A DNA stretch of 42,646 bases from positions 1-42,646 of the IMG/VR virus record IMGVR_UViG_3300048916_000077. One strand, written 5' to 3'. Made by a program: the position numbers and the translations under genes. The stretch is from a virus. Within the stretch, counting starts at the first letter, position 1, and each line of letters opens with the position of its first letter. Below the pieces are notes generated by a model. The model had not been told where the DNA came from. It ran no database searches and saw nothing but the letters and a program-made list of their open reading frames with translations. This document shows positions 1 through 42,646 of the stretch, piece by piece.

Positions 1-127
1 TAGGGTCACACCGATCTGATTTTCAACAACCCAGACTCCGCTAACCGCCTTTAAGACCAGAACCTGATTTGCCGCGTTCCATGTGCATGTGGTGCTGGCC
101 GTTCCACCGATCACATTGGTCAGCGCC
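1..127. repeat. Terminal direct repeat, copy 1 of 2 (127 bp, identical to 42520..42646)
   Basis: Direct comparison shows that bases 1-127 (tagggtcacaccgatctg...attggtcagcgcc) recur exactly as the last 127 bases of the window. An open reading frame reads through the junction, so this is a linearisation or assembly overlap of a circular or circularly permuted molecule. Confidence 0.95.
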
Positions 128-1872
128 ATCGTCACAGTGTTCGTTCCGGTGGTTGACAGCATCTGGATAGCCTTGGTCGTTCCCTGCTGAAGGATCGTCG
201 GGGCGGCTAGAGTGATCGCATAAGTGCCGCTTGAGGGACCCACCAAGGTTGTTAGATCGGCGTCAAGGAACACAGCGCCAGCGGCGGTTAACGCCTGCGT
301 CGGTCGGCCAGCTTCAGCCAAATTTAGCCTTGCTGAACTAGTGATATAGGCGTGAATCGCCTCATAGGCCGGCGAGGCGGGATGATTTATGCCGTTGCCA
401 CCATTCGGGAAGTTCGGCCCATAGCCAAACATTTCGTAGTCGGTCAACGCTGGGATCGTCAGAGCAGGGGTGCTCGGCGAGTAGGTGACGACGATATTGG
501 CCGGGCCGGAACCCGCAGAATATGAGATGGTCGGGGTAAAGGCAGAGCCCCCACGCTGCATAAGCCCTCGAAAGGCTATATTACCATCACAATTCACGGT
601 GATCGCTGAATTGCGTATGGAAATCTCAATGGTGCAGATGCCGTTCGGGATCGCCAATAATGTATTTAGGGCGCTGAGCCAAGTTAAGCCGCCGCCAGAA
701 AAACCGATTAATTGATAGTTTGATCCCGTCTGAGATACTCTCAGTATATTTCCCGCGAGCGCGGACAAAGTAATATCCAGATGCTGGCTGCTGCCGAATG
801 CCTGACCCCCAGTATTGTCGATAGTGAAAATTAGATCGTAGTCCTGTTGCGTGCTCGACAGCGTTACAGGAAGCGCCATCGTCTGACTGGTAATTGAGGC
901 AGTGATGATTTGTGTGGTAGGATCGAACCCGTCACGCAACATGCATCCGATGCGATGATAATCCAGATATCCATAACCTCCGCTGGATGATCCAGGTGCG
1001 CTAAAGGCGGCGAATGAACGCGTACATCCCGCCGCAAAGTCGCGAGCCTCAAGAGCAGTTACTTCGCCTGATCCGCTGTCTGCCTGCGTTCCGCGCGGGA
1101 GATTGGTGCAAAATAGGATGTCTGGGACCTTTGTGAGCCCCAACACGAACGTGACAAGATTGTTGATGGCAGAGATCGTATTCGCGCTGCTATTATTGGC
1201 GCCAAAATCCACGATGATCAGGTCGGGGTTCTGGTTCGAGATAAAACCAGACCACGGCGCCGATGTGGGGGAAAACCAAGACGGAAGGGTGACGCCGGCA
1301 GCTATAAGGGTCGTCCCAGTGGCATTGTACTGCGTGATATCCGTCCCGCCGATCGCCCGATTGACGAAACTTATGGTTCGCCCGTTTCCGGTATTTTGGA
1401 TCTGGAACTGAGCCTCCAGCATGGCCCACAACATTTCAGACGCGGATATGTGATTCGCCGCGTCCGTGCCGGTGCTATCGCTCCAGATGAGAACGACAGG
1501 GTTCAACGCCTTGGCGAAATGCCGAAGGTGGAGGGCGGGGATAATGTTATTTCCGGCAACAATCGCCCGCGCACTGTCGGGCACGACCTTCTTACGGTAG
1601 GTGCTGATGAATGAACCCGGTCCGCGCGCAATCGTATTGCCGAGATTGTAAGCTGTTGGTGCGGTGATATTTAGGTCGCACCAGAATTCCCGCGCACCGT
1701 CAGCGTTGACCATCGGATCGGCGCGGTTGAAGGTCGATTGTAGAGCGGCGCTCTCATCGGTGCCATCGCCCTTGAGCGACACACCAGCCAAGGCCGCATA
1801 ATATTGAATCGGCGGCATCGCGACGTTTGCAACGGCGAAGACAGAGGGAGAGAAAGGCGGGGAACTTGCCAT
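1..1872 (-). CDS. Distal tail fibre / receptor-binding protein with SGNH(GDSL)-like esterase blocks. These are the first 624 codons of a 625-codon gene that crosses the linearisation point; the stop is TGA at 42514..42516.
   Basis: The gene is absent from the ORF track because it runs off the window edge. I translated the minus strand by hand from ATG 1872 and the frame stays open to base 1 (MASSPPFSPSVFAVANVAMPPIQYYAALAGVSLKGDGTDESAALQ...ENQIGVTL). Motifs VVLIWSDSTGTD, NRAIGGTD, IIVDFGANN and GINHPASPAYEAI resemble SGNH blocks I, II, III and V. It lies at the distal end of the tail-gene row. Confidence 0.8.
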   Translation of the reverse strand, partial: MASSPPFSPSVFAVANVAMPPIQYYAALAGVSLKGDGTDESAALQSTFNRADPMVNADGAREFWCDLNITAPTAYNLGNTIARGPGSFISTYRKKVVPDSARAIVAGNNIIPALHLRHFAKALNPVVLIWSDSTGTDAANHISASEMLWAMLEAQFQIQNTGNGRTISFVNRAIGGTDITQYNATGTTLIAAGVTLPSWFSPTSAPWSGFISNQNPDLIIVDFGANNSSANTISAINNLVTFVLGLTKVPDILFCTNLPRGTQADSGSGEVTALEARDFAAGCTRSFAAFSAPGSSSGGYGYLDYHRIGCMLRDGFDPTTQIITASITSQTMALPVTLSSTQQDYDLIFTIDNTGGQAFGSSQHLDITLSALAGNILRVSQTGSNYQLIGFSGGGLTWLSALNTLLAIPNGICTIEISIRNSAITVNCDGNIAFRGLMQRGGSAFTPTISYSAGSGPANIVVTYSPSTPALTIPALTDYEMFGYGPNFPNGGNGINHPASPAYEAIHAYITSSARLNLAEAGRPTQALTAAGAVFLDADLTTLVGPSSGTYAITLAAPTILQQGTTKAIQMLSTTGTNTVTMALTNVIGGTASTTCTWNAANQVLVLKAVSGVWVVENQIGVTL

Positions 1873-1875
1873 TCT

Positions 1876-2358
1876 TCAGTTCCCCTCTTCGACGGCGATC
1901 GTGGTCGCCTGATTAGCTGGGCAAATCGCGTAATACGCGTTGGTAGGAACCTTGGAATCGTACTGCTGTGATCCACCCTGAGACGGAAGCGGGCCGCCGG
2001 ATGAGAGGACATAACCCTGTCCAGAAACAGCAGGGTTTGCTGTTGTGATCGTGCAGGAATTTGCTCCGATGTTCATAAAGCTGAGGGATTTCCGGCCAGA
2101 ATTAGCGGCGATCAGGACTCCGGATGTTGCGGTGACTGATACGACAGAAATCGTGTTGGTCGTTTGGGTACTGGATGGGGAAACGGAATATTTTATATTT
2201 CCGTTTGCATCGCATTGAGTCAGTCCGACCTGACCATTCGATAGGGTCGGTGGCGACGTATTATAGACGCAACCCGGATAATCGCTCGGCGAAGAAGGAG
2301 CAGCCGCGGCGAGCGGGGAAACCGCCAGCGCCGCCAGAACGAGCAGAATGCGGCGCAT
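1876..2358 (-). CDS. Small exported protein (160 aa) with Sec-type signal peptide; function unknown, beta-rich
   Basis: ORF track. The N-terminus MRRILLVLAALAVSPLAAAAPS has a basic n-region, a hydrophobic core and an AxA-like site. An AAGGGA Shine-Dalgarno-like sequence lies about 10 nt upstream of the ATG. The remainder is rich in Ser, Thr, Gly and Asn. Confidence 0.7.
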   Translation of the reverse strand: MRRILLVLAALAVSPLAAAAPSSPSDYPGCVYNTSPPTLSNGQVGLTQCDANGNIKYSVSPSSTQTTNTISVVSVTATSGVLIAANSGRKSLSFMNIGANSCTITTANPAVSGQGYVLSSGGPLPSQGGSQQYDSKVPTNAYYAICPANQATTIAVEEGN

Positions 2359-2377
2359 GGCGATATGTCCCTTTCGA

Positions 2378-3613
2378 TCAGAAGTCCGACGAAGCCGTGA
2401 TCAGGCCGCCGCCGGTCGAGTTGCCCGATTGCAGGATGCCGGCAAGGCCCGCCGTATCGCCCGAAGCCACCGTGGCGGTGATCGACAGCGCATCCGTGTC
2501 GGAGACGCCGTTGGTGGTCGCCGCCGCCGCGCAGGCCGAGAGCGCCGTCTCGGTGCCCGCAACCATCCGCTTCATCGTGCCGAAGGTGCAGGCCACGGTC
2601 GGAGCCGCGCGCATCGTCACCTTCAGCGGGATGTTGCAAACGGCAACGGTGGTGCTCTGCGCCTCGCACATGCCGGGCACGACGGTGTAGCCGCTGACCG
2701 TCTCGGCCCACTGCCAGTAGTAGCGCTGCGCCTCGGCGAGCTCGCGACCGAAGGGCTGGATTTCATAGGTCGAGGCCGTGGTCAGGCTCTGCTCAAGCTG
2801 CACGCCGGTGATCGCCAGACCATCCGTCACGCCCGCGCCGGTGGCAGTCGGGGTGAAGCAGATGGCGACAGCCACCTCCTTCGTGGTGGTCGGGATGAAG
2901 ATCGGCGAGGAGGTGAAGCGCTGCCAGGAGCCCGTCACCGTGCCGGTCATGGTGCCGGTGGTGGCGATGCCGGTCCAGGCCGGGGTGATTGCCGGAGAAG
3001 CGGTCCAGGAGGCGAAGCCCTCATCCGCTGTGGTGCCGGTCAGGACATAGGCGCTGAACGCCCCGCCATTGTCGGTCACCAAGCCGCCCAGATCTTCGGC
3101 GTAGAGGCTGAGAACAACCTGCTGCCCCTGGACTGCCAAGGCGCGCCCGCTCGACACGCCTTGGAGGATGCAGACCGGCTGGGTCAGCGCGCCCGAGGTG
3201 CGATAGAGTTGGACGTTGTTAGGGAGGCCAGTCGGGCCGCCGGTGGTCGCCGCCACGGCGCGGCCGGCGCCGGAGGTCACGTTGACATCGCAGACCCAGC
3301 GATCAGTCGAATAGGCCGCCGTGGTCGTGGCCGAGGTCGTGGCGCAGGTGCGAATGCCGGTGCCGCGCTGCTGCACGGCCATGGCGCCGTTGTCGAGCAG
3401 GTTGCGCGGCGTGCTGAAGGTCGCCGTCGAGTTCGGCGTGATGCCGCTGTTGATCTGGCTGATCAGGTTGTTCAGGTCGTTCTGGTCAGCCGGGAAGCTC
3501 ACCGGGTTCGATCCGCTGACGCCGGTGAAGAAGGGCAGATTGGCCGCCCCCGCAAAGGGTGCGCCGATCAAAGCGCCGAGAGTAATCAGGGTACCCAGAA
3601 AACGCTTTGACAT
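2378..3613 (-). CDS. Tail-fibre-like / carbohydrate-binding-like protein (411 aa) carrying a Sec-type signal peptide
   Basis: ORF track. A GGGAG sequence lies 8 nt upstream of the ATG. The N-terminus is MSKRFLGTLITLGALIGAPFAGAAN. The motif NLLDNGAMAVQQRG resembles the NLLxNGxFxxWQRG motif I recall at the start of jelly-roll domains in many phage fibre proteins. The antisense 420-aa ORF is Arg/Gly-rich junk. Confidence 0.7.
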   Translation of the reverse strand: MSKRFLGTLITLGALIGAPFAGAANLPFFTGVSGSNPVSFPADQNDLNNLISQINSGITPNSTATFSTPRNLLDNGAMAVQQRGTGIRTCATTSATTTAAYSTDRWVCDVNVTSGAGRAVAATTGGPTGLPNNVQLYRTSGALTQPVCILQGVSSGRALAVQGQQVVLSLYAEDLGGLVTDNGGAFSAYVLTGTTADEGFASWTASPAITPAWTGIATTGTMTGTVTGSWQRFTSSPIFIPTTTKEVAVAICFTPTATGAGVTDGLAITGVQLEQSLTTASTYEIQPFGRELAEAQRYYWQWAETVSGYTVVPGMCEAQSTTVAVCNIPLKVTMRAAPTVACTFGTMKRMVAGTETALSACAAAATTNGVSDTDALSITATVASGDTAGLAGILQSGNSTGGGLITASSDF

Positions 3614-3650
3614 GATGCAATCTCCCTCAAAGGTGGCGGCAATATAACAC

Positions 3651-3902
3651 TTATGGCTTAGGTGGAAAGTGGATAATCAAATTGACCAGAGTTCCGGTCA
3701 TGCTGACCAGCAATGTGCTGAAAACCCAGAACAGGATTTTGATCACGGTATCGACTTTGTGGGTCAGATCGCCCTGCCTTTGCGCGCATACGGCGGTGTG
3801 CGTGGCGAGGTCCGCCAGCGCACGCTCCGCGAGTGATTTGATGGCTGCCATCTCACGTCTCTCTTCTGATGTCATTCCGACCATCAAACACTCCCAAGGC
3901 AT
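3651..3902 (-). CDS. Small tail-anchored membrane protein (83 aa, or 77 aa from ATG 3884); function unknown
   Basis: ORF track. It has a charged, helical N-terminal part (MTSEERREMAAIKSLAERALADL) and one C-terminal hydrophobic helix (ILFWVFSTLLVSMTGTLVNLIIHF). A GGGAG sequence lies 7 nt before the internal ATG at 3884. Confidence 0.6.
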   Translation of the reverse strand: MPWECLMVGMTSEERREMAAIKSLAERALADLATHTAVCAQRQGDLTHKVDTVIKILFWVFSTLLVSMTGTLVNLIIHFPPKP

Positions 3903-3939
3903 CTTCGTTCAAAGCGACTTTCCTGTGACCATGACCCGA

Positions 3940-6900
3940 TCACTGCTGCATTTCCGCCGAGACCGTGACGTCGAGCGCCGTGCAGGTGCCCGAGGCGATC
4001 CGGCCAGCCACGTAATCGCCGGGCGCGATAGCCGCGCTCGATACGGTCGCCGGTGTTGCCGTCCCGGCCGCCGTCAGCGTGACCGAGCCGATGTTCGTTG
4101 GGGATGCGCAGGTGGTGCTGGTGCCGCATTCCAGAAGCTGGACAATCGGGTTGCCGGTGCAGGTGAAGACGTTGGCCGACATGACGAGGCCGCTGACCAA
4201 GCCGCCATTGCTGATCTTGGCGAAGGCAAACGGCGTCGTCAGGGCCGAGCCCAGCGTGCCCGAAGAGAAATTGATGTTCTTGCTGACGCCGGTCCCCTGC
4301 GACAGGTAGCAGACGGCCAGCACGCCGGTGGTGTTGGCCGGGCACTGCAGCGTGTAGATCGTCTGGGCGGCCAGCGACACCGGACCGGCAACCGACTGCC
4401 CGGCGACGAACAGCGTCGCGCCCGAGGCCACCGTGAGCGTGATGCCGGCGGCCGGCTCGTACATCTGGATCGTGCAGACGGTCTTGGTCAGCGCCTGGCT
4501 GACGTTCTGGCCCAGCGTGTTCGGGATGGTGACGGTATAGCTCGGCGTATTGAAGCGGAAGAACCGGCCGCAGTCGTTTTCCGAGAAGCTATAGGCCGCC
4601 GCAACGGTGACGATCGGCAACTCGGCGTGGTCGAGCGGCCCGGTCGCAAGGTCTACGCCTTCCGGGATCGAGGTCGGGCCGGAACCGTTGTTCAGAGCCA
4701 CGGCGGCGGCCGAGGACATCAGGTTGATCTGCGCCGGGGTGAATTCCTTGTAGGTGCCGCCGGCCGTCTGCAGCGCGATCAGCGTCAGGTTCGTGCCGAC
4801 ATTGGGCTGGCCCGAGGTGGTGGCGAGCAGGCTGACGCCGGTGGGCGCGAACGTCACGTTCGCCAGGGAGGTGTTCGCCTCCTCGGTGTAGATGAACATC
4901 GAGTTCGATGGCGCATAGCCGGCCGAGCCGCTGTTGCCGAACCAGCCTAGGTTCGTCGTCTGGATTTGCGGCGTCTTGGTGCCGGTGACGATGAAGCGCT
5001 GGAACTGGCCGCCGATGTTGATGTTCTCGTAGTTGCCCCCGGTGGCGCCGTCCATTTCGAGCACGCCAGCGACATTTACATCGTTCTGGCCGCTGCCCAG
5101 GTTCGAGATATGGACCCCGCCCTTGTAGACGCTGCCCGCCGCGTCGGGACCGCGGCAGATGCCGCCCGCGCCCTGGAACGAGCCGATGGTCAGGAAGGAC
5201 GAGCCGCCGTTCGAGTCGTCATAGATCGAGCAGCCGTACTGGTTGGCCGGATCGCCCTTGAACTGGTCCCAATCCGTGGTCGGGTGGTCGAACTGGATGC
5301 CGACCGTGCCGGTCTTGCCCACCGGATCGGTGTAGCGCGGCAGATAGAAGCCGTTGGCGTCCTGATAGAATACCGGAGACTGCGCGGTGAAGGATTTTGT
5401 CGGGGCCTTGTTCAGCGTGATCGTGCCGGCGTTGCAGGCGACGATAAAGGTCCGGTCAGCGATGCCGAGGGAGCCGTTGCCGTGCGAGGACAAGCCGATG
5501 GAGTTAAAATTGTCGGTCCCGCAGGCGTTCACGACCACATCGAAGCCGAGGAAGGTTGCCGTGATCGGCCCGAGGGTGCCAGGGTTCGCGGTGGCGTTGA
5601 AGATCAGGTAATTGCCCTTGTCGCCGACCGCCTTGTTGTCGGCATAGCCGGCGACATAGGTGCCGTCAGGAACCCCGGCACCCGACACGCCATAGCCCGG
5701 CTGGACATTGCCCGCGCTGACCGCGCCGACGCTCATGGTGCACGACCAGCCGTTGGCAGCGGATCCCGCGCAGCCGGTGATGTTCACGGTCGTGCCGGTG
5801 CCGGCCACGGTGCTGTGCGCGCCGGTGAAGGTGGTGGTGTTCGTGGTCGAGCCGAACCAGTTCACCGCCCTGATCCAACGCGGCAGGATGGTGCCGTTGG
5901 TGTTGCCGGTGACAGCATTGACCGGCAGATACCCGGCATCGCAGCGCCAGTTTTCGAGATAGGCGAACGATGCCTCGATGCTGCACAGCCCGGTGGTCGG
6001 GCCGAAGCCCGAGGGCACCATGGCAACCCACTCGAAATTGACGTAGCCGGAATTGGCGTTGGCATGGAGCGGCCCACCGGCGCCGTAGGACAGGCCGCCG
6101 CCGGTCAGGATCGGCTGGGCACCAATCGACTGCTGGAACGTGTCCAGGAAGTTGCTGGCGGCGTTGAAATAGGCGTCGTCCAGGTGGCCGTAAAAGACAT
6201 CCTGGGTGATGCTACTGTTATAGGTCGGGCAGGGCGCGGAGACGGTCAGCGCGGTGCCCGACGCGGCCAGGATGGTGCCCTGGTAGCCCGACTTGAACAC
6301 ACCGGCGACGACGCTGCTACCCAGCGTCTGGTTGGCGACGATGGCCTGCGTGATGCTGATATTCTTGCCCACGTCGGCGCTGCCGAAGTTCTGCCCGGCG
6401 ACGGTAAGGGCGCAGTTTCCCGAGGTGATCGTAGTGGTCGCCAACAGGATCTTCTTCAGGTCGCCGTGCGCTCCCCAATTGCGGATGTCATATTGCTTCT
6501 GCGCCGCGATCAGCCAGCAATTGTTCGGCGTGGTCGAGGGTATCTGCGAGCCGCCGTCGCCAGCCCCGCTATTGAGCGAACAGGCCGATTTCGACAGGGT
6601 GTACAGCACCGTGGGCGCGTCACCGGCGGCATAGTACCCCTCGACCAGCACAGCGATGCCTGACGGAAACCCTGCGATCGGCAGGGATGCCAAGTTGGCA
6701 ACGGTGGTGACGACATAGGAGGCCGAGCCGCCGCTGCGGTACCAGCGATGGCCGACAGCATCGACGATGATGGTCGAGCCGTTATCCGGCGAGGTGGTGT
6801 CGAGCGGGTTATAGATGAACAGGCCGCCGCTGCCATCGGCCGGGAAGGTGCCGCCGGCGACGATGATCGAGGGTGGCGCGGCGGTGTTCGCGCGCAGCGC

Positions 6901-7089
6901 GGCGAAGGTGTTGACGTTGGTGTTGTTGAGGCACGTCTGTATCCAGTTGAAATCGCCATTGACCTGGACCGCGTTCGCGACTTGGCCGTTGACGAAGACG
7001 AACGGATAGGCACCGCAGACCGCCGCTTTGGACGGTCCGGCGCCAAGCGCGATCAGCATCAGGATCAGGAGGCCGATGAGGGATTTCAT
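3940..7089 (-). CDS. Large tailspike / depolymerase-like protein (1049 aa), right-handed beta-helix type, with a signal-peptide-like N-terminus
   Basis: The track ORF is 3940..7350. I trimmed it to ATG 7089, which sits just after the upstream stop (7092-7094). The N-terminus is MKSLIGLLILMLIALGAGPSKAAVCG. The fibre-like segment VNGQVANAVQVNGDFNWIQ is present. QYDIRNWGAHGDLKK resembles the YxVxDYGAxGDG motif of the Pectate_lyase_3 / tailspike family. Gly/Asn/Thr-rich repeats are typical of a beta-helix. Confidence 0.8.
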   Translation of the reverse strand: MKSLIGLLILMLIALGAGPSKAAVCGAYPFVFVNGQVANAVQVNGDFNWIQTCLNNTNVNTFAALRANTAAPPSIIVAGGTFPADGSGGLFIYNPLDTTSPDNGSTIIVDAVGHRWYRSGGSASYVVTTVANLASLPIAGFPSGIAVLVEGYYAAGDAPTVLYTLSKSACSLNSGAGDGGSQIPSTTPNNCWLIAAQKQYDIRNWGAHGDLKKILLATTTITSGNCALTVAGQNFGSADVGKNISITQAIVANQTLGSSVVAGVFKSGYQGTILAASGTALTVSAPCPTYNSSITQDVFYGHLDDAYFNAASNFLDTFQQSIGAQPILTGGGLSYGAGGPLHANANSGYVNFEWVAMVPSGFGPTTGLCSIEASFAYLENWRCDAGYLPVNAVTGNTNGTILPRWIRAVNWFGSTTNTTTFTGAHSTVAGTGTTVNITGCAGSAANGWSCTMSVGAVSAGNVQPGYGVSGAGVPDGTYVAGYADNKAVGDKGNYLIFNATANPGTLGPITATFLGFDVVVNACGTDNFNSIGLSSHGNGSLGIADRTFIVACNAGTITLNKAPTKSFTAQSPVFYQDANGFYLPRYTDPVGKTGTVGIQFDHPTTDWDQFKGDPANQYGCSIYDDSNGGSSFLTIGSFQGAGGICRGPDAAGSVYKGGVHISNLGSGQNDVNVAGVLEMDGATGGNYENINIGGQFQRFIVTGTKTPQIQTTNLGWFGNSGSAGYAPSNSMFIYTEEANTSLANVTFAPTGVSLLATTSGQPNVGTNLTLIALQTAGGTYKEFTPAQINLMSSAAAVALNNGSGPTSIPEGVDLATGPLDHAELPIVTVAAAYSFSENDCGRFFRFNTPSYTVTIPNTLGQNVSQALTKTVCTIQMYEPAAGITLTVASGATLFVAGQSVAGPVSLAAQTIYTLQCPANTTGVLAVCYLSQGTGVSKNINFSSGTLGSALTTPFAFAKISNGGLVSGLVMSANVFTCTGNPIVQLLECGTSTTCASPTNIGSVTLTAAGTATPATVSSAAIAPGDYVAGRIASGTCTALDVTVSAEMQQ

Positions 7090-7091
7090 GA

Positions 7092-7727
7092 TCAGTTCCC
7101 GATCGCGATGTAGTTGAAGTCGCACGTCTGGTTGAAGTTCACCGTGCCCAGCGTGTCGAGCACCGCCGTGAAGCCGGCCGCGTTGACGGTGATCGCCCCG
7201 CCTGAGGGCTGGAAGCCGCCCGCGCCTGAGTTGGCGTTTCCGCGCGGACTGACCAGCACGACGAAGGTATTGGAGGGAAACGGCGTCGGGTAGGAGACCG
7301 CCAGGGTGGATCGGCCGGTGCCCGTGTTGGGACAGGTGCCCGAGCCCCACTTGATGATCAGCGGGCCGATCGGCTGCTCACCCTGGAAATTGACCACGCG
7401 GCTGGTGGTGAAGAAGGTGAGCGGCGCGCCGCCGAGGTTCGACAAGGACGCGACCGGATCGGCCACCGAGGCGAGGTTGTCGGCCTTCAGCAGCACCGGG
7501 CCGGTCGCGCCGAGTTGGGTGTTGACGTAGGACAGCGATGCACCGCCGAGGTTCGCCAGTGCCGCGGTCGCATTGGTCGCGCCGGTGCCGCCATCGACGA
7601 TCGCAACCGGCACACCGGGGATGTCGAGCCCGTTCAGATACGAGACGATATCGGCGAAGTTCTGGTTGACCTGGGCCGCGGCGGCGTACTGGCCGGGGAT
7701 GAAGGTATAGGTGACGCTCGCGGCCAT
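7092..7727 (-). CDS. Tail fibre protein (211 aa), gp53-like C-terminal domain type
   Basis: I trimmed the track ORF to ATG 7727, which forms an ATGA overlap with the upstream stop. It has the fibre motifs AAAQVNQNFADIVSYLNG and VDGGTGATNATAALANLGG. The C-terminal IIKWGSG...YPTPFPSNTFVVLVS...GFTAV pattern matches my recollection of the gp53-like fibre C-terminal domain. Confidence 0.8.
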   Translation of the reverse strand: MAASVTYTFIPGQYAAAAQVNQNFADIVSYLNGLDIPGVPVAIVDGGTGATNATAALANLGGASLSYVNTQLGATGPVLLKADNLASVADPVASLSNLGGAPLTFFTTSRVVNFQGEQPIGPLIIKWGSGTCPNTGTGRSTLAVSYPTPFPSNTFVVLVSPRGNANSGAGGFQPSGGAITVNAAGFTAVLDTLGTVNFNQTCDFNYIAIGN

Positions 7728-9442
7728 CAGTTGACCCCCTGTGCTGTCTGCTGCTGGTAGCCGAGAATCTGGTAATTCATGAATAGGTTGCCGATGCGGA
7801 ACCCGGCGCTCGACTGCCCGGTCACCTCGATCTTCATCTGGCGGAACACCAGCGCTTCCGGCCACGGCATCCGCCACGGCGACATCGGCGCCAGATCACC
7901 GTCCCAATTGTTGCCGTCCCACTGGAAATTCGTGTCCCACAGCGTCGTCGTCAGCCCGGTGCCGCCCCACTTGGCGTTGCCCCACTGGAAATTGCCCCAG
8001 ATCGTCTGCTGGCCCTGCGCCGGGTCGATCACCACCTGGGCGAGCCAGGAGCCGGCCGGGTCGGAGGCGGTTACCGTGGTCACCGTGTTGCCGCCGATGA
8101 AGGACATCTCGATATTCGTCTCGATGACGCAATTGTTCTTCATCTGGTGGTTGTCGGGCAGCAAGACCGTCTGCCAGTCGAAGGTCATCGGCTGGCCGTT
8201 CTCGATATAGGTCGAGACCGGCGAGGGCCGCACATCGGTGCGCCACAGCCGCGACGACACGAGGTCGGGCGTGATCGCGTTGGCGGCCAGGAAGGTGCCG
8301 CGCCAGGCGGCGATCAGCGCATAGGGGAAGCTGTGTGGCCCCGACCACGCCTTGAGCACGAAATCGAACCAATATTCCTCGAACGGGTTGCCGTACTTCT
8401 TCCCGCTCTTGATCGTCACCCGGTACACATTGCGGTTGAAGGCGGCGCAGATGCGGGTCGGGGCCACGGCGTTCTGGAACGGCACCGCGATGCCGTCACC
8501 ATTGCCGCCGATCGGATCGCCGAGGTTTCCGTTCACGTCGAGGATCCGCAGCCCGTCATGGTCGATCATGGCGATGCCGTAGGGCGTCGTGCAGATCGAG
8601 TTCTGCGAGACCGTGCCGCCGCTGACGTTCAGTTCGTTGATGTCCCAGACGCTCGGGATGCCGGTATAGTCGCCGGTGAGCTGGAAGATGACCGAGCCCT
8701 GCTCGCTCTCCTTGAACACCATCAGCGACTGCACCACGCCGCCAAGTTGGTTGTTCAGCGGAACGCCGGCCATCGCCGTGATCGGCGTGGACGAGCCGAA
8801 GAACAGCACCTGATTGGCGTTGGTGACCTTGAGCGGGATCTGCGCGTCTGACGCGACCAGGGCGTTATCGACGGCGTAATAGAGCCGGCCGCCCAGCTTG
8901 TTGACCAGCGACGGCGGCTTGATCAGCGGGTTGCCCTGCAGATTGCCCGAACTCCATGACACATGCCCCGGAACCGAGAGATCGAACCAGCCGATGAAGC
9001 CGTTCTCGTTGCCCTTGAAGCCGGGGTGCGTCACCACCAGGAAGGTGGACAGGGCCGAGACCGTGGGCGGCGTCCAGTCGCCGGTCTCCAGCGGGGAGTA
9101 CGGCACGTTGTCGATCGTCACGCCCGAGATCGAGGCGAGGGTGCGGGTCAGGATGTTGAAGGCGAACGGCTCATCCCGGCCGGGGAAGCGGCCGGTGCCG
9201 ATCATGCCATAGGCCATGTCGCCGATCACGAACAGCAGCGTCACGGCGCTGGGCGCGTCGAGTTCGGCAAAGGTCTCCTGCTGGATCGCCGCCGGCCGGC
9301 AGACATGGACGCCGCGCGTGGACGGGTCAGGGATCAGGTCGCGCAGCACCGACATGGCGCCGGGGAACGAGTTCGTCCCGTCGAGCGCATCGGAGAGGCC
9401 CGCCGGGCGCCATTTCAGTGGGGTTGCATTTCTGAGCGGCAT
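7727..9442 (-). CDS. Virion tail protein, possibly tail tubular protein B / nozzle-like (571 aa)
   Basis: ORF track. The call rests on its size, its position between an adaptor-like gene and the fibres, and an N-terminus (PLKWRPAGLSDALDGTNSFPGAMSVLRDLIPDPSTRGVHVCRPA) that resembles in pattern the start of T7-gp12-type proteins. The assignment is positional and by recollection only. Confidence 0.45.
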   Translation of the reverse strand: MPLRNATPLKWRPAGLSDALDGTNSFPGAMSVLRDLIPDPSTRGVHVCRPAAIQQETFAELDAPSAVTLLFVIGDMAYGMIGTGRFPGRDEPFAFNILTRTLASISGVTIDNVPYSPLETGDWTPPTVSALSTFLVVTHPGFKGNENGFIGWFDLSVPGHVSWSSGNLQGNPLIKPPSLVNKLGGRLYYAVDNALVASDAQIPLKVTNANQVLFFGSSTPITAMAGVPLNNQLGGVVQSLMVFKESEQGSVIFQLTGDYTGIPSVWDINELNVSGGTVSQNSICTTPYGIAMIDHDGLRILDVNGNLGDPIGGNGDGIAVPFQNAVAPTRICAAFNRNVYRVTIKSGKKYGNPFEEYWFDFVLKAWSGPHSFPYALIAAWRGTFLAANAITPDLVSSRLWRTDVRPSPVSTYIENGQPMTFDWQTVLLPDNHQMKNNCVIETNIEMSFIGGNTVTTVTASDPAGSWLAQVVIDPAQGQQTIWGNFQWGNAKWGGTGLTTTLWDTNFQWDGNNWDGDLAPMSPWRMPWPEALVFRQMKIEVTGQSSAGFRIGNLFMNYQILGYQQQTAQGVN

Positions 9443-10200
9443 TAGCTGCCGCCAGTGAAGAACCCGACGTTCTTGGTGTCAGGAAGCCGGTTGAACGAGT
9501 TCCCAAAGCGACGCCGATCGAGGCCGATGGTCTTTGCCCTGCCTTCATCATCAGACGCCTGCATCTGCATGAACTTGCGCAGCAGGTTGCCAGAGCCCAG
9601 GCCGTTCGGGTTGTCCGAGAGGAAAGCTTCCGCCCGCGTGTCGTCGGCCAACTTCATCAACTGGCCGGTCAACTCGGTGATCAGGAAATTCTGGTTCGGG
9701 AACCACGGCACGGTGTTCGAGGTCTCGGGCGTCGCGATATCCGGCAGGTATTTGTAATAGCGGACGGTCATCGGATAGACGCCGTTCGACGGCTGCCAGA
9801 CATACATCAGCGGGTTGCTTGGCGGGTCCTGCGTCAACGGCGAAATATCGGTGTAGAACACGGTCGGGTAGTTATCCAGGCCGGGCGTCACCGGAAGCTG
9901 GTCGAACTGCGCCTGATCGTAGTTGATCAGGATGTACGGCACGCCGTTGATGGTGAAGAACACGCCGTCTCGGGTGTGGCGATAGTAATTGAGCGGCAGC
10001 GGGTAGGGCCCGCCGCCGTTGCCCGAGCCGTTATCGGCCACCAGATTGAAATTGAAGACGCCGCGGCACAGGTCCATGTCCTGGGTCTGTGCCAGGTCGC
10101 TCAAGATCATGTTGAGCAACATGCCGGCTTGGGCGGTGAACCCCGGCACATGGGCTGCACCGCAAGCGAGCGCGACGATCTGGGCCGCGGTGAGGGCCAT
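9442..10200 (-). CDS. Virion protein, possibly tail tubular protein A / adaptor-like (252 aa)
   Basis: ORF track. It is translationally coupled to the downstream 571-aa gene. Coding quality is good and the functional call is positional inference only. Confidence 0.4.
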   Translation of the reverse strand: MALTAAQIVALACGAAHVPGFTAQAGMLLNMILSDLAQTQDMDLCRGVFNFNLVADNGSGNGGGPYPLPLNYYRHTRDGVFFTINGVPYILINYDQAQFDQLPVTPGLDNYPTVFYTDISPLTQDPPSNPLMYVWQPSNGVYPMTVRYYKYLPDIATPETSNTVPWFPNQNFLITELTGQLMKLADDTRAEAFLSDNPNGLGSGNLLRKFMQMQASDDEGRAKTIGLDRRRFGNSFNRLPDTKNVGFFTGGS

Positions 10201-10202
10201 GG

Positions 10203-10811
10203 TTACTCCGAAATGGCTGCGGTCAGCCGGTCGATCTCGCTCTGGAACCAGGCAATCTTCTTGTCGAAGTCGCGCATGGCGCTGTCGTGGTTGCGCAATG
10301 CGCCGTCACGGTCGGCCTTGAGCTTGTCCTGCTCGCGCTCCTCGTGGTCGATCTGCGACACGATGCGCTGCACACGGACGCTGGCGCCCTGCGAAATCTT
10401 GTAGTCGCCGCGCTTGCCGGACGTGCCGAACGCCATCTCATCGTCGGACTTGATCGACCCGGCTTCCGACTGGAAAGCCTCGATCCGCGCCGACGACTGG
10501 ATCATCATCTCTTGGAACGTCCGCTCGGCCCGCTCGTAGAGCTCGACCGCATCCTGCTTCTCGCGCTTCTGCACGATGATGGCATGGCTGAAACTGTCGA
10601 TGTCCACCAGCGCCGCCTGCCGAAAGCCGGCCTTACGCATCTTGTCCAGCACGTCGTTCCACACCTCCAGCCCGTCGTCGCGGCCGAAGCAGGACGAAAG
10701 CTGCAGCGAGGACGCGCCTTCGCCGATGCGGAACTCCATGACCGTGCCGACGGCAACGTCGCTGGGCTTGGCCTCGGAAATCGGGCGCTTCATTTCGGTG
10801 ACAGTGGACAT
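10203..10811 (-). CDS. Hypothetical virion-module protein (202 aa), coiled-coil C-terminal half
   Basis: ORF track. It sits in the structural operon with an ATGA overlap to the upstream gene. No motif was recognised. Confidence 0.6.
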   Translation of the reverse strand: MSTVTEMKRPISEAKPSDVAVGTVMEFRIGEGASSLQLSSCFGRDDGLEVWNDVLDKMRKAGFRQAALVDIDSFSHAIIVQKREKQDAVELYERAERTFQEMMIQSSARIEAFQSEAGSIKSDDEMAFGTSGKRGDYKISQGASVRVQRIVSQIDHEEREQDKLKADRDGALRNHDSAMRDFDKKIAWFQSEIDRLTAAISE

Positions 10812-11335
10812 CAGTGCAGGTCCGTCCTTGTGTTCAGCGCCATCGGCGCGTTGAGAGCGGCGCCGTGGCGGATATGGGTATCGCGCTCGCGACGGTTGAA
10901 GTTGGTGAACTTGCCGTCCTTCTGGTCCTCGTGCTGCCAGCTCATCTGCATCTGGTCGATCAGCGTGGCATAGACAGCCGGGCTGACCCGGTAGGTGTGC
11001 CCGTGCATGTATTTGCGGCCGTCCAGATTGATGCCGTCGATGCAGAACGGCGGCAGGCTGACCGTGACATGCTGAAGAAGCTCCTCGGCGGTCGGCGCGG
11101 GGCCTTCCTTCGGGGCGAGGCCGGCGGCGACGCGCTCCTCCTCCTCGATCTCCTCCATCTTGGCCTTCAGCGCAGCCTGACGAAGCTCCTTCTGGACCTT
11201 CTCTCGGGCCTTGGCGCGCAGTTGGGCGATGTCCTCCTCAGAGAAGGCATTCGGATCGGCGGCAACGACAGCGGGCTTTTCCGGGGCGGGATCGGCCTTC
11301 GGCGCGGCGGCCTTCTTCAGTTCATCGCTCATCAA
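10811..11335 (-). CDS. Hypothetical virion-module protein (174 aa), Lys/Glu/Ala-rich N-terminal half
   Basis: ORF track. It is translationally coupled on both sides. No motif was recognised. Confidence 0.6.
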   Translation of the reverse strand: MMSDELKKAAAPKADPAPEKPAVVAADPNAFSEEDIAQLRAKAREKVQKELRQAALKAKMEEIEEEERVAAGLAPKEGPAPTAEELLQHVTVSLPPFCIDGINLDGRKYMHGHTYRVSPAVYATLIDQMQMSWQHEDQKDGKFTNFNRRERDTHIRHGAALNAPMALNTRTDLH

Positions 11336-11631
11336 CTATGCACCCATGAAGCGCCGGCGGCAGCGGCGGCCGACAGCAGGATAGGAAAGCCGGTGGCCGG
11401 ATCAAACGCCACCACATCGCCGGGGAGCGCTTTCAGGATTCCCCGGTTCGGCACGTACAGGATGCCCGTCCGCGCCCACGCACCGGGATAGATCGGGTTC
11501 GTGTTCACCTGATCGTTAAGGATGCCCTCGGCGATCGTGGCGATATCCGCGTTCGACATATTCAGGCCGCGCGAGAAGGTCAGCGCGGTAAGGGTTGTAG
11601 TCCCTGCCGTGCCGAGGGTGATCGTCGCCAT
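11332..11631 (-). CDS. Small head/neck-module protein (99 aa)
   Basis: ORF track. It lies just downstream of the capsid gene. No motif was recognised. Confidence 0.55.
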   Translation of the reverse strand: MATITLGTAGTTTLTALTFSRGLNMSNADIATIAEGILNDQVNTNPIYPGAWARTGILYVPNRGILKALPGDVVAFDPATGFPILLSAAAAAGASWVHS

Positions 11632-11634
11632 GGA

Positions 11635-11895
11635 TCAATCCCCACCAGTGGCGAAGCCCTGGATTTGCGCGATAGCGGCCTGGGCAGCCGTCGAGAGAGC
11701 GGCGCCGGCGGCAACCACCGCCGTGTTGATGTTCGCCGTGCTCGGGGCGTTGCCGCCCGGCACAAGGATATAGCTGCCGCTGCTGGAACCGGGCGGGCCG
11801 AGCGAGAACTCGGCAACCTGGGCGTTCGGCACCGTCTCCGATGCCGCGCCGTCCGGGGCCCACTGAACCTTCAAGGTCATCGATACGAGATACAT
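11635..11895 (-). CDS. Small head-module protein (86 aa), possible decoration/accessory protein
   Basis: ORF track. It lies immediately downstream of the major capsid gene. The functional suggestion is positional only. Confidence 0.5.
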   Translation of the reverse strand: MYLVSMTLKVQWAPDGAASETVPNAQVAEFSLGPPGSSSGSYILVPGGNAPSTANINTAVVAAGAALSTAAQAAIAQIQGFATGGD

Positions 11896-11921
11896 TTCGC
11901 TTATCCTTTCAGGATATCAGA

Positions 11922-13277
11922 TCAGCCGTACGAGCCGCTGAAAGCCGAGGTGCTCTCAATGCGGGCCATAAATTTCACATTCTCAAGGAGAACCCCATAA
12001 AAATTGGTCCATGAGACGATGCGAAGCTGGTTGTTCGGGTCCGACTTGTCGGCCTTGTCCAGGTACTGCATCTTCAGCCGTGACAGTTCCACGACCGTGT
12101 AGCTGTCCTCACCGAACACGTAGGTCGGATAGACGGTCAGGCCGCTGGTGTTGCCGGGGTAGGCCGGCGGCGTGCGCGCCGGGCCGATGGCCGTCAGGAT
12201 CACTGCGGTATTGGCCGGAAGCTGGGTTGCCACGCCGGTGAGCGGACCGCTGGTCGGGCCGCTGGGCGAGAGCGCAAGCTGCGGCGAGAGCGTCGAGGTG
12301 CCGAGGCCGATATAGACGTTGTAGGTGAAGCCGGCGACGTTCGGCGTGGTGACGGTGATGGAGCCATTCGGCCCGGTCACGGCGATACCGGCCGAGATCG
12401 AGTAGATCTGGCTCTCGAACTGGTTCTGCGTGTCCTGGCCGGTGACGGTGATGTAGTAGGTGCCGGTCGCCAGAGAACCCGAGGTTCCAGCGCTGCCGGC
12501 CGATTGGCTGAGGCCGGTCCAGGACGGGACCATGTTCGATTCGCAGAAGCGGATCGAGCGCCACTCGCCGATCTCGTAGTTGTACAGGCGGTTGATGTCG
12601 CTGTACGACCAAGCGGTGACCACCGTGGAGTTCTCGGAGAAATCGCCCGACACGTTGGGGTGGATGATCGCGACATAGTGCGGGTTCATCCGCGGGTTGC
12701 TGCTGGCCTTGCTGCCGCCGTTGCCGGCGCTGACCTTCACGTCCTCTTCCTTCGGTCCCATGAACATCGGGGCGCCGTTGGTGCGCAGCGCCGTCGCGGT
12801 CCGGTTGACCGTGTGCGGGTCGAGAACATCGCCGGCCTGCAGCGCGGCGCGGCTGCCGCGCGAGTTCACATAGTTGACGTTCGGCGCGCCGTTCAGGTTG
12901 AGGTAGGTGTTGCGCTCATCGGTTTCCGCGATCTGCAGCGAGCAGAGGCGGATGGCCTGCTTGAACGGCTTGTGGAAGATGGTCAGCTCGGCCACGTCGG
13001 TGATGTTCACCCGGTCGCCCCATTGCTGGGCGGTGGCGCTGACCTGGGTGATCGTCATCGTCTCGCCGGCCGGGGGCACACCTTCCGAGAGGGGAGCGTA
13101 GGGGAGCGGCAAGCGCTCGAACCGGGTGGCGGTGTAGGTGACGCCGTAGCCTTCCGGCAGGGTCGCCTTATTCGCGAACTGGTATGCCACCAGTTGCTTC
13201 TGCGTCAGGCGCAGCGTCTCTTTCTGGATATACTTGAGACGATCGGCTGCGAATTGCGGCGATGCGTTAATGCCCAT
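11922..13277 (-). CDS. Major capsid protein, N4-gp56-like family (451 aa)
   Basis: ORF track. It follows a scaffold-like gene. The N-terminal pattern LPEGYGVTYTATRFERLPLPYAPLSEGVPPAGETMTITQVSATAQQWGDRVNITD matches my recollection of the N4-gp56 capsid family (G.t..~R...L....pL.EG.tP). The size is typical. Confidence 0.8.
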   Translation of the reverse strand: MGINASPQFAADRLKYIQKETLRLTQKQLVAYQFANKATLPEGYGVTYTATRFERLPLPYAPLSEGVPPAGETMTITQVSATAQQWGDRVNITDVAELTIFHKPFKQAIRLCSLQIAETDERNTYLNLNGAPNVNYVNSRGSRAALQAGDVLDPHTVNRTATALRTNGAPMFMGPKEEDVKVSAGNGGSKASSNPRMNPHYVAIIHPNVSGDFSENSTVVTAWSYSDINRLYNYEIGEWRSIRFCESNMVPSWTGLSQSAGSAGTSGSLATGTYYITVTGQDTQNQFESQIYSISAGIAVTGPNGSITVTTPNVAGFTYNVYIGLGTSTLSPQLALSPSGPTSGPLTGVATQLPANTAVILTAIGPARTPPAYPGNTSGLTVYPTYVFGEDSYTVVELSRLKMQYLDKADKSDPNNQLRIVSWTNFYGVLLENVKFMARIESTSAFSGSYG

Positions 13278-13321
13278 CAGAACCTCCGGTTATCGGGACT
13301 GATGGCACGCCGCCTACAGCC

Positions 13322-14113
13322 CTAGAACTTCACACCCGCGAGACGCCGTTCCAGCGCCTCGATGCTATCGTCGCCGCGCCGGCCGCCCCTATCGGAGCCC
13401 GCTTCGCCTGCTGCCCGCCCGGGTCTGCCCTGGGCTGCTGCGATGCGCGAAGCGCCGGCCTTCTTGGCCTTCCCGGCGTTCTTCATCGACTGCTCGAACA
13501 GCCGGGTACCGAGAACGTGCTTGAGGGCCGTTTCACGATCCACCGTGAAGCCCCGCGCTTTCTGATCCGAGACCACCTTTTCCACATCCGTCGCGTACTT
13601 CCGCGCCAGCGGGTTTGAGGTCTGCAAGGAGCGGAAAGCCGCTCTGTCCGTCTCTTCGGCCAGCGTCATCTGCGTCTGATGAAGCCGGGCGTTGACCTTG
13701 TTCATTTCCTTCGCGACCAGGTACTGGACCTGTTCGTGAGGGGCCATCAGTGCGAGGCGTTCGGCCTCCTGGGCGGCTTCCGCCGCGATCTCCTGGGCGG
13801 TCGGCTGGCGGGGCGCTGTCTGCAACTGCCGGATTTCGGCAATCTCGCGCTCCAGCCGGTCGGCCCGGTCTTTCGCTTCTTTCGCCTCTGCCTTGGCTAA
13901 CCGCACGCTCTCGGCGGCGCGGCCCTGGCGCGGCGAACGGGCTGCTACATGCCCTTCTTGCCCTTCGCCTTCATCATCTTCTTCGCCGGCATCGTCTTCT
14001 TGCCCTTGGCCTTCATCGCCATCGGCATCCCCTTCGGCTTCATTGCCTTCGCCATCTTCATCTCCACCGGGAATTTCGATGTCTTCGTCTTCAACCAAAC
14101 TCAGGTCGGACAT
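13322..14113 (-). CDS. Scaffolding protein (263 aa)
   Basis: ORF track. It lies between the portal and capsid genes. It has an extremely acidic N-terminus (DEDGEGNEAEGDADGDEGQGQEDD) followed by a long helical, charged region. An AGGAG sequence precedes the ATG. Confidence 0.65.
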   Translation of the reverse strand: MSDLSLVEDEDIEIPGGDEDGEGNEAEGDADGDEGQGQEDDAGEEDDEGEGQEGHVAARSPRQGRAAESVRLAKAEAKEAKDRADRLEREIAEIRQLQTAPRQPTAQEIAAEAAQEAERLALMAPHEQVQYLVAKEMNKVNARLHQTQMTLAEETDRAAFRSLQTSNPLARKYATDVEKVVSDQKARGFTVDRETALKHVLGTRLFEQSMKNAGKAKKAGASRIAAAQGRPGRAAGEAGSDRGGRRGDDSIEALERRLAGVKF

Positions 14114-14226
14114 GCTTTTGCTCCTGGGTTACGACCCCAAAACGAGAGCGGTTATACGACACCGCCAAACGAGGTAACACAAAATGGTATCAACTGCGGA
14201 TTTTTGTCAATCGGTAATCTTTATTC

Positions 14227-16359
14227 TCACATTTTGCGCGGCATAGCCAAAGGCATCTGATCCGGGTGGATTGCTCCGTTCGGACCCTTCGCCATGTGGG
14301 GACCGGCGGGCGAAGCGCCCGGCTTGGGCGTGCCGGCGACACCGGGGCCAGCACCGCCCGGCTTACCCGGCATTCCCTGAGGCGGCGGACCAGCCTGGGC
14401 CTGCTGCTTCTCCATCATAGACTTCTGGTGCTTCATCATGTGCAGCCGCACGGTCCCGTGCATGTCGCCATGGTTCATCAGCGGCTGGTGCACATGAAGG
14501 TGCTGCGCGTCGTCGTCCAGCGGCGACACCGGGATATCGAAACCGTCGAGCAGCATGGCGTTCTCGAACTCGGCCGGCACCGAGAGGCTGTCCTTGATGT
14601 CTTCCAGGATCAGAGGCGCCAGCCGCGGCCCGAAGGCATTCTCAGCCAAGCGCTCGGCGAACGGCGCGAGGTTCAGCTTCTTGCCCGGCATCTTGTCGGG
14701 CGGGATGCCGTTCAGGACGTTGACCGCGGCGATCTGCTGCTGCACCTGCTGTGCGCTGCGCGCCGCCTCGACGCCGAGCCACACATATTCATACCGCGTG
14801 TTCATCTGCAGCGGCTCGATTTCCTGCATCACCGCCTTCATGCCGGCGCGGCCGTACATTTTCACGACAATGGCGTCTTCGCGGAACTGTGCATCCAGCC
14901 AGGCGAAGCGGGTCAGCACCTCGTTGAGCACGCTGCCCTCAAGCGCTGTCACCACGTCGGCCGTGGTCAACACGTCAACCTGCTGCTCGTTGGCGATCTC
15001 GGCCTGGTTCTTCTTGGTCCGCCCGCCGGTCTGGCCGGGGATCATCGACGGGTTGACGCCGAGGGACTGGAATACCTGCTGCTTGGCGGCGCTGACGAGC
15101 TCCATCGCGTCTTTCCACAGCGGCGGGAACTCGGCGAACTTGGTGCTCGACGGATCGACCTCCCACACGGCGGCAAGGTCCATCACCATCGACCCGAGGC
15201 GCGGATTGCGGATCGGGTCGGTCATGACGATCGGCATCAGCGCATAGGTCGCGCTGTCGGCCCCCTGGTTCATCCAATCGTTCGCCGCATACTGGAAGGT
15301 GGCAACCTTCTTCACCGGCGCGGTGCCCTTGAACACGCCGGAAATCTTGTCGAGCGGGGCGGAGATCAGCGGGCACAGGTCGGACCAGTACGGATTTTGC
15401 TTGCAGCCGAGGACGAGATCGGGGCCGCCGAAATAGGCCCGGCATAGTGTCTTCTCATCGCCGACATCGAGCCGGGTCCACACCTCGTATCCCAGCGCGA
15501 ACTTGCCGCCGCCCTGGATGCCGGCCGCGTCCACGTGCTTCTTCTTGGCGTCGGTCTTGCTCGGGTCTTTCGACAGGGCTTCGATCAGCGGCTGGGCGCG
15601 CGACTTGATGAACTCGCCCTCCTTGATCATCCGCTTGATATCGGCCTTGGTCCATCGGCGCAGGATGGTAACGCTGCCGCCGCGCGCCAGCGCCTCGTCG
15701 ATGCTGTCGGCGGTGTGCGGCAGGACCATGACATCGCTGTCGGGGATGACCTCGACCATCGGCGACATCGCCGGAATTTCTTCCTCCTTGATGTCGTCGG
15801 AGGGATCGTCGGTCTCGACCTCGATGCCGTCCAACTCCTCGCCGCGCTTGACCTTGTACGAGACGTTGCGCTTGGACTTGTTCCACGAGACGTAGAGGTT
15901 CCACTGCCCCTCGACGTCGCCGTTACGCAGCAGCGCCGGGATGACCAGCGTCCGCAGCTTCGAGGTGCGAACGTAATGCTCCATCAGCGCCATTTGCTCG
16001 AACGGCAGATCGGCGTCCGTCGTGATGATCTCGACATTCCGGCCGCTGCCGGGGAAGACCTGATTGGTGAAGCGGGTGACGCGGGCGTCGATGGCGTCGC
16101 GGACCAGGGGCACATAGATTGAGGCGTTGCCCTGATAGAACTGGTTCTGCCCCATGTTGCAGTTGTAGATGTCCCAGTAGTCCATCTGGTCGTTGATCCG
16201 CGTCGCCGCGTCGATGAACGCCTTGTCGATATGCTGGTAGAGATCGAGGAGATCGTCCTCGATGGACTTGCGCCGGCCCAGCTCGGTATCGCGCGGCACG
16301 CCCTTCTTCTCGGCCGCCTCTTCCTCGTCGTCGCCGGTGTACTGTGAGGCGTCAGTCAC
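14227..16359 (-). CDS. Portal protein (710 aa), GTG start
   Basis: ORF track. Its size and its position immediately downstream of the large terminase and upstream of scaffold and capsid support the call. The C-terminal Gly/Pro-rich tail is typical of podovirus portals. Confidence 0.75.
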   Translation of the reverse strand: MTDASQYTGDDEEEAAEKKGVPRDTELGRRKSIEDDLLDLYQHIDKAFIDAATRINDQMDYWDIYNCNMGQNQFYQGNASIYVPLVRDAIDARVTRFTNQVFPGSGRNVEIITTDADLPFEQMALMEHYVRTSKLRTLVIPALLRNGDVEGQWNLYVSWNKSKRNVSYKVKRGEELDGIEVETDDPSDDIKEEEIPAMSPMVEVIPDSDVMVLPHTADSIDEALARGGSVTILRRWTKADIKRMIKEGEFIKSRAQPLIEALSKDPSKTDAKKKHVDAAGIQGGGKFALGYEVWTRLDVGDEKTLCRAYFGGPDLVLGCKQNPYWSDLCPLISAPLDKISGVFKGTAPVKKVATFQYAANDWMNQGADSATYALMPIVMTDPIRNPRLGSMVMDLAAVWEVDPSSTKFAEFPPLWKDAMELVSAAKQQVFQSLGVNPSMIPGQTGGRTKKNQAEIANEQQVDVLTTADVVTALEGSVLNEVLTRFAWLDAQFREDAIVVKMYGRAGMKAVMQEIEPLQMNTRYEYVWLGVEAARSAQQVQQQIAAVNVLNGIPPDKMPGKKLNLAPFAERLAENAFGPRLAPLILEDIKDSLSVPAEFENAMLLDGFDIPVSPLDDDAQHLHVHQPLMNHGDMHGTVRLHMMKHQKSMMEKQQAQAGPPPQGMPGKPGGAGPGVAGTPKPGASPAGPHMAKGPNGAIHPDQMPLAMPRKM

Positions 16360-16507
16360 GGTGTGGGCGCTTCAAGCAAACGATTTTTTCGGCCTCATCC
16401 CGTTCCATCAGCTCCCAGCCATCTCTCTCGTGCTCGGCTAGAGTCTCGAGGTAATCAGACTCATCCTTGTAGCGAATTATGCGCATATCCAGTGGCTGCT
16501 CCATCAT
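16352..16507 (-). CDS. Small ORF (51 aa) between terminase and portal
   Basis: It is below the ORF-track cutoff and was found by hand translation (MMEQPLDMRIIRYKDESDYLETLAEHERDGWELMERDEAEKIVCLKRPHRD). Its ATG overlaps the terminase stop (ATGATG/TGA) and its stop overlaps the portal GTG start, so it exactly fills the gap. Confidence 0.45.
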   Translation of the reverse strand: MMEQPLDMRIIRYKDESDYLETLAEHERDGWELMERDEAEKIVCLKRPHRD

Positions 16508-18474
16508 CGCGCCCTCATGGTCGAAACATAGCGGCTGCCGTCCTCGCGATAGCGATAGTTGCGCGGATCATCGCTCTCGGTTCCGAGCGTCATCAGTCCG
16601 GCGAAGCTCTCGATACCTTCCATCATGGTTCGATAGATACCCTCTTCGGCGTAATCCGCAAGTATTCCCTGCTTGCTGAGAGCCCGACAGTAACCACCGG
16701 ACAGGCCGTTCAGCACCCAGCCGGCGCGGCTCGACACCATCAGTCCCGGAAAACCCCGCACCTGTTTTTCAAGAAGCGTCCGAAGTTCTCCAGCGCCTCG
16801 CGATGGATCTGTGCCCGAACGGAGTTCGATGGGTACTCGGTTGGCGGCCTGGACGAGACCGACATTGTTGTAGCGGTCGAAGTGAACGGGGGGGCAGATA
16901 TGTCGAAACCCTCGCCCAGCCTCGATTGACGCTTCTCGGACGATATCGGCGACTGTTCCATGTAAATCTCCCTCCCGCACCCAATCGGCATAGACGCGCA
17001 GCCAACCCTCGAACATCTGCACCAGCGCCGCGGTCACGCCGCTGCTTCCGGCATTCCACACCAGCCACAGCGGATGTCCCTTCGATGGCTGCAAGTCCTC
17101 GCCGATGTGCTGGACGGTGAAGTCCTCGTACATCGGCGCGCCGGGGCGCAGCTTGAGGGCGTAGGCCAGGGCGTTCGGCGCATCGATTCGGCCGGACGGG
17201 AAGTTCAGCAGCTGGGCGCGCAGGTCGGGCAACTCCTTGGCGAATTCGAGCTCACGCGCCTTGGCGAACGGTTGAAGTCCGCGGATGAAATCCATCTTGC
17301 CCTTCGGCGCCAGCACGCCCTTGATCGGCAGCATGATCCGCCGGCGCAACTGCTCCTGCCGGATGTTCTGCATCGCCCATTCGTTCAGGCCGTCCATCTC
17401 GAACCCGACCATGACGGGGTGATGCTCATCGTGCACGTCGAACAGGCTGTCCACGATCTCGTTTGGCATCAGCATCCGGGCCCAGGCATCCCAGACGACG
17501 ATCTTCGGGCCGATATATGACCATGCCGCAAAGCCGGTCGAGGCGCTGTTGGCCCCAACGGTGCGGGCCGGGTCGTGCATCGAATAGACCGCCTGCCAGG
17601 TGCGGACGCGCGGCTCTACGCGCAGCATCTCGGGCAAGAAGGTCTTATCCTCGGCCGCCGTTGCCTCGCACATATATTCGATGCGGAACTCTCGCCCGAG
17701 GCCCTGGCGCTCAAGGCCGCCCTGGATGCGCTCGATCCGCTTTAGCGGGAAACGTTCCGGCCAGGTCGGTTGCTCGATGCCCTGCTCATCCTTGAACTTG
17801 ATCGGGTATTTGCGGATCGTCCACAGCGAGCCGTCAGCGCGCGCGTCCATCTTGATCTTGCCCACGATGTCTTCCGGGTCGCGCTGTGTCGCCAGGACGA
17901 TGCCCCGCGCATCCGGGTCGCAGGCCGGGATCACATCGGCCATCAGCCAGCGGTGGGCTTTGGCGCGGCCTTCCTCGGTTCGGACGCTTTCCCGGTCCTC
18001 GATGTCGTCAGCGACGAAAAAATCAGGCCGATCCTCAAAATGCTTAATGCCAAGGATCGCTTGCCCTCGGCCGAGAGCCAGTATTCGGGCTCCAGTTGAG
18101 AGTTCAATTTCGTCTTCCGTCCAGGTCGGGCCGCGTAATCGTCCAAAGACATCGATGAAATCCTCGTTTGCTTCGATGATCCTCTTGATGGCCGACAGGC
18201 GCTCGCAGGCCCGGTCGGACGATGAGCCCAGCAGCAGCATGTTCTTGAACTCGCGCATCCCCGCCTTCACCGACACGCCTTCCTCGGCGATGGTCGATTT
18301 GGCGCCGCCGCGGAACGCCTCGGTCAGCAGGTACGGCGTCGGGCAGAAATGGAAATCATCGATCATCAGATCGACGTATTCGGGCGTCTTGTGCTTGTGC
18401 GGAAATAGAACCCGATGGGCGAGGCGGCGATCGCGGTAGAAGGCGGCGAGGATTTCCTCTTGCGGCGTGATCAT
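16504..18474 (-). CDS. terL: Terminase large subunit (656 aa)
   Basis: ORF track. It has a Walker-A-like FRGGAKST and a Walker-B-like DFFVADDIED, followed by a nuclease-type C-terminal half. It lies directly upstream of the portal gene. Confidence 0.9.
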   Translation of the reverse strand: MITPQEEILAAFYRDRRLAHRVLFPHKHKTPEYVDLMIDDFHFCPTPYLLTEAFRGGAKSTIAEEGVSVKAGMREFKNMLLLGSSSDRACERLSAIKRIIEANEDFIDVFGRLRGPTWTEDEIELSTGARILALGRGQAILGIKHFEDRPDFFVADDIEDRESVRTEEGRAKAHRWLMADVIPACDPDARGIVLATQRDPEDIVGKIKMDARADGSLWTIRKYPIKFKDEQGIEQPTWPERFPLKRIERIQGGLERQGLGREFRIEYMCEATAAEDKTFLPEMLRVEPRVRTWQAVYSMHDPARTVGANSASTGFAAWSYIGPKIVVWDAWARMLMPNEIVDSLFDVHDEHHPVMVGFEMDGLNEWAMQNIRQEQLRRRIMLPIKGVLAPKGKMDFIRGLQPFAKARELEFAKELPDLRAQLLNFPSGRIDAPNALAYALKLRPGAPMYEDFTVQHIGEDLQPSKGHPLWLVWNAGSSGVTAALVQMFEGWLRVYADWVREGDLHGTVADIVREASIEAGRGFRHICPPVHFDRYNNVGLVQAANRVPIELRSGTDPSRGAGELRTLLEKQVRGFPGLMVSSRAGWVLNGLSGGYCRALSKQGILADYAEEGIYRTMMEGIESFAGLMTLGTESDDPRNYRYREDGSRYVSTMRAR

Positions 18475-18656
18475 GTGCGGGGGTCGGCCTTGAGCCCTAC
18501 GGTCGTACCGTTCCTCGATGGTGCTGGGGACCTTGCGAGTCGTACCAGAACCCCCTCTCTGGGAATTTCATGCTCTCGGCGTACGTCGCAGTCGGCGCAG
18601 ACATCCCATGCGCCAAAGCGTTTCCATCGGTGCTCGTGATCAGATCTTTCGCTCAC
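18471..18656 (-). CDS. Small protein (61 aa, GTG start) with CxxC
   Basis: ORF track. It has an ATGA overlap with the terL start. Function is unknown and it is too small and featureless to call a small terminase. Confidence 0.4.
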   Translation of the reverse strand: MSERSDHEHRWKRFGAWDVCADCDVRREHEIPREGVLVRLARSPAPSRNGTTVGLKADPRT

Positions 18657-18858
18657 CGAATCGGCCCTTCAGTTGCCGATGCAGATAGGAGCCGGGGCTT
18701 TCCGCGCCCTTCAGCCCATGGAAGTGCTCTTCGTCCACGCCGGGATATAGCCAAGTCCCGCCCGAGCGGAAGGTGACATGAAGTTCCCGCGTGCTCGGAT
18801 CATAGGCCGCCTGCTCGATATTGCCGCTGTGGTCCTGCTCGAACGTGTGGCGCAGCAT
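18640..18858 (-). CDS. KTSC-domain protein (72 aa)
   Basis: ORF track. NIEQAAYDPSTRELHVTFRSGGTWLYPGVDEEHFHGLKGAESPGSYLHRQLK matches my recollection of the KTSC domain pattern (I..v.Yd...L.V.F..G..Y.Y..V........a.S.G.y....). Confidence 0.6.
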   Translation of the reverse strand: MLRHTFEQDHSGNIEQAAYDPSTRELHVTFRSGGTWLYPGVDEEHFHGLKGAESPGSYLHRQLKGRFGERKI

Positions 18859-19031
18859 CAGGTCACCGGCACGTAAGCGCCATCGGCGGCACGGGTCAGG
18901 TCACGTCCAACGGCCATATCCCTCTCAGGATCGATCCTATGACCGGCCATGGCTGCGTGCAGGGCATCGAAGGCGCGACGCTGTTCCTCAGCTTGGCGCC
19001 GTATCCTCTCCTGCGAGTCCCGGTACGACAT
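18858..19031 (-). CDS. Small hypothetical protein (57 aa)
   Basis: I trimmed the track ORF to ATG 19031. It has ATGA overlaps at both ends. Confidence 0.45.
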   Translation of the reverse strand: MSYRDSQERIRRQAEEQRRAFDALHAAMAGHRIDPERDMAVGRDLTRAADGAYVPVT

Positions 19032-19357
19032 CAGGGGTTCTCGACCGGCGCCGGCGGAACGACCTTGCCGCCGCTCTTGATCGTCGTGATCAGCGTGTTC
19101 AGCCACGCAACGCTGGTCGGGCTCAGGATCAGCGAGGCAATCGCCTCTTCCCGGTCACATGCCGAGTGCGCCAGCATCACAGCGCGGGCCACATCGGGTA
19201 TCGCCAGGGCCGCCGACCCGCTTGCTTCGCCCTCGGCGATGGCGCAGGCGTTCTGCACGGCCGCCTGATAGCCTTCGACCTTGGCGATCTGGGCCGTGGT
19301 GCACGCTACAAGAACTCCGCAGAGCAGTAGTATCGCCAAGAATATCGGGGGCTTCAT
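19031..19357 (-). CDS. Lipoprotein (108 aa); possible spanin-like or exclusion lipoprotein
   Basis: I trimmed the track ORF to ATG 19357, which forms an ATGA overlap with the upstream stop. MKPPIFLAILLLCGVLVAC carries a lipobox (LVAC). It lies directly after a two-TM holin-like gene. Confidence 0.65.
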   Translation of the reverse strand: MKPPIFLAILLLCGVLVACTTAQIAKVEGYQAAVQNACAIAEGEASGSAALAIPDVARAVMLAHSACDREEAIASLILSPTSVAWLNTLITTIKSGGKVVPPAPVENP

Positions 19358-19578
19358 GCTGGGGTCTCCGTGTTCGGCGCTGCCGCCGGGCTGCTGGCTG
19401 CCTTCGGGTGGACGAGCCACGCCGCCGCCGAAGTGATGAGGAACGTCGAGGCTTCGATCACCTCGGGCGTCAGCACGATGTTCCAGTGGTGCAGGCCCGC
19501 CGCAACGATCGTCATGATCGCCCCCGCCAGACCGCCGGCTGCGACCGTCCGATACTGCGGCTGCATCACCGGGTTCAC
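19354..19578 (-). CDS. Holin-like small membrane protein (74 aa, two predicted TM helices)
   Basis: ORF track. It has hydrophobic stretches AAGGLAGAIMTIVAAGL and ASTFLITSAAAWLV. Size and topology fit a holin and a lipoprotein gene lies next to it. No family was recognised. Confidence 0.5.
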   Translation of the reverse strand: MNPVMQPQYRTVAAGGLAGAIMTIVAAGLHHWNIVLTPEVIEASTFLITSAAAWLVHPKAASSPAAAPNTETPA

Positions 19579-20066
19579 GGCGCGGCTTCCGTCAAAGGGT
19601 CCGGCTGTGCCTCTGTCGCAGGTACAGGCTCTTCCGGTTCCGCAGGATCGCTCTCCGGTAATCCGGGAACTCCATCCTCGCCGGCACCTTGATCAGCCGC
19701 ATCAGGTTCGTTAGCACCAGCCGGTGTCTCAGGCTCAGATGGCGCATCGGGTGTCTCCGGGGCAGGCGCATCGTGCGGAACATCGTCCGAGGAAGTCGCC
19801 GACCCGAGAACAGAAGTGATTGCAGCGTCCATCGGAAGCCCTTGGTCAAGAAGGTTTCTCACCGCCAGACGCTGTTCGAGCGTCGCTACCTCCGGATGGT
19901 CTCCCCATACCAGCACGGGTTCTGCAACCTCCGTCGTCTCCCCGTCCAGCACGATCGCCGCAAACCGCTGGAACGCAAACAGCATCTGCGTCCCGCTCAC
20001 ACGGTCCAGGTCCCCGATCCCATGCAACTCACTCCGAAACCGCAGCATCCGATCCTGGTCGATCAT
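19575..20066 (-). CDS. Hypothetical protein (163 aa) with acidic Pro/Glu/Asp-rich C-terminal tail
   Basis: I trimmed the track ORF to ATG 20066, which is preceded by GGAGGG. Confidence 0.6.
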   Translation of the reverse strand: MIDQDRMLRFRSELHGIGDLDRVSGTQMLFAFQRFAAIVLDGETTEVAEPVLVWGDHPEVATLEQRLAVRNLLDQGLPMDAAITSVLGSATSSDDVPHDAPAPETPDAPSEPETPAGANEPDAADQGAGEDGVPGLPESDPAEPEEPVPATEAQPDPLTEAAP

Positions 20067-20155
20067 ATCACCCTCCAAAAACGCCCGGCGCCATTACAGC
20101 AGCCGGGCAAGGTTCAGGACCGTGGGGAGGAAACCCACACCTTCGGATTACCCCC

Positions 20156-20174
20156 TTTATCTCTCACGGTAAAG
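20156..20174. promoter_or_regulatory. Conserved 19-nt intergenic element, copy A (TTTATCtCTCACGGTAAAG), adjacent to GGGGGTAATCCG on the opposite strand (20144..20155)
   Basis: 18 of 19 positions are identical to 22074..22092. Both copies are intergenic and both are followed by a T-run. Function is unknown. Confidence 0.5.
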
Positions 20175-20258
20175 CTGTTTTTGCAAAATCCACGCAGATT
20201 TCGGGTGGGTGGTATCCCAAAATCCCCCGACCGCCCGTCCCCTGGTTTTCCCCGAACA

Positions 20259-20432
20259 TCACAGCCTCGACCGGTCACTGAACGGGTCGGGCTCACCCTC
20301 GGTCTCATCGAACCGACAATGGTCCGGATGCTCCCCGCACACCTCGCAGGGATTGCACGACTTACACCCCTCAGGCCTCCAATCGTCCGGCAGACCATCC
20401 GGTATCATCCAGCTTCTCATCCTATCCTCCAT
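20259..20432 (-). CDS. Small Cys-rich protein (57 aa), probable zinc-binding
   Basis: I trimmed the track ORF to ATG 20432, which forms an ATGA overlap with the upstream stop. The sequence contains CKSCNPCEVCGEHPDHC. Confidence 0.5.
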   Translation of the reverse strand: MEDRMRSWMIPDGLPDDWRPEGCKSCNPCEVCGEHPDHCRFDETEGEPDPFSDRSRL

Positions 20433-20671
20433 CACAGCCTCGACCACTGCAGCTCCAGCTGTGCCCGGTAGGCCAGCCGCAACTGCTCGGTGCCGCCGAT
20501 CTCAGCGTCACTCTGCCGCATCAGCCTGGCCAGCGCCTCGCGTGCGTCAGCATCCGCGAGCTGCCTCCCGCGCCTGCGCTCAGTGGCTCTACGGCTGGCA
20601 GAAACAGCCTCAGCGAGGATGGTTTCAGAGGTGAGGGAAGACCTACGCGTCTGAGCGGGTGTTTGCTGCAT
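20432..20671 (-). CDS. Hypothetical protein (79 aa), Arg-rich helical
   Basis: ORF track. It is the first gene after the 394-bp non-coding tract. Confidence 0.45.
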   Translation of the reverse strand: MQQTPAQTRRSSLTSETILAEAVSASRRATERRRGRQLADADAREALARLMRQSDAEIGGTEQLRLAYRAQLELQWSRL

Positions 20672-21065
20672 GGTGGCTTAAAGCATACCACTGTGCTGTT
20701 GGGTAGATCAAAGCCCTTATGAAGTGCTCGCCGTGTGCTCGCCTTCGGCTAGACCACGGATAGCATTCATGGAGGAGCGAGAGCGACTTGGCTGTTATCT
20801 CGGCGTCAGCCTACGGCTTCCTAAGATCCTCGTATGCCATATGCAGTTTCTAGTAGCGCCCCAATATCCGCCCCATACCCCATGAGCGGTGGCGAGCGCA
20901 CGCACAGGAGCTTGGCTGTTACGGGCTCGGCTTGTCCCGGCGTCTCCATAGTCATCAGGCGCGGAAACGCCTCGAGGTGTCCTGATGCTGGGCTTTGCGA
21001 GGGAGCCGGTTGTTCTACGACCGGGGCGACGCGACGACGATTGGGCCCTGTTGGGATCGGCTACA

Positions 21066-21494
21066 TCATCGGCCGATCCTGCGAGCGGCTCGAGCCATAT
21101 GCTTCGGCATCGGCCTACCATTGCCCATGCTCATGACTGCGCCGGCGGCAAGCGCTGGCTGCAGCACACGAGCACCCTTTTCCTCGAGGAACTTGGCGAT
21201 GAGCGCCGCGTCGTTCGATGTGTCGCGGACGGCGCCGACGAAGATGCTCGAGCGGAACTCCTCGAGCCTGGCGCGCATGTCGTGCCACTTGATCGTGGAG
21301 CGCATCGGATGTTCGTAGATCGTGAAGATAGGCTTCGCTGCGGCCCTGGTGCGCGCCTTGTAGCGCTCCTCGAGGCGGCGCTTGCTCTCCTCCGCTTGAG
21401 CCCGGTGAGCAAAGGCGTTGATCCAGGCGCGATCGGCGCCGAGCTGGACGTAGAGGCGAAAGGGGCGATCCTCTCGAGCCGCACGGTGGCTCAT
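21066..21494 (-). CDS. Hypothetical early/middle protein (142 aa)
   Basis: ORF track. Third-codon positions are strongly G/C-biased as in the other genes. It is divergent from the plus-strand early unit. Confidence 0.6.
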   Translation of the reverse strand: MSHRAAREDRPFRLYVQLGADRAWINAFAHRAQAEESKRRLEERYKARTRAAAKPIFTIYEHPMRSTIKWHDMRARLEEFRSSIFVGAVRDTSNDAALIAKFLEEKGARVLQPALAAGAVMSMGNGRPMPKHMARAARRIGR

Positions 21495-21607
21495 GCGGGT
21501 TGCCGCTGAATTCGGGATGAGGTAGAAAATGCCATTGGCTGGTCGCTTTCCGTTGAAGCGGTGAAAAGCTCAGTCCTGGCGTTGCGAGCGCCGCACTGAC
21601 CCAGCCG

Positions 21608-21636
21608 ATCCTACCCTTTTGGATTACCCCGTCAAG
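21608..21636 (-). promoter_or_regulatory. Candidate sigma70-type leftward promoter, CTTGAC-N17-TAGGAT
   Basis: Read on the minus strand, this is CTTGAC (21636..21631), a 17-nt spacer containing GGGGTAATCC, then TAGGAT (21613..21608). It lies about 115 nt upstream of the 21494 start in the divergent intergenic region. Confidence 0.35.
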
Positions 21637-21652
21637 CCACCACATTTTGCGC

Positions 21653-21681
21653 TTGCGTATGCCGCTATTAGCGGTTATAAA
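21653..21681 (+). promoter_or_regulatory. Candidate rightward early promoter TTGCGT-N17-TATAAA with a 13-bp perfect palindrome (CCGCTA-T-TAGCGG, 21662..21674) in the spacer
   Basis: The hexamers and spacing were read directly from the sequence. The palindrome-containing 15-mer GCCGCTATTAGCGGT recurs (13/15) in the spacer of the 22100 promoter. Confidence 0.45.
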
Positions 21682-21718
21682 TCTGTCAACGCAACAACAA
21701 ACCTCAGGACGAAATCAG

Positions 21719-21874
21719 ATGGCAAAGACCCGCAAACGTGACAGCCTGCGCGACTTCGCGAATAGCCTGACAAGCGAGCAGTATCTCAAGATTGTTGAGA
21801 TTGCGCATGGCCCTATCCCGCAGGAATTCCGCGACATGACAGACGATGAACTGCTTTCCGCTCTAACCGAGTAG
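21719..21874 (+). CDS. Small early protein (51 aa)
   Basis: I trimmed the track ORF to ATG 21719, which is preceded by AGGA. The sequence is MAKTRKRDSLRDFANSLTSEQYLKIVEIAHGPIPQEFRDMTDDELLSALTE. No family was recognised. Confidence 0.5.
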   Translation: MAKTRKRDSLRDFANSLTSEQYLKIVEIAHGPIPQEFRDMTDDELLSALTE

Positions 21875-21881
21875 ACCTATC

Positions 21882-21980
21882 GGGCGGGTGGCTGAGAGGT
21901 TTAAAGCGCCGTCCGGATCGGTAGGCTGGGAAAACGCGCAACACCCAGCCTCGCATGTTCGAATCGTGTCCCGCCCGCCA
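21882..21980 (+). tRNA. tRNA-like gene (99 nt, CCA encoded), class II / Ser-like architecture; anticodon arm non-canonical, anticodon unassigned
   Basis: The 7-bp acceptor stem is perfect (GGGCGGG / CCCGCCC). U8 is present. The Ser-type D-arm is GCT-GAGAGGTTTAA-AGC. The T-arm is GCATG-TTCGAAT-CGTGT. The discriminator is G, followed by CCA. The extra arm is long (GGCTGGG, 13-nt loop, CCCAGCC). The only 7-nt loop in the anticodon region is CCG-TCCGGAT-CGG (21909..21921), with C where U33 is expected. A strong terminator follows immediately. Confidence 0.55.
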
Positions 21981-22012
21981 AGCCCGCAGCCTTCACCCGC
22001 TGCGGGCTTTTT
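21981..22012 (+). terminator. Rho-independent terminator
   Basis: A perfect 10-bp stem (AGCCCGCAGC / GCTGCGGGCT) with an 8-nt loop is followed by TTTT. It lies directly after the tRNA-like CCA end. Confidence 0.8.
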
Positions 22013-22073
22013 CATTGCGTCAACCCGCCGCAGCGAGAGCGCTGCAAACGGGGTAATCCGAGCGGATGAAATA

Positions 22074-22092
22074 TTTATCGCTCACGGTAAAG
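22074..22092. promoter_or_regulatory. Conserved 19-nt intergenic element, copy B (TTTATCgCTCACGGTAAAG), 7 nt upstream of the -35 of the 22100 promoter; GGGGTAATCCG lies at 22050..22060
   Basis: 18/19 positions match 20156..20174. Its position at about -45 to -63 relative to the predicted start of the 22100 promoter suggests an activator or UP-like site. That suggestion is inference. Confidence 0.5.
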
Positions 22093-22099
22093 ATTTTTC

Positions 22100-22128
22100 T
22101 GGACAGGCCGCTAATCGCGGTCTACAGT
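22100..22128 (+). promoter_or_regulatory. Candidate rightward promoter TGGACA-N17-TACAGT with operator-like GCCGCTAATCGCGGT in the spacer
   Basis: The hexamers and spacing were read directly. The spacer 15-mer matches 21661..21675 at 13/15 positions. Confidence 0.4.
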
Positions 22129-22186
22129 CTGCGTATCGAAACCGAACGAATATCGGAGATCAGGACGATGCAAAAGCAATTCTTCC

Positions 22187-22384
22187 GTGTCAGTAGCAGA
22201 GCATAAGCGGGTTCGAGCCGAGCCGTTCGCACATCCCGAGACCTTCGCCGCAGGCTGGAACGATTGCTGTGCTGGTACGGTCAAATACGGCCAGTCACGC
22301 GATTACATGCTCGGATGGACGGAGGCATTGCGCCTCGGAGCCAAGCGCGCTGACGCCTTCAATCAAGTCTTGGTGCGGCAATGA
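22187..22384 (+). CDS. Small protein (65 aa, GTG start), Rmf/CrpP-like pattern
   Basis: ORF track. FAAGWNDCCAGTVKYGQSRDYMLGWTEALRLG resembles the GYxAGxxG...W(L)xGW pattern of the ribosome-modulation-factor / CrpP-like family (weak). There is no SD; the start is overlapped by a 12-codon mini-ORF (22168..22206) that does have a GGAG. Confidence 0.4.
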   Translation: MSVAEHKRVRAEPFAHPETFAAGWNDCCAGTVKYGQSRDYMLGWTEALRLGAKRADAFNQVLVRQ

Positions 22385-22563
22385 TCATCGCTGGTCTGTA
22401 CATCGCTGGAGCGTTCGCCACCGTGGTGGTGCTGATGCGCAACGAGGCAGGAGACAGGCCGGGTTATTGTGCCGCCTCAGCGCTGCTCTGGCCGCTGTTC
22501 TGGCTGGCCGTGGGTGCCATGGGCGCTTGGCTGCTGGTCGAGGAATGGCTCGATGACATGTGA
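22381..22563 (+). CDS. Small membrane protein (60 aa, two TM helices)
   Basis: ORF track. It has an ATGA overlap with the previous stop. Hydrophobic stretches are IIAGLYIAGAFATVVVL and ALLWPLFWLAVGAMGAWLL. Confidence 0.55.
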   Translation: MIIAGLYIAGAFATVVVLMRNEAGDRPGYCAASALLWPLFWLAVGAMGAWLLVEEWLDDM

Positions 22564-22750
22564 GCCTGACACGCACGCCATGAGGGCCCTGCGCAACCGC
22601 CGCGGCCTGACCATCCCGCAGATGGCCGAGTTGCTGAACACGCCGGCCAAGACCTATCAGAACTGGGAGCTGGGCCGCACCCGCCCGCCCGGCTGCCTGC
22701 TGGTCGCCCTGCGCTGCCTTGAGAAACACCCACCGGAGAGGAAATTATGA
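22553..22750 (+). CDS. Helix-turn-helix transcriptional regulator (65 aa), XRE-like
   Basis: I trimmed the track ORF to ATG 22553. ALRNRRGLTIPQMAELLNTPAKTYQNWELGRTRP is a typical XRE/Cro-type HTH pattern. Confidence 0.65.
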   Translation: MTCEPDTHAMRALRNRRGLTIPQMAELLNTPAKTYQNWELGRTRPPGCLLVALRCLEKHPPERKL

Positions 22751-23112
22751 GCCACGATGAACCCTATTTCCGCGTTGTTCACAGGCGCGACAAGATCAGA
22801 AACCTTCTGGTGCGGTGGAGCGAGCAATATTCACGCTACAAGCCATTTGAGAGGATCGGGTTGAAGCGAGAACTGATCTCGGATATTCGCCCGAGGATTG
22901 AAGCGCTCGACTTGGACACCGCGACGGTCTCCGACGTTGACACTGCCGTAGGTACGCCCGGATGGGCTGCTATGACCTGTGACGCCTGCGGCAAGGACGT
23001 TGACGCCATTATGCGCATTGGAGACGAGCCCGACTACGAGGCGAGATATATCGATCTGTGCGTAGATTGCCTATCCCATGCTGCCGCGATCAAGGTTGAG
23101 CCGAAGCCGTGA
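22747..23112 (+). CDS. Hypothetical protein (121 aa) with C-terminal CxxC...CxxC zinc-ribbon-like motif
   Basis: ORF track. It is translationally coupled at both ends. The sequence contains CDACGKD...CVDC. Confidence 0.6.
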   Translation: MSHDEPYFRVVHRRDKIRNLLVRWSEQYSRYKPFERIGLKRELISDIRPRIEALDLDTATVSDVDTAVGTPGWAAMTCDACGKDVDAIMRIGDEPDYEARYIDLCVDCLSHAAAIKVEPKP

Positions 23113-24743
23113 TCCTCACGCATCGCAATGACCGCTTCATCTGCTTCGCCAGCTACGACGAGCGGCACATCCCGAAGGGCGCCGGCTTCCGCTGGGACGG
23201 TGCCACCAAGTCCTGGCACACGCTCGACGCGGAGACGGCTGCCCGGCTGGACCAGTTCGCCGATGACCATGCATGGCCGAAGCTGGAGGCATACTTTCTC
23301 CAGCGCCGCGCCAGCATCGAGGACAGCCGCGCAGAGAAGGCCGTGGGAGAGCTTCCGTGCCCCTCGGGTCTCTCCTACCTGCCATACCAGCGCGCGGGCA
23401 TAGCGTACGCTCTGAAGCGCTCTGCGGTGCTGATCGGTGACGAGCCTGGCCTCGGTAAAACTATCCAGGCGATCGGCATCGTCAACGCCACCGAGTTCAG
23501 CGGTGCGCCGAGGGTGCTGGTCGTGTGTCCGGCGACGCTGCGGCTCAACTGGCGGTTCGAGTGGCGCAAGTGGTGTATCCATCCGATCAAGCCTGTCGTC
23601 GTCACCGATATCTGGCCGACTTCGCTGCGCGGCCTCGACCTGTTCGGCGAGGGTGTCGCGGCGATCATGTCATACGAGGGCGCGGTGAAGTGGAAGCACC
23701 ACATTGACCGGCTGCAATGGTCTGCGATGATCTTGGACGAAGCCCATGCGCTGAAGAACCCGGCGACCAAGCGGACCAAGGCGATCTTCGGCAGCCACAA
23801 GGGCAAGAAGGAAGAATGGATCGAGCCGGTGAAGGCCGAGCGCAAGATCGCGTTGACCGGGACGCCGATCGTCAATCGGCCGGGTGAACTCTGGCCGCTG
23901 ATCAAATGCCTGGATCCTACCGGCCTCGGCTCGAACAAGAAGCACTTCGATGACCGGTACGTCTATTCGAGCGGCAACATGCGCGAGCTGCACGACCGCA
24001 TGCGAGCATCCTTCATGGTGCGCAGGCTGAAGGCCGATGTGCTGAAGGAACTCCCCGCCAAGCGCCGCCAGGTGATCCTGATCGAGCCCGCCGGCGCCGG
24101 TGCCCTGCTGGCGACGGAGAGCGCGCTCATCGCCCGCAAGCGCGCCGAGCTCGCGAACCTGGAGCATGAGAACGCGGTCGAGAAGCTGCGCATGTGGCGC
24201 GGCGCGGCGATGCAGGAGATTTCCCGGATCCGGCATGAGACGGCGCTCGCCAAGGTGCCATCGGTGATCGACCATGTGTTTGGCGTGCTGGATGAGACCG
24301 ACAAGGTGATCGTGTTCCACCACCACCACGACGTCGGCGATCAGCTTGCCGAGGCGCTCCCCGGCGTCGTGCGGCTCGATGGCCGCTGCACACCGGAGGA
24401 AAAGGATACAGCTGTGCGGCGGTTCCAGACCGACCCGAAGGCCCGCGTCTTTCTCGGCAGCATCCGAGCGGCTGGCATGGGTATCACGCTCACGGCTGCA
24501 TCCACGGTGGTCTTTATGGAACTTGATTGGAGCCCCGCGTCAATGATCCAGGCAGAGGACCGGGCGCACCGGATCGGCCAGCCGGAAAGCGTCCTGGTCC
24601 AGCACCTCGTGATCGACGGGAGCATTGACCAGCGGATGAGCAAAATCCTGATCGATAAGGCCGACATGATCGGGCAGATACTGGACGGCGAGATGCCGCA
24701 GGCTCTGAAGGCTAGCGTTCTCGATGACATGCTGAAGGAGTAG
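23109..24743 (+). CDS. SNF2/RAD54-family helicase (544 aa, GTG start)
   Basis: ORF track. Motifs are LPYQRAGIAYAL, motif I GDEPGLGKTIQAIG, motif II ILDEAHALKNP, GTPIVNRPGELW, and C-terminal helicase motifs (LGSIRAAGMGITLTAAS, DWSPASMIQAEDRAHRIGQ). Confidence 0.9.
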   Translation: MILTHRNDRFICFASYDERHIPKGAGFRWDGATKSWHTLDAETAARLDQFADDHAWPKLEAYFLQRRASIEDSRAEKAVGELPCPSGLSYLPYQRAGIAYALKRSAVLIGDEPGLGKTIQAIGIVNATEFSGAPRVLVVCPATLRLNWRFEWRKWCIHPIKPVVVTDIWPTSLRGLDLFGEGVAAIMSYEGAVKWKHHIDRLQWSAMILDEAHALKNPATKRTKAIFGSHKGKKEEWIEPVKAERKIALTGTPIVNRPGELWPLIKCLDPTGLGSNKKHFDDRYVYSSGNMRELHDRMRASFMVRRLKADVLKELPAKRRQVILIEPAGAGALLATESALIARKRAELANLEHENAVEKLRMWRGAAMQEISRIRHETALAKVPSVIDHVFGVLDETDKVIVFHHHHDVGDQLAEALPGVVRLDGRCTPEEKDTAVRRFQTDPKARVFLGSIRAAGMGITLTAASTVVFMELDWSPASMIQAEDRAHRIGQPESVLVQHLVIDGSIDQRMSKILIDKADMIGQILDGEMPQALKASVLDDMLKE

Positions 24744-24747
24744 AGAG

Positions 24748-24936
24748 ATGACTGATCAATTGGTATTTGGGCACTGGACCTTTGCGCAACTGGACGAGGC
24801 GAGACGGATAGCCGTCGAGGTCATGAAGTTGTACGGCGATCTGGTCGGAGACGAGTACGAGCGTTTCCTAAAGAACCCTTGGAACGATCATTGCTCTGTT
24901 CAGGCCGCGCTAAGGGCCATGCCGAAAGCGGGTTAG
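24748..24936 (+). CDS. Small hypothetical protein (62 aa)
   Basis: ORF track. It is the last gene of the plus-strand early unit. Confidence 0.5.
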   Translation: MTDQLVFGHWTFAQLDEARRIAVEVMKLYGDLVGDEYERFLKNPWNDHCSVQAALRAMPKAG

Positions 24937-25396
24937 AAAAAGGCAATAGTTCCCTTTCCGGATATCCCGGCCCTATGCAGGGCGTCCGGTCTCGGGAGCC
25001 TTCTGCCTCACTGGTATAGCCTTGGTGCTGTCTGCTCCCCGGACCCGCATCTCTGCGCTGCTGGAGAACCGGGAGCCACCCCGCCCGGCCTAGGCTGTCG
25101 CCTAGCGCTGCCGTACTACCCAAGGTTTCCGCTTCGGTTGGCACCTAAGCGCGGTCGGAAAGCCCCGCAAGGGGAAAAGTTCCCGCCAGTGATCGAGGGC
25201 TTTAAGAGCAGGAGCCCACGACTGCGAGCGACAGATTTTGTGATTTCGAGGAATGGTTTTCAGGCGATGAGCCTGCTATAACCGGGGCCTCGGGCCTTCC
25301 AGGGACTGCCACTACAGACCTGGATTGGGGTGGGGGGATTAGCCGTCCCCCCGCTCACCCTTCCTACCTACCCCACAAAGAGGTAATCCGCAAGCA

Positions 25397-26251
25397 TTAC
25401 CAACCGGCTGGCTCGGTCCAGTCCTTGATGAGCGGCTGATCGACCCGGCGGAATACGCCGCGCTCCCACACGATCTCGACCTTCCCCCCGTTCGCCGCAT
25501 AGTTGTTCTTCATCGTCTTCAGCAGACGGTGATTGGGCTTGCCGTCGCTCTTGTCGGCGGTCAGGTACATGCGCGACCGGACATCGTTGTTCCACGCCCG
25601 CGATCCCGCCAATCCTGATCCGCTCTGTACACCCTCGTTGCTCGGATGGGCCGTCATGATCACGCACCCCTGATGCTTGACCGCCCACCGCCGCAGCATC
25701 TGCACGAAACGGGCAACCTGCTTCTCAGCCACCTCCTTGCCGCCGAAGGTCTTTCGGGTGGTGTCCAGGATCAGCATCTGCGCGCCCATGTTCTCCGTCG
25801 CGTGCTCGATCTGCGACCACAGCGGCGTCGGCGAGAGCCGGTCCTCGTACCGGTCGAAGCTGCACAGATAGTTGTCCATGTTCACGCCGACCTTGATCAG
25901 CATGTCCTCGCCGAGATCGCCGAAGGTGCAGCCGTAATGCTCGTTGATCGCCGACTGGCGCATGTGCAGCTCGCGCTTGTCGTCCTCGCAGAAGAGGCCG
26001 AACGACCGCACGCCCTTGGTCGGAAAGCCGAGCCAGTCCTTGCCCAGCGCCGAGGCGGTCATGAGCTGCTGCACCAGCAGGGATTTGCCGAGGCCGCCGT
26101 CGCCGGAGATCATGGCGACCTGGCCGACCGCGATCAGGCCGTCGATGATCCAGTCTCGGCCGGGGATCGGCTGGCCCTCCCACTCGGCGGGCGAGAAGGC
26201 GTCGAAGGCTTGTAGCTGCTGGCCGGGGAAGGCATGGACGTTGTTGTTCAC
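25397..26251 (-). CDS. RecA-fold ATPase, RepA/AAA_25-like replicative helicase candidate (284 aa, GTG start)
   Basis: I trimmed the track ORF to GTG 26251, which forms a GTGA overlap with the upstream stop and has AAGGA upstream. Walker A is ISGDGGLGKSLL and Walker B is LILDT. The overall pattern resembles AAA_25 / plasmid RepA helicases. Confidence 0.7.
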   Translation of the reverse strand: MNNNVHAFPGQQLQAFDAFSPAEWEGQPIPGRDWIIDGLIAVGQVAMISGDGGLGKSLLVQQLMTASALGKDWLGFPTKGVRSFGLFCEDDKRELHMRQSAINEHYGCTFGDLGEDMLIKVGVNMDNYLCSFDRYEDRLSPTPLWSQIEHATENMGAQMLILDTTRKTFGGKEVAEKQVARFVQMLRRWAVKHQGCVIMTAHPSNEGVQSGSGLAGSRAWNNDVRSRMYLTADKSDGKPNHRLLKTMKNNYAANGGKVEIVWERGVFRRVDQPLIKDWTEPAGW

Positions 26252-26931
26252 AGAGAGGTCCTTTCTTCTTTCATGATTTTGAGCAGGGGAGGATCTGGCG
26301 TCGGCGCGGGCCGGCCGACTTCTAGAAGGTCCTGCTGATTCCCCCATTGCGACCAGCCGGGATAACGCTGCCGTGCGAATAGCTCGATGTATGGGCCGTC
26401 AACCAATGCCTCTATGCGCTGGTAGGCTTCATCGGGCTTGCGGCTGTGTTCGCGCCTCTCCGATATCAGGAGTTTACGGACTGCAGCGCTTTTTCTTTTC
26501 GGGTGCCCGCGAGTGAAAAGCAGACAAGGCTCAGGATTTGATCGGGTCCAATATCCAGTTCCCATAGGGAAAAGCTTGTGGTCTGGCTCATCGTGGAGGA
26601 GGTGTCTTGTCGATCCCTCGCGGCGCAATTTTGCCCAATAAAAGGCGATGGTCTTATATGTGAAACCCCAGGCGCGCCCTATCTCAATAGCCTCTGGCAG
26701 CATAGGATCGACCGCCCAAAGAAATAGGACGCAATGCTCTGCAGCTAGACGAAGAACATCCAAGGACGCGATTTCCGCAAGGTCCATGGTTTTGTAATGA
26801 CGCTCAGGATTGTTCTGTCGGGACTGATTTCTAGAGAGTATGGCGTCTGGGCATCGGTCTCTTCCTTTGGCGCTGAATGTCTTAAACCGCCAAGGTGGAT
26901 CGGCGAGGATGCACCCGAACTTTTCGGTCAT
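26248..26931 (-). CDS. MT-A70-family DNA N6-adenine methyltransferase (227 aa)
   Basis: I trimmed the track ORF to ATG 26931, which forms an ATGA overlap with the upstream stop. The catalytic motif is ILADPPWRF. The downstream pattern (HCVLFLWAV, GFTYKT, EHSRKPDE) is typical of MT-A70. G+C is visibly lower than in its neighbours. Confidence 0.85.
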   Translation of the reverse strand: MTEKFGCILADPPWRFKTFSAKGRDRCPDAILSRNQSRQNNPERHYKTMDLAEIASLDVLRLAAEHCVLFLWAVDPMLPEAIEIGRAWGFTYKTIAFYWAKLRREGSTRHLLHDEPDHKLFPMGTGYWTRSNPEPCLLFTRGHPKRKSAAVRKLLISERREHSRKPDEAYQRIEALVDGPYIELFARQRYPGWSQWGNQQDLLEVGRPAPTPDPPLLKIMKEERTSL

Positions 26932-27116
26932 GCTGGCCGAACTTCCATATTCATGGTGCACACCAGCTTACCGGAAACGGTCTTCTGACCGGTCCAGAAC
27001 CGCTTGCCACAGTTCGGGGTGGAGCAGCGGAATTCCTCACATCGCGGATCGTGCTTCTTGATCCGATAGGTGACATCGCAGCGTTGGCACTGCCACCGCT
27101 CAACTTGTTGGTCCAT
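26928..27116 (-). CDS. Small zinc-ribbon protein (62 aa)
   Basis: ORF track. The sequence contains CQRC...C...CSTPNC. Confidence 0.5.
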   Translation of the reverse strand: MDQQVERWQCQRCDVTYRIKKHDPRCEEFRCSTPNCGKRFWTGQKTVSGKLVCTMNMEVRPA

Positions 27117-27702
27117 GACTTTCTCCTTCTATGATTATGCTGACACGCTCGACATAACTTGCCTGTTCTGCCCGCACCGCATCCGCCCAGCCGCTTTCAA
27201 CCAGCCGGGGGGACATGAACAGGATGAGGTGATTGACGCTCTGAGGGGCCTGCACCCGCTGCATCCGCCCGGCGCCAGCGCTCGCCCAGACCGGGATCGA
27301 GTAGCGCCTGGACTGCCGCAGCGCTTCCTCGACCGTCTCAGCCAGGCCCAGGGTATCGCCCGGCTGACCCAGTTGGATCGCGCCGTAGCCCAGCTTGCCG
27401 ATTATCTGCCGCACAGGACGCGCAGAGCAGGCCGTGCAGCGGCATCCGGCGGTGAGCGGGTCGGATGTACCGGGACGGAGAAAGGTGCGCTGTACGCCCG
27501 TCAGAATGCCGTCCGGGTTGCGAATGGCGGCAATAGGGCCGGATACGTCGGGGAGGTCGAAGTAGTCGAAGGTGGAGAAGCCGATGGATTTGGAGAGCGC
27601 TGCGGCGGATCGGCTGGTGAGGTTGAGGTATTTGGCGGCGAGCGTGCCGGCGAGCGGCTGCCTCTGCTGCCATAATGTCTCGGCTGCTGACGGTTGGTCC
27701 AT
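27100..27702 (-). CDS. Toprim-domain protein, primase-like (200 aa)
   Basis: I trimmed the track ORF to ATG 27702, which has GGGAG 6 nt upstream. The pattern AAKYLNLTSRS...IRNPDGILTGVQRTFL...LGLAETVEEAL...PVWASAGAGRM...LILFMS resembles the Toprim / DUF7146-type primase modules of plasmids and phages. Confidence 0.55.
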   Translation of the reverse strand: MDQPSAAETLWQQRQPLAGTLAAKYLNLTSRSAAALSKSIGFSTFDYFDLPDVSGPIAAIRNPDGILTGVQRTFLRPGTSDPLTAGCRCTACSARPVRQIIGKLGYGAIQLGQPGDTLGLAETVEEALRQSRRYSIPVWASAGAGRMQRVQAPQSVNHLILFMSPRLVESGWADAVRAEQASYVERVSIIIEGESHGPTS

Positions 27703-27814
27703 ATCCGCTCCCAAAGCGGCCCAAGGTTATGGCGGCGGGGCACCCGCTTGGGTGTCGGGGATAGGGAGCTACCCTCGCCCCGCCTCTTTTACGCTACTCC
27801 GAACGGGGTAGCCG

Positions 27815-28171
27815 TCAAGCGGTTTTCGGCTTGTTTCCCTTGTCTGGCTTGACGTGGATTACCGCTGCTTCGTGCCGCATGGCATAGATCACGGACGGAT
27901 CGTCAACCCGGTGCGGCGGCGCCTCCGGGTCACCGTCTCCTTGCTCCATCCGATATCGATAGAAATCGTCTGCCAGTTCTCGGATGCTCTGGACGTATTC
28001 CGGCTCGAATTGCATCCGCTCTGCAATGTTGGCGTAGGCCCTCAAAGCCTCCGGTGCGGCCGGATCGCGGGCACCGATCACGAAGTGAGGCCAATGCGGA
28101 ACAGAACCATCGCGCCGCACGACCAGAAACTTGCCCTCGCAGAACTCTTTCGTCTTTGCCCAAATCTTCAT
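27815..28171 (-). CDS. Hypothetical protein (118 aa)
   Basis: I trimmed the track ORF to ATG 28171, which forms an ATGA overlap with the upstream stop. Confidence 0.55.
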   Translation of the reverse strand: MKIWAKTKEFCEGKFLVVRRDGSVPHWPHFVIGARDPAAPEALRAYANIAERMQFEPEYVQSIRELADDFYRYRMEQGDGDPEAPPHRVDDPSVIYAMRHEAAVIHVKPDKGNKPKTA

Positions 28172-28365
28172 GATCTGCCTCCTATGTGTACCCTCGACGG
28201 GGCATTCCAGCGCTCGATCGCTTCCCACTCTGTGTCAGCCAGCGGGCCGGTGTGCTTGCACATGCCGCAGGCGACCCAGCGCTTGCCGGCGATGGGGTTG
28301 CCGGTCAGCTCGACGTAGCCGCTGCCGCACTGCGGGCACGGCTCGAATGTCTCTTCATCCATCAC
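28168..28365 (-). CDS. Lar-family restriction-alleviation-like zinc-ribbon protein (65 aa)
   Basis: ORF track. CPQCGSG...VACGMCKHTGPLADTEWEAIERWN matches my recollection of the Lar family pattern (CPFCG...C..C...gp......A...WN.R). Confidence 0.6.
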   Translation of the reverse strand: MMDEETFEPCPQCGSGYVELTGNPIAGKRWVACGMCKHTGPLADTEWEAIERWNAPSRVHIGGRS

Positions 28366-28706
28366 GCACCGGCCGGGCTGATGGTCACCGTGCAGCCGTT
28401 CACGTCGGCCCAGCAGATGGAGACACGCTCGACATTCTTGTCATCGTCGATCACGCCCATCGTCACGAGCAAGTCCTCGATGGCCTTGATCCGGTTGCTG
28501 ATGTCCGAGCCGCTGCGCTGGCGCTGAACGTAGATATCGAGTTCGACCTTGCCGGCGATCTTGCCGGGCTTCTGCAGGTTGATCTGCCAGCCCGCAGCGT
28601 TGGCCCAGGTGGCGTATCGATCGGTGCGGACGCGGCCCTTACCGGAGACGTTCCGATACAGGCCGTTGGTCGAGGGTGGGGCGGGGAGTTCCTTGAGTGT
28701 GATCAT
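28362..28706 (-). CDS. rusA: RusA-like Holliday-junction resolvase (114 aa)
   Basis: I trimmed the track ORF to ATG 28706. PPSTNGLYRNVSGKGRVRTDRYATW...DISNRIKAIEDLLVTMGVIDDDKNV is the characteristic RusA pattern. Confidence 0.75.
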   Translation of the reverse strand: MITLKELPAPPSTNGLYRNVSGKGRVRTDRYATWANAAGWQINLQKPGKIAGKVELDIYVQRQRSGSDISNRIKAIEDLLVTMGVIDDDKNVERVSICWADVNGCTVTISPAGA

Positions 28707-28845
28707 GGGTGCGAGCCTCTGGCTTTTTGGTTGGTTGCTGGGCACACATTGCTTGCGCGGGAGACCTGCAAACGGGCGGAACCCTTAGAGCAATGCTTGG
28801 TATGCTGCGACGGCCCAGCGCGCCGCCTCCAAATTCCGCCCGTGC

Positions 28846-29313
28846 CTATGCGAGAGCGGCCTCGCTCTCAACGAACTCTTCGATATCGGTCTGCGTGATC
28901 ACCTCGTCCTCGAGGCCGTGCTCGATCACAGCCTCGGCGATTTCCTCGGCGATCGTCTTCGCCTTCTTGGTCTTCTTGACCTTGGCCGGTTTCTCCGGGA
29001 TGGCCTCGTTCGCTACCGGCTGCGGGTCGATGGCATCCATGAAATTCATCTGCTGCCCGACGCCAAGCGCCGCGAAGCCCTCGCGCAACAGGCGGTTCAA
29101 CTCGCTGCGGGGATCTTCCTCAAGGTCCACGAAGCGGATCAGCACGTTGAAGTCTGCGACCTTCTCACCGAGCTCTGCCTTGATCCGGCCCTTGGCCTTC
29201 TTGGCACGGAGGGAGAGCGCGGCCTTGGCGATCTCGATCTCATCGAGTTCCGCCTTGATGCTGCGGATGATTTCGGCGCGAGCCGGTTTGGAGTTGTCTC
29301 CGATCTCAGTCAT
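28846..29313 (-). CDS. Hypothetical DNA-associated protein (155 aa), possibly GapR/DUF2312-like N-terminal half with Lys-rich and acidic tail
   Basis: I trimmed the track ORF to ATG 29313. IIRSIKAELDEIEIAKAALSLRAKKAKGRIKAELGEKVADFNVLIRFVDLEED loosely follows the DUF2312 pattern. The match is weak. Confidence 0.4.
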   Translation of the reverse strand: MTEIGDNSKPARAEIIRSIKAELDEIEIAKAALSLRAKKAKGRIKAELGEKVADFNVLIRFVDLEEDPRSELNRLLREGFAALGVGQQMNFMDAIDPQPVANEAIPEKPAKVKKTKKAKTIAEEIAEAVIEHGLEDEVITQTDIEEFVESEAALA

Positions 29314-29540
29314 TTGAGTTCCTTCTTCCTTTCCAAGTAATCGGCGCACATGCGCATGGTGACCTGAGAATCGGTAGCTTTCTCGATCTTCACGAGAGTG
29401 GCTAAGTTCGGCTCCCGGCCCTGGATCAGCTTGTAAATAGTGACCCGGCTGATCTTCGCGTCGTCGGCGAAGCGCCACGCCTTTATCCCCTGCCGGTCAA
29501 GCCAGCCCTGCAACGGATGTTCATCTGTGTTCATTGCCAT
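29310..29540 (-). CDS. Cro/YdaS-like helix-turn-helix regulator (76 aa)
   Basis: I trimmed the track ORF to ATG 29540; ATG 29534 is an alternative. GIKAWRFADDAKISRVTIYKLIQG is an HTH pattern. It is divergent from the plus-strand unit that starts at 29652. Confidence 0.65.
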   Translation of the reverse strand: MAMNTDEHPLQGWLDRQGIKAWRFADDAKISRVTIYKLIQGREPNLATLVKIEKATDSQVTMRMCADYLERKKELK

Positions 29541-29587
29541 GCGCAATCTGTGGCACAATCTTTTTTCGCACACAACACAAAAATTCG

Positions 29588-29616
29588 TTGACAGCGAAAT
29601 CGGTCAAGCGCAAATA
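29588..29616 (+). promoter_or_regulatory. Candidate rightward promoter TTGACA-N17-CAAATA
   Basis: A consensus -35 hexamer, a 17-nt spacer and an A/T-rich -10 lie about 35 nt upstream of the GGAG and GTG start at 29652. Confidence 0.5.
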
Positions 29617-29651
29617 TCTTTTAACGCAAACGAAAAAGTTGGAGCACTAAA

Positions 29652-29891
29652 GTGAGCGCAGAAGACGATATGATAGGCAGGCTCATGGACAGGATCGCCG
29701 AACTTGGTGGCGAACTCTCCCACTGCAAAGAGCTTCTATCCTCGGCTTGCTCTAGCGCGGGATACCACCGCAGAGAGGCGTTGCAACTCACTAAGAAGCT
29801 GAAGGAGCAAAGCCTCGTAGTGGCGATGCTTAACGGACAAATCGAGGAATTGCGCGGGATCATCTCGGGCAAGAAACCAACGGAGGAATAG
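29652..29891 (+). CDS. Small coiled-coil protein (79 aa, GTG start)
   Basis: ORF track. A GGAG sequence lies 7 nt upstream. Confidence 0.55.
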   Translation: MSAEDDMIGRLMDRIAELGGELSHCKELLSSACSSAGYHRREALQLTKKLKEQSLVVAMLNGQIEELRGIISGKKPTEE

Positions 29892-29895
29892 GACC

Positions 29896-30024
29896 ATGGA
29901 CAAAAAGAGGATCGCCCTTCACCTGCTCGACGCGACGCCCGAGGACCGCAGCCGCCATTCGCTGTTCCTCGCCGGCTTCGCCCTCGGGGTGCTGGCCGCC
30001 ACCGTGCTTGTGGTGATGCTGTGA
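29896..30024 (+). CDS. Very small membrane protein (42 aa)
   Basis: It is below the track cutoff and was translated by hand (MDKKRIALHLLDATPEDRSRHSLFLAGFALGVLAATVLVVML). It fills the gap exactly, and its stop overlaps the next GTG start (GTGA). Confidence 0.4.
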   Translation: MDKKRIALHLLDATPEDRSRHSLFLAGFALGVLAATVLVVML

Positions 30025-30212
30025 GCGAGAAATTCGACCTCCTGCTGGACAAACTGGTGAGCACGGCCGAGGCGCTTGGCGTCGCGGAGAATGCCCGCCA
30101 CCAGGCCGAGGCGCGCGAGCAGGCTATGAAAATCCGGCTCGGCGAGCGCGAAGCGGAAATCGTGAAGCTCAAGGCCGCGATGGCCGCAATCCAGGAGAAC
30201 AACGGCAAATGA
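30021..30212 (+). CDS. Small coiled-coil protein (63 aa)
   Basis: ORF track. It is translationally coupled at both ends. Confidence 0.5.
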   Translation: MSEKFDLLLDKLVSTAEALGVAENARHQAEAREQAMKIRLGEREAEIVKLKAAMAAIQENNGK

Positions 30213-30991
30213 CACCAGAGGAAATGATCGAGCGTCGCAAGGGCATTGGAGCCAGTGATGCAAATAAAATCATCGCTGGCGGCGAGGCTTGGTACCAGCT
30301 TTTCATGGAGAAAACCGGCCGCGCCGAGCCGGAAGACCTGTCCGGCGTCTGGGCGGTCCAGCTCGGGAAGACCACGGAAAACCTCAACCTCGACTGGTAC
30401 GAGCGGAAAGTTGGCCGGAAGCTGACCAGCCGCCAGCAGATCGCCGTCAGCGCCGAATACGGGTACCTCCGTGCGACCCTCGACGGGCTCGACGCAGATG
30501 CCGCAACGGTCGTGGAGTGCAAGCACGTCAACGGCTTCTCGAAGTTGCCCGACGTGGTTGCCCGGTACAACGCCCAGGTTTTGCACCAGATGCACTGCGC
30601 CCAGATGCCTCACGGCCTATTGGGCATCATCATCGGCGCCAACGAGCCGGTCTGGGTCGAAGTGGAATGGGACGAATTCTGGTTCAATTCCTACGTTGAT
30701 CGTTGCCGTGAGTTCTGGAGCTATGTCGAGGCCGACAGGGAGCCGCCGGGAGCGCCCGCGCCGCTGGCCGCGCCGATGCCGATCGAGAAGATGCGAACTC
30801 TCGACATGACCGGCAACAATGCCTGGAGCAGCTTCGCGGTGGACTGGCTGGAGAACGGCAAGGCCGCCAAGAAGTTCGAGGGTGCCGTGAAGGGCATCAA
30901 GGGGCTAGTCGAGGCGGATGTCCGCCGCGCCCACGGTCACGGCATCGAAGTTACGCGGGATGGCCGCGGCCTCCGCATTGTGGAGGCATAA
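30209..30991 (+). CDS. YqaJ-like / lambda-exonuclease-type recombination exonuclease (260 aa)
   Basis: ORF track. GIGASDANKI, QLGKTTENL and ATLDGLDADAATVVECKH fit the PD-(D/E)XK YqaJ pattern. It is paired with an ERF annealase downstream. Confidence 0.8.
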   Translation: MTPEEMIERRKGIGASDANKIIAGGEAWYQLFMEKTGRAEPEDLSGVWAVQLGKTTENLNLDWYERKVGRKLTSRQQIAVSAEYGYLRATLDGLDADAATVVECKHVNGFSKLPDVVARYNAQVLHQMHCAQMPHGLLGIIIGANEPVWVEVEWDEFWFNSYVDRCREFWSYVEADREPPGAPAPLAAPMPIEKMRTLDMTGNNAWSSFAVDWLENGKAAKKFEGAVKGIKGLVEADVRRAHGHGIEVTRDGRGLRIVEA

Positions 30992-31432
30992 ATGACTGTG
31001 AGCCTACCAGTCGAGATCTGGCTGAAAAACAACACCCGAGTAGATGAAAATACGGGGTGCTGGTTGTGGGTCAGACGCCTCGATAAGGATGGATATGCGC
31101 AGGGAAGGCGAGCGCCTTCGAGGTCACCAATTCGTGTCCACCGTGTGTCTTATGAGCACTTTAAAGGACCGATCCCCGAAGGGCTGCAGATAGATCACCT
31201 CTGCAGAACCAGAAACTGCGTCAATCCTGATCATCTTGAACCCGTGACGTGCAGGGAAAACATCGTCAGGTCGCCAAGAGTGCAGAAGACTCACTGCCTA
31301 AACGGACATCCTCTTTCGGGGGAGAATCTTGTCATCGTGATTTTCAAGGAAAAGAAAATGCGCGGTTGCAAGGTTTGCCGACTGCGACGAACCAAAGAAT
31401 ATCGTCAAAGACTGAAGATTTCTGAAGTTTAA
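30992..31432 (+). CDS. HNH homing-type endonuclease (146 aa)
   Basis: ORF track. DKDGYAQGRR...VHRVSYEHFKGPIPEGLQIDHLCRTRNCVNPDHLEPVTCRENI is the HNH_3-type pattern. G+C is visibly lower than in the flanking genes. Confidence 0.8.
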   Translation: MTVSLPVEIWLKNNTRVDENTGCWLWVRRLDKDGYAQGRRAPSRSPIRVHRVSYEHFKGPIPEGLQIDHLCRTRNCVNPDHLEPVTCRENIVRSPRVQKTHCLNGHPLSGENLVIVIFKEKKMRGCKVCRLRRTKEYRQRLKISEV

Positions 31433-31447
31433 CCAAGGAGACCTGAC

Positions 31448-31693
31448 ATGAAAATCACACTATCGCGGGACGAGATCACCGAGATCCTGCAGAAGAAGGC
31501 CCAGCAGATCGGCGAGGATTGCTGCGCCGACGATCAGAAGGTGCTCTCGGTGAATATCCCGCATCTCGGGTACACCGACACGATCACCATCGAGATCGGT
31601 GCAGCCACGGTTGAGCCGCCTGAGTTCCACCCATACGTGCCGCCCTCTCCCGCCGCGCCGGCCAACCCTATCGATGAAGAGGTACAGTTCTGA
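31448..31693 (+). CDS. Hypothetical protein (81 aa)
   Basis: ORF track. AAGGAG precedes the ATG. Confidence 0.55.
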   Translation: MKITLSRDEITEILQKKAQQIGEDCCADDQKVLSVNIPHLGYTDTITIEIGAATVEPPEFHPYVPPSPAAPANPIDEEVQF

Positions 31694-32472
31694 TGACCAT
31701 GCACGACAGCGAGACCGGGGAAGTGATGATCACGCCCTCTCTGGACATCGAGACCTCGGCGACGTTCGGCGACTTGGCCGGCGCAATCGCCAAGGCCCAG
31801 TCCACCATCGGCAACGCCGAGAAGGACGCCAAGAACCCGCACTTCAACAGCAAATACGCCACGCTGGCATCCGTCTACGATGCCTGCCGCACGGCTCTGG
31901 CCGAGGCCGGGGTTGCGGTCATCCAGGCCCCGTTCAACATGCCGGAAGGGGATATCGGGGTGGCGACGATGCTAGCCCACTCCAGCGGACAGTGGATGAA
32001 GGGACGGCTGTACTGCAAGCCGACGAAGTACGACGCCCACGGCCTCGGGTCGATCATCACGTACCTGCGGCGCTATAGTCTCTCGGCGATGGTCGGGGTG
32101 GCACCGGAGGACGACGACGGAAACGCCGGGGTGGGCAAGCCGTCCGACCAGCGGGCCGCGCCTCCGCCGCGCCAGCAGGCCCAGCAGCGCAGCCAGGAAG
32201 GCCAACAGCAGGCTTCCCATGCCAACGGGGCAGAACCGGAGGACGCCAAGCGCGCCCGCATCCAGGCGGCCTACAACGCGATCAGCAAGGAGATCGCCGA
32301 GTGCCTCGACCATGCCGACCTGGATGATATCCGGGTGCGGAACGAGGCAGCGCTGGACGAGATCAAGGCATTCTCGCCGACCAGCTATGAGAAGCTGAAG
32401 GACCGGGTTGCCAAGCGGAAGGCGCAGATCACCAACGGCCCCGATGCGGGCGAACAGGAGCCGAAGCTATGA
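31693..32472 (+). CDS. erf: ERF-family single-strand annealing protein (259 aa)
   Basis: ORF track. KNPHFNSKYATLASVYDACRTALAEAGV, LAHSSGQW, GSIITYLRRYSLSAMVGVAPEDDDG is the ERF superfamily pattern. Confidence 0.8.
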   Translation: MTMHDSETGEVMITPSLDIETSATFGDLAGAIAKAQSTIGNAEKDAKNPHFNSKYATLASVYDACRTALAEAGVAVIQAPFNMPEGDIGVATMLAHSSGQWMKGRLYCKPTKYDAHGLGSIITYLRRYSLSAMVGVAPEDDDGNAGVGKPSDQRAAPPPRQQAQQRSQEGQQQASHANGAEPEDAKRARIQAAYNAISKEIAECLDHADLDDIRVRNEAALDEIKAFSPTSYEKLKDRVAKRKAQITNGPDAGEQEPKL

Positions 32473-32657
32473 GGATTTCGGCGCCCGAGATCGATGATTT
32501 CGAGAGGCATATGGGCGGACCCGCCAAGTCCGCCTGCGCCACCTGCGGGAAAACACTTCTGATGCGCTGCGGAGGGTCCGGCTACGTGGACTACCCGGAC
32601 GGGTCTGCCGGTCGCTGCGTCAACCTTCCAGACGATCAGCAGTGGTGGAACGACTAG
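32469..32657 (+). CDS. Small Cys-containing protein (62 aa)
   Basis: ORF track. The sequence contains CATCGK...C...C. Confidence 0.45.
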   Translation: MRISAPEIDDFERHMGGPAKSACATCGKTLLMRCGGSGYVDYPDGSAGRCVNLPDDQQWWND

Positions 32658-32987
32658 ATGTCTGACGGCTTCGAAGACGGCTCGTTCCTTGAGACCCTCC
32701 GGTCAGCCTTGAAAGAGGCTGGCCGGTTGGCCGCGACCGAGAAGAATATCGAGGACGAACGCAAGCGCACGATCTCCGGGCTCATCGCGGAGAGCAAGGA
32801 AGCCGTCAGCCGGGCCGAGCATGTCGCTCGGTCGCACCGGGACGTGCAGGCGCTCGACGATCAGCTTGCCGAGGTGCGGCTGAAGGCTGCCGACGCGGCG
32901 GCCGAGGCGAAGGCGCTTGAGGTGCGGTACGAGATTTGGCGGTCTCGGCTGGCGACTTATCGAGCAAAAATGCAGAGGACCACATGA
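32658..32987 (+). CDS. Coiled-coil protein (109 aa)
   Basis: ORF track. Confidence 0.5.
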   Translation: MSDGFEDGSFLETLRSALKEAGRLAATEKNIEDERKRTISGLIAESKEAVSRAEHVARSHRDVQALDDQLAEVRLKAADAAAEAKALEVRYEIWRSRLATYRAKMQRTT

Positions 32988-33208
32988 CCGAAGAGCCACA
33001 GCCCTACCAGTATCAAATCTTCCTTTTGAACGGTCTCAGCTTTCAGATGACGTCGCCCGAGCCGTACCAGGACTTCCTGAAGACCACGCTGGTGCAGGGG
33101 TACGTGATGACGAACACCGATTTCGCGCCCTACCACGCCATCGCCGTGATTCGGGTGGCCCATGGCATTCCTGCCGCCGGCGCGGCTGATCTCAGGAGTT
33201 TGAATTGA
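32984..33208 (+). CDS. Small hypothetical protein (74 aa)
   Basis: I trimmed the track ORF to ATG 32984, which forms an ATGA overlap with the upstream stop. Confidence 0.5.
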   Translation: MTEEPQPYQYQIFLLNGLSFQMTSPEPYQDFLKTTLVQGYVMTNTDFAPYHAIAVIRVAHGIPAAGAADLRSLN

Positions 33209-34083
33209 AACTCGCCAGCCTCATCGACCGGGACATACCCGAGAAGGCGTTCAAGCTCGGCCCCGGCCTGCCCAACGCCAACATGCCGCCGCTGGCGCAG
33301 TGGTCCAGCATCGCCGGGATGCTCTGCGCCCCCGGCTGCGAGGCGCAGACGTTCCTCCTGCTGGCGTCCTTCGCCGCGCCGCTCATGTCGCTGTTCAAGA
33401 CGCCCGAGGGGGGCGGCATCGTCTCCATCCATGGCGGGAAGCGCTCGGGCAAGTCCGTCGCCCTGGCCGCAGCCGCTAGCGTGTGGGGAGAGCCGCGGTC
33501 GATAACGGTCCCGTCATGGGCGCCCGACCGGCTGGAGCGTATCGCCAAGCTGGGCAACTACCCGGTGATCGCCGAGGGTATGCTCAACCGAGACCCGGCT
33601 CACACCCGCGAGTTCATCATCGATTTCTTGACCGGTCACAAGCAGGAAACCCCGTGGCAGACACTGCTTTTATCGGCGACAGGGATGCCTTTGTTTTCGA
33701 CGGTGATGAGGACGGAGGATGCGCGGCCTGGGCTCGACCTGACCGTGAAGGTGCCGCCGATGCTGATCGAGCCGAAATCTACGGGTCGCCTCGAATATAC
33801 GTTGACGGCGTGCCGGGGCTGGGCTGGTTTGGCCTACCTGAGATACCTGTGCGCCAGCAATGTTACCCGCTGGGCGCGTGGTCAGCTTGTGTCTACCCTG
33901 GCCGGGTTCAACGATGATTTCGGCCTCGGCGAGGAATTCCGGTTCGTGCTGCGGACGATCGCCGCCGTGCATGTGGCTGGGATGATTGTGTCGCGGCTGG
34001 GCATCGTGGATGTGGAGGCCGACCGGGTGACGAAATGGGCCTTGGAGAAGGCCGTACCGCAGAAGAAGGAGAAGGCAGCGTGA
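33205..34083 (+). CDS. DUF927-like P-loop protein (292 aa, TTG start), helicase/primase-associated replication protein
   Basis: ORF track. GGGIVSIHGGKRSGKSVALAAAASVWGEPRSITVPSWAPDRLERIA follows the DUF927 pattern (P-loop, then SvWG.P....W..T.n.lE). Confidence 0.6.
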   Translation: MKLASLIDRDIPEKAFKLGPGLPNANMPPLAQWSSIAGMLCAPGCEAQTFLLLASFAAPLMSLFKTPEGGGIVSIHGGKRSGKSVALAAAASVWGEPRSITVPSWAPDRLERIAKLGNYPVIAEGMLNRDPAHTREFIIDFLTGHKQETPWQTLLLSATGMPLFSTVMRTEDARPGLDLTVKVPPMLIEPKSTGRLEYTLTACRGWAGLAYLRYLCASNVTRWARGQLVSTLAGFNDDFGLGEEFRFVLRTIAAVHVAGMIVSRLGIVDVEADRVTKWALEKAVPQKKEKAA

Positions 34084-34442
34084 CCACCGACATTGAGACC
34101 GAACGGCTCCGAGACGCTGTGGTGGAGGCGGCTTTGAACTGGTGCGGCGGACCGCAAGGTTTGGATGATAGCGCGGACCTGTTGGAACATGCAGCCGAAT
34201 CCCTCCGCGCCCACCTCGCCAAAGCCGCTCCTGCGCCTGAGTTTATGCCATGTCCCTTTTGCGGCGGCGAGCCGACGTATTCATGGGATGTGACATGCGA
34301 AGATTGGGATGTTCTTTGCACTTCCTGCCGTGCGACTGTGACTGCCGACACGGAACCGGCTGTGCTCGAAAAGTGGAACACCCGCCACTCCCCCTGCGTC
34401 CCCGATACTTCGCCTCTCCCCAACCAAGGTAGAGACCCCTAG
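34080..34442 (+). CDS. Second Lar-family-like zinc-ribbon protein (120 aa, GTG start)
   Basis: I trimmed the track ORF to GTG 34080, which forms a GTGA overlap with the upstream stop. The sequence contains CPFCGGEPTYSWDV...LCTSCRATVTADTEPAVLEKWNTRH. Confidence 0.55.
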   Translation: MTTDIETERLRDAVVEAALNWCGGPQGLDDSADLLEHAAESLRAHLAKAAPAPEFMPCPFCGGEPTYSWDVTCEDWDVLCTSCRATVTADTEPAVLEKWNTRHSPCVPDTSPLPNQGRDP

Positions 34443-34906
34443 CCGCCCCGGATCCGCGCCAGGATATCGCCCAGCTTGTCGCTCTGCTGCGACCGTAGCC
34501 GCGTCTCGTCCACCTTCGTCTGCGTGGACAGCACGGCTGCCAGGGTCTGCTGCTGGAACGCCAGCAGCTTCAGATAGTCGGGCATCGTCGGTTCCAGCCG
34601 CATCGACAGGATGTCGTGCGCCCGGTCGAGCGCCAGCTCGGTCAGCGCGGACAGCTTCTCGGACTGGCCTAATACTCTAAGCCCGTCGCGTAGCCCCTCG
34701 ATTGGATCATCGGCAACTGCTTCTTCAGCCTGGCCCCGATGTCCGTTCGATACATCGGGGAGTTGGGGACCTTCAAGGTCTTCAAAATGCGGTAGGCCAT
34801 CGTCGTCAGGCTGCTCTCTCATCCTAAAAACCGGCGCGCTGCGGACCAAGGGAAACCCTTCTTGTGCCGCTAATTCAGCCGCTCTTCTTCTTGCCCGACC
34901 AGCCAA
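34439..34906 (-). CDS. Last gene of the late operon (155 aa, TTG start); basic N-terminus; unknown function (small-terminase role cannot be excluded or supported)
   Basis: ORF track. A GGGAG sequence lies 8 nt before the TTG. The N-terminus is MAGRARRRAAELAAQ and the C-terminal half is helical. Confidence 0.5.
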   Translation of the reverse strand: MAGRARRRAAELAAQEGFPLVRSAPVFRMREQPDDDGLPHFEDLEGPQLPDVSNGHRGQAEEAVADDPIEGLRDGLRVLGQSEKLSALTELALDRAHDILSMRLEPTMPDYLKLLAFQQQTLAAVLSTQTKVDETRLRSQQSDKLGDILARIRGG

Positions 34907-34965
34907 TTTCGCTTCTCCCTGTAAGGAAAATTAACTATAATTTATCCACACAACGGAAGCCAGAC

Positions 34966-35499
34966 ATGAAAACGTGTACGCGCTGCAAGATCGAGCAACC
35001 TCTCGAAAATTTCCACCGCAATCGGTCACAGAGTTCCGGACGGCACCCAAGCTGCAAGGCGTGTTGCTCCGCATATGACCGACACCGCCACAAGAACAAT
35101 CCCGTCCGCAGGGCAAAGGCCCAAGCCAGGGCGCGGGAGCGCGTTCGAAGCCTTCCTCTCGTCCAGAAAATATATAGGCTCACCTACGAGTACGGACTTT
35201 CGAAAGAGCAGTATTACGAATTGATCTTCAAGCACCAAGGTCGATGCGCCGTTTGCAGCAGCGAGGCAGAAGACCACCATGGGTTGGTTATAGATCACTG
35301 CCATGATCGAGGCGTGATCCGGGGATTACTCTGCCAAGGATGCAATCTCGCTCTGGGCGCGGTAAAGGATGCACCGGACACGCTACGGAAACTTGCCGAC
35401 TATCTGGAAAAATCAGTAGTCGAGCCCGGAGGCGTAACCATTCCCATGAAGAAGGGGAAGCTGTTTCGAGAGCCGGTTCCCGATGTCCGATCGCCATAG
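34966..35499 (+). CDS. Endonuclease VII-family (Endonuclease_7) free-standing nuclease (177 aa)
   Basis: I trimmed the track ORF to ATG 34966. LVIDHCHDRGVIRGLLCQGCNLALG is the hallmark Endonuclease_7 motif, and there is an N-terminal CxxC...CxxC. It is the only plus-strand gene inside the late operon. Its 3' end overlaps the convergent ATP-grasp gene by 87 nt. Confidence 0.8.
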   Translation: MKTCTRCKIEQPLENFHRNRSQSSGRHPSCKACCSAYDRHRHKNNPVRRAKAQARARERVRSLPLVQKIYRLTYEYGLSKEQYYELIFKHQGRCAVCSSEAEDHHGLVIDHCHDRGVIRGLLCQGCNLALGAVKDAPDTLRKLADYLEKSVVEPGGVTIPMKKGKLFREPVPDVRSP

Positions 35500-36723
35500 A
35501 GGCGAGTTCGGGATTTTCACTTTCTTGACCGTTTCGTACATCTTCCGAGTGGTCGCGCGAACCGTCTCACCAGTGGCACTGACGACTAGAACGTAGTCGC
35601 CAGCGGTCACCAAGCATGGACCGGCTTTGATCTGACCATCCATGTCCTGCGGCGCCGATCCGAGCATACACTCACAGGGATGGATATTTTCCATTAGCTT
35701 GTCGGTGAGGCCGTAAATCGGCACGCCGCACACTTCCTTGCGGGTGATGTGGCTATAGGGAAAGTCAGGTATGGCGATGAGGCAGCCCGCCGCTACCGTG
35801 TCCATCTTGAAGGGCTTGGAGTCTTGCCCGTCTGCGAGCGCGGCCAGCCATTCTGCATGATCTCCGTCGATGAGCGCCTGTTGGATGTTGAAGGTAGGCC
35901 AGCCCGGCCGCATGGTAAACTCCAAAGGCCACGGCGTGCCGGCGTCGTCGATGATGCAGTTGACATCGACATAGCCGACATGGCCGAGGGAGACGAGGTA
36001 GTCCTCCAGCGGCGCGAGCACCTTGTTTGCCAATTTCGAGTTGCGAACGACGCGTAGCACGGTGCCCATCTCGCCCGTCTGCGGCCCGCACTCGCCGGCC
36101 ATCATCCGCTTGAACTCGAAGTTCTCGCACCAGCCGTCGCTGAACCCGTGAGGCCCTACCCAAGCCCCGACTGCCGCCTCTACGCCGCTGACCAGATCCT
36201 GCAAGATGAAGCGCATCCGCTTCCCGGCCTTCTTCCAACGCTGCAACATGTACACCATGTCGGCCGGGGTCTTGGCGACATAGGACATGTTCTTGTCGGG
36301 CTCATCGCCCAGCGGCTTGCTGGCGTAGGGCTTGCCGGTCTTCAGCACATAGGCAATGGCGTCGTCGTAGTTGGAGAATTCCTTGTACGGCGGGATGTCA
36401 ATATCGTGATCGGCAAACACCTTCATCGCCTCGGCGCGGTCGAGCTCCAAGGCGGCGCTGGCGATCGTCGGCCCGAGGATCGGCGTTCCTTCGCGGCGAT
36501 AGGGCTCAAGCTGGGAAAGGTATTTCACATTGTCGGGCATGAAGATGAAGTCGGCCCACCGCGCCCACGTCCGCCAGTCCGCAACGCGCTCGACCAGCCC
36601 CTTGCCGATCAGGCACGTCTTCGGGTTGTCGGGCACGTACCACTTCACCAAGTGCTTATCGTCCAAGCACCTCATAGCGAAGTCCAGGGCGAAAGCGCCT
36701 TGGTCAATGATGAGTATTTTCAT
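35413..36723 (-). CDS. PurD-like (glycinamide ribonucleotide synthetase-like) ATP-grasp ligase (436 aa)
   Basis: ORF track. The N-terminus is MKILIIDQG. LELDRAEAMKVFADHDIDIPPY marks the start of the ATP-grasp domain. FEFKRMMAGECGPQTGEMGTV aligns in pattern with PurD DHKR..dGD.GPNTGGMG. GYVDVNCIIDDAGTPWPLEFTMRPGWP aligns with G.LY.GLM....G.kVlEfN.RfGDPE. Confidence 0.75.
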   Translation of the reverse strand: MKILIIDQGAFALDFAMRCLDDKHLVKWYVPDNPKTCLIGKGLVERVADWRTWARWADFIFMPDNVKYLSQLEPYRREGTPILGPTIASAALELDRAEAMKVFADHDIDIPPYKEFSNYDDAIAYVLKTGKPYASKPLGDEPDKNMSYVAKTPADMVYMLQRWKKAGKRMRFILQDLVSGVEAAVGAWVGPHGFSDGWCENFEFKRMMAGECGPQTGEMGTVLRVVRNSKLANKVLAPLEDYLVSLGHVGYVDVNCIIDDAGTPWPLEFTMRPGWPTFNIQQALIDGDHAEWLAALADGQDSKPFKMDTVAAGCLIAIPDFPYSHITRKEVCGVPIYGLTDKLMENIHPCECMLGSAPQDMDGQIKAGPCLVTAGDYVLVVSATGETVRATTRKMYETVKKVKIPNSPLWRSDIGNRLSKQLPLLHGNGYASGLDY

Positions 36724-38201
36724 GGGTTCGTCGGGGTCGCGCCGGGGATCATCAGTTTCTGGTACGGCTTCGACAGCATGACCGATTGCGCGATTGGCTT
36801 GCCGGTGGCGAGCGCCATCAGCCCGGGCCGTCCGGTCGCCGCGGCACCAAGGCCCGATAGGAAGAAGTCCATGCCCGTGGATGGCGTGCCGCCGAATGCC
36901 TGCGGGCTCTGGAACGCCTTCGGGAAGCCGTTGGCCGCATCGGCGATGGTCTTAAGTTCGTTGGTGAACGGACGCCCCTTGAGCGCCAGCTTGCCGAGGC
37001 CGCGGGCGCTGACATCGCCCGTCGTCGGGTTCGTCGCCCCCTCGATGTCATAGGACTTGGCGATCTGCCGACGCGCGGCGCGGAACTGGTCGATCACCTT
37101 CGGCGGGGCGCTCTTGCTGACATTCCGCTCGACCAAGCTTTCCAGGCTGTGCGCCGCGTCGCGCTGCGCCAGGCCAAGGGCGTGCTTCTGCGCCGAGTAG
37201 TCGCCGGTCGCCTTGAGGTTGGCGTTGGCGTCGGAGCGCAGAAGCTTGATCTTCTGCATCAGCGCATCGGTCGGGACCGGATCGGTTCCGGTCTTGCCCC
37301 CGAGCGCCATCATGTCCTTCCGCAGATTGATGATCTCCGGGTTCTTCGCCGAGCGCGGGAACAGCTTGCTCGCTTGGCTGTTGACGCCGCCCAGGTCCGT
37401 CGCGGCCTTCTTGAAGGCTGTATCCGGCTTGACGGTCGGGACTGCCTTGGTGACGGCCTGATAGGCTTTCCCGGCCTCGTTGCGCACGTCGCCGAACACC
37501 TTGTCATTCAGCACCGTGTCGTCAGGCAGACCGAGCGCCTTGGCCGCCAGCTTGTTCGTCACTTCCTGGTTCTTGATCGAGGCTGCCTGAAGCGTCTCAT
37601 TTTTGCCGGCCACCTTGCCGAGCGCAGATGAGATGCCGCCCGGTTCCTTGCTGGCCGTGCCGGGCGTCAGAACATAGCCAGCGTCGCGCGCCGCCTGCGC
37701 GCCGGGACGCGGAGGACCACCGATCTTTGGCACAGCATCGGCGACGGCCTCGGCCGCACGGGGAACGGCTCGCACTGCGCTGCCGATCAGCTTTGCCTCA
37801 CCGCCGGGAGCCGCCATGCCAATACCCGCATCGGCCACGTTCGCAAGGGTCTGAGAGCCGGGCAGCTTCGTGTCACGAATGGGGTCGCTGACAAGAGCGC
37901 GGCCGGCGCCGGTTGCGGGAGAAAGGACTTGCTGCATCCCGCCCAGCGCCGTGCGAATGGCGCCGGTGAAGCGTCCGCCAAGATCGGCCTGCGGGTTCAA
38001 CAGATCGGCCTCGCCCTGCTTCACGTTCGCGCTGCCAGCGGAGAAGTCCTGCCCGATGTCCTTCGGGATGTTGGCGATGGGTCGCAGCGCGGCTGGCGTC
38101 TGCGCCTCGGGCTGCGCGGGAGCGGCCTGATACTTGGTCCACGGCCCGTCAGCGGATGGCGCTGCCGACTGCTGATACTTAAGCCACGGTTCGTCAGCCA
38201 T
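36720..38201 (-). CDS. Internal virion / ejection-protein-like protein (493 aa)
   Basis: ORF track. The N-terminal duplicated motif is EPWLKYQ / GPWTKYQ. The protein is Ala/Gly/Lys-rich with no enzymatic motif recognised. The call is positional inference. Confidence 0.5.
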   Translation of the reverse strand: MADEPWLKYQQSAAPSADGPWTKYQAAPAQPEAQTPAALRPIANIPKDIGQDFSAGSANVKQGEADLLNPQADLGGRFTGAIRTALGGMQQVLSPATGAGRALVSDPIRDTKLPGSQTLANVADAGIGMAAPGGEAKLIGSAVRAVPRAAEAVADAVPKIGGPPRPGAQAARDAGYVLTPGTASKEPGGISSALGKVAGKNETLQAASIKNQEVTNKLAAKALGLPDDTVLNDKVFGDVRNEAGKAYQAVTKAVPTVKPDTAFKKAATDLGGVNSQASKLFPRSAKNPEIINLRKDMMALGGKTGTDPVPTDALMQKIKLLRSDANANLKATGDYSAQKHALGLAQRDAAHSLESLVERNVSKSAPPKVIDQFRAARRQIAKSYDIEGATNPTTGDVSARGLGKLALKGRPFTNELKTIADAANGFPKAFQSPQAFGGTPSTGMDFFLSGLGAAATGRPGLMALATGKPIAQSVMLSKPYQKLMIPGATPTNP

Positions 38202-39733
38202 TACTGCTTTTCCCAGCTTTCCGGCTTGGACGGATCGCCGCCTTTGAACTTGTACCCATTCTCGACCGTGCCCACGGCGGGAGCGCCGCTGTCGGACGAC
38301 GCTGCCGGGGCATCTTCCTTCTTGCCGCCAACCCGCTGACCCTTGATCGCCTGCTCATAGGTCTGGATGCGGTTGTCGCCCTCGCCAAGCATCGCGTCGG
38401 CCACGGAATCGAATGACCTTGGCGTCATATTCGAATTGGCCCATTTCTGAGCCTCCTCGGCAGCGCCTTGGTGGAGTTGCGCGATGGACGCCTGACCACC
38501 GGATAGGATGCGGGCGGATTCCATCGCCGTCGCGCTCATGTGGTAGAACAGAGAAGAAAGGTTGGGGTCGCCCGTCCACTCTTCATCTTTTCTGATGATC
38601 GCATTGAGGATCGGCGACAGATCGGAGGATGTCAGTTTTTTCATATCGGCTTTGGTTTGCTCGATATTGTACTTCAACTGGCCGATAGCCTGCTTCGTCG
38701 CTCCAAGCATCTGGGTAAGCTGGCCCGCGCTCTTCTTCCCACTCTGGAATTCGATGGAGCGGTTGGCGAGTTCTATCCCGGCTTCCTCGTCCGACATGCC
38801 GGGGTTCTGCGCTTTGATTTCGAGACGCGCATCGGCCATTGCCTGCTGACGTGCTCGAACGGCCTCCTTGCCATAGCCGGGTATGATCTGGTTCAGCGGC
38901 TGGCCGGTCGCCACCTGGGCGGCAATCGCCTTGCGGTCTTCCGGCGTGGTCGGAATTCCACCCTTCGACGCCTCGAACTTTTCCCGGTCGAGCCCCAATC
39001 GCTGGGTCTCTATGCCCAGGCGAGCACCTTCCGTCCGCTCTGTGGCCTTGTCATGGCTAGTGCGCTCCTGCAGCTCGGCTTCCTGATGGACCTGCTCAAT
39101 GTGCTTTTGCACCGCCTCGATCCGATCTTTCAGGATCGGCTCAACCTGTTTCAGCATTTCCAGCCGCGAATGGAAGTCGGCGAGAAAGCGCTTCGGGTCG
39201 TTCGCGGCGGCCGGATCGGCGGCGAGGATGGCTTGCTTCTGCTGCATCCCCCAGTTGGCAAACCACGCATCCGGGTTCGATGAGGGATCAATCGGCGGCG
39301 CGCCAGCGGGCGGCCCAGCCTGTGGCGGCGGCGCTGCCTGCTGGCCGGGCTGCACCATCGGCTGCTGTGGCGGCGGGCCGCCCGGCATCGGCTGCGCACC
39401 GGGGATGGGCCCCTGCGGACCGGGACCGGCCATCTGCGGCTGCGGGCCATCGGGAAGCGACGGCTGACCCGGCATCGGCTGCTGTCCAGTCATCGGCGGC
39501 GGGCTGGGCATGGCAGGAGCGCCGGCCTGTACCGCACCGGGCAAGCCTCCGAAGCCGCCGGCCATGCGCGCGTCTGCTGCATCGGCTTCCTGCTGGCGCT
39601 GGATTTGCGCCTGCTGGATTTGCTGGTTCTGCTGCTCGATCGCCAGCCGCTGAAGCGCAAGCTGGCGCTGCAGGGCCTGATCCTGGGCTGCCTGATAGCC
39701 ACCGCCAACGGCGCTGAGTGCCGCGAGGTTCAT
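38201..39733 (-). CDS. Internal virion / ejection-protein-like protein (510 aa) with Gln-rich coiled coil and about 90-aa Pro/Gln/Gly-rich tract
   Basis: ORF track. Representative stretches are QRQLALQRLAIEQQNQQIQQAQIQRQQ and PMPGQPSLPDGPQPQMAGPGPQGPIPGAQPMPGGPPPQQP. The call is positional inference. Confidence 0.5.
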   Translation of the reverse strand: MNLAALSAVGGGYQAAQDQALQRQLALQRLAIEQQNQQIQQAQIQRQQEADAADARMAGGFGGLPGAVQAGAPAMPSPPPMTGQQPMPGQPSLPDGPQPQMAGPGPQGPIPGAQPMPGGPPPQQPMVQPGQQAAPPPQAGPPAGAPPIDPSSNPDAWFANWGMQQKQAILAADPAAANDPKRFLADFHSRLEMLKQVEPILKDRIEAVQKHIEQVHQEAELQERTSHDKATERTEGARLGIETQRLGLDREKFEASKGGIPTTPEDRKAIAAQVATGQPLNQIIPGYGKEAVRARQQAMADARLEIKAQNPGMSDEEAGIELANRSIEFQSGKKSAGQLTQMLGATKQAIGQLKYNIEQTKADMKKLTSSDLSPILNAIIRKDEEWTGDPNLSSLFYHMSATAMESARILSGGQASIAQLHQGAAEEAQKWANSNMTPRSFDSVADAMLGEGDNRIQTYEQAIKGQRVGGKKEDAPAASSDSGAPAVGTVENGYKFKGGDPSKPESWEKQ

Positions 39734-40689
39734 CCGAAGCTCCCGTAGCTGCCTGGGTCTTGGTAGGACTGGATCGGCTGGTACGAGAGCGTGCTGCCGT
39801 ATGTGCCGCCACTGACCGCCGGGAGACTGCCGCCCTGGTACTGATTGTACGCCTGCGACAGGCCGGAAAGGCCCTGGCCGAGGTTCTGGCCGATCTGCTG
39901 ACCTTGGTTGAACCCGATCTGCTGGCCGGTCTGGCCGATTCCGAGATAGCCCTGCGCCGCGCTCGATGCCGAGGAATTCAGGTTTGAGCCCTGCGTCAAC
40001 GCGCCCAGGCCGGCGTTCTGCATCCCGACGTAGGTGCTGTACGGCAGCGCCGAGCCGGTCGTGTAGGCCCCGGCCGCCGCGTTGCCCAGGTTGCCGCTGG
40101 CCGTGTAGGCGTTGCCGCCCTGGCCGAGATACTGGCCGTACGACTGCAGGCCGGACTGCTCGCGGGCAAGCTGGTTGTTGCGCCAGTCGATGTTGAAGTT
40201 GCCCAGCGTCTGGCCCAGGACGCCGGCGGCATAGGGCGAGTTGCCCACGCCCGTGGCCGACAGCCCGGCCAGGGTCTGGTCCTGGGTCTGTTGTAGCGTC
40301 CGGTTATAGAGCGCGTTCTGCGGATCGAAGGCGGTGTTGAGTTCCCGGTTGGCCGCGCCGAAGCCCCGGTTGGCCTCATTTCCGATGCGGGCGGAATCGC
40401 GCTGAAGCCTGGGACCGAGATTGCTGGTCAGGTAATGCCCCGCCCGCTCGGCGCCGGGGATGACGCCGCGCTGGTACGGGTTGCTGATGATGTTGCGGGC
40501 GATGGTGTTGCCGAGTTGGGCGTTGTGGGTCAGCCCATACATATTCTGCTGGGCGTTGGCATCGCCGCCCTGCTGGTTCTGCGGGACGTAGGCGTCGCCT
40601 CCACCGCCACCGCCACTATTTGCCATGCCATAGGCAGCGCTGGCGATGGTGGCAACTGAGGCGACTGCGCCCAAGGCGGCAAAAGGCAT
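39730..40689 (-). CDS. Gly/Gln/Asn-rich low-complexity protein (319 aa) with hydrophobic N-terminus; internal-virion-like
   Basis: ORF track. MPFAALGAVASVATIASAAYGMANSGGGGGG is followed by N/Q/G/Y-rich sequence to the C-terminus. Confidence 0.5.
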   Translation of the reverse strand: MPFAALGAVASVATIASAAYGMANSGGGGGGDAYVPQNQQGGDANAQQNMYGLTHNAQLGNTIARNIISNPYQRGVIPGAERAGHYLTSNLGPRLQRDSARIGNEANRGFGAANRELNTAFDPQNALYNRTLQQTQDQTLAGLSATGVGNSPYAAGVLGQTLGNFNIDWRNNQLAREQSGLQSYGQYLGQGGNAYTASGNLGNAAAGAYTTGSALPYSTYVGMQNAGLGALTQGSNLNSSASSAAQGYLGIGQTGQQIGFNQGQQIGQNLGQGLSGLSQAYNQYQGGSLPAVSGGTYGSTLSYQPIQSYQDPGSYGSFG

Positions 40690-40702
40690 GTGCGCTCTCC
40701 AG

Positions 40703-41260
40703 CTAAGGGAGGTCGCCCTCCGTCCGCGCGCATACTATCAGGGTAACCCTTTCGGTGTCACCGTTGTTTTCCACGCTGTGCGTCCGCAGATTGTCGAACG
40801 TCCAAGCCTCTCCCGGCTTCATGTGCACCCGGTCATGCTCGCAGATATTCACGCACTCCGGGTTGTTCAGGATCGGCAGATAGATTTTGCAGTTGTGGAA
40901 CTCGGCGTGCCATGAACCCCGGTCATCGTGCGGCAGGATCTGGCCGCCAGGCGGGATGCGCGTGATCAGGATCGCGCCCAAGTGCGTCGCCTCGACCAGC
41001 CGCATCAGGTCGAACACGATGGGCTTCAATGCCGGCAGGGCGTACCAAGCCGGGTAGAACTCACCCCAATGCGGCTCGCGGTAGTTCTTCGGCTCCTTGA
41101 GTTCGGCCATCGGGCGATAGCGCACCCAGATATCGGTCATCTCGGCGTGGACGCCCGAGCGGCGCTGCGGGTTCGCGTCCCACAGTTCGGGCGAGCGCTC
41201 AAGCTGATCACGCAGCGGGCGAATATCGATCCCGGTCTTCAGCAGGGTGAAGTTCTTCAC
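40703..41260 (-). CDS. Aspartyl/asparaginyl beta-hydroxylase-family cupin (185 aa), metal-binding triad intact
   Basis: ORF track. ITRIPPGGQILPHDDRG...CKIYLPILNNPECVNICEHDRVHMKPGEAWTFDNLRTHSVENNGDTERVTLIV follows the PF05118-type pattern (pG..i.pH.D ... R.HlPl ... GE.w.fD....H.v.N.g...Rv.Li). Confidence 0.75.
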   Translation of the reverse strand: MKNFTLLKTGIDIRPLRDQLERSPELWDANPQRRSGVHAEMTDIWVRYRPMAELKEPKNYREPHWGEFYPAWYALPALKPIVFDLMRLVEATHLGAILITRIPPGGQILPHDDRGSWHAEFHNCKIYLPILNNPECVNICEHDRVHMKPGEAWTFDNLRTHSVENNGDTERVTLIVCARTEGDLP

Positions 41261-41496
41261 AACGGTTCAATAATCTCGAACGGCTCGGTAAATTTGACCA
41301 TGAAGAACCCAGGCCCGTGCGGGCTGCCCGGATCGTACATCGCGAATTCGCCGGTCTCGAAAATAAGTCCTTTTGCTCCATCGTGGCCCGTTTGCACGCC
41401 CCTCAGGACCAAATCCTTCCCGCCTTTATAGGGCCGGAATATGGTGCCCGGCTTAACATCTTCTTCCCTGACGCTGACCACCCAAAGACCAATCAT
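41257..41496 (-). CDS. Small hypothetical protein (79 aa) inside the enzyme cassette
   Basis: ORF track. Its stop overlaps the start of the downstream cupin gene (4-nt ATGA-type overlap). No motif was recognised. Confidence 0.5.
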   Translation of the reverse strand: MIGLWVVSVREEDVKPGTIFRPYKGGKDLVLRGVQTGHDGAKGLIFETGEFAMYDPGSPHGPGFFMVKFTEPFEIIEPL

Positions 41497-41508
41497 GAAA
41501 ACCTCCGA

Positions 41509-42072
41509 TTAAAGCGCCGGCCCATAGATCGTCCGCAGCCCGGCCATGTTCTTCGTCCCGGCATCGATCACCGATTTGGCGTCGGTCTGCACGTTGACAT
41601 GGCCCCACAGGTCCCACCAGTGGCCCGGCATGGTCTCGCCGAGGCAGTGGCGGAAGATCCAGGCACAGGTCGCCTTGTCGTTCAGTTCCTCGAACCGGAC
41701 CACGATTGCGTGCGGGAGCCAGGAGGCCCGTTCGAGCTTCTGCGCCAGATGTTCGAGGAAGTGCCCTGCCATCGGATAGCCGATCCGCGCCATGCTGGCC
41801 CGCACCTGCGCTATATCGCGCCGCACGACCACCATGCGCGTCGCTGGGAGCGCCCTGGCGATGTCCTCGGCACGGAGGCCCAGCATTGTATCGGACAGCC
41901 CCACGCCCGCCCGCAGCGTCGCCAGCACCTCATCGAAGCTCCCCATGGTCGCTGTGCCCTCATGGCGGCACTCGCGGTCGCCGTAGGACAGGAAGTTCGC
42001 CAGCCACGCTGTTCGGCTCCGCGGCAGGCCGAGAACGCAGAACGGGTTATTCGGCATCGACCGGCACCACAT
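41509..42072 (-). CDS. NodH-like sulfotransferase-fold protein (187 aa; alternative ATG at 42057 gives 182 aa)
   Basis: ORF track. FCVLGLPRSRTAWLANFL resembles the 5'-PSB P-loop of NodH/Sulfotransfer-type enzymes (FAILAMPRTGTHYLEELL in NodH as I recall it). MVVVRRDIAQVRASMAR resembles the 3'-PB RxDxxxxxxS motif. Confidence 0.55.
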   Translation of the reverse strand: MWCRSMPNNPFCVLGLPRSRTAWLANFLSYGDRECRHEGTATMGSFDEVLATLRAGVGLSDTMLGLRAEDIARALPATRMVVVRRDIAQVRASMARIGYPMAGHFLEHLAQKLERASWLPHAIVVRFEELNDKATCAWIFRHCLGETMPGHWWDLWGHVNVQTDAKSVIDAGTKNMAGLRTIYGPAL

Positions 42073-42517
42073 CCACGACCAGGTGTATCCGGTCGTTCAT
42101 GCCCAGGTTGATCTCGCTGTGCAGCATCCGGTGATTGAGCAGCACAAGCTGGCCGACCGGCGCGACCATCGCATCGCCGCCGCAGTAGAGCCACGCGGCC
42201 GGCGACGGGACGAGGCAGACATGCACCCGCACCATCTGCTCGGTCTCGACGCTCTTTTCCTCCTGCCAGGGGGTGAAGCCACCGGGCGGCAGGGAGACGA
42301 TCTCAGCGCGGCGGATGAGGCAGTCGCTGTCGCCGCCGACCAGCCGCTTGATCCGGTTCAGCAGGTTCTTCGCCGACTTGAACTTCTCCAGCACCGGGCG
42401 GTCGCCTTCGGCATCGCGCAGCACGATCGAGCCGCCCATGAAGCTCTCGCGGTGCCGGACGAGGAGGTTGGCGGTCATCATCGACGTGTCGATGAAGCCG
42501 AGGGAGCGGAGGCTCAC
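42047..42517 (-). CDS. Second Asp/Asn beta-hydroxylase-family cupin paralogue (156 aa, GTG start) with altered first metal-ligand position
   Basis: ORF track. SLPPGGFTPWQEEKS...RVHVCLVPSPAAWLYCGGDAMVAPVGQLVLLNHRMLHSEINLGMNDRIHLVVDV follows the same family pattern as 40703..41260, but has W-Q-E where the paralogue has H-D-D. Its GTG start overlaps the TGA of the wrap-around fibre gene. Confidence 0.6.
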   Translation of the reverse strand: MSLRSLGFIDTSMMTANLLVRHRESFMGGSIVLRDAEGDRPVLEKFKSAKNLLNRIKRLVGGDSDCLIRRAEIVSLPPGGFTPWQEEKSVETEQMVRVHVCLVPSPAAWLYCGGDAMVAPVGQLVLLNHRMLHSEINLGMNDRIHLVVDVVPVDAE

Positions 42518-42646
42518 GTTAGGGTCACACCGATCTGATTTTCAACAACCCAGACTCCGCTAACCGCCTTTAAGACCAGAACCTGATTTGCCGCGTTCCA
42601 TGTGCATGTGGTGCTGGCCGTTCCACCGATCACATTGGTCAGCGCC
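42514..42646 (-). CDS. 3' end of the wrap-around tail-fibre gene (same gene as 1..1872; last sense codon plus TGA at 42514..42519, the rest duplicates bases 1..127)
   Basis: The frame from ATG 1872 places CTA at bases 3..1. In the end copy the same frame continues ...GTG ACC CTA ACG TGA. Confidence 0.8.
   Translation of the reverse strand, partial: ALTNVIGGTASTTCTWNAANQVLVLKAVSGVWVVENQIGVTLT
42520..42646. repeat. Terminal direct repeat, copy 2 of 2 (identical to 1..127)
   Basis: Direct comparison with bases 1-127. Confidence 0.95.

Follow-up and report, generated by a model that had tools for sequence, protein, structure and literature searches.

Predicted Sec-type leaders on fibre-type proteins of an uncultured clade of short-tailed phages

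The receptor-binding protein of the Ff filamentous phages, pIII, carries a cleavable Sec leader and folds with disulfide formation in the periplasm before joining the particle. A C-terminal membrane helix keeps it anchored, and it enters the particle as this is extruded through the envelope. In phage P22, the tailspike is added last during assembly, a step that also proceeds in vitro. Lom of λ and the lipoproteins Llp and Cor of T5 serve in superinfection exclusion or receptor masking, and Lys44 of fOg44 and Lyz of P1 are late phage proteins that use the host Sec system before lysis. We know of no tailed phage that attaches its fibres outside the cytoplasm, and literature searches for such fibre addition found no tailed-phage case. 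WceF of Pantoea stewartii and RbmB of Vibrio are secreted tailspike-fold glycanases, in which a leader is combined with a tailspike-like architecture and surface polysaccharides are the targets (PMC7949094). In Burkholderia phage Bcep781, gp49 (equivalent to Bcep43 gp48 and Bcep1 gp51) is annotated 'possible tail fiber; possible signal peptide domain', an annotation for which no follow-up was found in the literature. Here we analyse a 42,646-nucleotide stretch of viral DNA (IMG/VR record IMGVR_UViG_3300048916_000077; hereafter, the window), in which host-recognition proteins appear to be exported from the cytoplasm, where tailed-phage particles are built.

The fibre module of the window and its leaders

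The phage of the window encodes an HK97-type capsid, whose nearest GenBank phage match has 27% identity, as well as a portal, a terminase and a nozzle. The fibre module lies on the minus strand and starts with a nozzle-like tail protein of 571 aa without a leader (7727..9442), which comes after an SU10-type adaptor gene (9442-10200; a match to Pfam PF24175 under the curated cut-off). Next is a leaderless tail fibre of 211 aa (7092..7727), which matches Pfam Gp53-like_C (2e-8) and PHROG tail-fibre families and opens with the fibre N-terminal motif MAASVT-YTFIPGQYAAAAQVNQNF. It is followed by a leader-bearing, tailspike-like protein of 1049 aa (3940..7089), with the fibre motif, a flanking Cys pair and shared tailspike N-terminal modules, by a 77-83-aa protein with one C-terminal membrane helix (3651..3902), by a 411-aa protein with a leader and two jelly-roll domains (2378..3613), and by a leader-bearing orphan of 160 aa with four Cys and a low GC3 of 0.56 (1876..2358). 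These last four ORFs were found in the sequence where the first-pass annotation had placed them, the 1049-, 411- and 160-aa genes lying in the tail module downstream of adaptor and nozzle. A leaderless fibre-module protein of 625 aa (1..1872, minus strand; PHROG 17220 at 1e-20), also of low GC3, runs over the window start, with its end near 42514 of the circular map.

The first-pass annotation had assigned Sec-type signal peptides to the 1049-, 411- and 160-aa proteins, and a positive n-region, a hydrophobic core and small residues at -3/-1 are indeed present in all three. The N-termini are MKSLIGLLILMLIALGAGPSKA/AVCG, MSKRFLGTLITLGALIGAPFAGA/ANLP and MRRILLVLAALAVSPLAAA/APSS, respectively, the slash marking the predicted cleavage. 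The signal peptide predicted for the 1049-aa protein, read from the sequence, covers residues 1-22 (7024..7089, minus strand; SKA/A), that of the 411-aa protein residues 1-23 (3545..3613, minus strand; AGA/A), and that of the 160-aa protein residues 1-19 (2302..2358, minus strand; AAA/A), the last placed from the sequence and by analogy with the site AAA/ANVPYFTG in the related locus L007. The positive residues of the n-regions are K2 (1049 aa, its only positive charge), K3 and R4 (411 aa), and R2 and R3 (160 aa), and a Gly/Pro break occurs at -4 to -7 in each leader. Cys counts are even in all three proteins (4, 8 and 22 in the 160-, 411- and 1049-aa proteins). An L-[AS]-[GA]-C lipobox is absent from the three leaders, the sole one in the window being that of a lipoprotein at 19031-19357; without a lipobox Cys at +1, the three do not fit superinfection-exclusion lipoproteins of the Llp/Cor type.

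Leaders were called by a rule-based caller together with comparative evidence. Among the approximately 60 genes of the window the caller flagged the fibre-region leader proteins, with the 1049-aa protein escaping only through the limit of the start scan, the lipoprotein, and a short ORF on the plus strand (19370-19714), in overlap with lysis genes of the minus strand and probably a spurious call. The starts had been considered defined by upstream stops and Shine-Dalgarno sequences. This does not hold for the stop of the 1049-aa gene, whose frame is open for 87 codons upstream of the ATG, overlapping the 211-aa gene, and its start therefore rests on the Shine-Dalgarno sequence and on homologues. 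Taken together, the three N-termini are very probably genuine Sec-type signal peptides cleaved by signal peptidase I, and the export step is well supported.

The single C-terminal helix of the protein between the leader-bearing genes 1049 and 411, also seen in the first pass, follows a charged, coiled-coil-like N-terminus, and the gene has an atypical GC3. The probable start at 3884 gives a protein of 77 aa. It has homologues in L007 (77 aa) and L057 (87 aa), and a similar protein is present in L048, these proteins having an H-T-x-x-C motif in common; Pfam and PHROG searches gave no family match. For the 160-aa protein, a search of 5.8 billion proteins found no homologue. It weakly matches leader-bearing proteins of L041 and L058 at their N-termini, and a 475-aa paralogue in L007 has the identical leader.

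The first-pass annotation had further remarked that no endolysin is recognisable, and no endolysin or other muralytic domain was found in any ORF scanned. This would suit another first-pass proposal, Sec-delivered lysis factors, which would stand in for the unrecognised endolysin, as would the small membrane protein among the leader-bearing genes and the existence of signal-peptide and SAR endolysins in other phages. Such a role is nevertheless highly improbable: the leader-bearing proteins have no lysin match in Pfam or PHROG, their leaders have cleavage sites rather than Gly/Ala-rich SAR domains, and their genes belong to the tail module, while a two-helix holin-like protein and the lipoprotein are encoded elsewhere, near the terminase gene (19031-19578). 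Moreover, the 1049-aa protein shares tailspike modules, and the fold of the 411-aa protein is a double, lectin-like carbohydrate-binding jelly roll with no catalytic match.

The 411-aa family

The hydrophobic N-termini are conserved in related fibre genes. The 411-aa protein has at least 459 homologues, 120 of which, those listed, provided the leader statistics. The first 10 residues carry a net positive charge in all 120, and 118 have a leader-like N-terminus. Cleavage sites were counted in the 103 of the 120 that could be anchored on a conserved helix. In these the predicted leader has a median length of 20 aa (quartiles 18-23), the -1 residue is Ala in 95, Ser in 5 and Gly in 3, the -3 residue is Ala in 64 and Val in 26, and 85 have an [AV]-x-A site. 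The uncharged stretch has a median of 18 aa in the family, c-region included. The h-region has an entropy of 2.45 bits, the highest of any segment (1.4-1.8 in the domains), and keeps a mean Kyte-Doolittle value of 2.1 despite the sequence drift. By these statistics, conservation of the leader is not chance.

The same numbers bear on the first-pass proposal of N-terminal helices as virion anchors. In this reading the N-termini would not be cut off but would stay on as signal anchors or structural helices, which would hold fibres or particles at the inner membrane or form part of the tail attachment. In its favour are three leader-bearing fibres of related loci (L001, L037 and L054, out of 19 considered below), which have a longer hydrophobic stretch and lack a Cys clamp, and the single positive charge of the 1049-aa n-region, cleavage being a prediction. 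(The corresponding fibre of L022 also lacks the clamp and has a leader of ordinary length.) It is improbable, however, because the helix sequence varies while the small residues at -3/-1 are conserved, the opposite of what is expected of a helix with a fixed partner. In addition, the median leader, with its Gly/Pro break, is below membrane-span length, and the conserved Cys pairs argue for an oxidising compartment.

Past the leader, the 411-aa protein consists of a short conserved N-terminal peptide and two lectin/CBM-like jelly-roll domains, with eight Cys. Among the 120 listed homologues seven of the Cys columns are conserved at 72-98% and the eighth at 47%, and the Cys count is even in 102. 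A leaderless fibre (MW202481), homologous at its tip (35% identity), is without most of the Cys conserved in the family. The C-terminal consensus is ITASADF (ITASSDF in the window copy), and the final Phe is kept in 108 of the 120. The AlphaFold model (mean pLDDT 82.5) has two soluble β-sandwiches, which match CBM4/16/22 and Fbs1. Annotated phage tail fibres in BFVD, from Xanthomonas FoX4, BcepSaruman and cyanophages, match at TM 0.5-0.7 (best 0.71). Although a C-terminal aromatic residue such as the conserved Phe is a mark of Lom-like outer-membrane β-barrels, the soluble β-sandwich model and the conserved Cys pairs speak against a protein of this kind. The N-terminal peptide resembles the fibre motif only weakly (hhalign probability 13%, P = 0.002 across 23 columns).

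Every clade member sampled has a gene of the 411 family, which is core and syntenic. The family is absent from 185,579 species genomes, except for one phage contig binned with an Acidocella MAG, and is thus not a bacterial gene or a prophage moron. The family is conserved over its full length (47% mean column identity), which is unlike a typical host-range determinant and counts against its being a virion fibre.

Post-nozzle fibres and a possible assembly outside the cytoplasm

The clade was compared in 37 related phage loci, 28 of them non-redundant loci used for gene content between the nozzle and the 411-family genes. N-termini are leader-like in 35 of 37 genes of the 411 family, in 19 of 37 preceding genes (the post-nozzle fibres) and in 11 of 36 following genes, against a background of 5-8% in genes further off (Fisher p = 7e-9); of the 37 relatives of the nozzle-like protein one is flagged. 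Leader-bearing genes are the sole genes between nozzle and 411 family in 14 of the 28 non-redundant loci. L061 has no gene there, and the apparent gap of L026 contains another leader-bearing fibre, of collar type. A leaderless gene is present in the interval in 11 of the 28 (about 40%). Internal-virion-type genes come after the fibre module, and in about half of the relatives every fibre candidate located between these and the nozzle gene bears a leader. Judged from sequence, leaders on fibre-, spike- and lectin-type proteins are a trait of an uncultured clade of approximately 42-kb short-tailed phages and not a peculiarity of one genome. The first-pass view that export leaders are unexpected on such proteins of a tailed phage is strengthened by this clade-wide conservation.

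The post-nozzle fibres have the motif P-F-x-F-x-N-G-x-x-A-x-A-x-Q-V-N-x-N-F. In two leaderless fibres it lies 6-8 residues past the Met, and in 19 leader-bearing ones about 5-10 residues past the predicted cleavage site, with a Cys pair added around the motif in 15 of the 19. The first 46 mature residues, those of the 1049-aa protein included, have a median identity of 47%, whereas the distal parts exceed 40% identity in only 8% of pairs. A conserved N-terminus with swapped distal parts is, at the sequence level, the usual signature of a docked receptor-binding protein. Leaders are present in all five close homologues of the 1049-aa protein, which match only 8-41% of its length, and SKA/A aligns with AKA/S in the homologue P0122. 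The mature N-terminal 207 aa have 1171 relatives, of which the best 150 are leader-like in about 60%; leader-bearing tailspike relatives do not differ significantly from leaderless ones in Cys density (p = 0.2). The earlier description of the protein as a β-helix is not established by the AlphaFold model (mean pLDDT 54), which is confident only at 60-200 and 830-930 and has short repeated strands of low confidence. No Pfam match was found in the library used, and a precomputed tag, PF27114, is uninformative on this question.

The shared tailspike modules, lectin-like jelly rolls and fibre-like architecture indicate proteins of the receptor-binding type. Their best reading, which we hold tentatively, is that they are exported, folded oxidatively in the periplasm and joined to particles at or after lysis. 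The proteins would cross Sec unfolded and lose the leader, and folding, disulfide formation and trimerisation would take place in the periplasm. Cleavage would uncover a 6-8-residue lead-in to the fibre motif, the same as that behind the Met of leaderless fibres, and the exported proteins would most likely be the fibres of the virion itself. Particles filled with DNA and fitted with adaptor and nozzle would be put together in the cytoplasm; contact with the fibres in the periplasm would have to wait until the holin opens the inner membrane or the cell has lysed. We infer that the exported fibres then join the particles, in a step that would resemble the last, spontaneous addition of the P22 tailspike but would occur outside the cytoplasm. 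Before lysis, the exported lectin or spike proteins could also act on nascent surface glycans, by binding or cutting them. Such periplasm-matured core fibres, attached outside the cytoplasm, were missing from the first-pass readings, and they are what the proteins look like in the comparative data.

Alternatively, the proteins may be exported but never enter the particle, acting as free periplasmic or released depolymerases or lectins on the host's own surface glycans. These would be cut, stripped or masked, with superinfection exclusion, no sticking of progeny to debris and easier escape through the capsule as benefits, while the particle adsorbs via leaderless fibres or the nozzle. This version of the earlier depolymerase or receptor-masking proposal is a live rival, if a less likely one. 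The leaderless 211-aa (Gp53-like_C) and 625-aa proteins of the window could be the real virion fibres, which speaks for this rival and against a virion role for the exported ones; the rival is also favoured by the leaderless genes in 11 of 28 relatives, the pectate-lyase-like or Beta_helix regions in two relatives of the 1049-aa protein (P0123 and P0126), and the leader-bearing genes known to adjoin tail genes, such as λ lom and T5 llp. Secreted tailspike-fold enzymes also exist in bacteria, for example, Pantoea WceF (PMC7949094). However, if the enzymes were free, about half of the relatives would have no fibre candidate in their module, and the 411-family gene, being core and syntenic, is not a patchy moron. 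A conserved N-terminal peptide with swapped distal domains, and a mature N-terminus that matches that of leaderless fibres, are predicted by docking and not needed by a free enzyme.

It is conceivable, though less than an even prospect, that the clade as a whole routes its receptor-binding fibres via the host Sec system, has them fold and form disulfides in the periplasm and attaches them at holin opening or after lysis. The same Sec routing would then probably also occur in other phages, such as Bcep781-like ones and those of L064-type contigs. Textbook assembly pathways do not explain exported fibres of tailed phages; if the proposal is true, it would constitute a two-compartment assembly pathway, undescribed for any tailed phage.

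Comparison with known systems

The window proteins differ from pIII in having no C-terminal anchor, and the phage in having an HK97-type capsid, portal, terminase and nozzle and in being released presumably by lysis. Like the spikes and fibres of the P22/T7 type, they are encoded in the tail module past adaptor and nozzle, and have a conserved docking N-terminus and an exchangeable distal part, but the P22/T7-type proteins are without a leader and are added in the cytoplasm. Lom, Llp and Cor likewise have export signals; their genes are neighbours of receptor-binding genes, and their site of action is the infected cell's envelope. They are, however, small barrels or lipoproteins of accessory function, whereas the window proteins are large and fibre-like, without a lipobox, with a soluble β-sandwich fold, and the clade has the 411 family as part of its core. 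The genes of WceF and RbmB are chromosomal and belong to exopolysaccharide loci, whereas those of the window are part of a complete phage genome, within its structural operon, and bacterial genomes lack them. Endolysins of the signal-peptide and SAR types are muralytic enzymes of lysis cassettes, a domain and a context that the window proteins do not have.

Bcep781 gp49 differs in coming from a myophage of another genome type, in which its gene is not beside a nozzle gene; another tail fibre is annotated in relatives, and a lipobox-like LTAC is also possible in its leader. In spite of these differences, the leader of gp49, MKKNKHVLFGVLLTACGLPAFA/QF, precedes the fibre motif found in the window proteins, here FAPGQVLTAAQLNSQF, and gp49 shares the tailspike N-terminal module with the 1049-aa protein (42% identity over 71 aa). 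Also Cys-rich and from a virulent tailed phage, gp49 provides a cultured parallel to the proteins of the window.

Genome and tail module of the window

A 127-bp direct repeat at the termini (1-127 and 42520-42646) indicates that the window is a complete genome, circular, circularly permuted or terminally redundant, of ~42.5 kb and 62% GC. The phage is a short-tailed one, judging from its HK97-type major head protein, portal-like protein (a weak match to PHROG head-tail-adaptor), large terminase, SU10-type adaptor and nozzle-like protein. No tRNAs were found in the window. A DNA search against GenBank phages gave no match, and the best capsid match among them, to uncultured spring-water viruses, has 27% identity; neither search thus finds a close or cultured relative there. 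Recombination genes (Erf and RecE-like) are found at 30209-32472. An HNH endonuclease, endonuclease VII, RusA and a Lar-like protein for restriction alleviation are the products of ORFs 30992-31432, 34864-35499, 28362-28745 and 34035-34442. The minus strand downstream of the fibre module carries genes (35413-36723, 40703-41260, 41509-42072 and 42047-42517) for two cupins resembling Asp/Asn beta-hydroxylases, a sulfotransferase-like protein and a GARS-like ATP-grasp protein. The group may serve protein or glycan modification; its hydroxylase and ATP-grasp genes are also present in two related phage loci, L002 and L004.

The tail module is encoded on the minus strand, starting with the 571-aa nozzle-like protein (7727-9442). 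It is followed by a 211-aa fibre with a Gp53-like_C region and no leader (7092-7727), the 1049-aa protein (3940-7089), a small protein with a C-terminal membrane helix (3651-3902, the start probably at 3884), the 411-aa protein (2378-3613), the 160-aa protein (1876-2358), and a leaderless 625-aa protein (1872 to 1, continuing across the junction to about 42514). The 1049-, 411- and 160-aa proteins have predicted leaders: at each N-terminus a hydrophobic core follows a positive n-region, with a Gly/Pro break and small residues at -3/-1. The first-pass annotation had located these three proteins correctly and given their sequences correctly, but its statement that upstream stops set all the starts fails for the 1049-aa gene, whose frame is open for 87 codons upstream. 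Support for that start comes from a GGGA box and from homologues sharing the same Met. When a rule-based leader caller was run on all ~60 window genes, the positives were the 411- and 160-aa proteins, a lipoprotein encoded close to the terminase gene and one short plus-strand ORF (19370-19714), the last probably spurious as it overlaps minus-strand lysis genes. The 1049-aa protein was missed only because of its open upstream frame.

Parts of the module look like recently gained cassettes. The GC3 of the 625-, 160- and 77-83-aa genes (window 1-2358 and 3651-3902) is 0.56-0.66, compared with 0.87-0.90 in the adjacent fibre genes. The 160-aa protein is an orphan, a word-indexed protein search having found no homologue, and its mature N-terminus has a weak local likeness to leader-bearing proteins in two related loci (L041 and L058). 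L007, a close relative, has a 475-aa paralogue of the 411 family (11265-12692) with exactly the leader of the 160-aa protein, MRRILLVLAALAVSPLAAAA (2302-2358), whereas the mature parts are unrelated. The shared leader and unlike mature part, together with a GC3 of 0.56 for the 160-aa gene, point to a cassette swap by recombination exactly at the leader/mature junction. The N-terminus of the small membrane protein is charged and coiled-coil-like; the protein also has an H-T-A-V-C motif and a single C-terminal helix. It has no family match and is missing in most relatives; homologues are found in L007 and L057, a similar protein in L048, and in L002 an analogue of the same architecture but without the motif. 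With relaxed thresholds, small proteins with a C-terminal anchor occur in the window and in only 4 of 36 related loci, which marks them as accessory. A holin-like or regulatory role for the window protein would be a guess.

Conservation of the leaders and fold of the 411-aa family

The signal peptides that had been proposed for the fibre-region proteins are borne out as real and conserved by the rule-based caller and the comparative data. The 411 family, that is, the homologues of the 411-aa protein, comprises at least 459 proteins of ~400 aa, many from contigs of 41-46 kb. All 120 listed members have net positive charge within the first 10 residues and 118 are called leader-like. In the 103 members that can be anchored on a conserved helix, the predicted leader has a median length of 20 aa, and an [AV]-x-A site is present in 85. 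The five close homologues of the 1049-aa protein all bear leaders too. Among 37 related loci, drawn from sources including IMG/VR and with genes called by our own heuristic, a leader is present on the 411-family gene in 35/37, on the preceding gene in 19/37 and on the following gene in 11/36, against a frequency of 5-8% elsewhere in these loci (Fisher p = 7e-9). The hydrophobic core of the 411 family has the lowest sequence conservation of the whole protein, yet stays strongly hydrophobic. A core that drifts in this manner is what a signal peptide shows, rather than a helix bound to a fixed structural partner, and the suggestion that the N-terminal helices serve as virion anchors is accordingly disfavoured.

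An AlphaFold model of the 411-aa protein, built from a 53-sequence alignment, is confident (pLDDT 82.5). In it, the leader helix is followed by a flexible N-terminal peptide containing a single short helix, and then by two beta-sandwich jelly rolls. A PDB sequence search with the family profile gave no match; by fold, the model matches PDB entries for the carbohydrate-binding modules CBM4, 11, 16, 22 and 61, for the Fbs1 sugar-binding domain and for portions of phage baseplates. Among predicted viral structures, it is closest (TM up to 0.71) to uncultured-phage proteins labelled "carbohydrate-binding CenC-like" and to annotated tail fibres, the latter from Xanthomonas phage FoX4, BcepSaruman, Ralstonia phage BMB50 and several cyanophages. 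Seven Cys columns of the family are well conserved (72-98%) and an eighth is present at 47%; the Cys count is even in 102 of the 120 listed members, and the conserved columns are consistent with disulfide pairs. MW202481, a leaderless fibre with a homologous tip (35% identity), is without most of these Cys. The C-terminal ...ITASADF prompted consideration of an outer-membrane barrel, which was rejected in view of the two soluble jelly rolls and the conserved Cys pairs. In a scan of 185,579 species genomes, the family was found only in one phage contig binned with an Acidocella MAG, which argues against a bacterial gene and against a prophage moron.

The 1049-aa protein is less tractable. It had been called a beta-helix tailspike, but its AlphaFold model (pLDDT 54, from a shallow 24-sequence alignment) is too poor for such a call. 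PDB sequence searches with the 211- and 1049-aa proteins gave no matches, and the central part of the latter has no Pfam or PDB relatives. Pectate-lyase-like or Beta_helix regions are present in relatives of the protein, and the modules that make up its mature N-terminal 207 residues occur in 1171 proteins.

Fibre N-termini and a proposed route to the particle

The 211-aa fibre, the 1049-aa protein and the proteins encoded just after the nozzle gene in relatives have in common the motif P-F-x-F-x-N-G-x-x-A-x-A-x-Q-V-N-x-N-F. The motif lies 6-8 residues past the Met in two leaderless versions and about 5-10 residues past the predicted cleavage site in 19 leader-bearing ones, so that cleavage would recreate much the same N-terminal geometry as in the cytoplasmic versions. 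Cys residues are present on either side of it in 15 of the 19. A profile comparison sets the N-terminal peptide of the 411 family against the motif in the register expected, though the alignment is weak (P = 0.002, probability 13%). The post-nozzle fibres are conserved in their N-terminal part (median 47% identity) and swapped in their distal parts, as in docked receptor-binding proteins.

The comparisons lend good support to the leaders being export signals on proteins of the receptor-binding type. Once exported, the proteins would have the leader removed and would fold outside the cytoplasm, in an oxidising compartment. The main rival to their joining the particle is that they then stay free, as periplasmic or released depolymerases or lectins that strip or mask the receptors of the infected cell. 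This fits the window reasonably well, since leaderless fibre proteins are encoded there too, but fits the minimal relatives poorly. Of 28 non-redundant loci in which a nozzle gene and a 411-family gene both occur, 14 have nothing but leader-bearing genes between the two. In L061 no gene lies between them, and an apparent gap in L026 contains another leader-bearing fibre with a collar-type C-terminus. Thus, in about half of the clade (the uncultured phages carrying the family), the only fibre candidates of the tail module bear leaders. The 411-family gene is followed by conserved internal-virion-type genes. Two further observations concern these loci. In several relatives a conserved peptide of ~50 aa (...KSP..S-V-[ND]-S-E-[ST]-T-R...L-G-P-R-x-A) directly follows the 411-family gene (L001, about 13431-13700; L002, 12996-13148; L004, 11235-11384; L017, 9058-9297); it is absent from the window. 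L026 also encodes (366-1091) a leader-bearing protein of ~240 aa ending in ...GFAFLKMF, which by eye looks like an outer-membrane barrel of the Omp25/Omp31 type and is possibly a phage moron.

Because the exported proteins resemble the core fibres of the clade, they most likely join particles outside the cytoplasm, either on opening of the inner membrane by the holin or once the cell has lysed. Attachment there would be physically plausible: holin lesions of the λ type are micron-scale, and P22 tailspikes add spontaneously to spikeless heads in vitro. That the leaders reflect a categorically new, two-compartment assembly route is a tentative proposal, to which we give somewhat less than an even chance. 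The reading of the leader-bearing proteins as Sec-delivered lysis factors is disfavoured, as no lytic domains were found in them. It had been proposed together with the lack of a recognisable endolysin, and indeed a scan covering most other window ORFs found no endolysin domain in any of them. On the minus strand upstream of the terminase gene (19031-19578) are encoded a holin-like 74-aa protein with two hydrophobic helices and then a lipoprotein (lipobox LVAC).

Leaders beyond the clade and known systems

Among the best 150 of the 1171 relatives of the tailspike N-terminal modules, ~60% bear leaders, and the scale of the phenomenon may therefore be large. The Cys count is even in 80% of leader-bearing and 61% of leaderless tailspike relatives, and Cys density does not differ significantly between them (p = 0.2). 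Leader-bearing fibres are not confined to the clade: L064, a locus of a different phage type, has two successive leader-bearing fibre/spike-like genes (6568-9959) directly upstream of genes that gene order and N-terminal sequence alone mark as putative terminase, portal and capsid genes. Another leader-bearing group of module relatives belongs to an integrase-bearing element. The nearest homologue with the leader feature is gp49 of the cultured Burkholderia myophage Bcep781, which has a leader, the same fibre motif, the same tailspike module and a pectate-lyase-like region, and which its depositors annotated as "possible tail fiber; possible signal peptide domain". The gp49 copy is uninterrupted (L066, 11600-11687); the gp48 copy of Bcep43 (L005, 3634-3700) needs a frameshift in the poly-A run coding the Lys-rich n-region, which could be slippage or a sequencing error.

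The observation of Sec-type leaders on tail-fibre or tailspike proteins is real, conserved and unexplained by current models. In the textbook view, tailed phages assemble wholly in the cytoplasm. If core fibres are exported, a final assembly step would take place in another compartment, and lysis timing, Sec capacity and DsbA would be tied to phage infectivity. Periplasmic folding would then be needed for engineering fibres and depolymerases and for expressing them heterologously, and pipelines that count a leader against "virion protein" would wrongly annotate the receptor-binding proteins of many uncultured phages. If the proteins are instead free secreted lectins or depolymerases, they would form a widespread, unrecognised class of phage-encoded envelope-remodelling factors, bearing on superinfection exclusion and enzyme discovery. 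Under either reading, the cultured Bcep781 makes the question of exported fibres testable.

No description of Sec-exported tail fibres of a tailed phage was found in the literature searched. Lom, Llp, Cor, signal-peptide endolysins and the bacterial WceF each share one aspect with the proteins described here but fail the defining features tested. The nearest functional analogy to exported fibres is pIII of the filamentous phages.

Follow-up and report, generated by a model that had tools for sequence, protein, structure and literature searches.

The ATP-grasp enzyme closest to the phage protein described here is GAR synthetase (PurD, EC 6.3.4.13), represented by the structures 1GSO, 2YW2 and 2QK4, and the substrate residues of the human enzyme (GARS) have been numbered (PMC2978367). 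PurK, PurT and biotin carboxylase share the superfamily and the acyl- or carboxy-phosphate chemistry but are much farther from the phage protein than PurD and differ from it in their substrate loops. A possible mechanistic analogy is offered by RimK, LysX/LysW, the tubulin–tyrosine ligases and PafA/Pup, where a protein carboxylate undergoes ATP-dependent activation as an acyl-phosphate, although these enzymes fall into other ATP-grasp or glutamine-synthetase-like clades.

In podoviruses, internal virion (ejection) proteins are encoded by a cassette of three genes after the tail genes, namely gp14-gp15-gp16 in T7, gp7-gp20-gp16 in P22 and A-B-C in PBR31. To our knowledge, no ATP-grasp ligase is attached to the characterised T7 and P22 cassettes. 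Packaged enzymes are known from T4 Alt, the N4 virion RNA polymerase and the MuF "polyvalent" head proteins. In a term search of the 2017 survey of polyvalent proteins (Iyer et al. 2017, PMC5512222), ATP-grasp came up only in connection with RNA ligases.

Organization of the locus

The window analysed here covers positions 1 to 42,646 of IMG/VR virus record IMGVR_UViG_3300048916_000077; in it, a PurD-like ligase gene lies next to three genes in the same arrangement as the podovirus cassettes, with the following features:

34439–34822, minus strand: conserved small helical gene (core 34442–34669); at its 5' end the called ORF runs into the relic
34669–34815, minus strand: relic 3' end of a PurD-like gene, ending in MAYRILKTLKVPNSPMYRTDIGARLKKQLPMIQSRGYATGLEY and a stop codon (frame translation and comparison with related genome L009)
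34864–35499, plus strand: Endonuclease VII gene of the homing-endonuclease type (PF02945, 2e-22; phrog_2633, 8e-37)
35413–36723, minus strand: PurD-like ATP-grasp ligase, 436 aa, ATG start, assigned to a family separate from GAR synthetase
36720–36723, minus strand: ATGA shared by the stop codon of the 493-aa gene and the start codon of the ligase gene (raw sequence)
36720–38201, minus strand: 493-aa internal virion (ejection) protein of the "internal protein C" type (similarity to PBR31 and Venkman)
38201–39733, minus strand: 510-aa protein, P/Q-rich at the N-terminus, then charged and helical; middle cassette slot (translation, synteny)
39730–40689, minus strand: 319-aa G/N/Q/S-rich protein, cluster c3; first cassette slot (synteny)
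40703–41260, minus strand: 185-aa Asp/Arg beta-hydroxylase-type cupin, LpxO-like (PF05118, 2e-12; weak LpxO match)
41509–42072, minus strand: 187-aa sulfotransferase-like protein (weak Sulfotransfer_3/4 matches; phrog_10855, 3e-11)
42047–42517, minus strand: 156-aa second Asp/Arg-hydroxylase-like cupin (PF05118, 8e-5, 22.9 bits against a cut-off of 22.6)

The translational coupling proposed in the initial annotation is visible in the raw sequence: positions 36720–36723 of the plus strand are TCAT, which reads ATGA on the minus strand, so that the ligase ATG interlocks with the TGA that ends the 493-aa gene. Of 135 non-redundant loci, 65 share this 4-nt overlap with the large upstream ORF and nine others overlap it by 1 nt (74 in total). 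Gene calls were taken from tblastn and from the sources' own annotation, and longest-ORF calls were dropped because of antisense shadow ORFs in GC-rich loci, as at the ligase of L096 and at the small gene downstream of the ligase. Promoter and terminator counts in a scan of 34000–42646 were not above those in shuffled sequence. The placement at the end of the late block was also borne out, but the ligase gene is not the last one: a tblastn search with a 76-aa core located, in at least 54 loci, a gene for a helical protein of about 75–95 aa that directly follows the ligase gene, 0–60 nt past its stop codon. This small protein had no match in PDB, PHROGs, Pfam or cultured phages, and its alignment contains no invariant residue and a single nearly invariant column, a Leu. 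A role as acyl carrier or donor with an activated C-terminal Gly or Glu, by analogy with LysW or Pup and with glycine, the acid substrate of PurD, was considered for it and rejected as unsupported, given the unconserved C-termini and the absence of an invariant residue.

The description of the 493-aa gene as internal-virion-like is supported by its residues 171–483, which share 34% identity with the "putative internal protein C" of Xanthomonas phage PBR31 (a name given by annotation); the protein is also 26% identical to gp43 of Methylophilales phage Venkman. The block lies after the tail genes and is homologous to annotated internal proteins, as in a podovirus-type ejection cassette. As in those cassettes, some relatives have a peptidoglycan hydrolase domain in the largest protein, with Peptidase_M15 or SLT domains at the 493-aa position of related loci, while Pfam detected no hydrolase domain in the 493-aa protein of the window. 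The 510-aa and 319-aa proteins had no Pfam, PHROG or NCBIfam match; PHROGs gave zero matches for the ligase or any of the three cassette proteins, and PADLOC likewise gave zero matches.

A survey of relatives, as called for in the initial annotation, showed that the cassette is not peculiar to the window. Among the 80 IMG/VR loci retrieved, most of those with enough upstream sequence show the order GNAT acetyltransferase, G/N/Q-rich protein of ~300 aa, protein of ~400 aa, protein of 500–1500 aa and ligase, and cluster c3 fills the first slot in most loci of sufficient reach. The same arrangement of cassette and ligase is present in Paraburkholderia prophages and in a Firmicute prophage (with SLT in the large protein). 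The slot of the 185-aa cupin is taken by the GNAT in most relatives, and the 156-aa cupin has homologues in 24 related loci. PBR31 also has a GNAT gene before its cassette but no ATP-grasp ligase, whereas the loci described here have the ligase as a conserved fourth gene that usually overlaps the one before it. Replication modules vary among loci, with PolA/primase in most and ERF/YqaJ in the window, and the ligase travels with the structural module.

Relationship to GAR synthetases

Homology of the ligase to PurD far beyond chance was confirmed. In a phmmer search against PDB, the ten best matches were all GAR synthetases (E-values 4e-16 to 1e-3). An AlphaFold2 model built with 60 family sequences (mean pLDDT 92.4, pTM 0.90) showed the four-domain N-B-A-C fold of PurD in the predicted structure, and the 15 best PDB matches of this model in Foldseek were again all GAR synthetases (E-values 3e-31 to 6e-25, TM-scores 0.67–0.76, about 20–25% identity), followed by PurK and biotin carboxylase at about 1e-18. 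The three approaches agree on the PurD-like fold and domain layout first suggested from the translation. Closer comparison placed the protein outside the PurD equivalog: the TIGR00877 purD model gave an E-value of 3.6e-20 but 72.2 bits against a trusted cut-off of 288, this sub-threshold match being the only one in NCBIfam. In Pfam, GARS_A (25.5 bits, threshold 27) and GARS_C (25.9 bits, threshold 34.8) both stayed below threshold and GARS_N was undetected in the window protein. Identity to Salmonella PurD is about 25%, and the family forms its own clade, separated from true PurDs by an E-value gap of many orders of magnitude.

The residues numbered in human GARS (PMC2978367) were mapped onto the ligase via family alignments, the correspondence being approximate in the N-terminal part. 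Residues for ATP/Mg binding and the acyl-phosphate step (K136, K144, E182, K205, E268 and R272) are invariant in 60 phage sequences and in the alignment of phage plus cellular members. The ATP-binding lysines, the Mg-binding Glu and the catalytic Arg are shared with PurD, as are the G-x-x-T-G-x-x-G loop and the C-terminal R-x-D-I-G. The Mg-binding Asn of the ExN motif is T270 (ExT) in all family members; Thr at this position is unusual and could mean an altered or reduced activity. The substrate residues are replaced. In the glycine site, human D217, D295 and E297 correspond to E203, W275 and T277, with W275 invariant in the 60-sequence alignment. The phosphoribosylamine (PRA) site of PurD is made up of the R13/E14 "GGRE" loop, the GPEAPL helix and an Arg in the "GGRV" of the C domain. 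In the ligase, variable residues stand in place of the loop, 20 residues are deleted in comparison with PurD, and Y377 takes the place of the Arg (G-D/x-Y-V). The N-domain GGREHA and APGNAG loops of PurD are both missing. Elsewhere GDPE has become G[WY]P-x, DHKR E-[FH]-K-[KR] and GGMG GE[MQ]G; the two diverged segments singled out in the initial annotation, NFEFKRMMAGECGPQTGEMGT and PLEFTMRPGWPTFN, are both present in the translation.

Judged by these sequence comparisons, the ligase is not a PurD. Full conservation of the PurD substrate residues was named in the initial annotation as part of what would speak for an ordinary auxiliary metabolic gene; instead they are replaced, and the ligase is not an ordinary purine gene of that kind. 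A label of "metabolic helper" is probably wrong because the substrate residues are lost and the family sits with ejection proteins. On the sequence evidence, the pipeline label "phosphoribosylamine–glycine ligase" is wrong for this family, which is carried by many hundreds of genomes of uncultured phages.

Distribution and conservation of the ligase family

The family covers more than 576 IMG/VR loci, which fall into about 195 clusters at 50% identity. Ligases have a median pairwise identity of 57%, against 28–36% for its cassette neighbours and 33–40% for the replication genes of the same loci, the ligase figures being somewhat inflated by the choice of loci by ligase similarity. About 16 of the best 150 cluster representatives (50% identity) showed the length and split match typical of inteins, two of which were read directly, and the insertion sites lie at residue 220/221 (TGEMG|T) or 270/271 (EFT|xR), in both catalytic loops. 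No other gene in the parts of these genomes that were compared is as conserved as the ligase, which also hosts inteins and a homing endonuclease and is therefore of great importance to the phage.

In DPANN archaea and bacteria, homologues stand as monocistronic genes away from any phage genes, and no recurring partner gene was found around them in six loci. The chemistry of the ligase is therefore independent of virion proteins and could be directed at a small molecule. In the loci seen, the gene occurs in phage virion modules or alone and never with pur genes, none of which was found among the scanned window genes or in the precomputed annotations of loci L002–L004. None of the cultured phages carries the gene, with INPHARED contributing one uncultured record and BFVD no close match, and a literature search for a phage PurD-like or ATP-grasp virion protein gave nothing specific. 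In a Caldanaerobius prophage, the ligase is directly followed by a gene for a pyruvoyl-type AdoMet_dc decarboxylase. A polyamine link through this enzyme was considered and rejected, the neighbour being restricted to the Caldanaerobius lineage (2 of 181 sequences).

In one distant relative, P0255, a PurD-like domain (GARS_A/GARS_C) is placed between an SPP1-type portal (PF05133) and Phage_Mu_F (PF04233) in a single ORF of 1236 aa. A sister protein (59–73% identical) has no ligase domain and a weak ART-PolyVal match instead, a swap that follows the pattern of exchangeable enzymatic cargo delivered with the DNA. The fusion speaks for a location of the domain in the head, but it comes from a single lineage and is only about 31% identical to the window protein, which counts against a packaging reading. 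The window ligase is free-standing, with no Phage_Mu_F fusion, and its delivery is presumed.

Possible roles of the ligase

Taken together, the conserved catalytic residues, the altered substrate sites, the genomic setting, the strong constraint on the ligase and the portal–MuF fusion lead us to favour, tentatively and with somewhat less than even confidence, an active ATP-grasp carboxylate–amine ligase of the PurD lineage that has acquired new substrates and is probably loaded into the capsid and delivered. The enzyme would phosphorylate a carboxylate other than free glycine and pass the acyl group to an amine other than a sugar phosphate. As a fixed, co-translated member of the ejection cassette in phages, it would most likely enter the capsid with the internal proteins and then act on a conserved target inside the next host, whose cytoplasm supplies ATP, as enzymatic cargo comparable to the effector domains of MuF "polyvalent" head proteins. 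No result singles out a virion protein, DNA or the host as this target. Accessory genes ("morons") classically also settle at the ends of late operons, which counts against packaging. The wider proposition, that many tailed phages package a dedicated ATP-grasp ligase with their ejection proteins and inject it to place an acyl or aminoacyl group on a conserved cellular or phage target at the very start of infection, is rather less likely than not.

The enzyme might instead stay in the producing cell and modify a cassette or other virion protein before packaging, for example by joining an amino acid or amine to Glu/Asp or to a C-terminal carboxylate in the manner of RimK, LysX and the tubulin ligases. 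Translational coupling to the largest internal protein would suit such an assembly-time activity, as would the conserved small protein encoded directly downstream and the protein-modifying-type enzymes of the cassette (a GNAT in most loci, two cupins and a sulfotransferase-like protein in the window). The would-be substrates, however, evolve much faster than the ligase (28–36% against 57%), no C-terminal residue is conserved in the small downstream protein, which has only one nearly invariant position, a Leu, and the neighbouring proteins showed no conserved acceptor or donor motif. Moreover, the cellular homologues have no such partners, and cultured phages with the same GNAT and three-internal-protein cassette lack the ligase. 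Action at assembly is on balance quite unlikely. The earlier proposal of the neighbouring low-complexity proteins as substrates is likewise weakened, because their sequences are far less conserved than the ligase and its lone cellular homologues lack such neighbours. Alternatively, the ligase may have no association with the virion. A general biochemical reaction is suggested by those stand-alone homologues, and the very high conservation of the ligase fits a universal small substrate; the gene could then be a moron-type insertion with a late small-molecule or nucleic-acid product (for example a conjugate of a polyamine or amino acid, or a modified nucleotide or DNA), in keeping with the amine-producing AdoMet_dc neighbour in the Caldanaerobius prophage. 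That neighbour, however, belongs to one lineage only among 181 sequences, no genes of a nucleotide-modification pathway were seen in the window, the ligase gene moves with the structural module while replication modules differ, and the portal–MuF fusion puts a ligase domain in the head, so that a non-virion role is also considered unlikely.

Two further explanations carry far less weight. A true GAR synthetase boosting purine synthesis would accord with the shared fold, with the name "phosphoribosylamine--glycine ligase" that JGI gives to cluster members and with virome papers that list viral purD as an auxiliary metabolic gene. Against this stand the TIGR00877 score of 72 bits against 288, the undetected GARS_N, the replaced glycine- and PRA-binding residues at about 25% identity to Salmonella PurD and the position in a late structural operon with no other pur gene in the window. 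In addition, the half-life of PRA is measured in seconds, and PurF is believed to pass it on (PMC2978367). The doubt already expressed in the initial annotation about an ordinary purine gene is upheld by the replaced residues and the model score, and this explanation is extremely improbable. The replacement of the Mg-binding Asn by Thr in every member and co-translation with structural proteins could also point to a catalytically dead PurD-fold protein serving as a structural or chaperone part of the internal core; the other ATP-grasp catalytic residues are nevertheless invariant in phage and cellular members, the inteins interrupt precisely the two catalytic loops, the usual situation in active enzymes, and stand-alone cellular homologues exist, which makes an inactive protein very improbable.

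Should the favoured reading of a delivered ligase hold, an ATP-dependent ligase would join the short list of phage-injected enzymes. It would represent an unrecognised class of injected enzyme and covalent modification with stand-alone relatives in DPANN archaea and bacteria, and a new ATP-grasp specificity would be open to study. The family is open to experiment through prophage copies in strains that can be cultivated, namely Paraburkholderia rhynchosiae WSM 3937, Paraburkholderia sp. C35 and Caldanaerobius polysaccharolyticus.

Homing-endonuclease insertion at the 3' end of the ligase gene

The Endonuclease VII gene of the window lies on the opposite strand to the ligase gene and overlaps its final 87 nt. 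Comparison with L009 indicates that a homing-endonuclease insertion restored the ligase ORF and left a relic 3' end behind: a segment of about 745 nt (roughly 35585 to 34807) has no counterpart in that genome, and the relic stretch matches the genuine 3' end of the L009 ligase gene with 97% DNA identity.

Relation of the ligase to PurD

The ligase gene and its 5' neighbour occupy the following positions:

35413..36723, minus strand, PurD-like ligase, 436 aa, ATG start, from the ORF list
36720..38201, minus strand, 493-aa gene, 5' neighbour of the ligase

The raw plus-strand sequence at 36720-36723 is TCAT, which reads ATGA on the minus strand, so that the ligase start codon shares bases with the TGA stop of its 493-aa neighbour, bearing out the coupling proposed in the initial annotation. 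Both motifs quoted there, NFEFKRMMAGECGPQTGEMGT and PLEFTMRPGWP, were found in the ligase translation, and the assignment as PurD-like was upheld by sequence, profile and structure comparisons. GAR synthetases were all ten top matches in a phmmer search of the PDB (E 4e-16 to 1e-3), and TIGR00877 (purD) matched the ligase with an E-value of 3.6e-20. The suggested Foldseek check of the fold was run against the PDB with an AlphaFold2 model (mean pLDDT 92.4, pTM 0.90; input of 60 family sequences), giving GAR synthetases as the top 15 of 15 matches (E 3e-31 to 6e-25, TM 0.67-0.76), followed by PurK and biotin carboxylase at about 1e-18.

With the purD equivalog TIGR00877, the ligase scored 72 bits, where the curated cut-off is 288; Pfam GARS_A and GARS_C both fell under their gathering scores and GARS_N was not detected in the Pfam search. 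The ligase was aligned to family members and Salmonella PurD (alignments A1 and A3, the latter also with cellular members), using residue roles from the human GARS structure (PMC2978367) and a QM/MM study of PurD (PMC8880213). The residues for ATP, Mg and acyl-phosphate binding (K136, K144, E182, K205, E268 and R272) are kept and invariant. The N domain lacks both the GGRE loop (R13/E14) and the APGNAG segment after it, PurD being 20 residues longer there; the Asp of DHKR is Glu (E203), GDPE reads GWPT (Asp to W275 and Glu to T277), the Arg of the C-domain GGRV is Tyr (Y377), GGMG reads GEMG, and all family members have Thr where the Mg-binding E-x-N of PurD has Asn. The Asp and Glu of GDPE are ligands of the glycine amino group in PurD (PMC2978367). 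The substrate-site changes are family signatures, present even in members whose identity to the window protein is only 25-30%. Full conservation of the PurD substrate residues, which in the initial annotation would, together with purD complementation, have marked an ordinary metabolic gene, is thus absent, with residues of both the glycine and PRA sites replaced, so that the non-PurD reading stands. By these comparisons, the ligase is an ATP-grasp protein of PurD fold that retains the machinery for ATP and acyl-phosphate; its substrate sites have been rebuilt and, judged by its residues, it is not PurD.

Distribution and conservation of the family

In a collection of 5.8 billion proteins, the best 120 matches were 54-84% identical to the window protein, many of them from contigs of 40-44 kb, and one identical copy was also found. 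An exhaustive HMMER scan gave 195 cluster representatives (50% identity) at E <= 1e-30, and at least 576 loci in IMG/VR carry a family gene. Only one of 50,697 deposited phage records, the uncultured genome MW202796, encodes the ligase (43% identity), and no close match was present among the BFVD viral protein structures. Across 185,579 species genomes, matches lay in mis-binned MAG contigs of phage size and also in two cultured Paraburkholderia strains, within prophage regions (45-46% identity); a more distant member occurs in a prophage of Caldanaerobius polysaccharolyticus. The family is large and separate from PurD. Annotation pipelines name its members purD, and in virome papers viral purD counts as an auxiliary metabolic gene.

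Median identity over the same locus pairs was 57% for the ligase (somewhat inflated, as loci were picked by ligase similarity), 28-36% for the cassette proteins and GNAT, and 33-40% for polymerase and primase-helicase; at the level of sequence, this shows strong purifying selection on the ligase. Of the best 150 cluster representatives, about 16 have lengths of 738-816 aa and matched the query in two stretches, split at residue 220/221 (TGE[MQ]G|T loop; P0122, P0126, P0128, P0131-P0133, P0155, P0171 and P0185) or 270/271 (EFT|xR motif; P0173, P0182, P0217, P0218, P0225, P0229 and P0252). Direct reading of P0122 revealed a break after ...TGEQG and an insert that begins with Cys and ends ...CGN before a Thr; P0173 breaks after ...PTEWT with the same insert pattern. 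Two other family members, P0014 and P0027, contain a Pfam LAGLIDADG_3 domain. Inteins thus appear to have entered both catalytic loops of the ligase, those in long members other than P0122 and P0173 being deduced from length and split matches. A further family member, P0231 (523 aa), has a C-terminal extension (residues ~415-523) with a HAD-like FDLDKTL motif and no Pfam match; a phosphatase step might thereby be tied to the ligase.

Genomic context

ORFs were called and clustered in 89 sequences. The recurring order began with a GNAT acetyltransferase (~155 aa), followed by a G/N/Q-rich protein (~300 aa), a coiled-coil-like protein rich in P/Q (~400 aa), a larger protein (500-1500 aa) and the ligase, with a strand switch and replication genes on the opposite strand 3' of it. 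The large cassette protein contains Peptidase_M15 in locus L061, a weak LPD38 match in L028 and an SLT lytic transglycosylase domain in a Firmicute prophage. Such a hydrolase-bearing protein is similar to the largest of the ejection proteins in T7-like phages. Xanthomonas phage PBR31 has a protein, annotated as "putative internal protein C", that shares 34% identity with the 493-aa protein; the gene order in this phage is tail tubular A/B, acetyltransferase and internal proteins A, B and C, but a ligase is lacking. Among 135 non-redundant loci, 65 have a 4-nt overlap between the ligase start codon and the large ORF upstream, and nine others have an overlap of 1 nt. Replication modules vary (PolA and primase in most loci versus ERF, YqaJ and DUF927 in the window), and across genomes differing in this way the ligase keeps to the structural module. 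In phages, the ligase is a conserved, co-translated part of the internal-protein cassette.

The initial annotation had the ligase closing this block; in at least 54 loci of the phage clade, however, a gene for a helical protein of ~75-95 aa starts 0-60 nt past the ligase stop (8563-8784 in related locus L006, for example). Its consensus is ...L.LA..A..IL...L.P....F..LL........VL.T..RVDE..LR....D.L..LL., with no match in Pfam, PHROGs, the PDB or cultured phages. The small protein could be a partner of the ligase. A role as acyl donor or carrier was unsupported, the C-termini being variable and the alignment having no invariant residue. In the window, this gene is displaced by an endonuclease insertion:

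34864..35499, plus strand (opposite the ligase), free-standing homing-type Endonuclease VII gene (PF02945, 2e-22)
34815..34669, minus strand, relic of the original ligase 3' end, ~45 codons ending in AYRILKTLKVPNSPMYRTDIGARLKKQLPMIQSRGYATGLEY and a stop, 97% DNA identity to related genome L009
34439-34822 (core 34442-34669), minus strand, small helical gene

Relative to L009, the window has ~745 extra nt between 35585 and 34807. These bases contain the Endonuclease VII gene and supply the ligase gene with a new 3' end, so that the insertion left the ligase ORF intact.

The GNAT slot of the window, between the tail genes and the cassette, is filled by three other genes:

40703-41260, minus strand, Asp/Arg beta-hydroxylase-like cupin, weakly LpxO-like
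41509-42072, minus strand, sulfotransferase-like gene
42047-42517, minus strand, second Asp/Arg beta-hydroxylase-like cupin, 156 aa

All belong to kinds of enzyme that act as modifiers of proteins or of components of the envelope.

Portal-MuF fusion and cellular relatives

Two related contigs encode portal-MuF proteins:

L100, 2256-5966, P0255, 1236 aa, portal, PurD-like and MuF regions in one continuous ORF
L101, 5926-8826, sister portal-MuF protein

P0255, whose gene adjoins a terminase gene, matched the SPP1-type portal families PF05133 and PF04860, GARS_A (4e-11), GARS_C and Phage_Mu_F (PF04233, 1e-9), and the signatures of the family (E-W-T, G-Y-P and TGETGT) are present in its ligase module. 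The sister protein shares 59% identity with P0255 over the portal and 73% over MuF; the ligase module is missing from it, and its C-terminus instead gives a weak match to ART-PolyVal. By its predicted domain order, the P0255 fusion places a PurD-like domain in the head. The pair fits the exchangeable enzymatic cargo pattern of MuF "polyvalent" proteins (PMC5512222), a paper in which a term search found ATP-grasp named for RNA ligases only.

The closest stand-alone relatives of the P0255 module (~40% identical) are single chromosomal genes of DPANN archaea, including Micrarchaeota, and bacteria. At six such loci (L106, L107, L108, L181, L182 and L183) the neighbours are housekeeping genes, with neither phage genes nor a recurring partner gene nearby. 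These homologues bear the same family signatures (A3) and constitute an uncharacterised "PurD-like" paralogue family.

Possible function

The retained machinery suggests an active carboxylate-amine ligase. Free glycine is probably not its acid substrate, since Trp/Tyr and Thr stand in place of the two acidic residues holding the amino group; nor, with the Arg and Gly-rich phosphate sites gone, is a sugar phosphate a probable amine substrate. A true purD auxiliary metabolic gene, as the pipeline names would have it, is extremely improbable beside these replaced sites, and a dead structural protein, for all its place in the cassette, is very unlikely beside invariant catalytic residues.

To a phage, an enzyme expressed late would chiefly be useful if it worked on particles under assembly or travelled into the next cell. 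Tentatively, the best single reading is delivery to the next host: a PurD-like domain occurs in a portal-MuF fusion, the ligase gene is coupled to that of the largest ejection protein, and the ligase is highly conserved among phages that infect different hosts. On this reading, the ligase would travel with the ejection proteins and then act in the next host cell. Modification of virion proteins at assembly would suit the same presumed late expression and cassette position and is rather unlikely: the absence of phage genes near the cellular homologues indicates a reaction independent of virion proteins. That absence would agree with a small-molecule or nucleic-acid reaction unlinked to the virion, which, set against the fusion and the constant place of the ligase in the structural module, is also doubtful. 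ATP-grasp ligases and ejection-protein cassettes are each already known; in the literature searched, no description was found of a PurD-derived ligase family with new substrate sites fixed to an ejection cassette.

In the Caldanaerobius prophage (L104, 10001-11706), a 1369-aa SLT protein, the ligase, a 130-aa AdoMet_dc, a holin and an amidase follow one another. The AdoMet_dc is a pyruvoyl decarboxylase with a TESH site, its start overlapped by the ligase 3' end; in this one lineage, the neighbour may hint at an amine substrate.

Gene calling and window ends

Longest-ORF gene calling is unreliable in the window and in GC-rich loci. In this 62% GC genome, antisense "shadow" ORFs are longer than real genes, as at 2348-3610, where a plus-strand 420-aa ORF shadows a 411-aa minus-strand gene called in other assemblies; several GC-rich loci also have them (e.g. 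L096, 9986-11581). In other assemblies of the same phage (42,012-42,549 bp), the gene calls include one of 625 aa upstream of the 156-aa cupin gene. As this 625-aa gene would span the window ends (1 and 42646), the window seems to be a complete genome, either circular or terminally redundant, with the cut inside or beside that gene.

Follow-up and report, generated by a model that had tools for sequence, protein, structure and literature searches.

A cupin and sulfotransferase-fold gene cassette beside a putative ejection-protein gene in a podovirus late operon

Introduction

The closest described systems are bacterial. Iyer, Abhiman, de Souza and Aravind (2010, NAR; PMC2938197) described operons that pair a β-hydroxylase with a sulfotransferase, with or without an acetyltransferase and a PAPS synthetase, and predicted that their products hydroxylate and then sulfate Gly-rich/collagen-like or tail-collar proteins. 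The phage locus analysed here and its relatives are similarly composed: genes for an Asp/Asn/Pro β-hydroxylase-family dioxygenase and a P-loop sulfotransferase-like protein, in some relatives an acetyltransferase too, lie beside a Gly-rich, low-complexity proposed substrate. The bacterial operons, which are still predictions, also carry phytanoyl-CoA hydroxylase–methyltransferase fusions and PAPS synthetases, whereas the phage cassette lies in a late operon, has an ejection protein as its neighbour, lacks a PAPS synthetase and shows its signal at an N-terminal residue. The phage setting of the hydroxylase–sulfotransferase pair is undescribed, as is virion modification of this kind. An initial annotation of this DNA had suggested that the combination might be new; this holds for the exact four-gene set, which is confined to one phage clade and unannotated, but the bacterial precedent had been predicted in 2010 and a few phages have an annotated homologue of a single gene.

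Within phages, the nearest counterpart of the region is T7 genes 13-14-15-16. The cassette occupies the same late-operon slot, and T7 gp14 (MCWAAAIPIAISG...) shares its N-terminal architecture with p319, the 319-aa protein encoded next to the cassette. T7 gp13, however, is unrelated to cupins, to the sulfotransferase-fold protein (ST) and to GNAT acetyltransferases. In some Autographiviridae (vB_PaeM-G11, PMC10142737; PfAn1) the interval from gp12 to gp14 carries annotated GNAT acetyltransferases, with no function proposed. Little is understood of how podovirus ejection proteins remain soluble within the capsid and later become inserted in the host envelope, and their post-translational modification has so far received no consideration. 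Picornavirus VP4 and reovirus μ1N are internal capsid proteins of non-enveloped eukaryotic viruses that start Met-Gly, are N-myristoylated by a GNAT-fold enzyme and, once released at entry, act on membranes. They parallel, by analogy only, the phage loci described below in which a Met-Gly ejection protein accompanies a GNAT gene; the present phage has the Pro/cupin version, and the enzyme that modifies VP4 and μ1N is encoded by the host, whereas in our proposal it is encoded by the phage.

Results and discussion

Organization of the cassette

The window (the whole 42,646-nt stretch analysed, IMG/VR record IMGVR_UViG_3300048916_000077) is the complete, circular genome of a podovirus of ~42.5 kb, the first 127 nt of the contig being identical to the last 127 nt. 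Removal of this terminal duplication rebuilt the ORF of a 625-aa fibre protein across the circular junction. The fibre gene has a GC content of 0.55 and encodes an SDSTG (GDSL-like) motif; its product returned no Pfam match and no PDB sequence match.

The cassette consists of four minus-strand ORFs, cupB, ST, p79 and cupA (Table 1), which are real genes co-transcribed within the late operon. They had been correctly delimited in the initial annotation, with the ST ORF at its full extent, and its description of tight spacing, with fibre genes on one side and internal-virion-type proteins on the other, was borne out. The cassette lies between the 625-aa fibre gene and the ejection-type p319 gene, the position of T7 gene 13. 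Transcription proceeds in the order fibre, cupB, ST, p79, cupA, p319; no overlap or gap exceeds 26 nt, and across this block no minus-strand terminator was found. The TGA stop of the fibre gene overlaps the GTG start of cupB (GTGA). cupB and the 187-aa ST ORF share 26 nt, an overlap that is replaced by a 7-nt gap if ST begins at 42057, the start used by all homologues. A 12-nt gap separates the ST ORF from p79, p79 and cupA overlap by 4 nt, and p319 starts 13 nt past cupA behind a GGAGAG ribosome-binding site. The cassette shares its transcription with the fibre gene and the ejection gene and is translationally coupled to the two of them. GC3 in cupB, ST and cupA is 0.83–0.91, as is usual for genes of this genome, and the same order, fibre/cupB-ST-cupA/p319 without p79, recurs in relatives at 63% and 80% identity.

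Inspection of the sequences revealed no signal peptide or membrane segment in any of the four cassette proteins. No PAPS-synthesis gene was present among the window ORFs scanned, and any ST activity would therefore rely on host PAPS.

Table 1. Features of the cassette and its flanking genes in the window
Feature	Coordinates	Strand	Remarks
625-aa fibre/spike-like gene, low GC	1..1872 plus 42514..42646 (3' end)	-	crosses circular junction; 42520-42646 duplicates 1-127
cupB, 156-aa PF05118-like cupin, apparently degenerate	42047..42517	-	marginal PF05118
ST, 182-aa minimal sulfotransferase-fold protein (predicted)	41509..42057	-	ORF extendable to 42072 (187 aa)
p79, 79-aa ORFan between ST and cupA	41257..41496	-	GGAGG ribosome-binding site
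cupA, 185-aa predicted Fe(II)/2-oxoglutarate dioxygenase, Asp/Asn/Pro β-hydroxylase family	40703..41260	-	PF05118, motif, structure
p319, 319-aa Gly/Asn/Gln/Tyr-rich protein, hydrophobic N-terminus (MPFAALGAVASVA...)	39730..40689	-	proposed substrate
Rest of putative ejection/internal-virion block: 510-, 493-, 436-aa proteins	35413..39733	-	conserved order

CupA resembles proline hydroxylases and CupB is a degenerate relative

CupA matches PF05118 with 47.6 bits (cut-off 22.6), and the domain is present in all 120 homologues listed; 365 related cupins were found in IMG/VR. His111, Asp113, His161 and Arg171, which make up the HxD...H motif and the 2-oxoglutarate (2OG)-binding arginine, are invariant in 40 homologues. 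Sequence matches in the PDB are to proline 3- and cis-4-hydroxylases, and the metal and 2OG ligands align with those of 1e5r and 4p7w. The AF2 model of CupA (pLDDT 95) has the double-stranded β-helix (DSBH) fold of solved PF05118-type enzymes, with 4p7w as the best Foldseek match (E 8e-10) followed by 7v4f, 1e5s (7e-8) and AspH (5apa/6yyu, 4e-7). CupA is accordingly best described as a predicted, intact Fe(II)/2OG oxygenase and putative hydroxylase, nearest in structure to the L-proline hydroxylases and then to AspH. The resemblance has its bounds. L-proline cis-4-hydroxylase (4P7W) and proline 3-hydroxylase (1E5R/1E5S) share ~20% identity with CupA; they are ~290 aa long, carry an additional C-terminal domain and use free L-proline as substrate. 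CupA has 185 aa and is inferred to act on a protein N-terminus. AspH and LpxO have the PF05118 domain and DSBH fold in common with CupA, which differs in having neither TPR nor membrane domains.

The initial annotation had described both cupins as following an LpxO/PF05118-type pattern. LpxO is an inner-membrane enzyme, and no hydrophobic segment is visible in either the 185-aa or the 156-aa sequence. Moreover, CupA scores 27.1 bits against the LpxO equivalog model (NCBIfam NF033391), for which the cut-off is 500. The LpxO assignment was rejected.

Membership of PF05118 itself, also part of that annotation, is bona fide for CupA and marginal for CupB, which exceeds the cut-off narrowly (22.9 bits) and matches over its C-terminal 61 residues only. 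A CupA HMM recovers CupB homologues at 1e-6 to 2e-7, and CupB reads as a degenerate paralogue of the CupA hydroxylase. Only seven CupB homologues were found, and in all seven the metal-binding histidine of HxD is a tryptophan; the acidic position varies, and in distant members the distal histidine becomes Asn and the arginine Ala or Val. Because of the His-to-Trp replacement and the variability of the other catalytic positions, CupB is probably not an enzyme. It is restricted to the clade of the window phage (loci L004, L006/L107 and L007), where its gene is always immediately upstream of ST.

ST has a predicted sulfotransferase fold

All ST homologues are 182 aa long, and this is probably the true length of ST rather than 187 aa. 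The family is well represented (250 relatives in IMG/VR) and strongly conserved in its presumptive nucleotide-binding segments: across 59 homologues Pro12, Arg13, Ser14, Arg15, Trp18 and Leu19 of the loop LPRSRTAWL are invariant and Leu11, Thr16 and Ala17 are at least 90% conserved, His32 is invariant and the VVVRR...S segment is conserved. The PSB loop carries an invariant arginine at the canonical glycine position and no Walker A GK[ST], and positions 5–22 of the ST profile align with residues 38–55 of SULT2A1.

In Pfam searches the window ST remains below the cut-offs of the sulfotransferase models (PF13469, 18.5–18.6 versus 27 bits; PF17784, 17.4 versus 22.8), while 37 of the 59 family members match PF13469 at E ≤0.01, the best at 1e-8. 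Structure comparison is more informative. The AF2 model (pLDDT 96) has tyrosylprotein sulfotransferases TPST1/2 as its best PDB matches in Foldseek (E 9e-6, TM 0.63), then other PAPS sulfotransferases; the first 17 PDB structures matched are all sulfotransferases, with P-loop kinases appearing only from E ~7e-3. The best BFVD matches are phage 'Sulfotransferase family' proteins. From the model, we are confident that ST adopts a sulfotransferase fold closest to tyrosylprotein sulfotransferases, with catalysis putative.

TPST1/2 (5WRJ, 3AP1) match with E 9e-6 to 1e-4 and TM 0.55–0.63, and resemble ST in a PSB-like loop and a 3'-PB-like R...S segment. ST differs from them in being ~100 residues shorter, in its arginine for the PSB glycine and in showing no tracking with the tyrosine content of the neighbouring protein; the likeness is structural only, at 13–15% identity with no usable sequence alignment, and no significant sequence match to the TPST/RaxST family was found. 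The NodH-like sulfotransferase proposed from sequence survives as a fold, and the motifs LGLPRSRTAWL and RRDIAQVRAS on which it was based are present, but a likeness to NodH is not demonstrable: its neighbours in structure are TPSTs and cytosolic SULTs, and no NCBIfam sulfotransferase model was matched.

Relatives place ST in several contexts. In some it is fused to a GNAT acetyltransferase, or a GNAT gene comes next, the best PDB match of this partner being Naa30. In Sanovirus phages ST homologues also sit among early/metabolic genes.

The N-terminus of the ejection protein tracks with the enzyme upstream

p319 is encoded first among the ejection proteins after the tail genes and has a hydrophobic, Gly/Ala-rich N-terminus resembling that of T7 gp14. 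It matched no PHROG, Pfam or PDB entry; by hhalign, a PHROG-598-type cluster reached a marginal 54% probability and T7 gp14 0.1%, which is no detectable homology. Its counterparts in related loci fall in PHROG 598/4287, 'DNA ejection'. By position and N-terminal architecture p319 is classed as a putative gp14-type ejection protein.

About 130 related phage loci formed the base for comparison. In ~90 ST loci the product of the next gene, 2–5 nt away, has a hydrophobic Gly/Ala-rich N-terminus, and over ~170 loci the enzymes are constantly partnered by the ejection protein rather than by glycan genes. The first residues of this protein covary with the accompanying enzyme. In non-redundant cupA loci it starts MP[WFY] in 63 of 64 cases; in loci with ST and GNAT it starts MG in 42 of 52 and MP[WFY] in none. 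The association of cupA with MP and GNAT with MG gives a Fisher p of ~1e-32 in a test that ignores phylogeny. Both states interleave within one homologous ejection-protein cluster, and at least six cupA/MP proteins have as nearest relative an ST~GNAT/MG protein (38–58% identity). The p319 family itself has MP with cupA, MG with ST~GNAT and MA with neither enzyme. Pro2 and Trp/Phe3 are strictly conserved down to ~43% CupA identity, in T7-like as well as P22-like backbones. In most loci cupA and the MPW gene are not directly contiguous, an extra gene of ~100 aa lying between them.

ST does not follow this pattern. It accompanies both MP and MG ejection proteins and is present in only ~6 of 80 cupA loci. 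Nor is its presence positively linked to the Tyr content of the neighbouring protein, which is lower in loci with ST.

A possible role in maturation of the ejection protein, and alternatives

We propose that the cassette specifies cytoplasmic enzymes that would modify virion proteins before packaging, chiefly the ejection protein p319, a reading to which we give a little under an even chance. Host methionine aminopeptidase would remove Met1 of the ejection protein, CupA would hydroxylate the exposed N-terminal proline or the neighbouring aromatic residue, and ST, using host PAPS, would sulfate a hydroxyl of the ejection protein or of a different virion protein. CupB would assist ST as a partner or adaptor without catalysis of its own, and p79 would be a recent insertion. 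Such modification would tune the solubility of the ejection protein in the capsid core, its membrane insertion or its stability. Modification of virion proteins had been the second choice of the initial annotation, and it is the one favoured by the comparative evidence. It fits the protein substrates of TPST and Naa30, the nearest structures to ST and GNAT, and the presence in PF05118 of the protein hydroxylase AspH. Several observations count against it: the closest solved relatives of CupA use free amino acids rather than peptides, ST accompanies MP as well as MG proteins and has homologues among Sanovirus early/metabolic genes, its PSB loop has Arg for Gly, its Pfam scores are below cut-off, and the homology of p319 is marginal. 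We regard as doubtful the broader version, in which enzymes in the gene 13 slot of many podoviruses would modify the N-terminal residue of gp14-type proteins after Met removal, the cupin acting on Pro-Trp/Phe and a GNAT acyl/acetyltransferase on Gly, often together with a TPST-like ST.

Were the proposal correct, it would explain a widespread gene slot occupied by a hydroxylase, sulfotransferase or acetyltransferase. Virion hydroxylation/sulfation would be a new class of modification, the first case for a phage virion protein, and the cassette a phage-encoded post-translational maturation system for membrane-penetration machinery, analogous to the N-terminal myristoylation of VP4 and μ1N. The 2010 prediction for bacterial hydroxylase–sulfotransferase systems with Gly-rich proteins would gain an experimental footing. 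If the proposal is wrong, the cassette comprises two auxiliary enzymes of known folds.

T4 Alt and the polyvalent proteins are models of injected phage enzymes, and the cassette products might likewise be packaged with internal virion proteins and injected, so as to serve takeover or counter-defence by hydroxylating or sulfating host targets when infection begins. The genes do lie inside the internal-virion/ejection block, T7 gp13 from the same slot is annotated as an internal virion protein, and ejection proteins elsewhere carry enzyme-like domains (weak Acetyltransf_1 in the 1402-aa protein of locus L005, ART-PolyVal/ddrB-ParB in the 1711-aa protein of L103); the early-gene location of Sanovirus ST homologues points the same way. 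Injection nevertheless leaves the tracking of cupA with Met-Pro-Trp/Phe and of GNAT with Met-Gly unexplained, and in family searches the small, soluble cassette proteins bear no likeness to known injected effectors; we consider it unlikely, if not strongly so. Distinctly unlikely is the absence of any link to the ejection protein, with CupA acting in auxiliary metabolism on a small molecule, whether free L-proline or some other, and ST sulfating a small metabolite. The solved relatives 4p7w, 1e5s and 7v4f use free amino acids or nucleosides, and 2OG oxygenases and sulfotransferases are often listed among phage auxiliary genes without known role (PMC10580990). Since the enzyme gene adjoins the opening codons of the ejection gene, recombination could move both together, and by such hitch-hiking covariation could arise without a functional link. 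Against this stand the strictness of Pro2 and Trp/Phe3 across CupA divergence and both backbones, the ~100-aa gene that intervenes in most loci, and a fixed place in the late virion operon that is unusual for a metabolic gene.

Loss of catalytic residues is clear in CupB, and T7 gene 13 encodes a non-enzymatic internal virion protein, which would suit a view of the cassette proteins as assembly factors or minor structural proteins, gp13 analogues retaining enzyme-like folds. The invariance of every catalytic residue of CupA and of the nucleotide-binding-type loop and histidine of ST, and the lack of relationship between gp13 and either fold, make this improbable. Envelope or glycan remodelling by LpxO-like lipid A hydroxylation and NodH/LpsS-like sulfation, for receptor change, superinfection exclusion or release from debris, was the function preferred in the initial annotation. 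LpxO belongs to PF05118 and gives a weak match, glycolipid and LPS sulfotransferases are found among Sulfotransfer_3-type enzymes, and the cassette adjoins fibre genes. This function nonetheless found no support and is, in our estimate, very improbable: LpxO membership does not hold and NodH membership is not demonstrable, the proteins have no membrane segment or signal peptide, in structure they are nearest to proline hydroxylases/AspH and TPSTs instead of lipid or glycan enzymes, the partner across loci is the ejection protein, and late genes co-transcribed with virion genes would be poorly timed for exclusion.

p79 and the remaining ejection block

p79 has a GC3 of 0.65, below that of the other three cassette ORFs, and matched no family in profile searches. 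When 1.84 billion representatives were searched exhaustively, only p79 itself and two weak chance matches came back, one next to the WD40 blades of a WD40-repeat protein and one in the C-terminal part of a histidine-phosphatase protein. In loci L004 and L006 p79 is absent, and ST and cupA abut.

Downstream of p319, the 510-, 493- and 436-aa proteins keep their order in L004 and L006; L007 and L053 likewise have the 436-aa protein. This last protein is PurD-like (ATP-grasp): its GARS_A and GARS_C matches are under cut-off, and it aligns over its full length with purD genes at ~25% identity.

Organization of the cassette

The first and last 127 nt of the window are identical (1–127 and 42520–42646), as is typical of a circular assembly; the window is therefore read as a complete phage genome, 42,519 bp long once the repeat is counted a single time. 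ORFs that cross the junction escape its linear ORF listing. In the minus-strand late operon, the large terminase is followed by the portal, major capsid protein, tail proteins and fibres. The four minus-strand ORFs reported in the initial annotation are all present: a 156-aa cupin (cupB), a sulfotransferase-like protein (ST), a 79-aa protein (p79) and a 185-aa dioxygenase (cupA). Since homologues of ST are 182 aa long, its start is probably at 42057, which leaves a 7-nt gap after cupB rather than a 26-nt overlap. GC3 in three of the ORFs (0.83–0.91) matches that of other window genes; p79 has a GC3 of 0.65, yet is preceded by a GGAGG ribosome-binding site. No minus-strand terminator was found within the cassette. 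Downstream (3′) of cupA come p319, whose 319 residues are rich in Gly, Asn, Gln and Tyr and whose N terminus is hydrophobic, and then proteins of 510, 493 and 436 aa.

Coordinates of the cassette and other features (window positions unless a locus is named)
Feature	Position	Strand	Remarks
cupB	42047–42517	minus	156 aa
ST-like	41509–42072	minus	187 aa
p79	41257–41496	minus	79 aa
cupA	40703–41260	minus	185 aa
Fibre/spike-like gene	1–1872 plus 42514–42519	minus	625 aa; spans circular junction
Signal-peptide-like fibre-region proteins	1876–2358, 2378–3613, 3940–7350	minus	160, 411 and ~1050 aa; N termini e.g. MRRILLVLAALAVSPLAAAAP, MSKRFLGTLITLGALIGAPFAGAA
PurD-like protein	35413–36723	minus	436 aa; full-length phosphoribosylamine-glycine ligase/ATP-grasp likeness; last gene of ejection block
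ST–GNAT fusion examples	L019:7995–9047; L041:7995–9062		

cupA resembles proline hydroxylases

The cupA product matches PF05118 at 47.6 bits (Pfam cut-off 22.6), and His111, Asp113, His161 and Arg171 are invariant across 40 homologues. Two enzymes, proline 3-hydroxylase and L-proline cis-4-hydroxylase, are its only PDB sequence matches at E < 0.01, and their metal and 2OG ligands align with those of cupA. The predicted model (pLDDT 95) is closest to 4p7w (E 8e-10), followed by the hydroxylase structures 7v4f and 1e5s and by AspH. Membership of the LpxO group is ruled out by a score of 27 bits against an equivalog cut-off of 500. On the strength of this family score, the invariant ligands, the proline hydroxylase matches and the low LpxO score, cupA is predicted to be an intact Fe(II)/2OG hydroxylase, nearer to proline hydroxylases than to AspH and distinct from LpxO.

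cupB barely reaches the PF05118 cut-off (22.9 against 22.6 bits) and has only seven homologues among 5.8 billion proteins. In all seven a Trp replaces the His of the HxD motif, and conservation is also lost at the acidic, distal His and Arg positions; from these substitutions we read cupB as a non-catalytic paralogue. It is confined to the clade of the window, where ST always lies directly downstream of it. p79 is an ORFan that matches no known family; apart from itself, a search of 1.84 billion representatives returned two weak matches, both attributed to chance. A resemblance to WD40-like domains was rejected as chance. p79 is missing from the closest relatives, in which ST and cupA abut.

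A sulfotransferase fold, joined in relatives to an acetyltransferase-like domain

Although the ST protein of the window scores below the Pfam cut-offs, 37 of 59 family members match Sulfotransfer_3. Pro12, Arg13, Ser14, Arg15, Trp18 and Leu19 of the LPRSRTAWL loop are invariant, as is His32, and a VVVRR...S segment is conserved. The best structural matches of the predicted model (pLDDT 96) are tyrosylprotein sulfotransferases (E 9e-6, TM 0.63), then other PAPS-dependent sulfotransferases, with P-loop kinases ranking after these; in a viral structure library the top matches are phage 'Sulfotransferase family' proteins. The predicted sulfotransferase fold is thus secure. PAPS use is plausible rather than proven, because an invariant Arg occupies the position at which canonical PSB loops have Gly. 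The evidence comes from profiles and structure: sequence comparison yielded no residue-level alignment to solved sulfotransferases, nor a usable one to TPST2 by BLASTP. The window ORFs scanned include no gene for PAPS synthesis.

IMG/VR has 250 relatives of ST, and GTDB genomes, among them one of Azospirillum, have 15. The order cupB–ST–cupA–p319–p510–p493–p436 (the last three named by length) repeats in contigs at 63% and 80% ST identity, and a relative at 49% has cupB–ST–p319 and lacks cupA. At nearly every ST locus the next gene begins 2–5 nt downstream and encodes a product with a hydrophobic Gly/Ala-rich N terminus. In 61 of the 93 ST ORFs compared, ST carries a C-terminal domain of ~172 aa (loci within L008–L094), giving a ~350-aa protein encoded immediately 5′ of a Met-Gly ejection protein. 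This domain is GNAT-like: among PDB entries it is closest to the N-alpha-acetyltransferase Naa30, and there is a weak match to PHROG 1249, a family that the phage PfAn1 acetyltransferase at the gene-13-type slot matches as well (2.6e-9). Pfam did not detect it as GNAT. A cupin identity was rejected, as neither cupA nor cupB HMMs match it. The fusion had no match among 50,697 phage records.

The cassette lies beside a putative ejection-protein gene

Relatives of cupA are likewise common (365 in IMG/VR) and mostly lack ST; in P22-like and T7-like backbones they occupy an identical slot, between tail genes and large ejection proteins. PHROG 598 ('DNA ejection') includes the protein that follows cupA in L102 and the one that follows the ST–GNAT fusion in L041, and PHROG 4287 ('DNA ejection protein') includes that of L105. 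T7 gp14 begins MCWAAAIPIAISG, the same N-terminal architecture as the downstream proteins. Together these place the cassette in the slot of T7 gene 13. gp13 itself (PHROG 308) is unrelated to the cassette folds; kinship to GNAT was rejected after hmmsearch and hhalign gave nothing. Homology of p319 to the PHROG 598 cluster is marginal and none was detected to T7 gp14 or PDB entries, so the gp14-type label for p319 refers only to its position and N-terminal architecture.

A gene of ~100–120 aa usually separates cupA from the ejection gene with an MPW start (L102:7546–7890, L105:7560–7922 and most of L109–L186) and is absent from the window. The two examples examined seem Cupin_2-like, with an HAH motif or a weak Cupin_2 signal, and PHROG 12032 ('short tail fiber protein') was matched weakly as well. 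Downstream ejection proteins of the cupA-only loci L109–L186 are nearly lysine-free (median 0% Lys versus 1.9% in the ST/GNAT-linked set). ST/GNAT-linked ejection proteins often carry a GGAKKAA motif just past the hydrophobic N terminus. At the cupA- and ST-containing locus L103 (10548–14561), the last protein of the ejection block exceeds 1711 aa and carries ddrB-ParB and faint ART-PolyVal domains, a polyvalent-protein type presumed to enter the cell along with the DNA.

Enzyme content covaries with the ejection-protein N terminus

Among 128 non-redundant downstream proteins, 63 of the 64 accompanied by cupA and no GNAT begin MP[WFY] and none MG, whereas of the 52 with GNAT and no cupA 42 begin MG and none MP[WFY] (Fisher p ~1e-32, without phylogenetic correction). 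The two states do not form two clades but interleave: in the largest homologous cluster (62 proteins), at least six cupA/MP proteins are nearest to an ST–GNAT/MG protein (38–58% identity). The p319 family itself has MP with cupA, MG with ST–GNAT and MA with neither. Recombinational hitch-hiking could produce such an association with no functional link, given that the enzyme gene adjoins the 5′ end of the ejection gene.

Residue 2 of the downstream proteins is always small (Pro, Gly or Ala, or Cys in T7). Methionine aminopeptidase removes Met1 ahead of a small second residue. Met1 of the ejection protein would thus be removed and residue 2 exposed, and cupA may then hydroxylate the N-terminal Pro, or the neighbouring aromatic residue; this proposal joins the covariation and Met1 removal to the likeness of cupA to proline hydroxylases. 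The broader reading, that phages encode enzymes which mature the N termini of their ejection proteins, is possible, though less likely than not. The envelope, LPS or glycan remodelling put forward in the initial annotation finds no support, the LpxO model scoring far under its cut-off and the structural neighbours being proline hydroxylases/AspH and tyrosylprotein sulfotransferases. Its secondary idea, virion-protein modification, is favoured and now has a specific target.

No substrate is assigned to ST, since it accompanies both N-terminal types, few cupA loci have it, its presence goes with lower Tyr content, and its family is not limited to the virion module. General Tyr sulfation of the ejection protein is, by that composition, unsupported. 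In Sanovirus phages, for example Stenotrophomonas phage Bhz60 (L101; 14469–15047 of its record), full-length homologues are surrounded by early or metabolic genes (MazG-like, NADAR, kinase, cysteine dioxygenase).

Precedents

The closest precedent is bacterial and still a prediction: operons of beta-hydroxylase-family dioxygenases and sulfotransferases, often with acetyltransferases, accompany Gly-rich/collagen-like or phage tail-collar proteins, which were predicted to be hydroxylated and then sulfated (Iyer et al. 2010; PMC2938197). In phages, Asp/Asn beta-hydroxylases are annotated with no explanation in Limnohabitans phage DC33 (PMC12195039) and a Manatee Spring podovirus, OM43 phages have sulfotransferases of unclear function (PMC10580990), and vB_PaeM-G11 has a GNAT between gp12 and gp14 (PMC10142737). 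Literature searches found nothing relevant on phage virion or ejection proteins being sulfated or hydroxylated, on a phage sulfotransferase paired with an internal virion protein, or on virion tyrosine sulfation. The enzymes belong to known families, and a comparable pairing has been predicted for bacteria; the more novel aspect, if true, is that ejection proteins are N-terminally matured by the phage's own enzymes.

Neighbouring genes

The TGA of the 625-aa fibre-like gene overlaps the GTG start of cupB. Its GC (0.55) and GC3 (0.62) are markedly below those of the remaining genome and, because the relative L004 has a 563-aa gene and an Endonuclease VII gene in its place, the gene probably represents a host-range module that is exchanged horizontally. 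It contains a GDSL-like SDSTG motif; an esterase identity was not adopted on the motif alone, Pfam and PDB giving no match. No close DNA relatives of the window were found among 50,697 deposited phages, and no tRNAs or integrase among the ORFs scanned. The PurD-like (ATP-grasp) protein that ends the ejection block is strongly conserved among related phages: E reaches 1e-267 in L004, and L006, L007, L053 and MW202796 have it too. Three fibre-region proteins have signal-peptide-like starts, which is uncommon in virion proteins that assemble in the cytoplasm. Positions 23109–34083 form a replication/recombination module with an SNF2-type helicase, a DUF927 primase-like protein, an Erf-like annealing protein, a RecE-like exonuclease, RusA and an MT-A70 methyltransferase.
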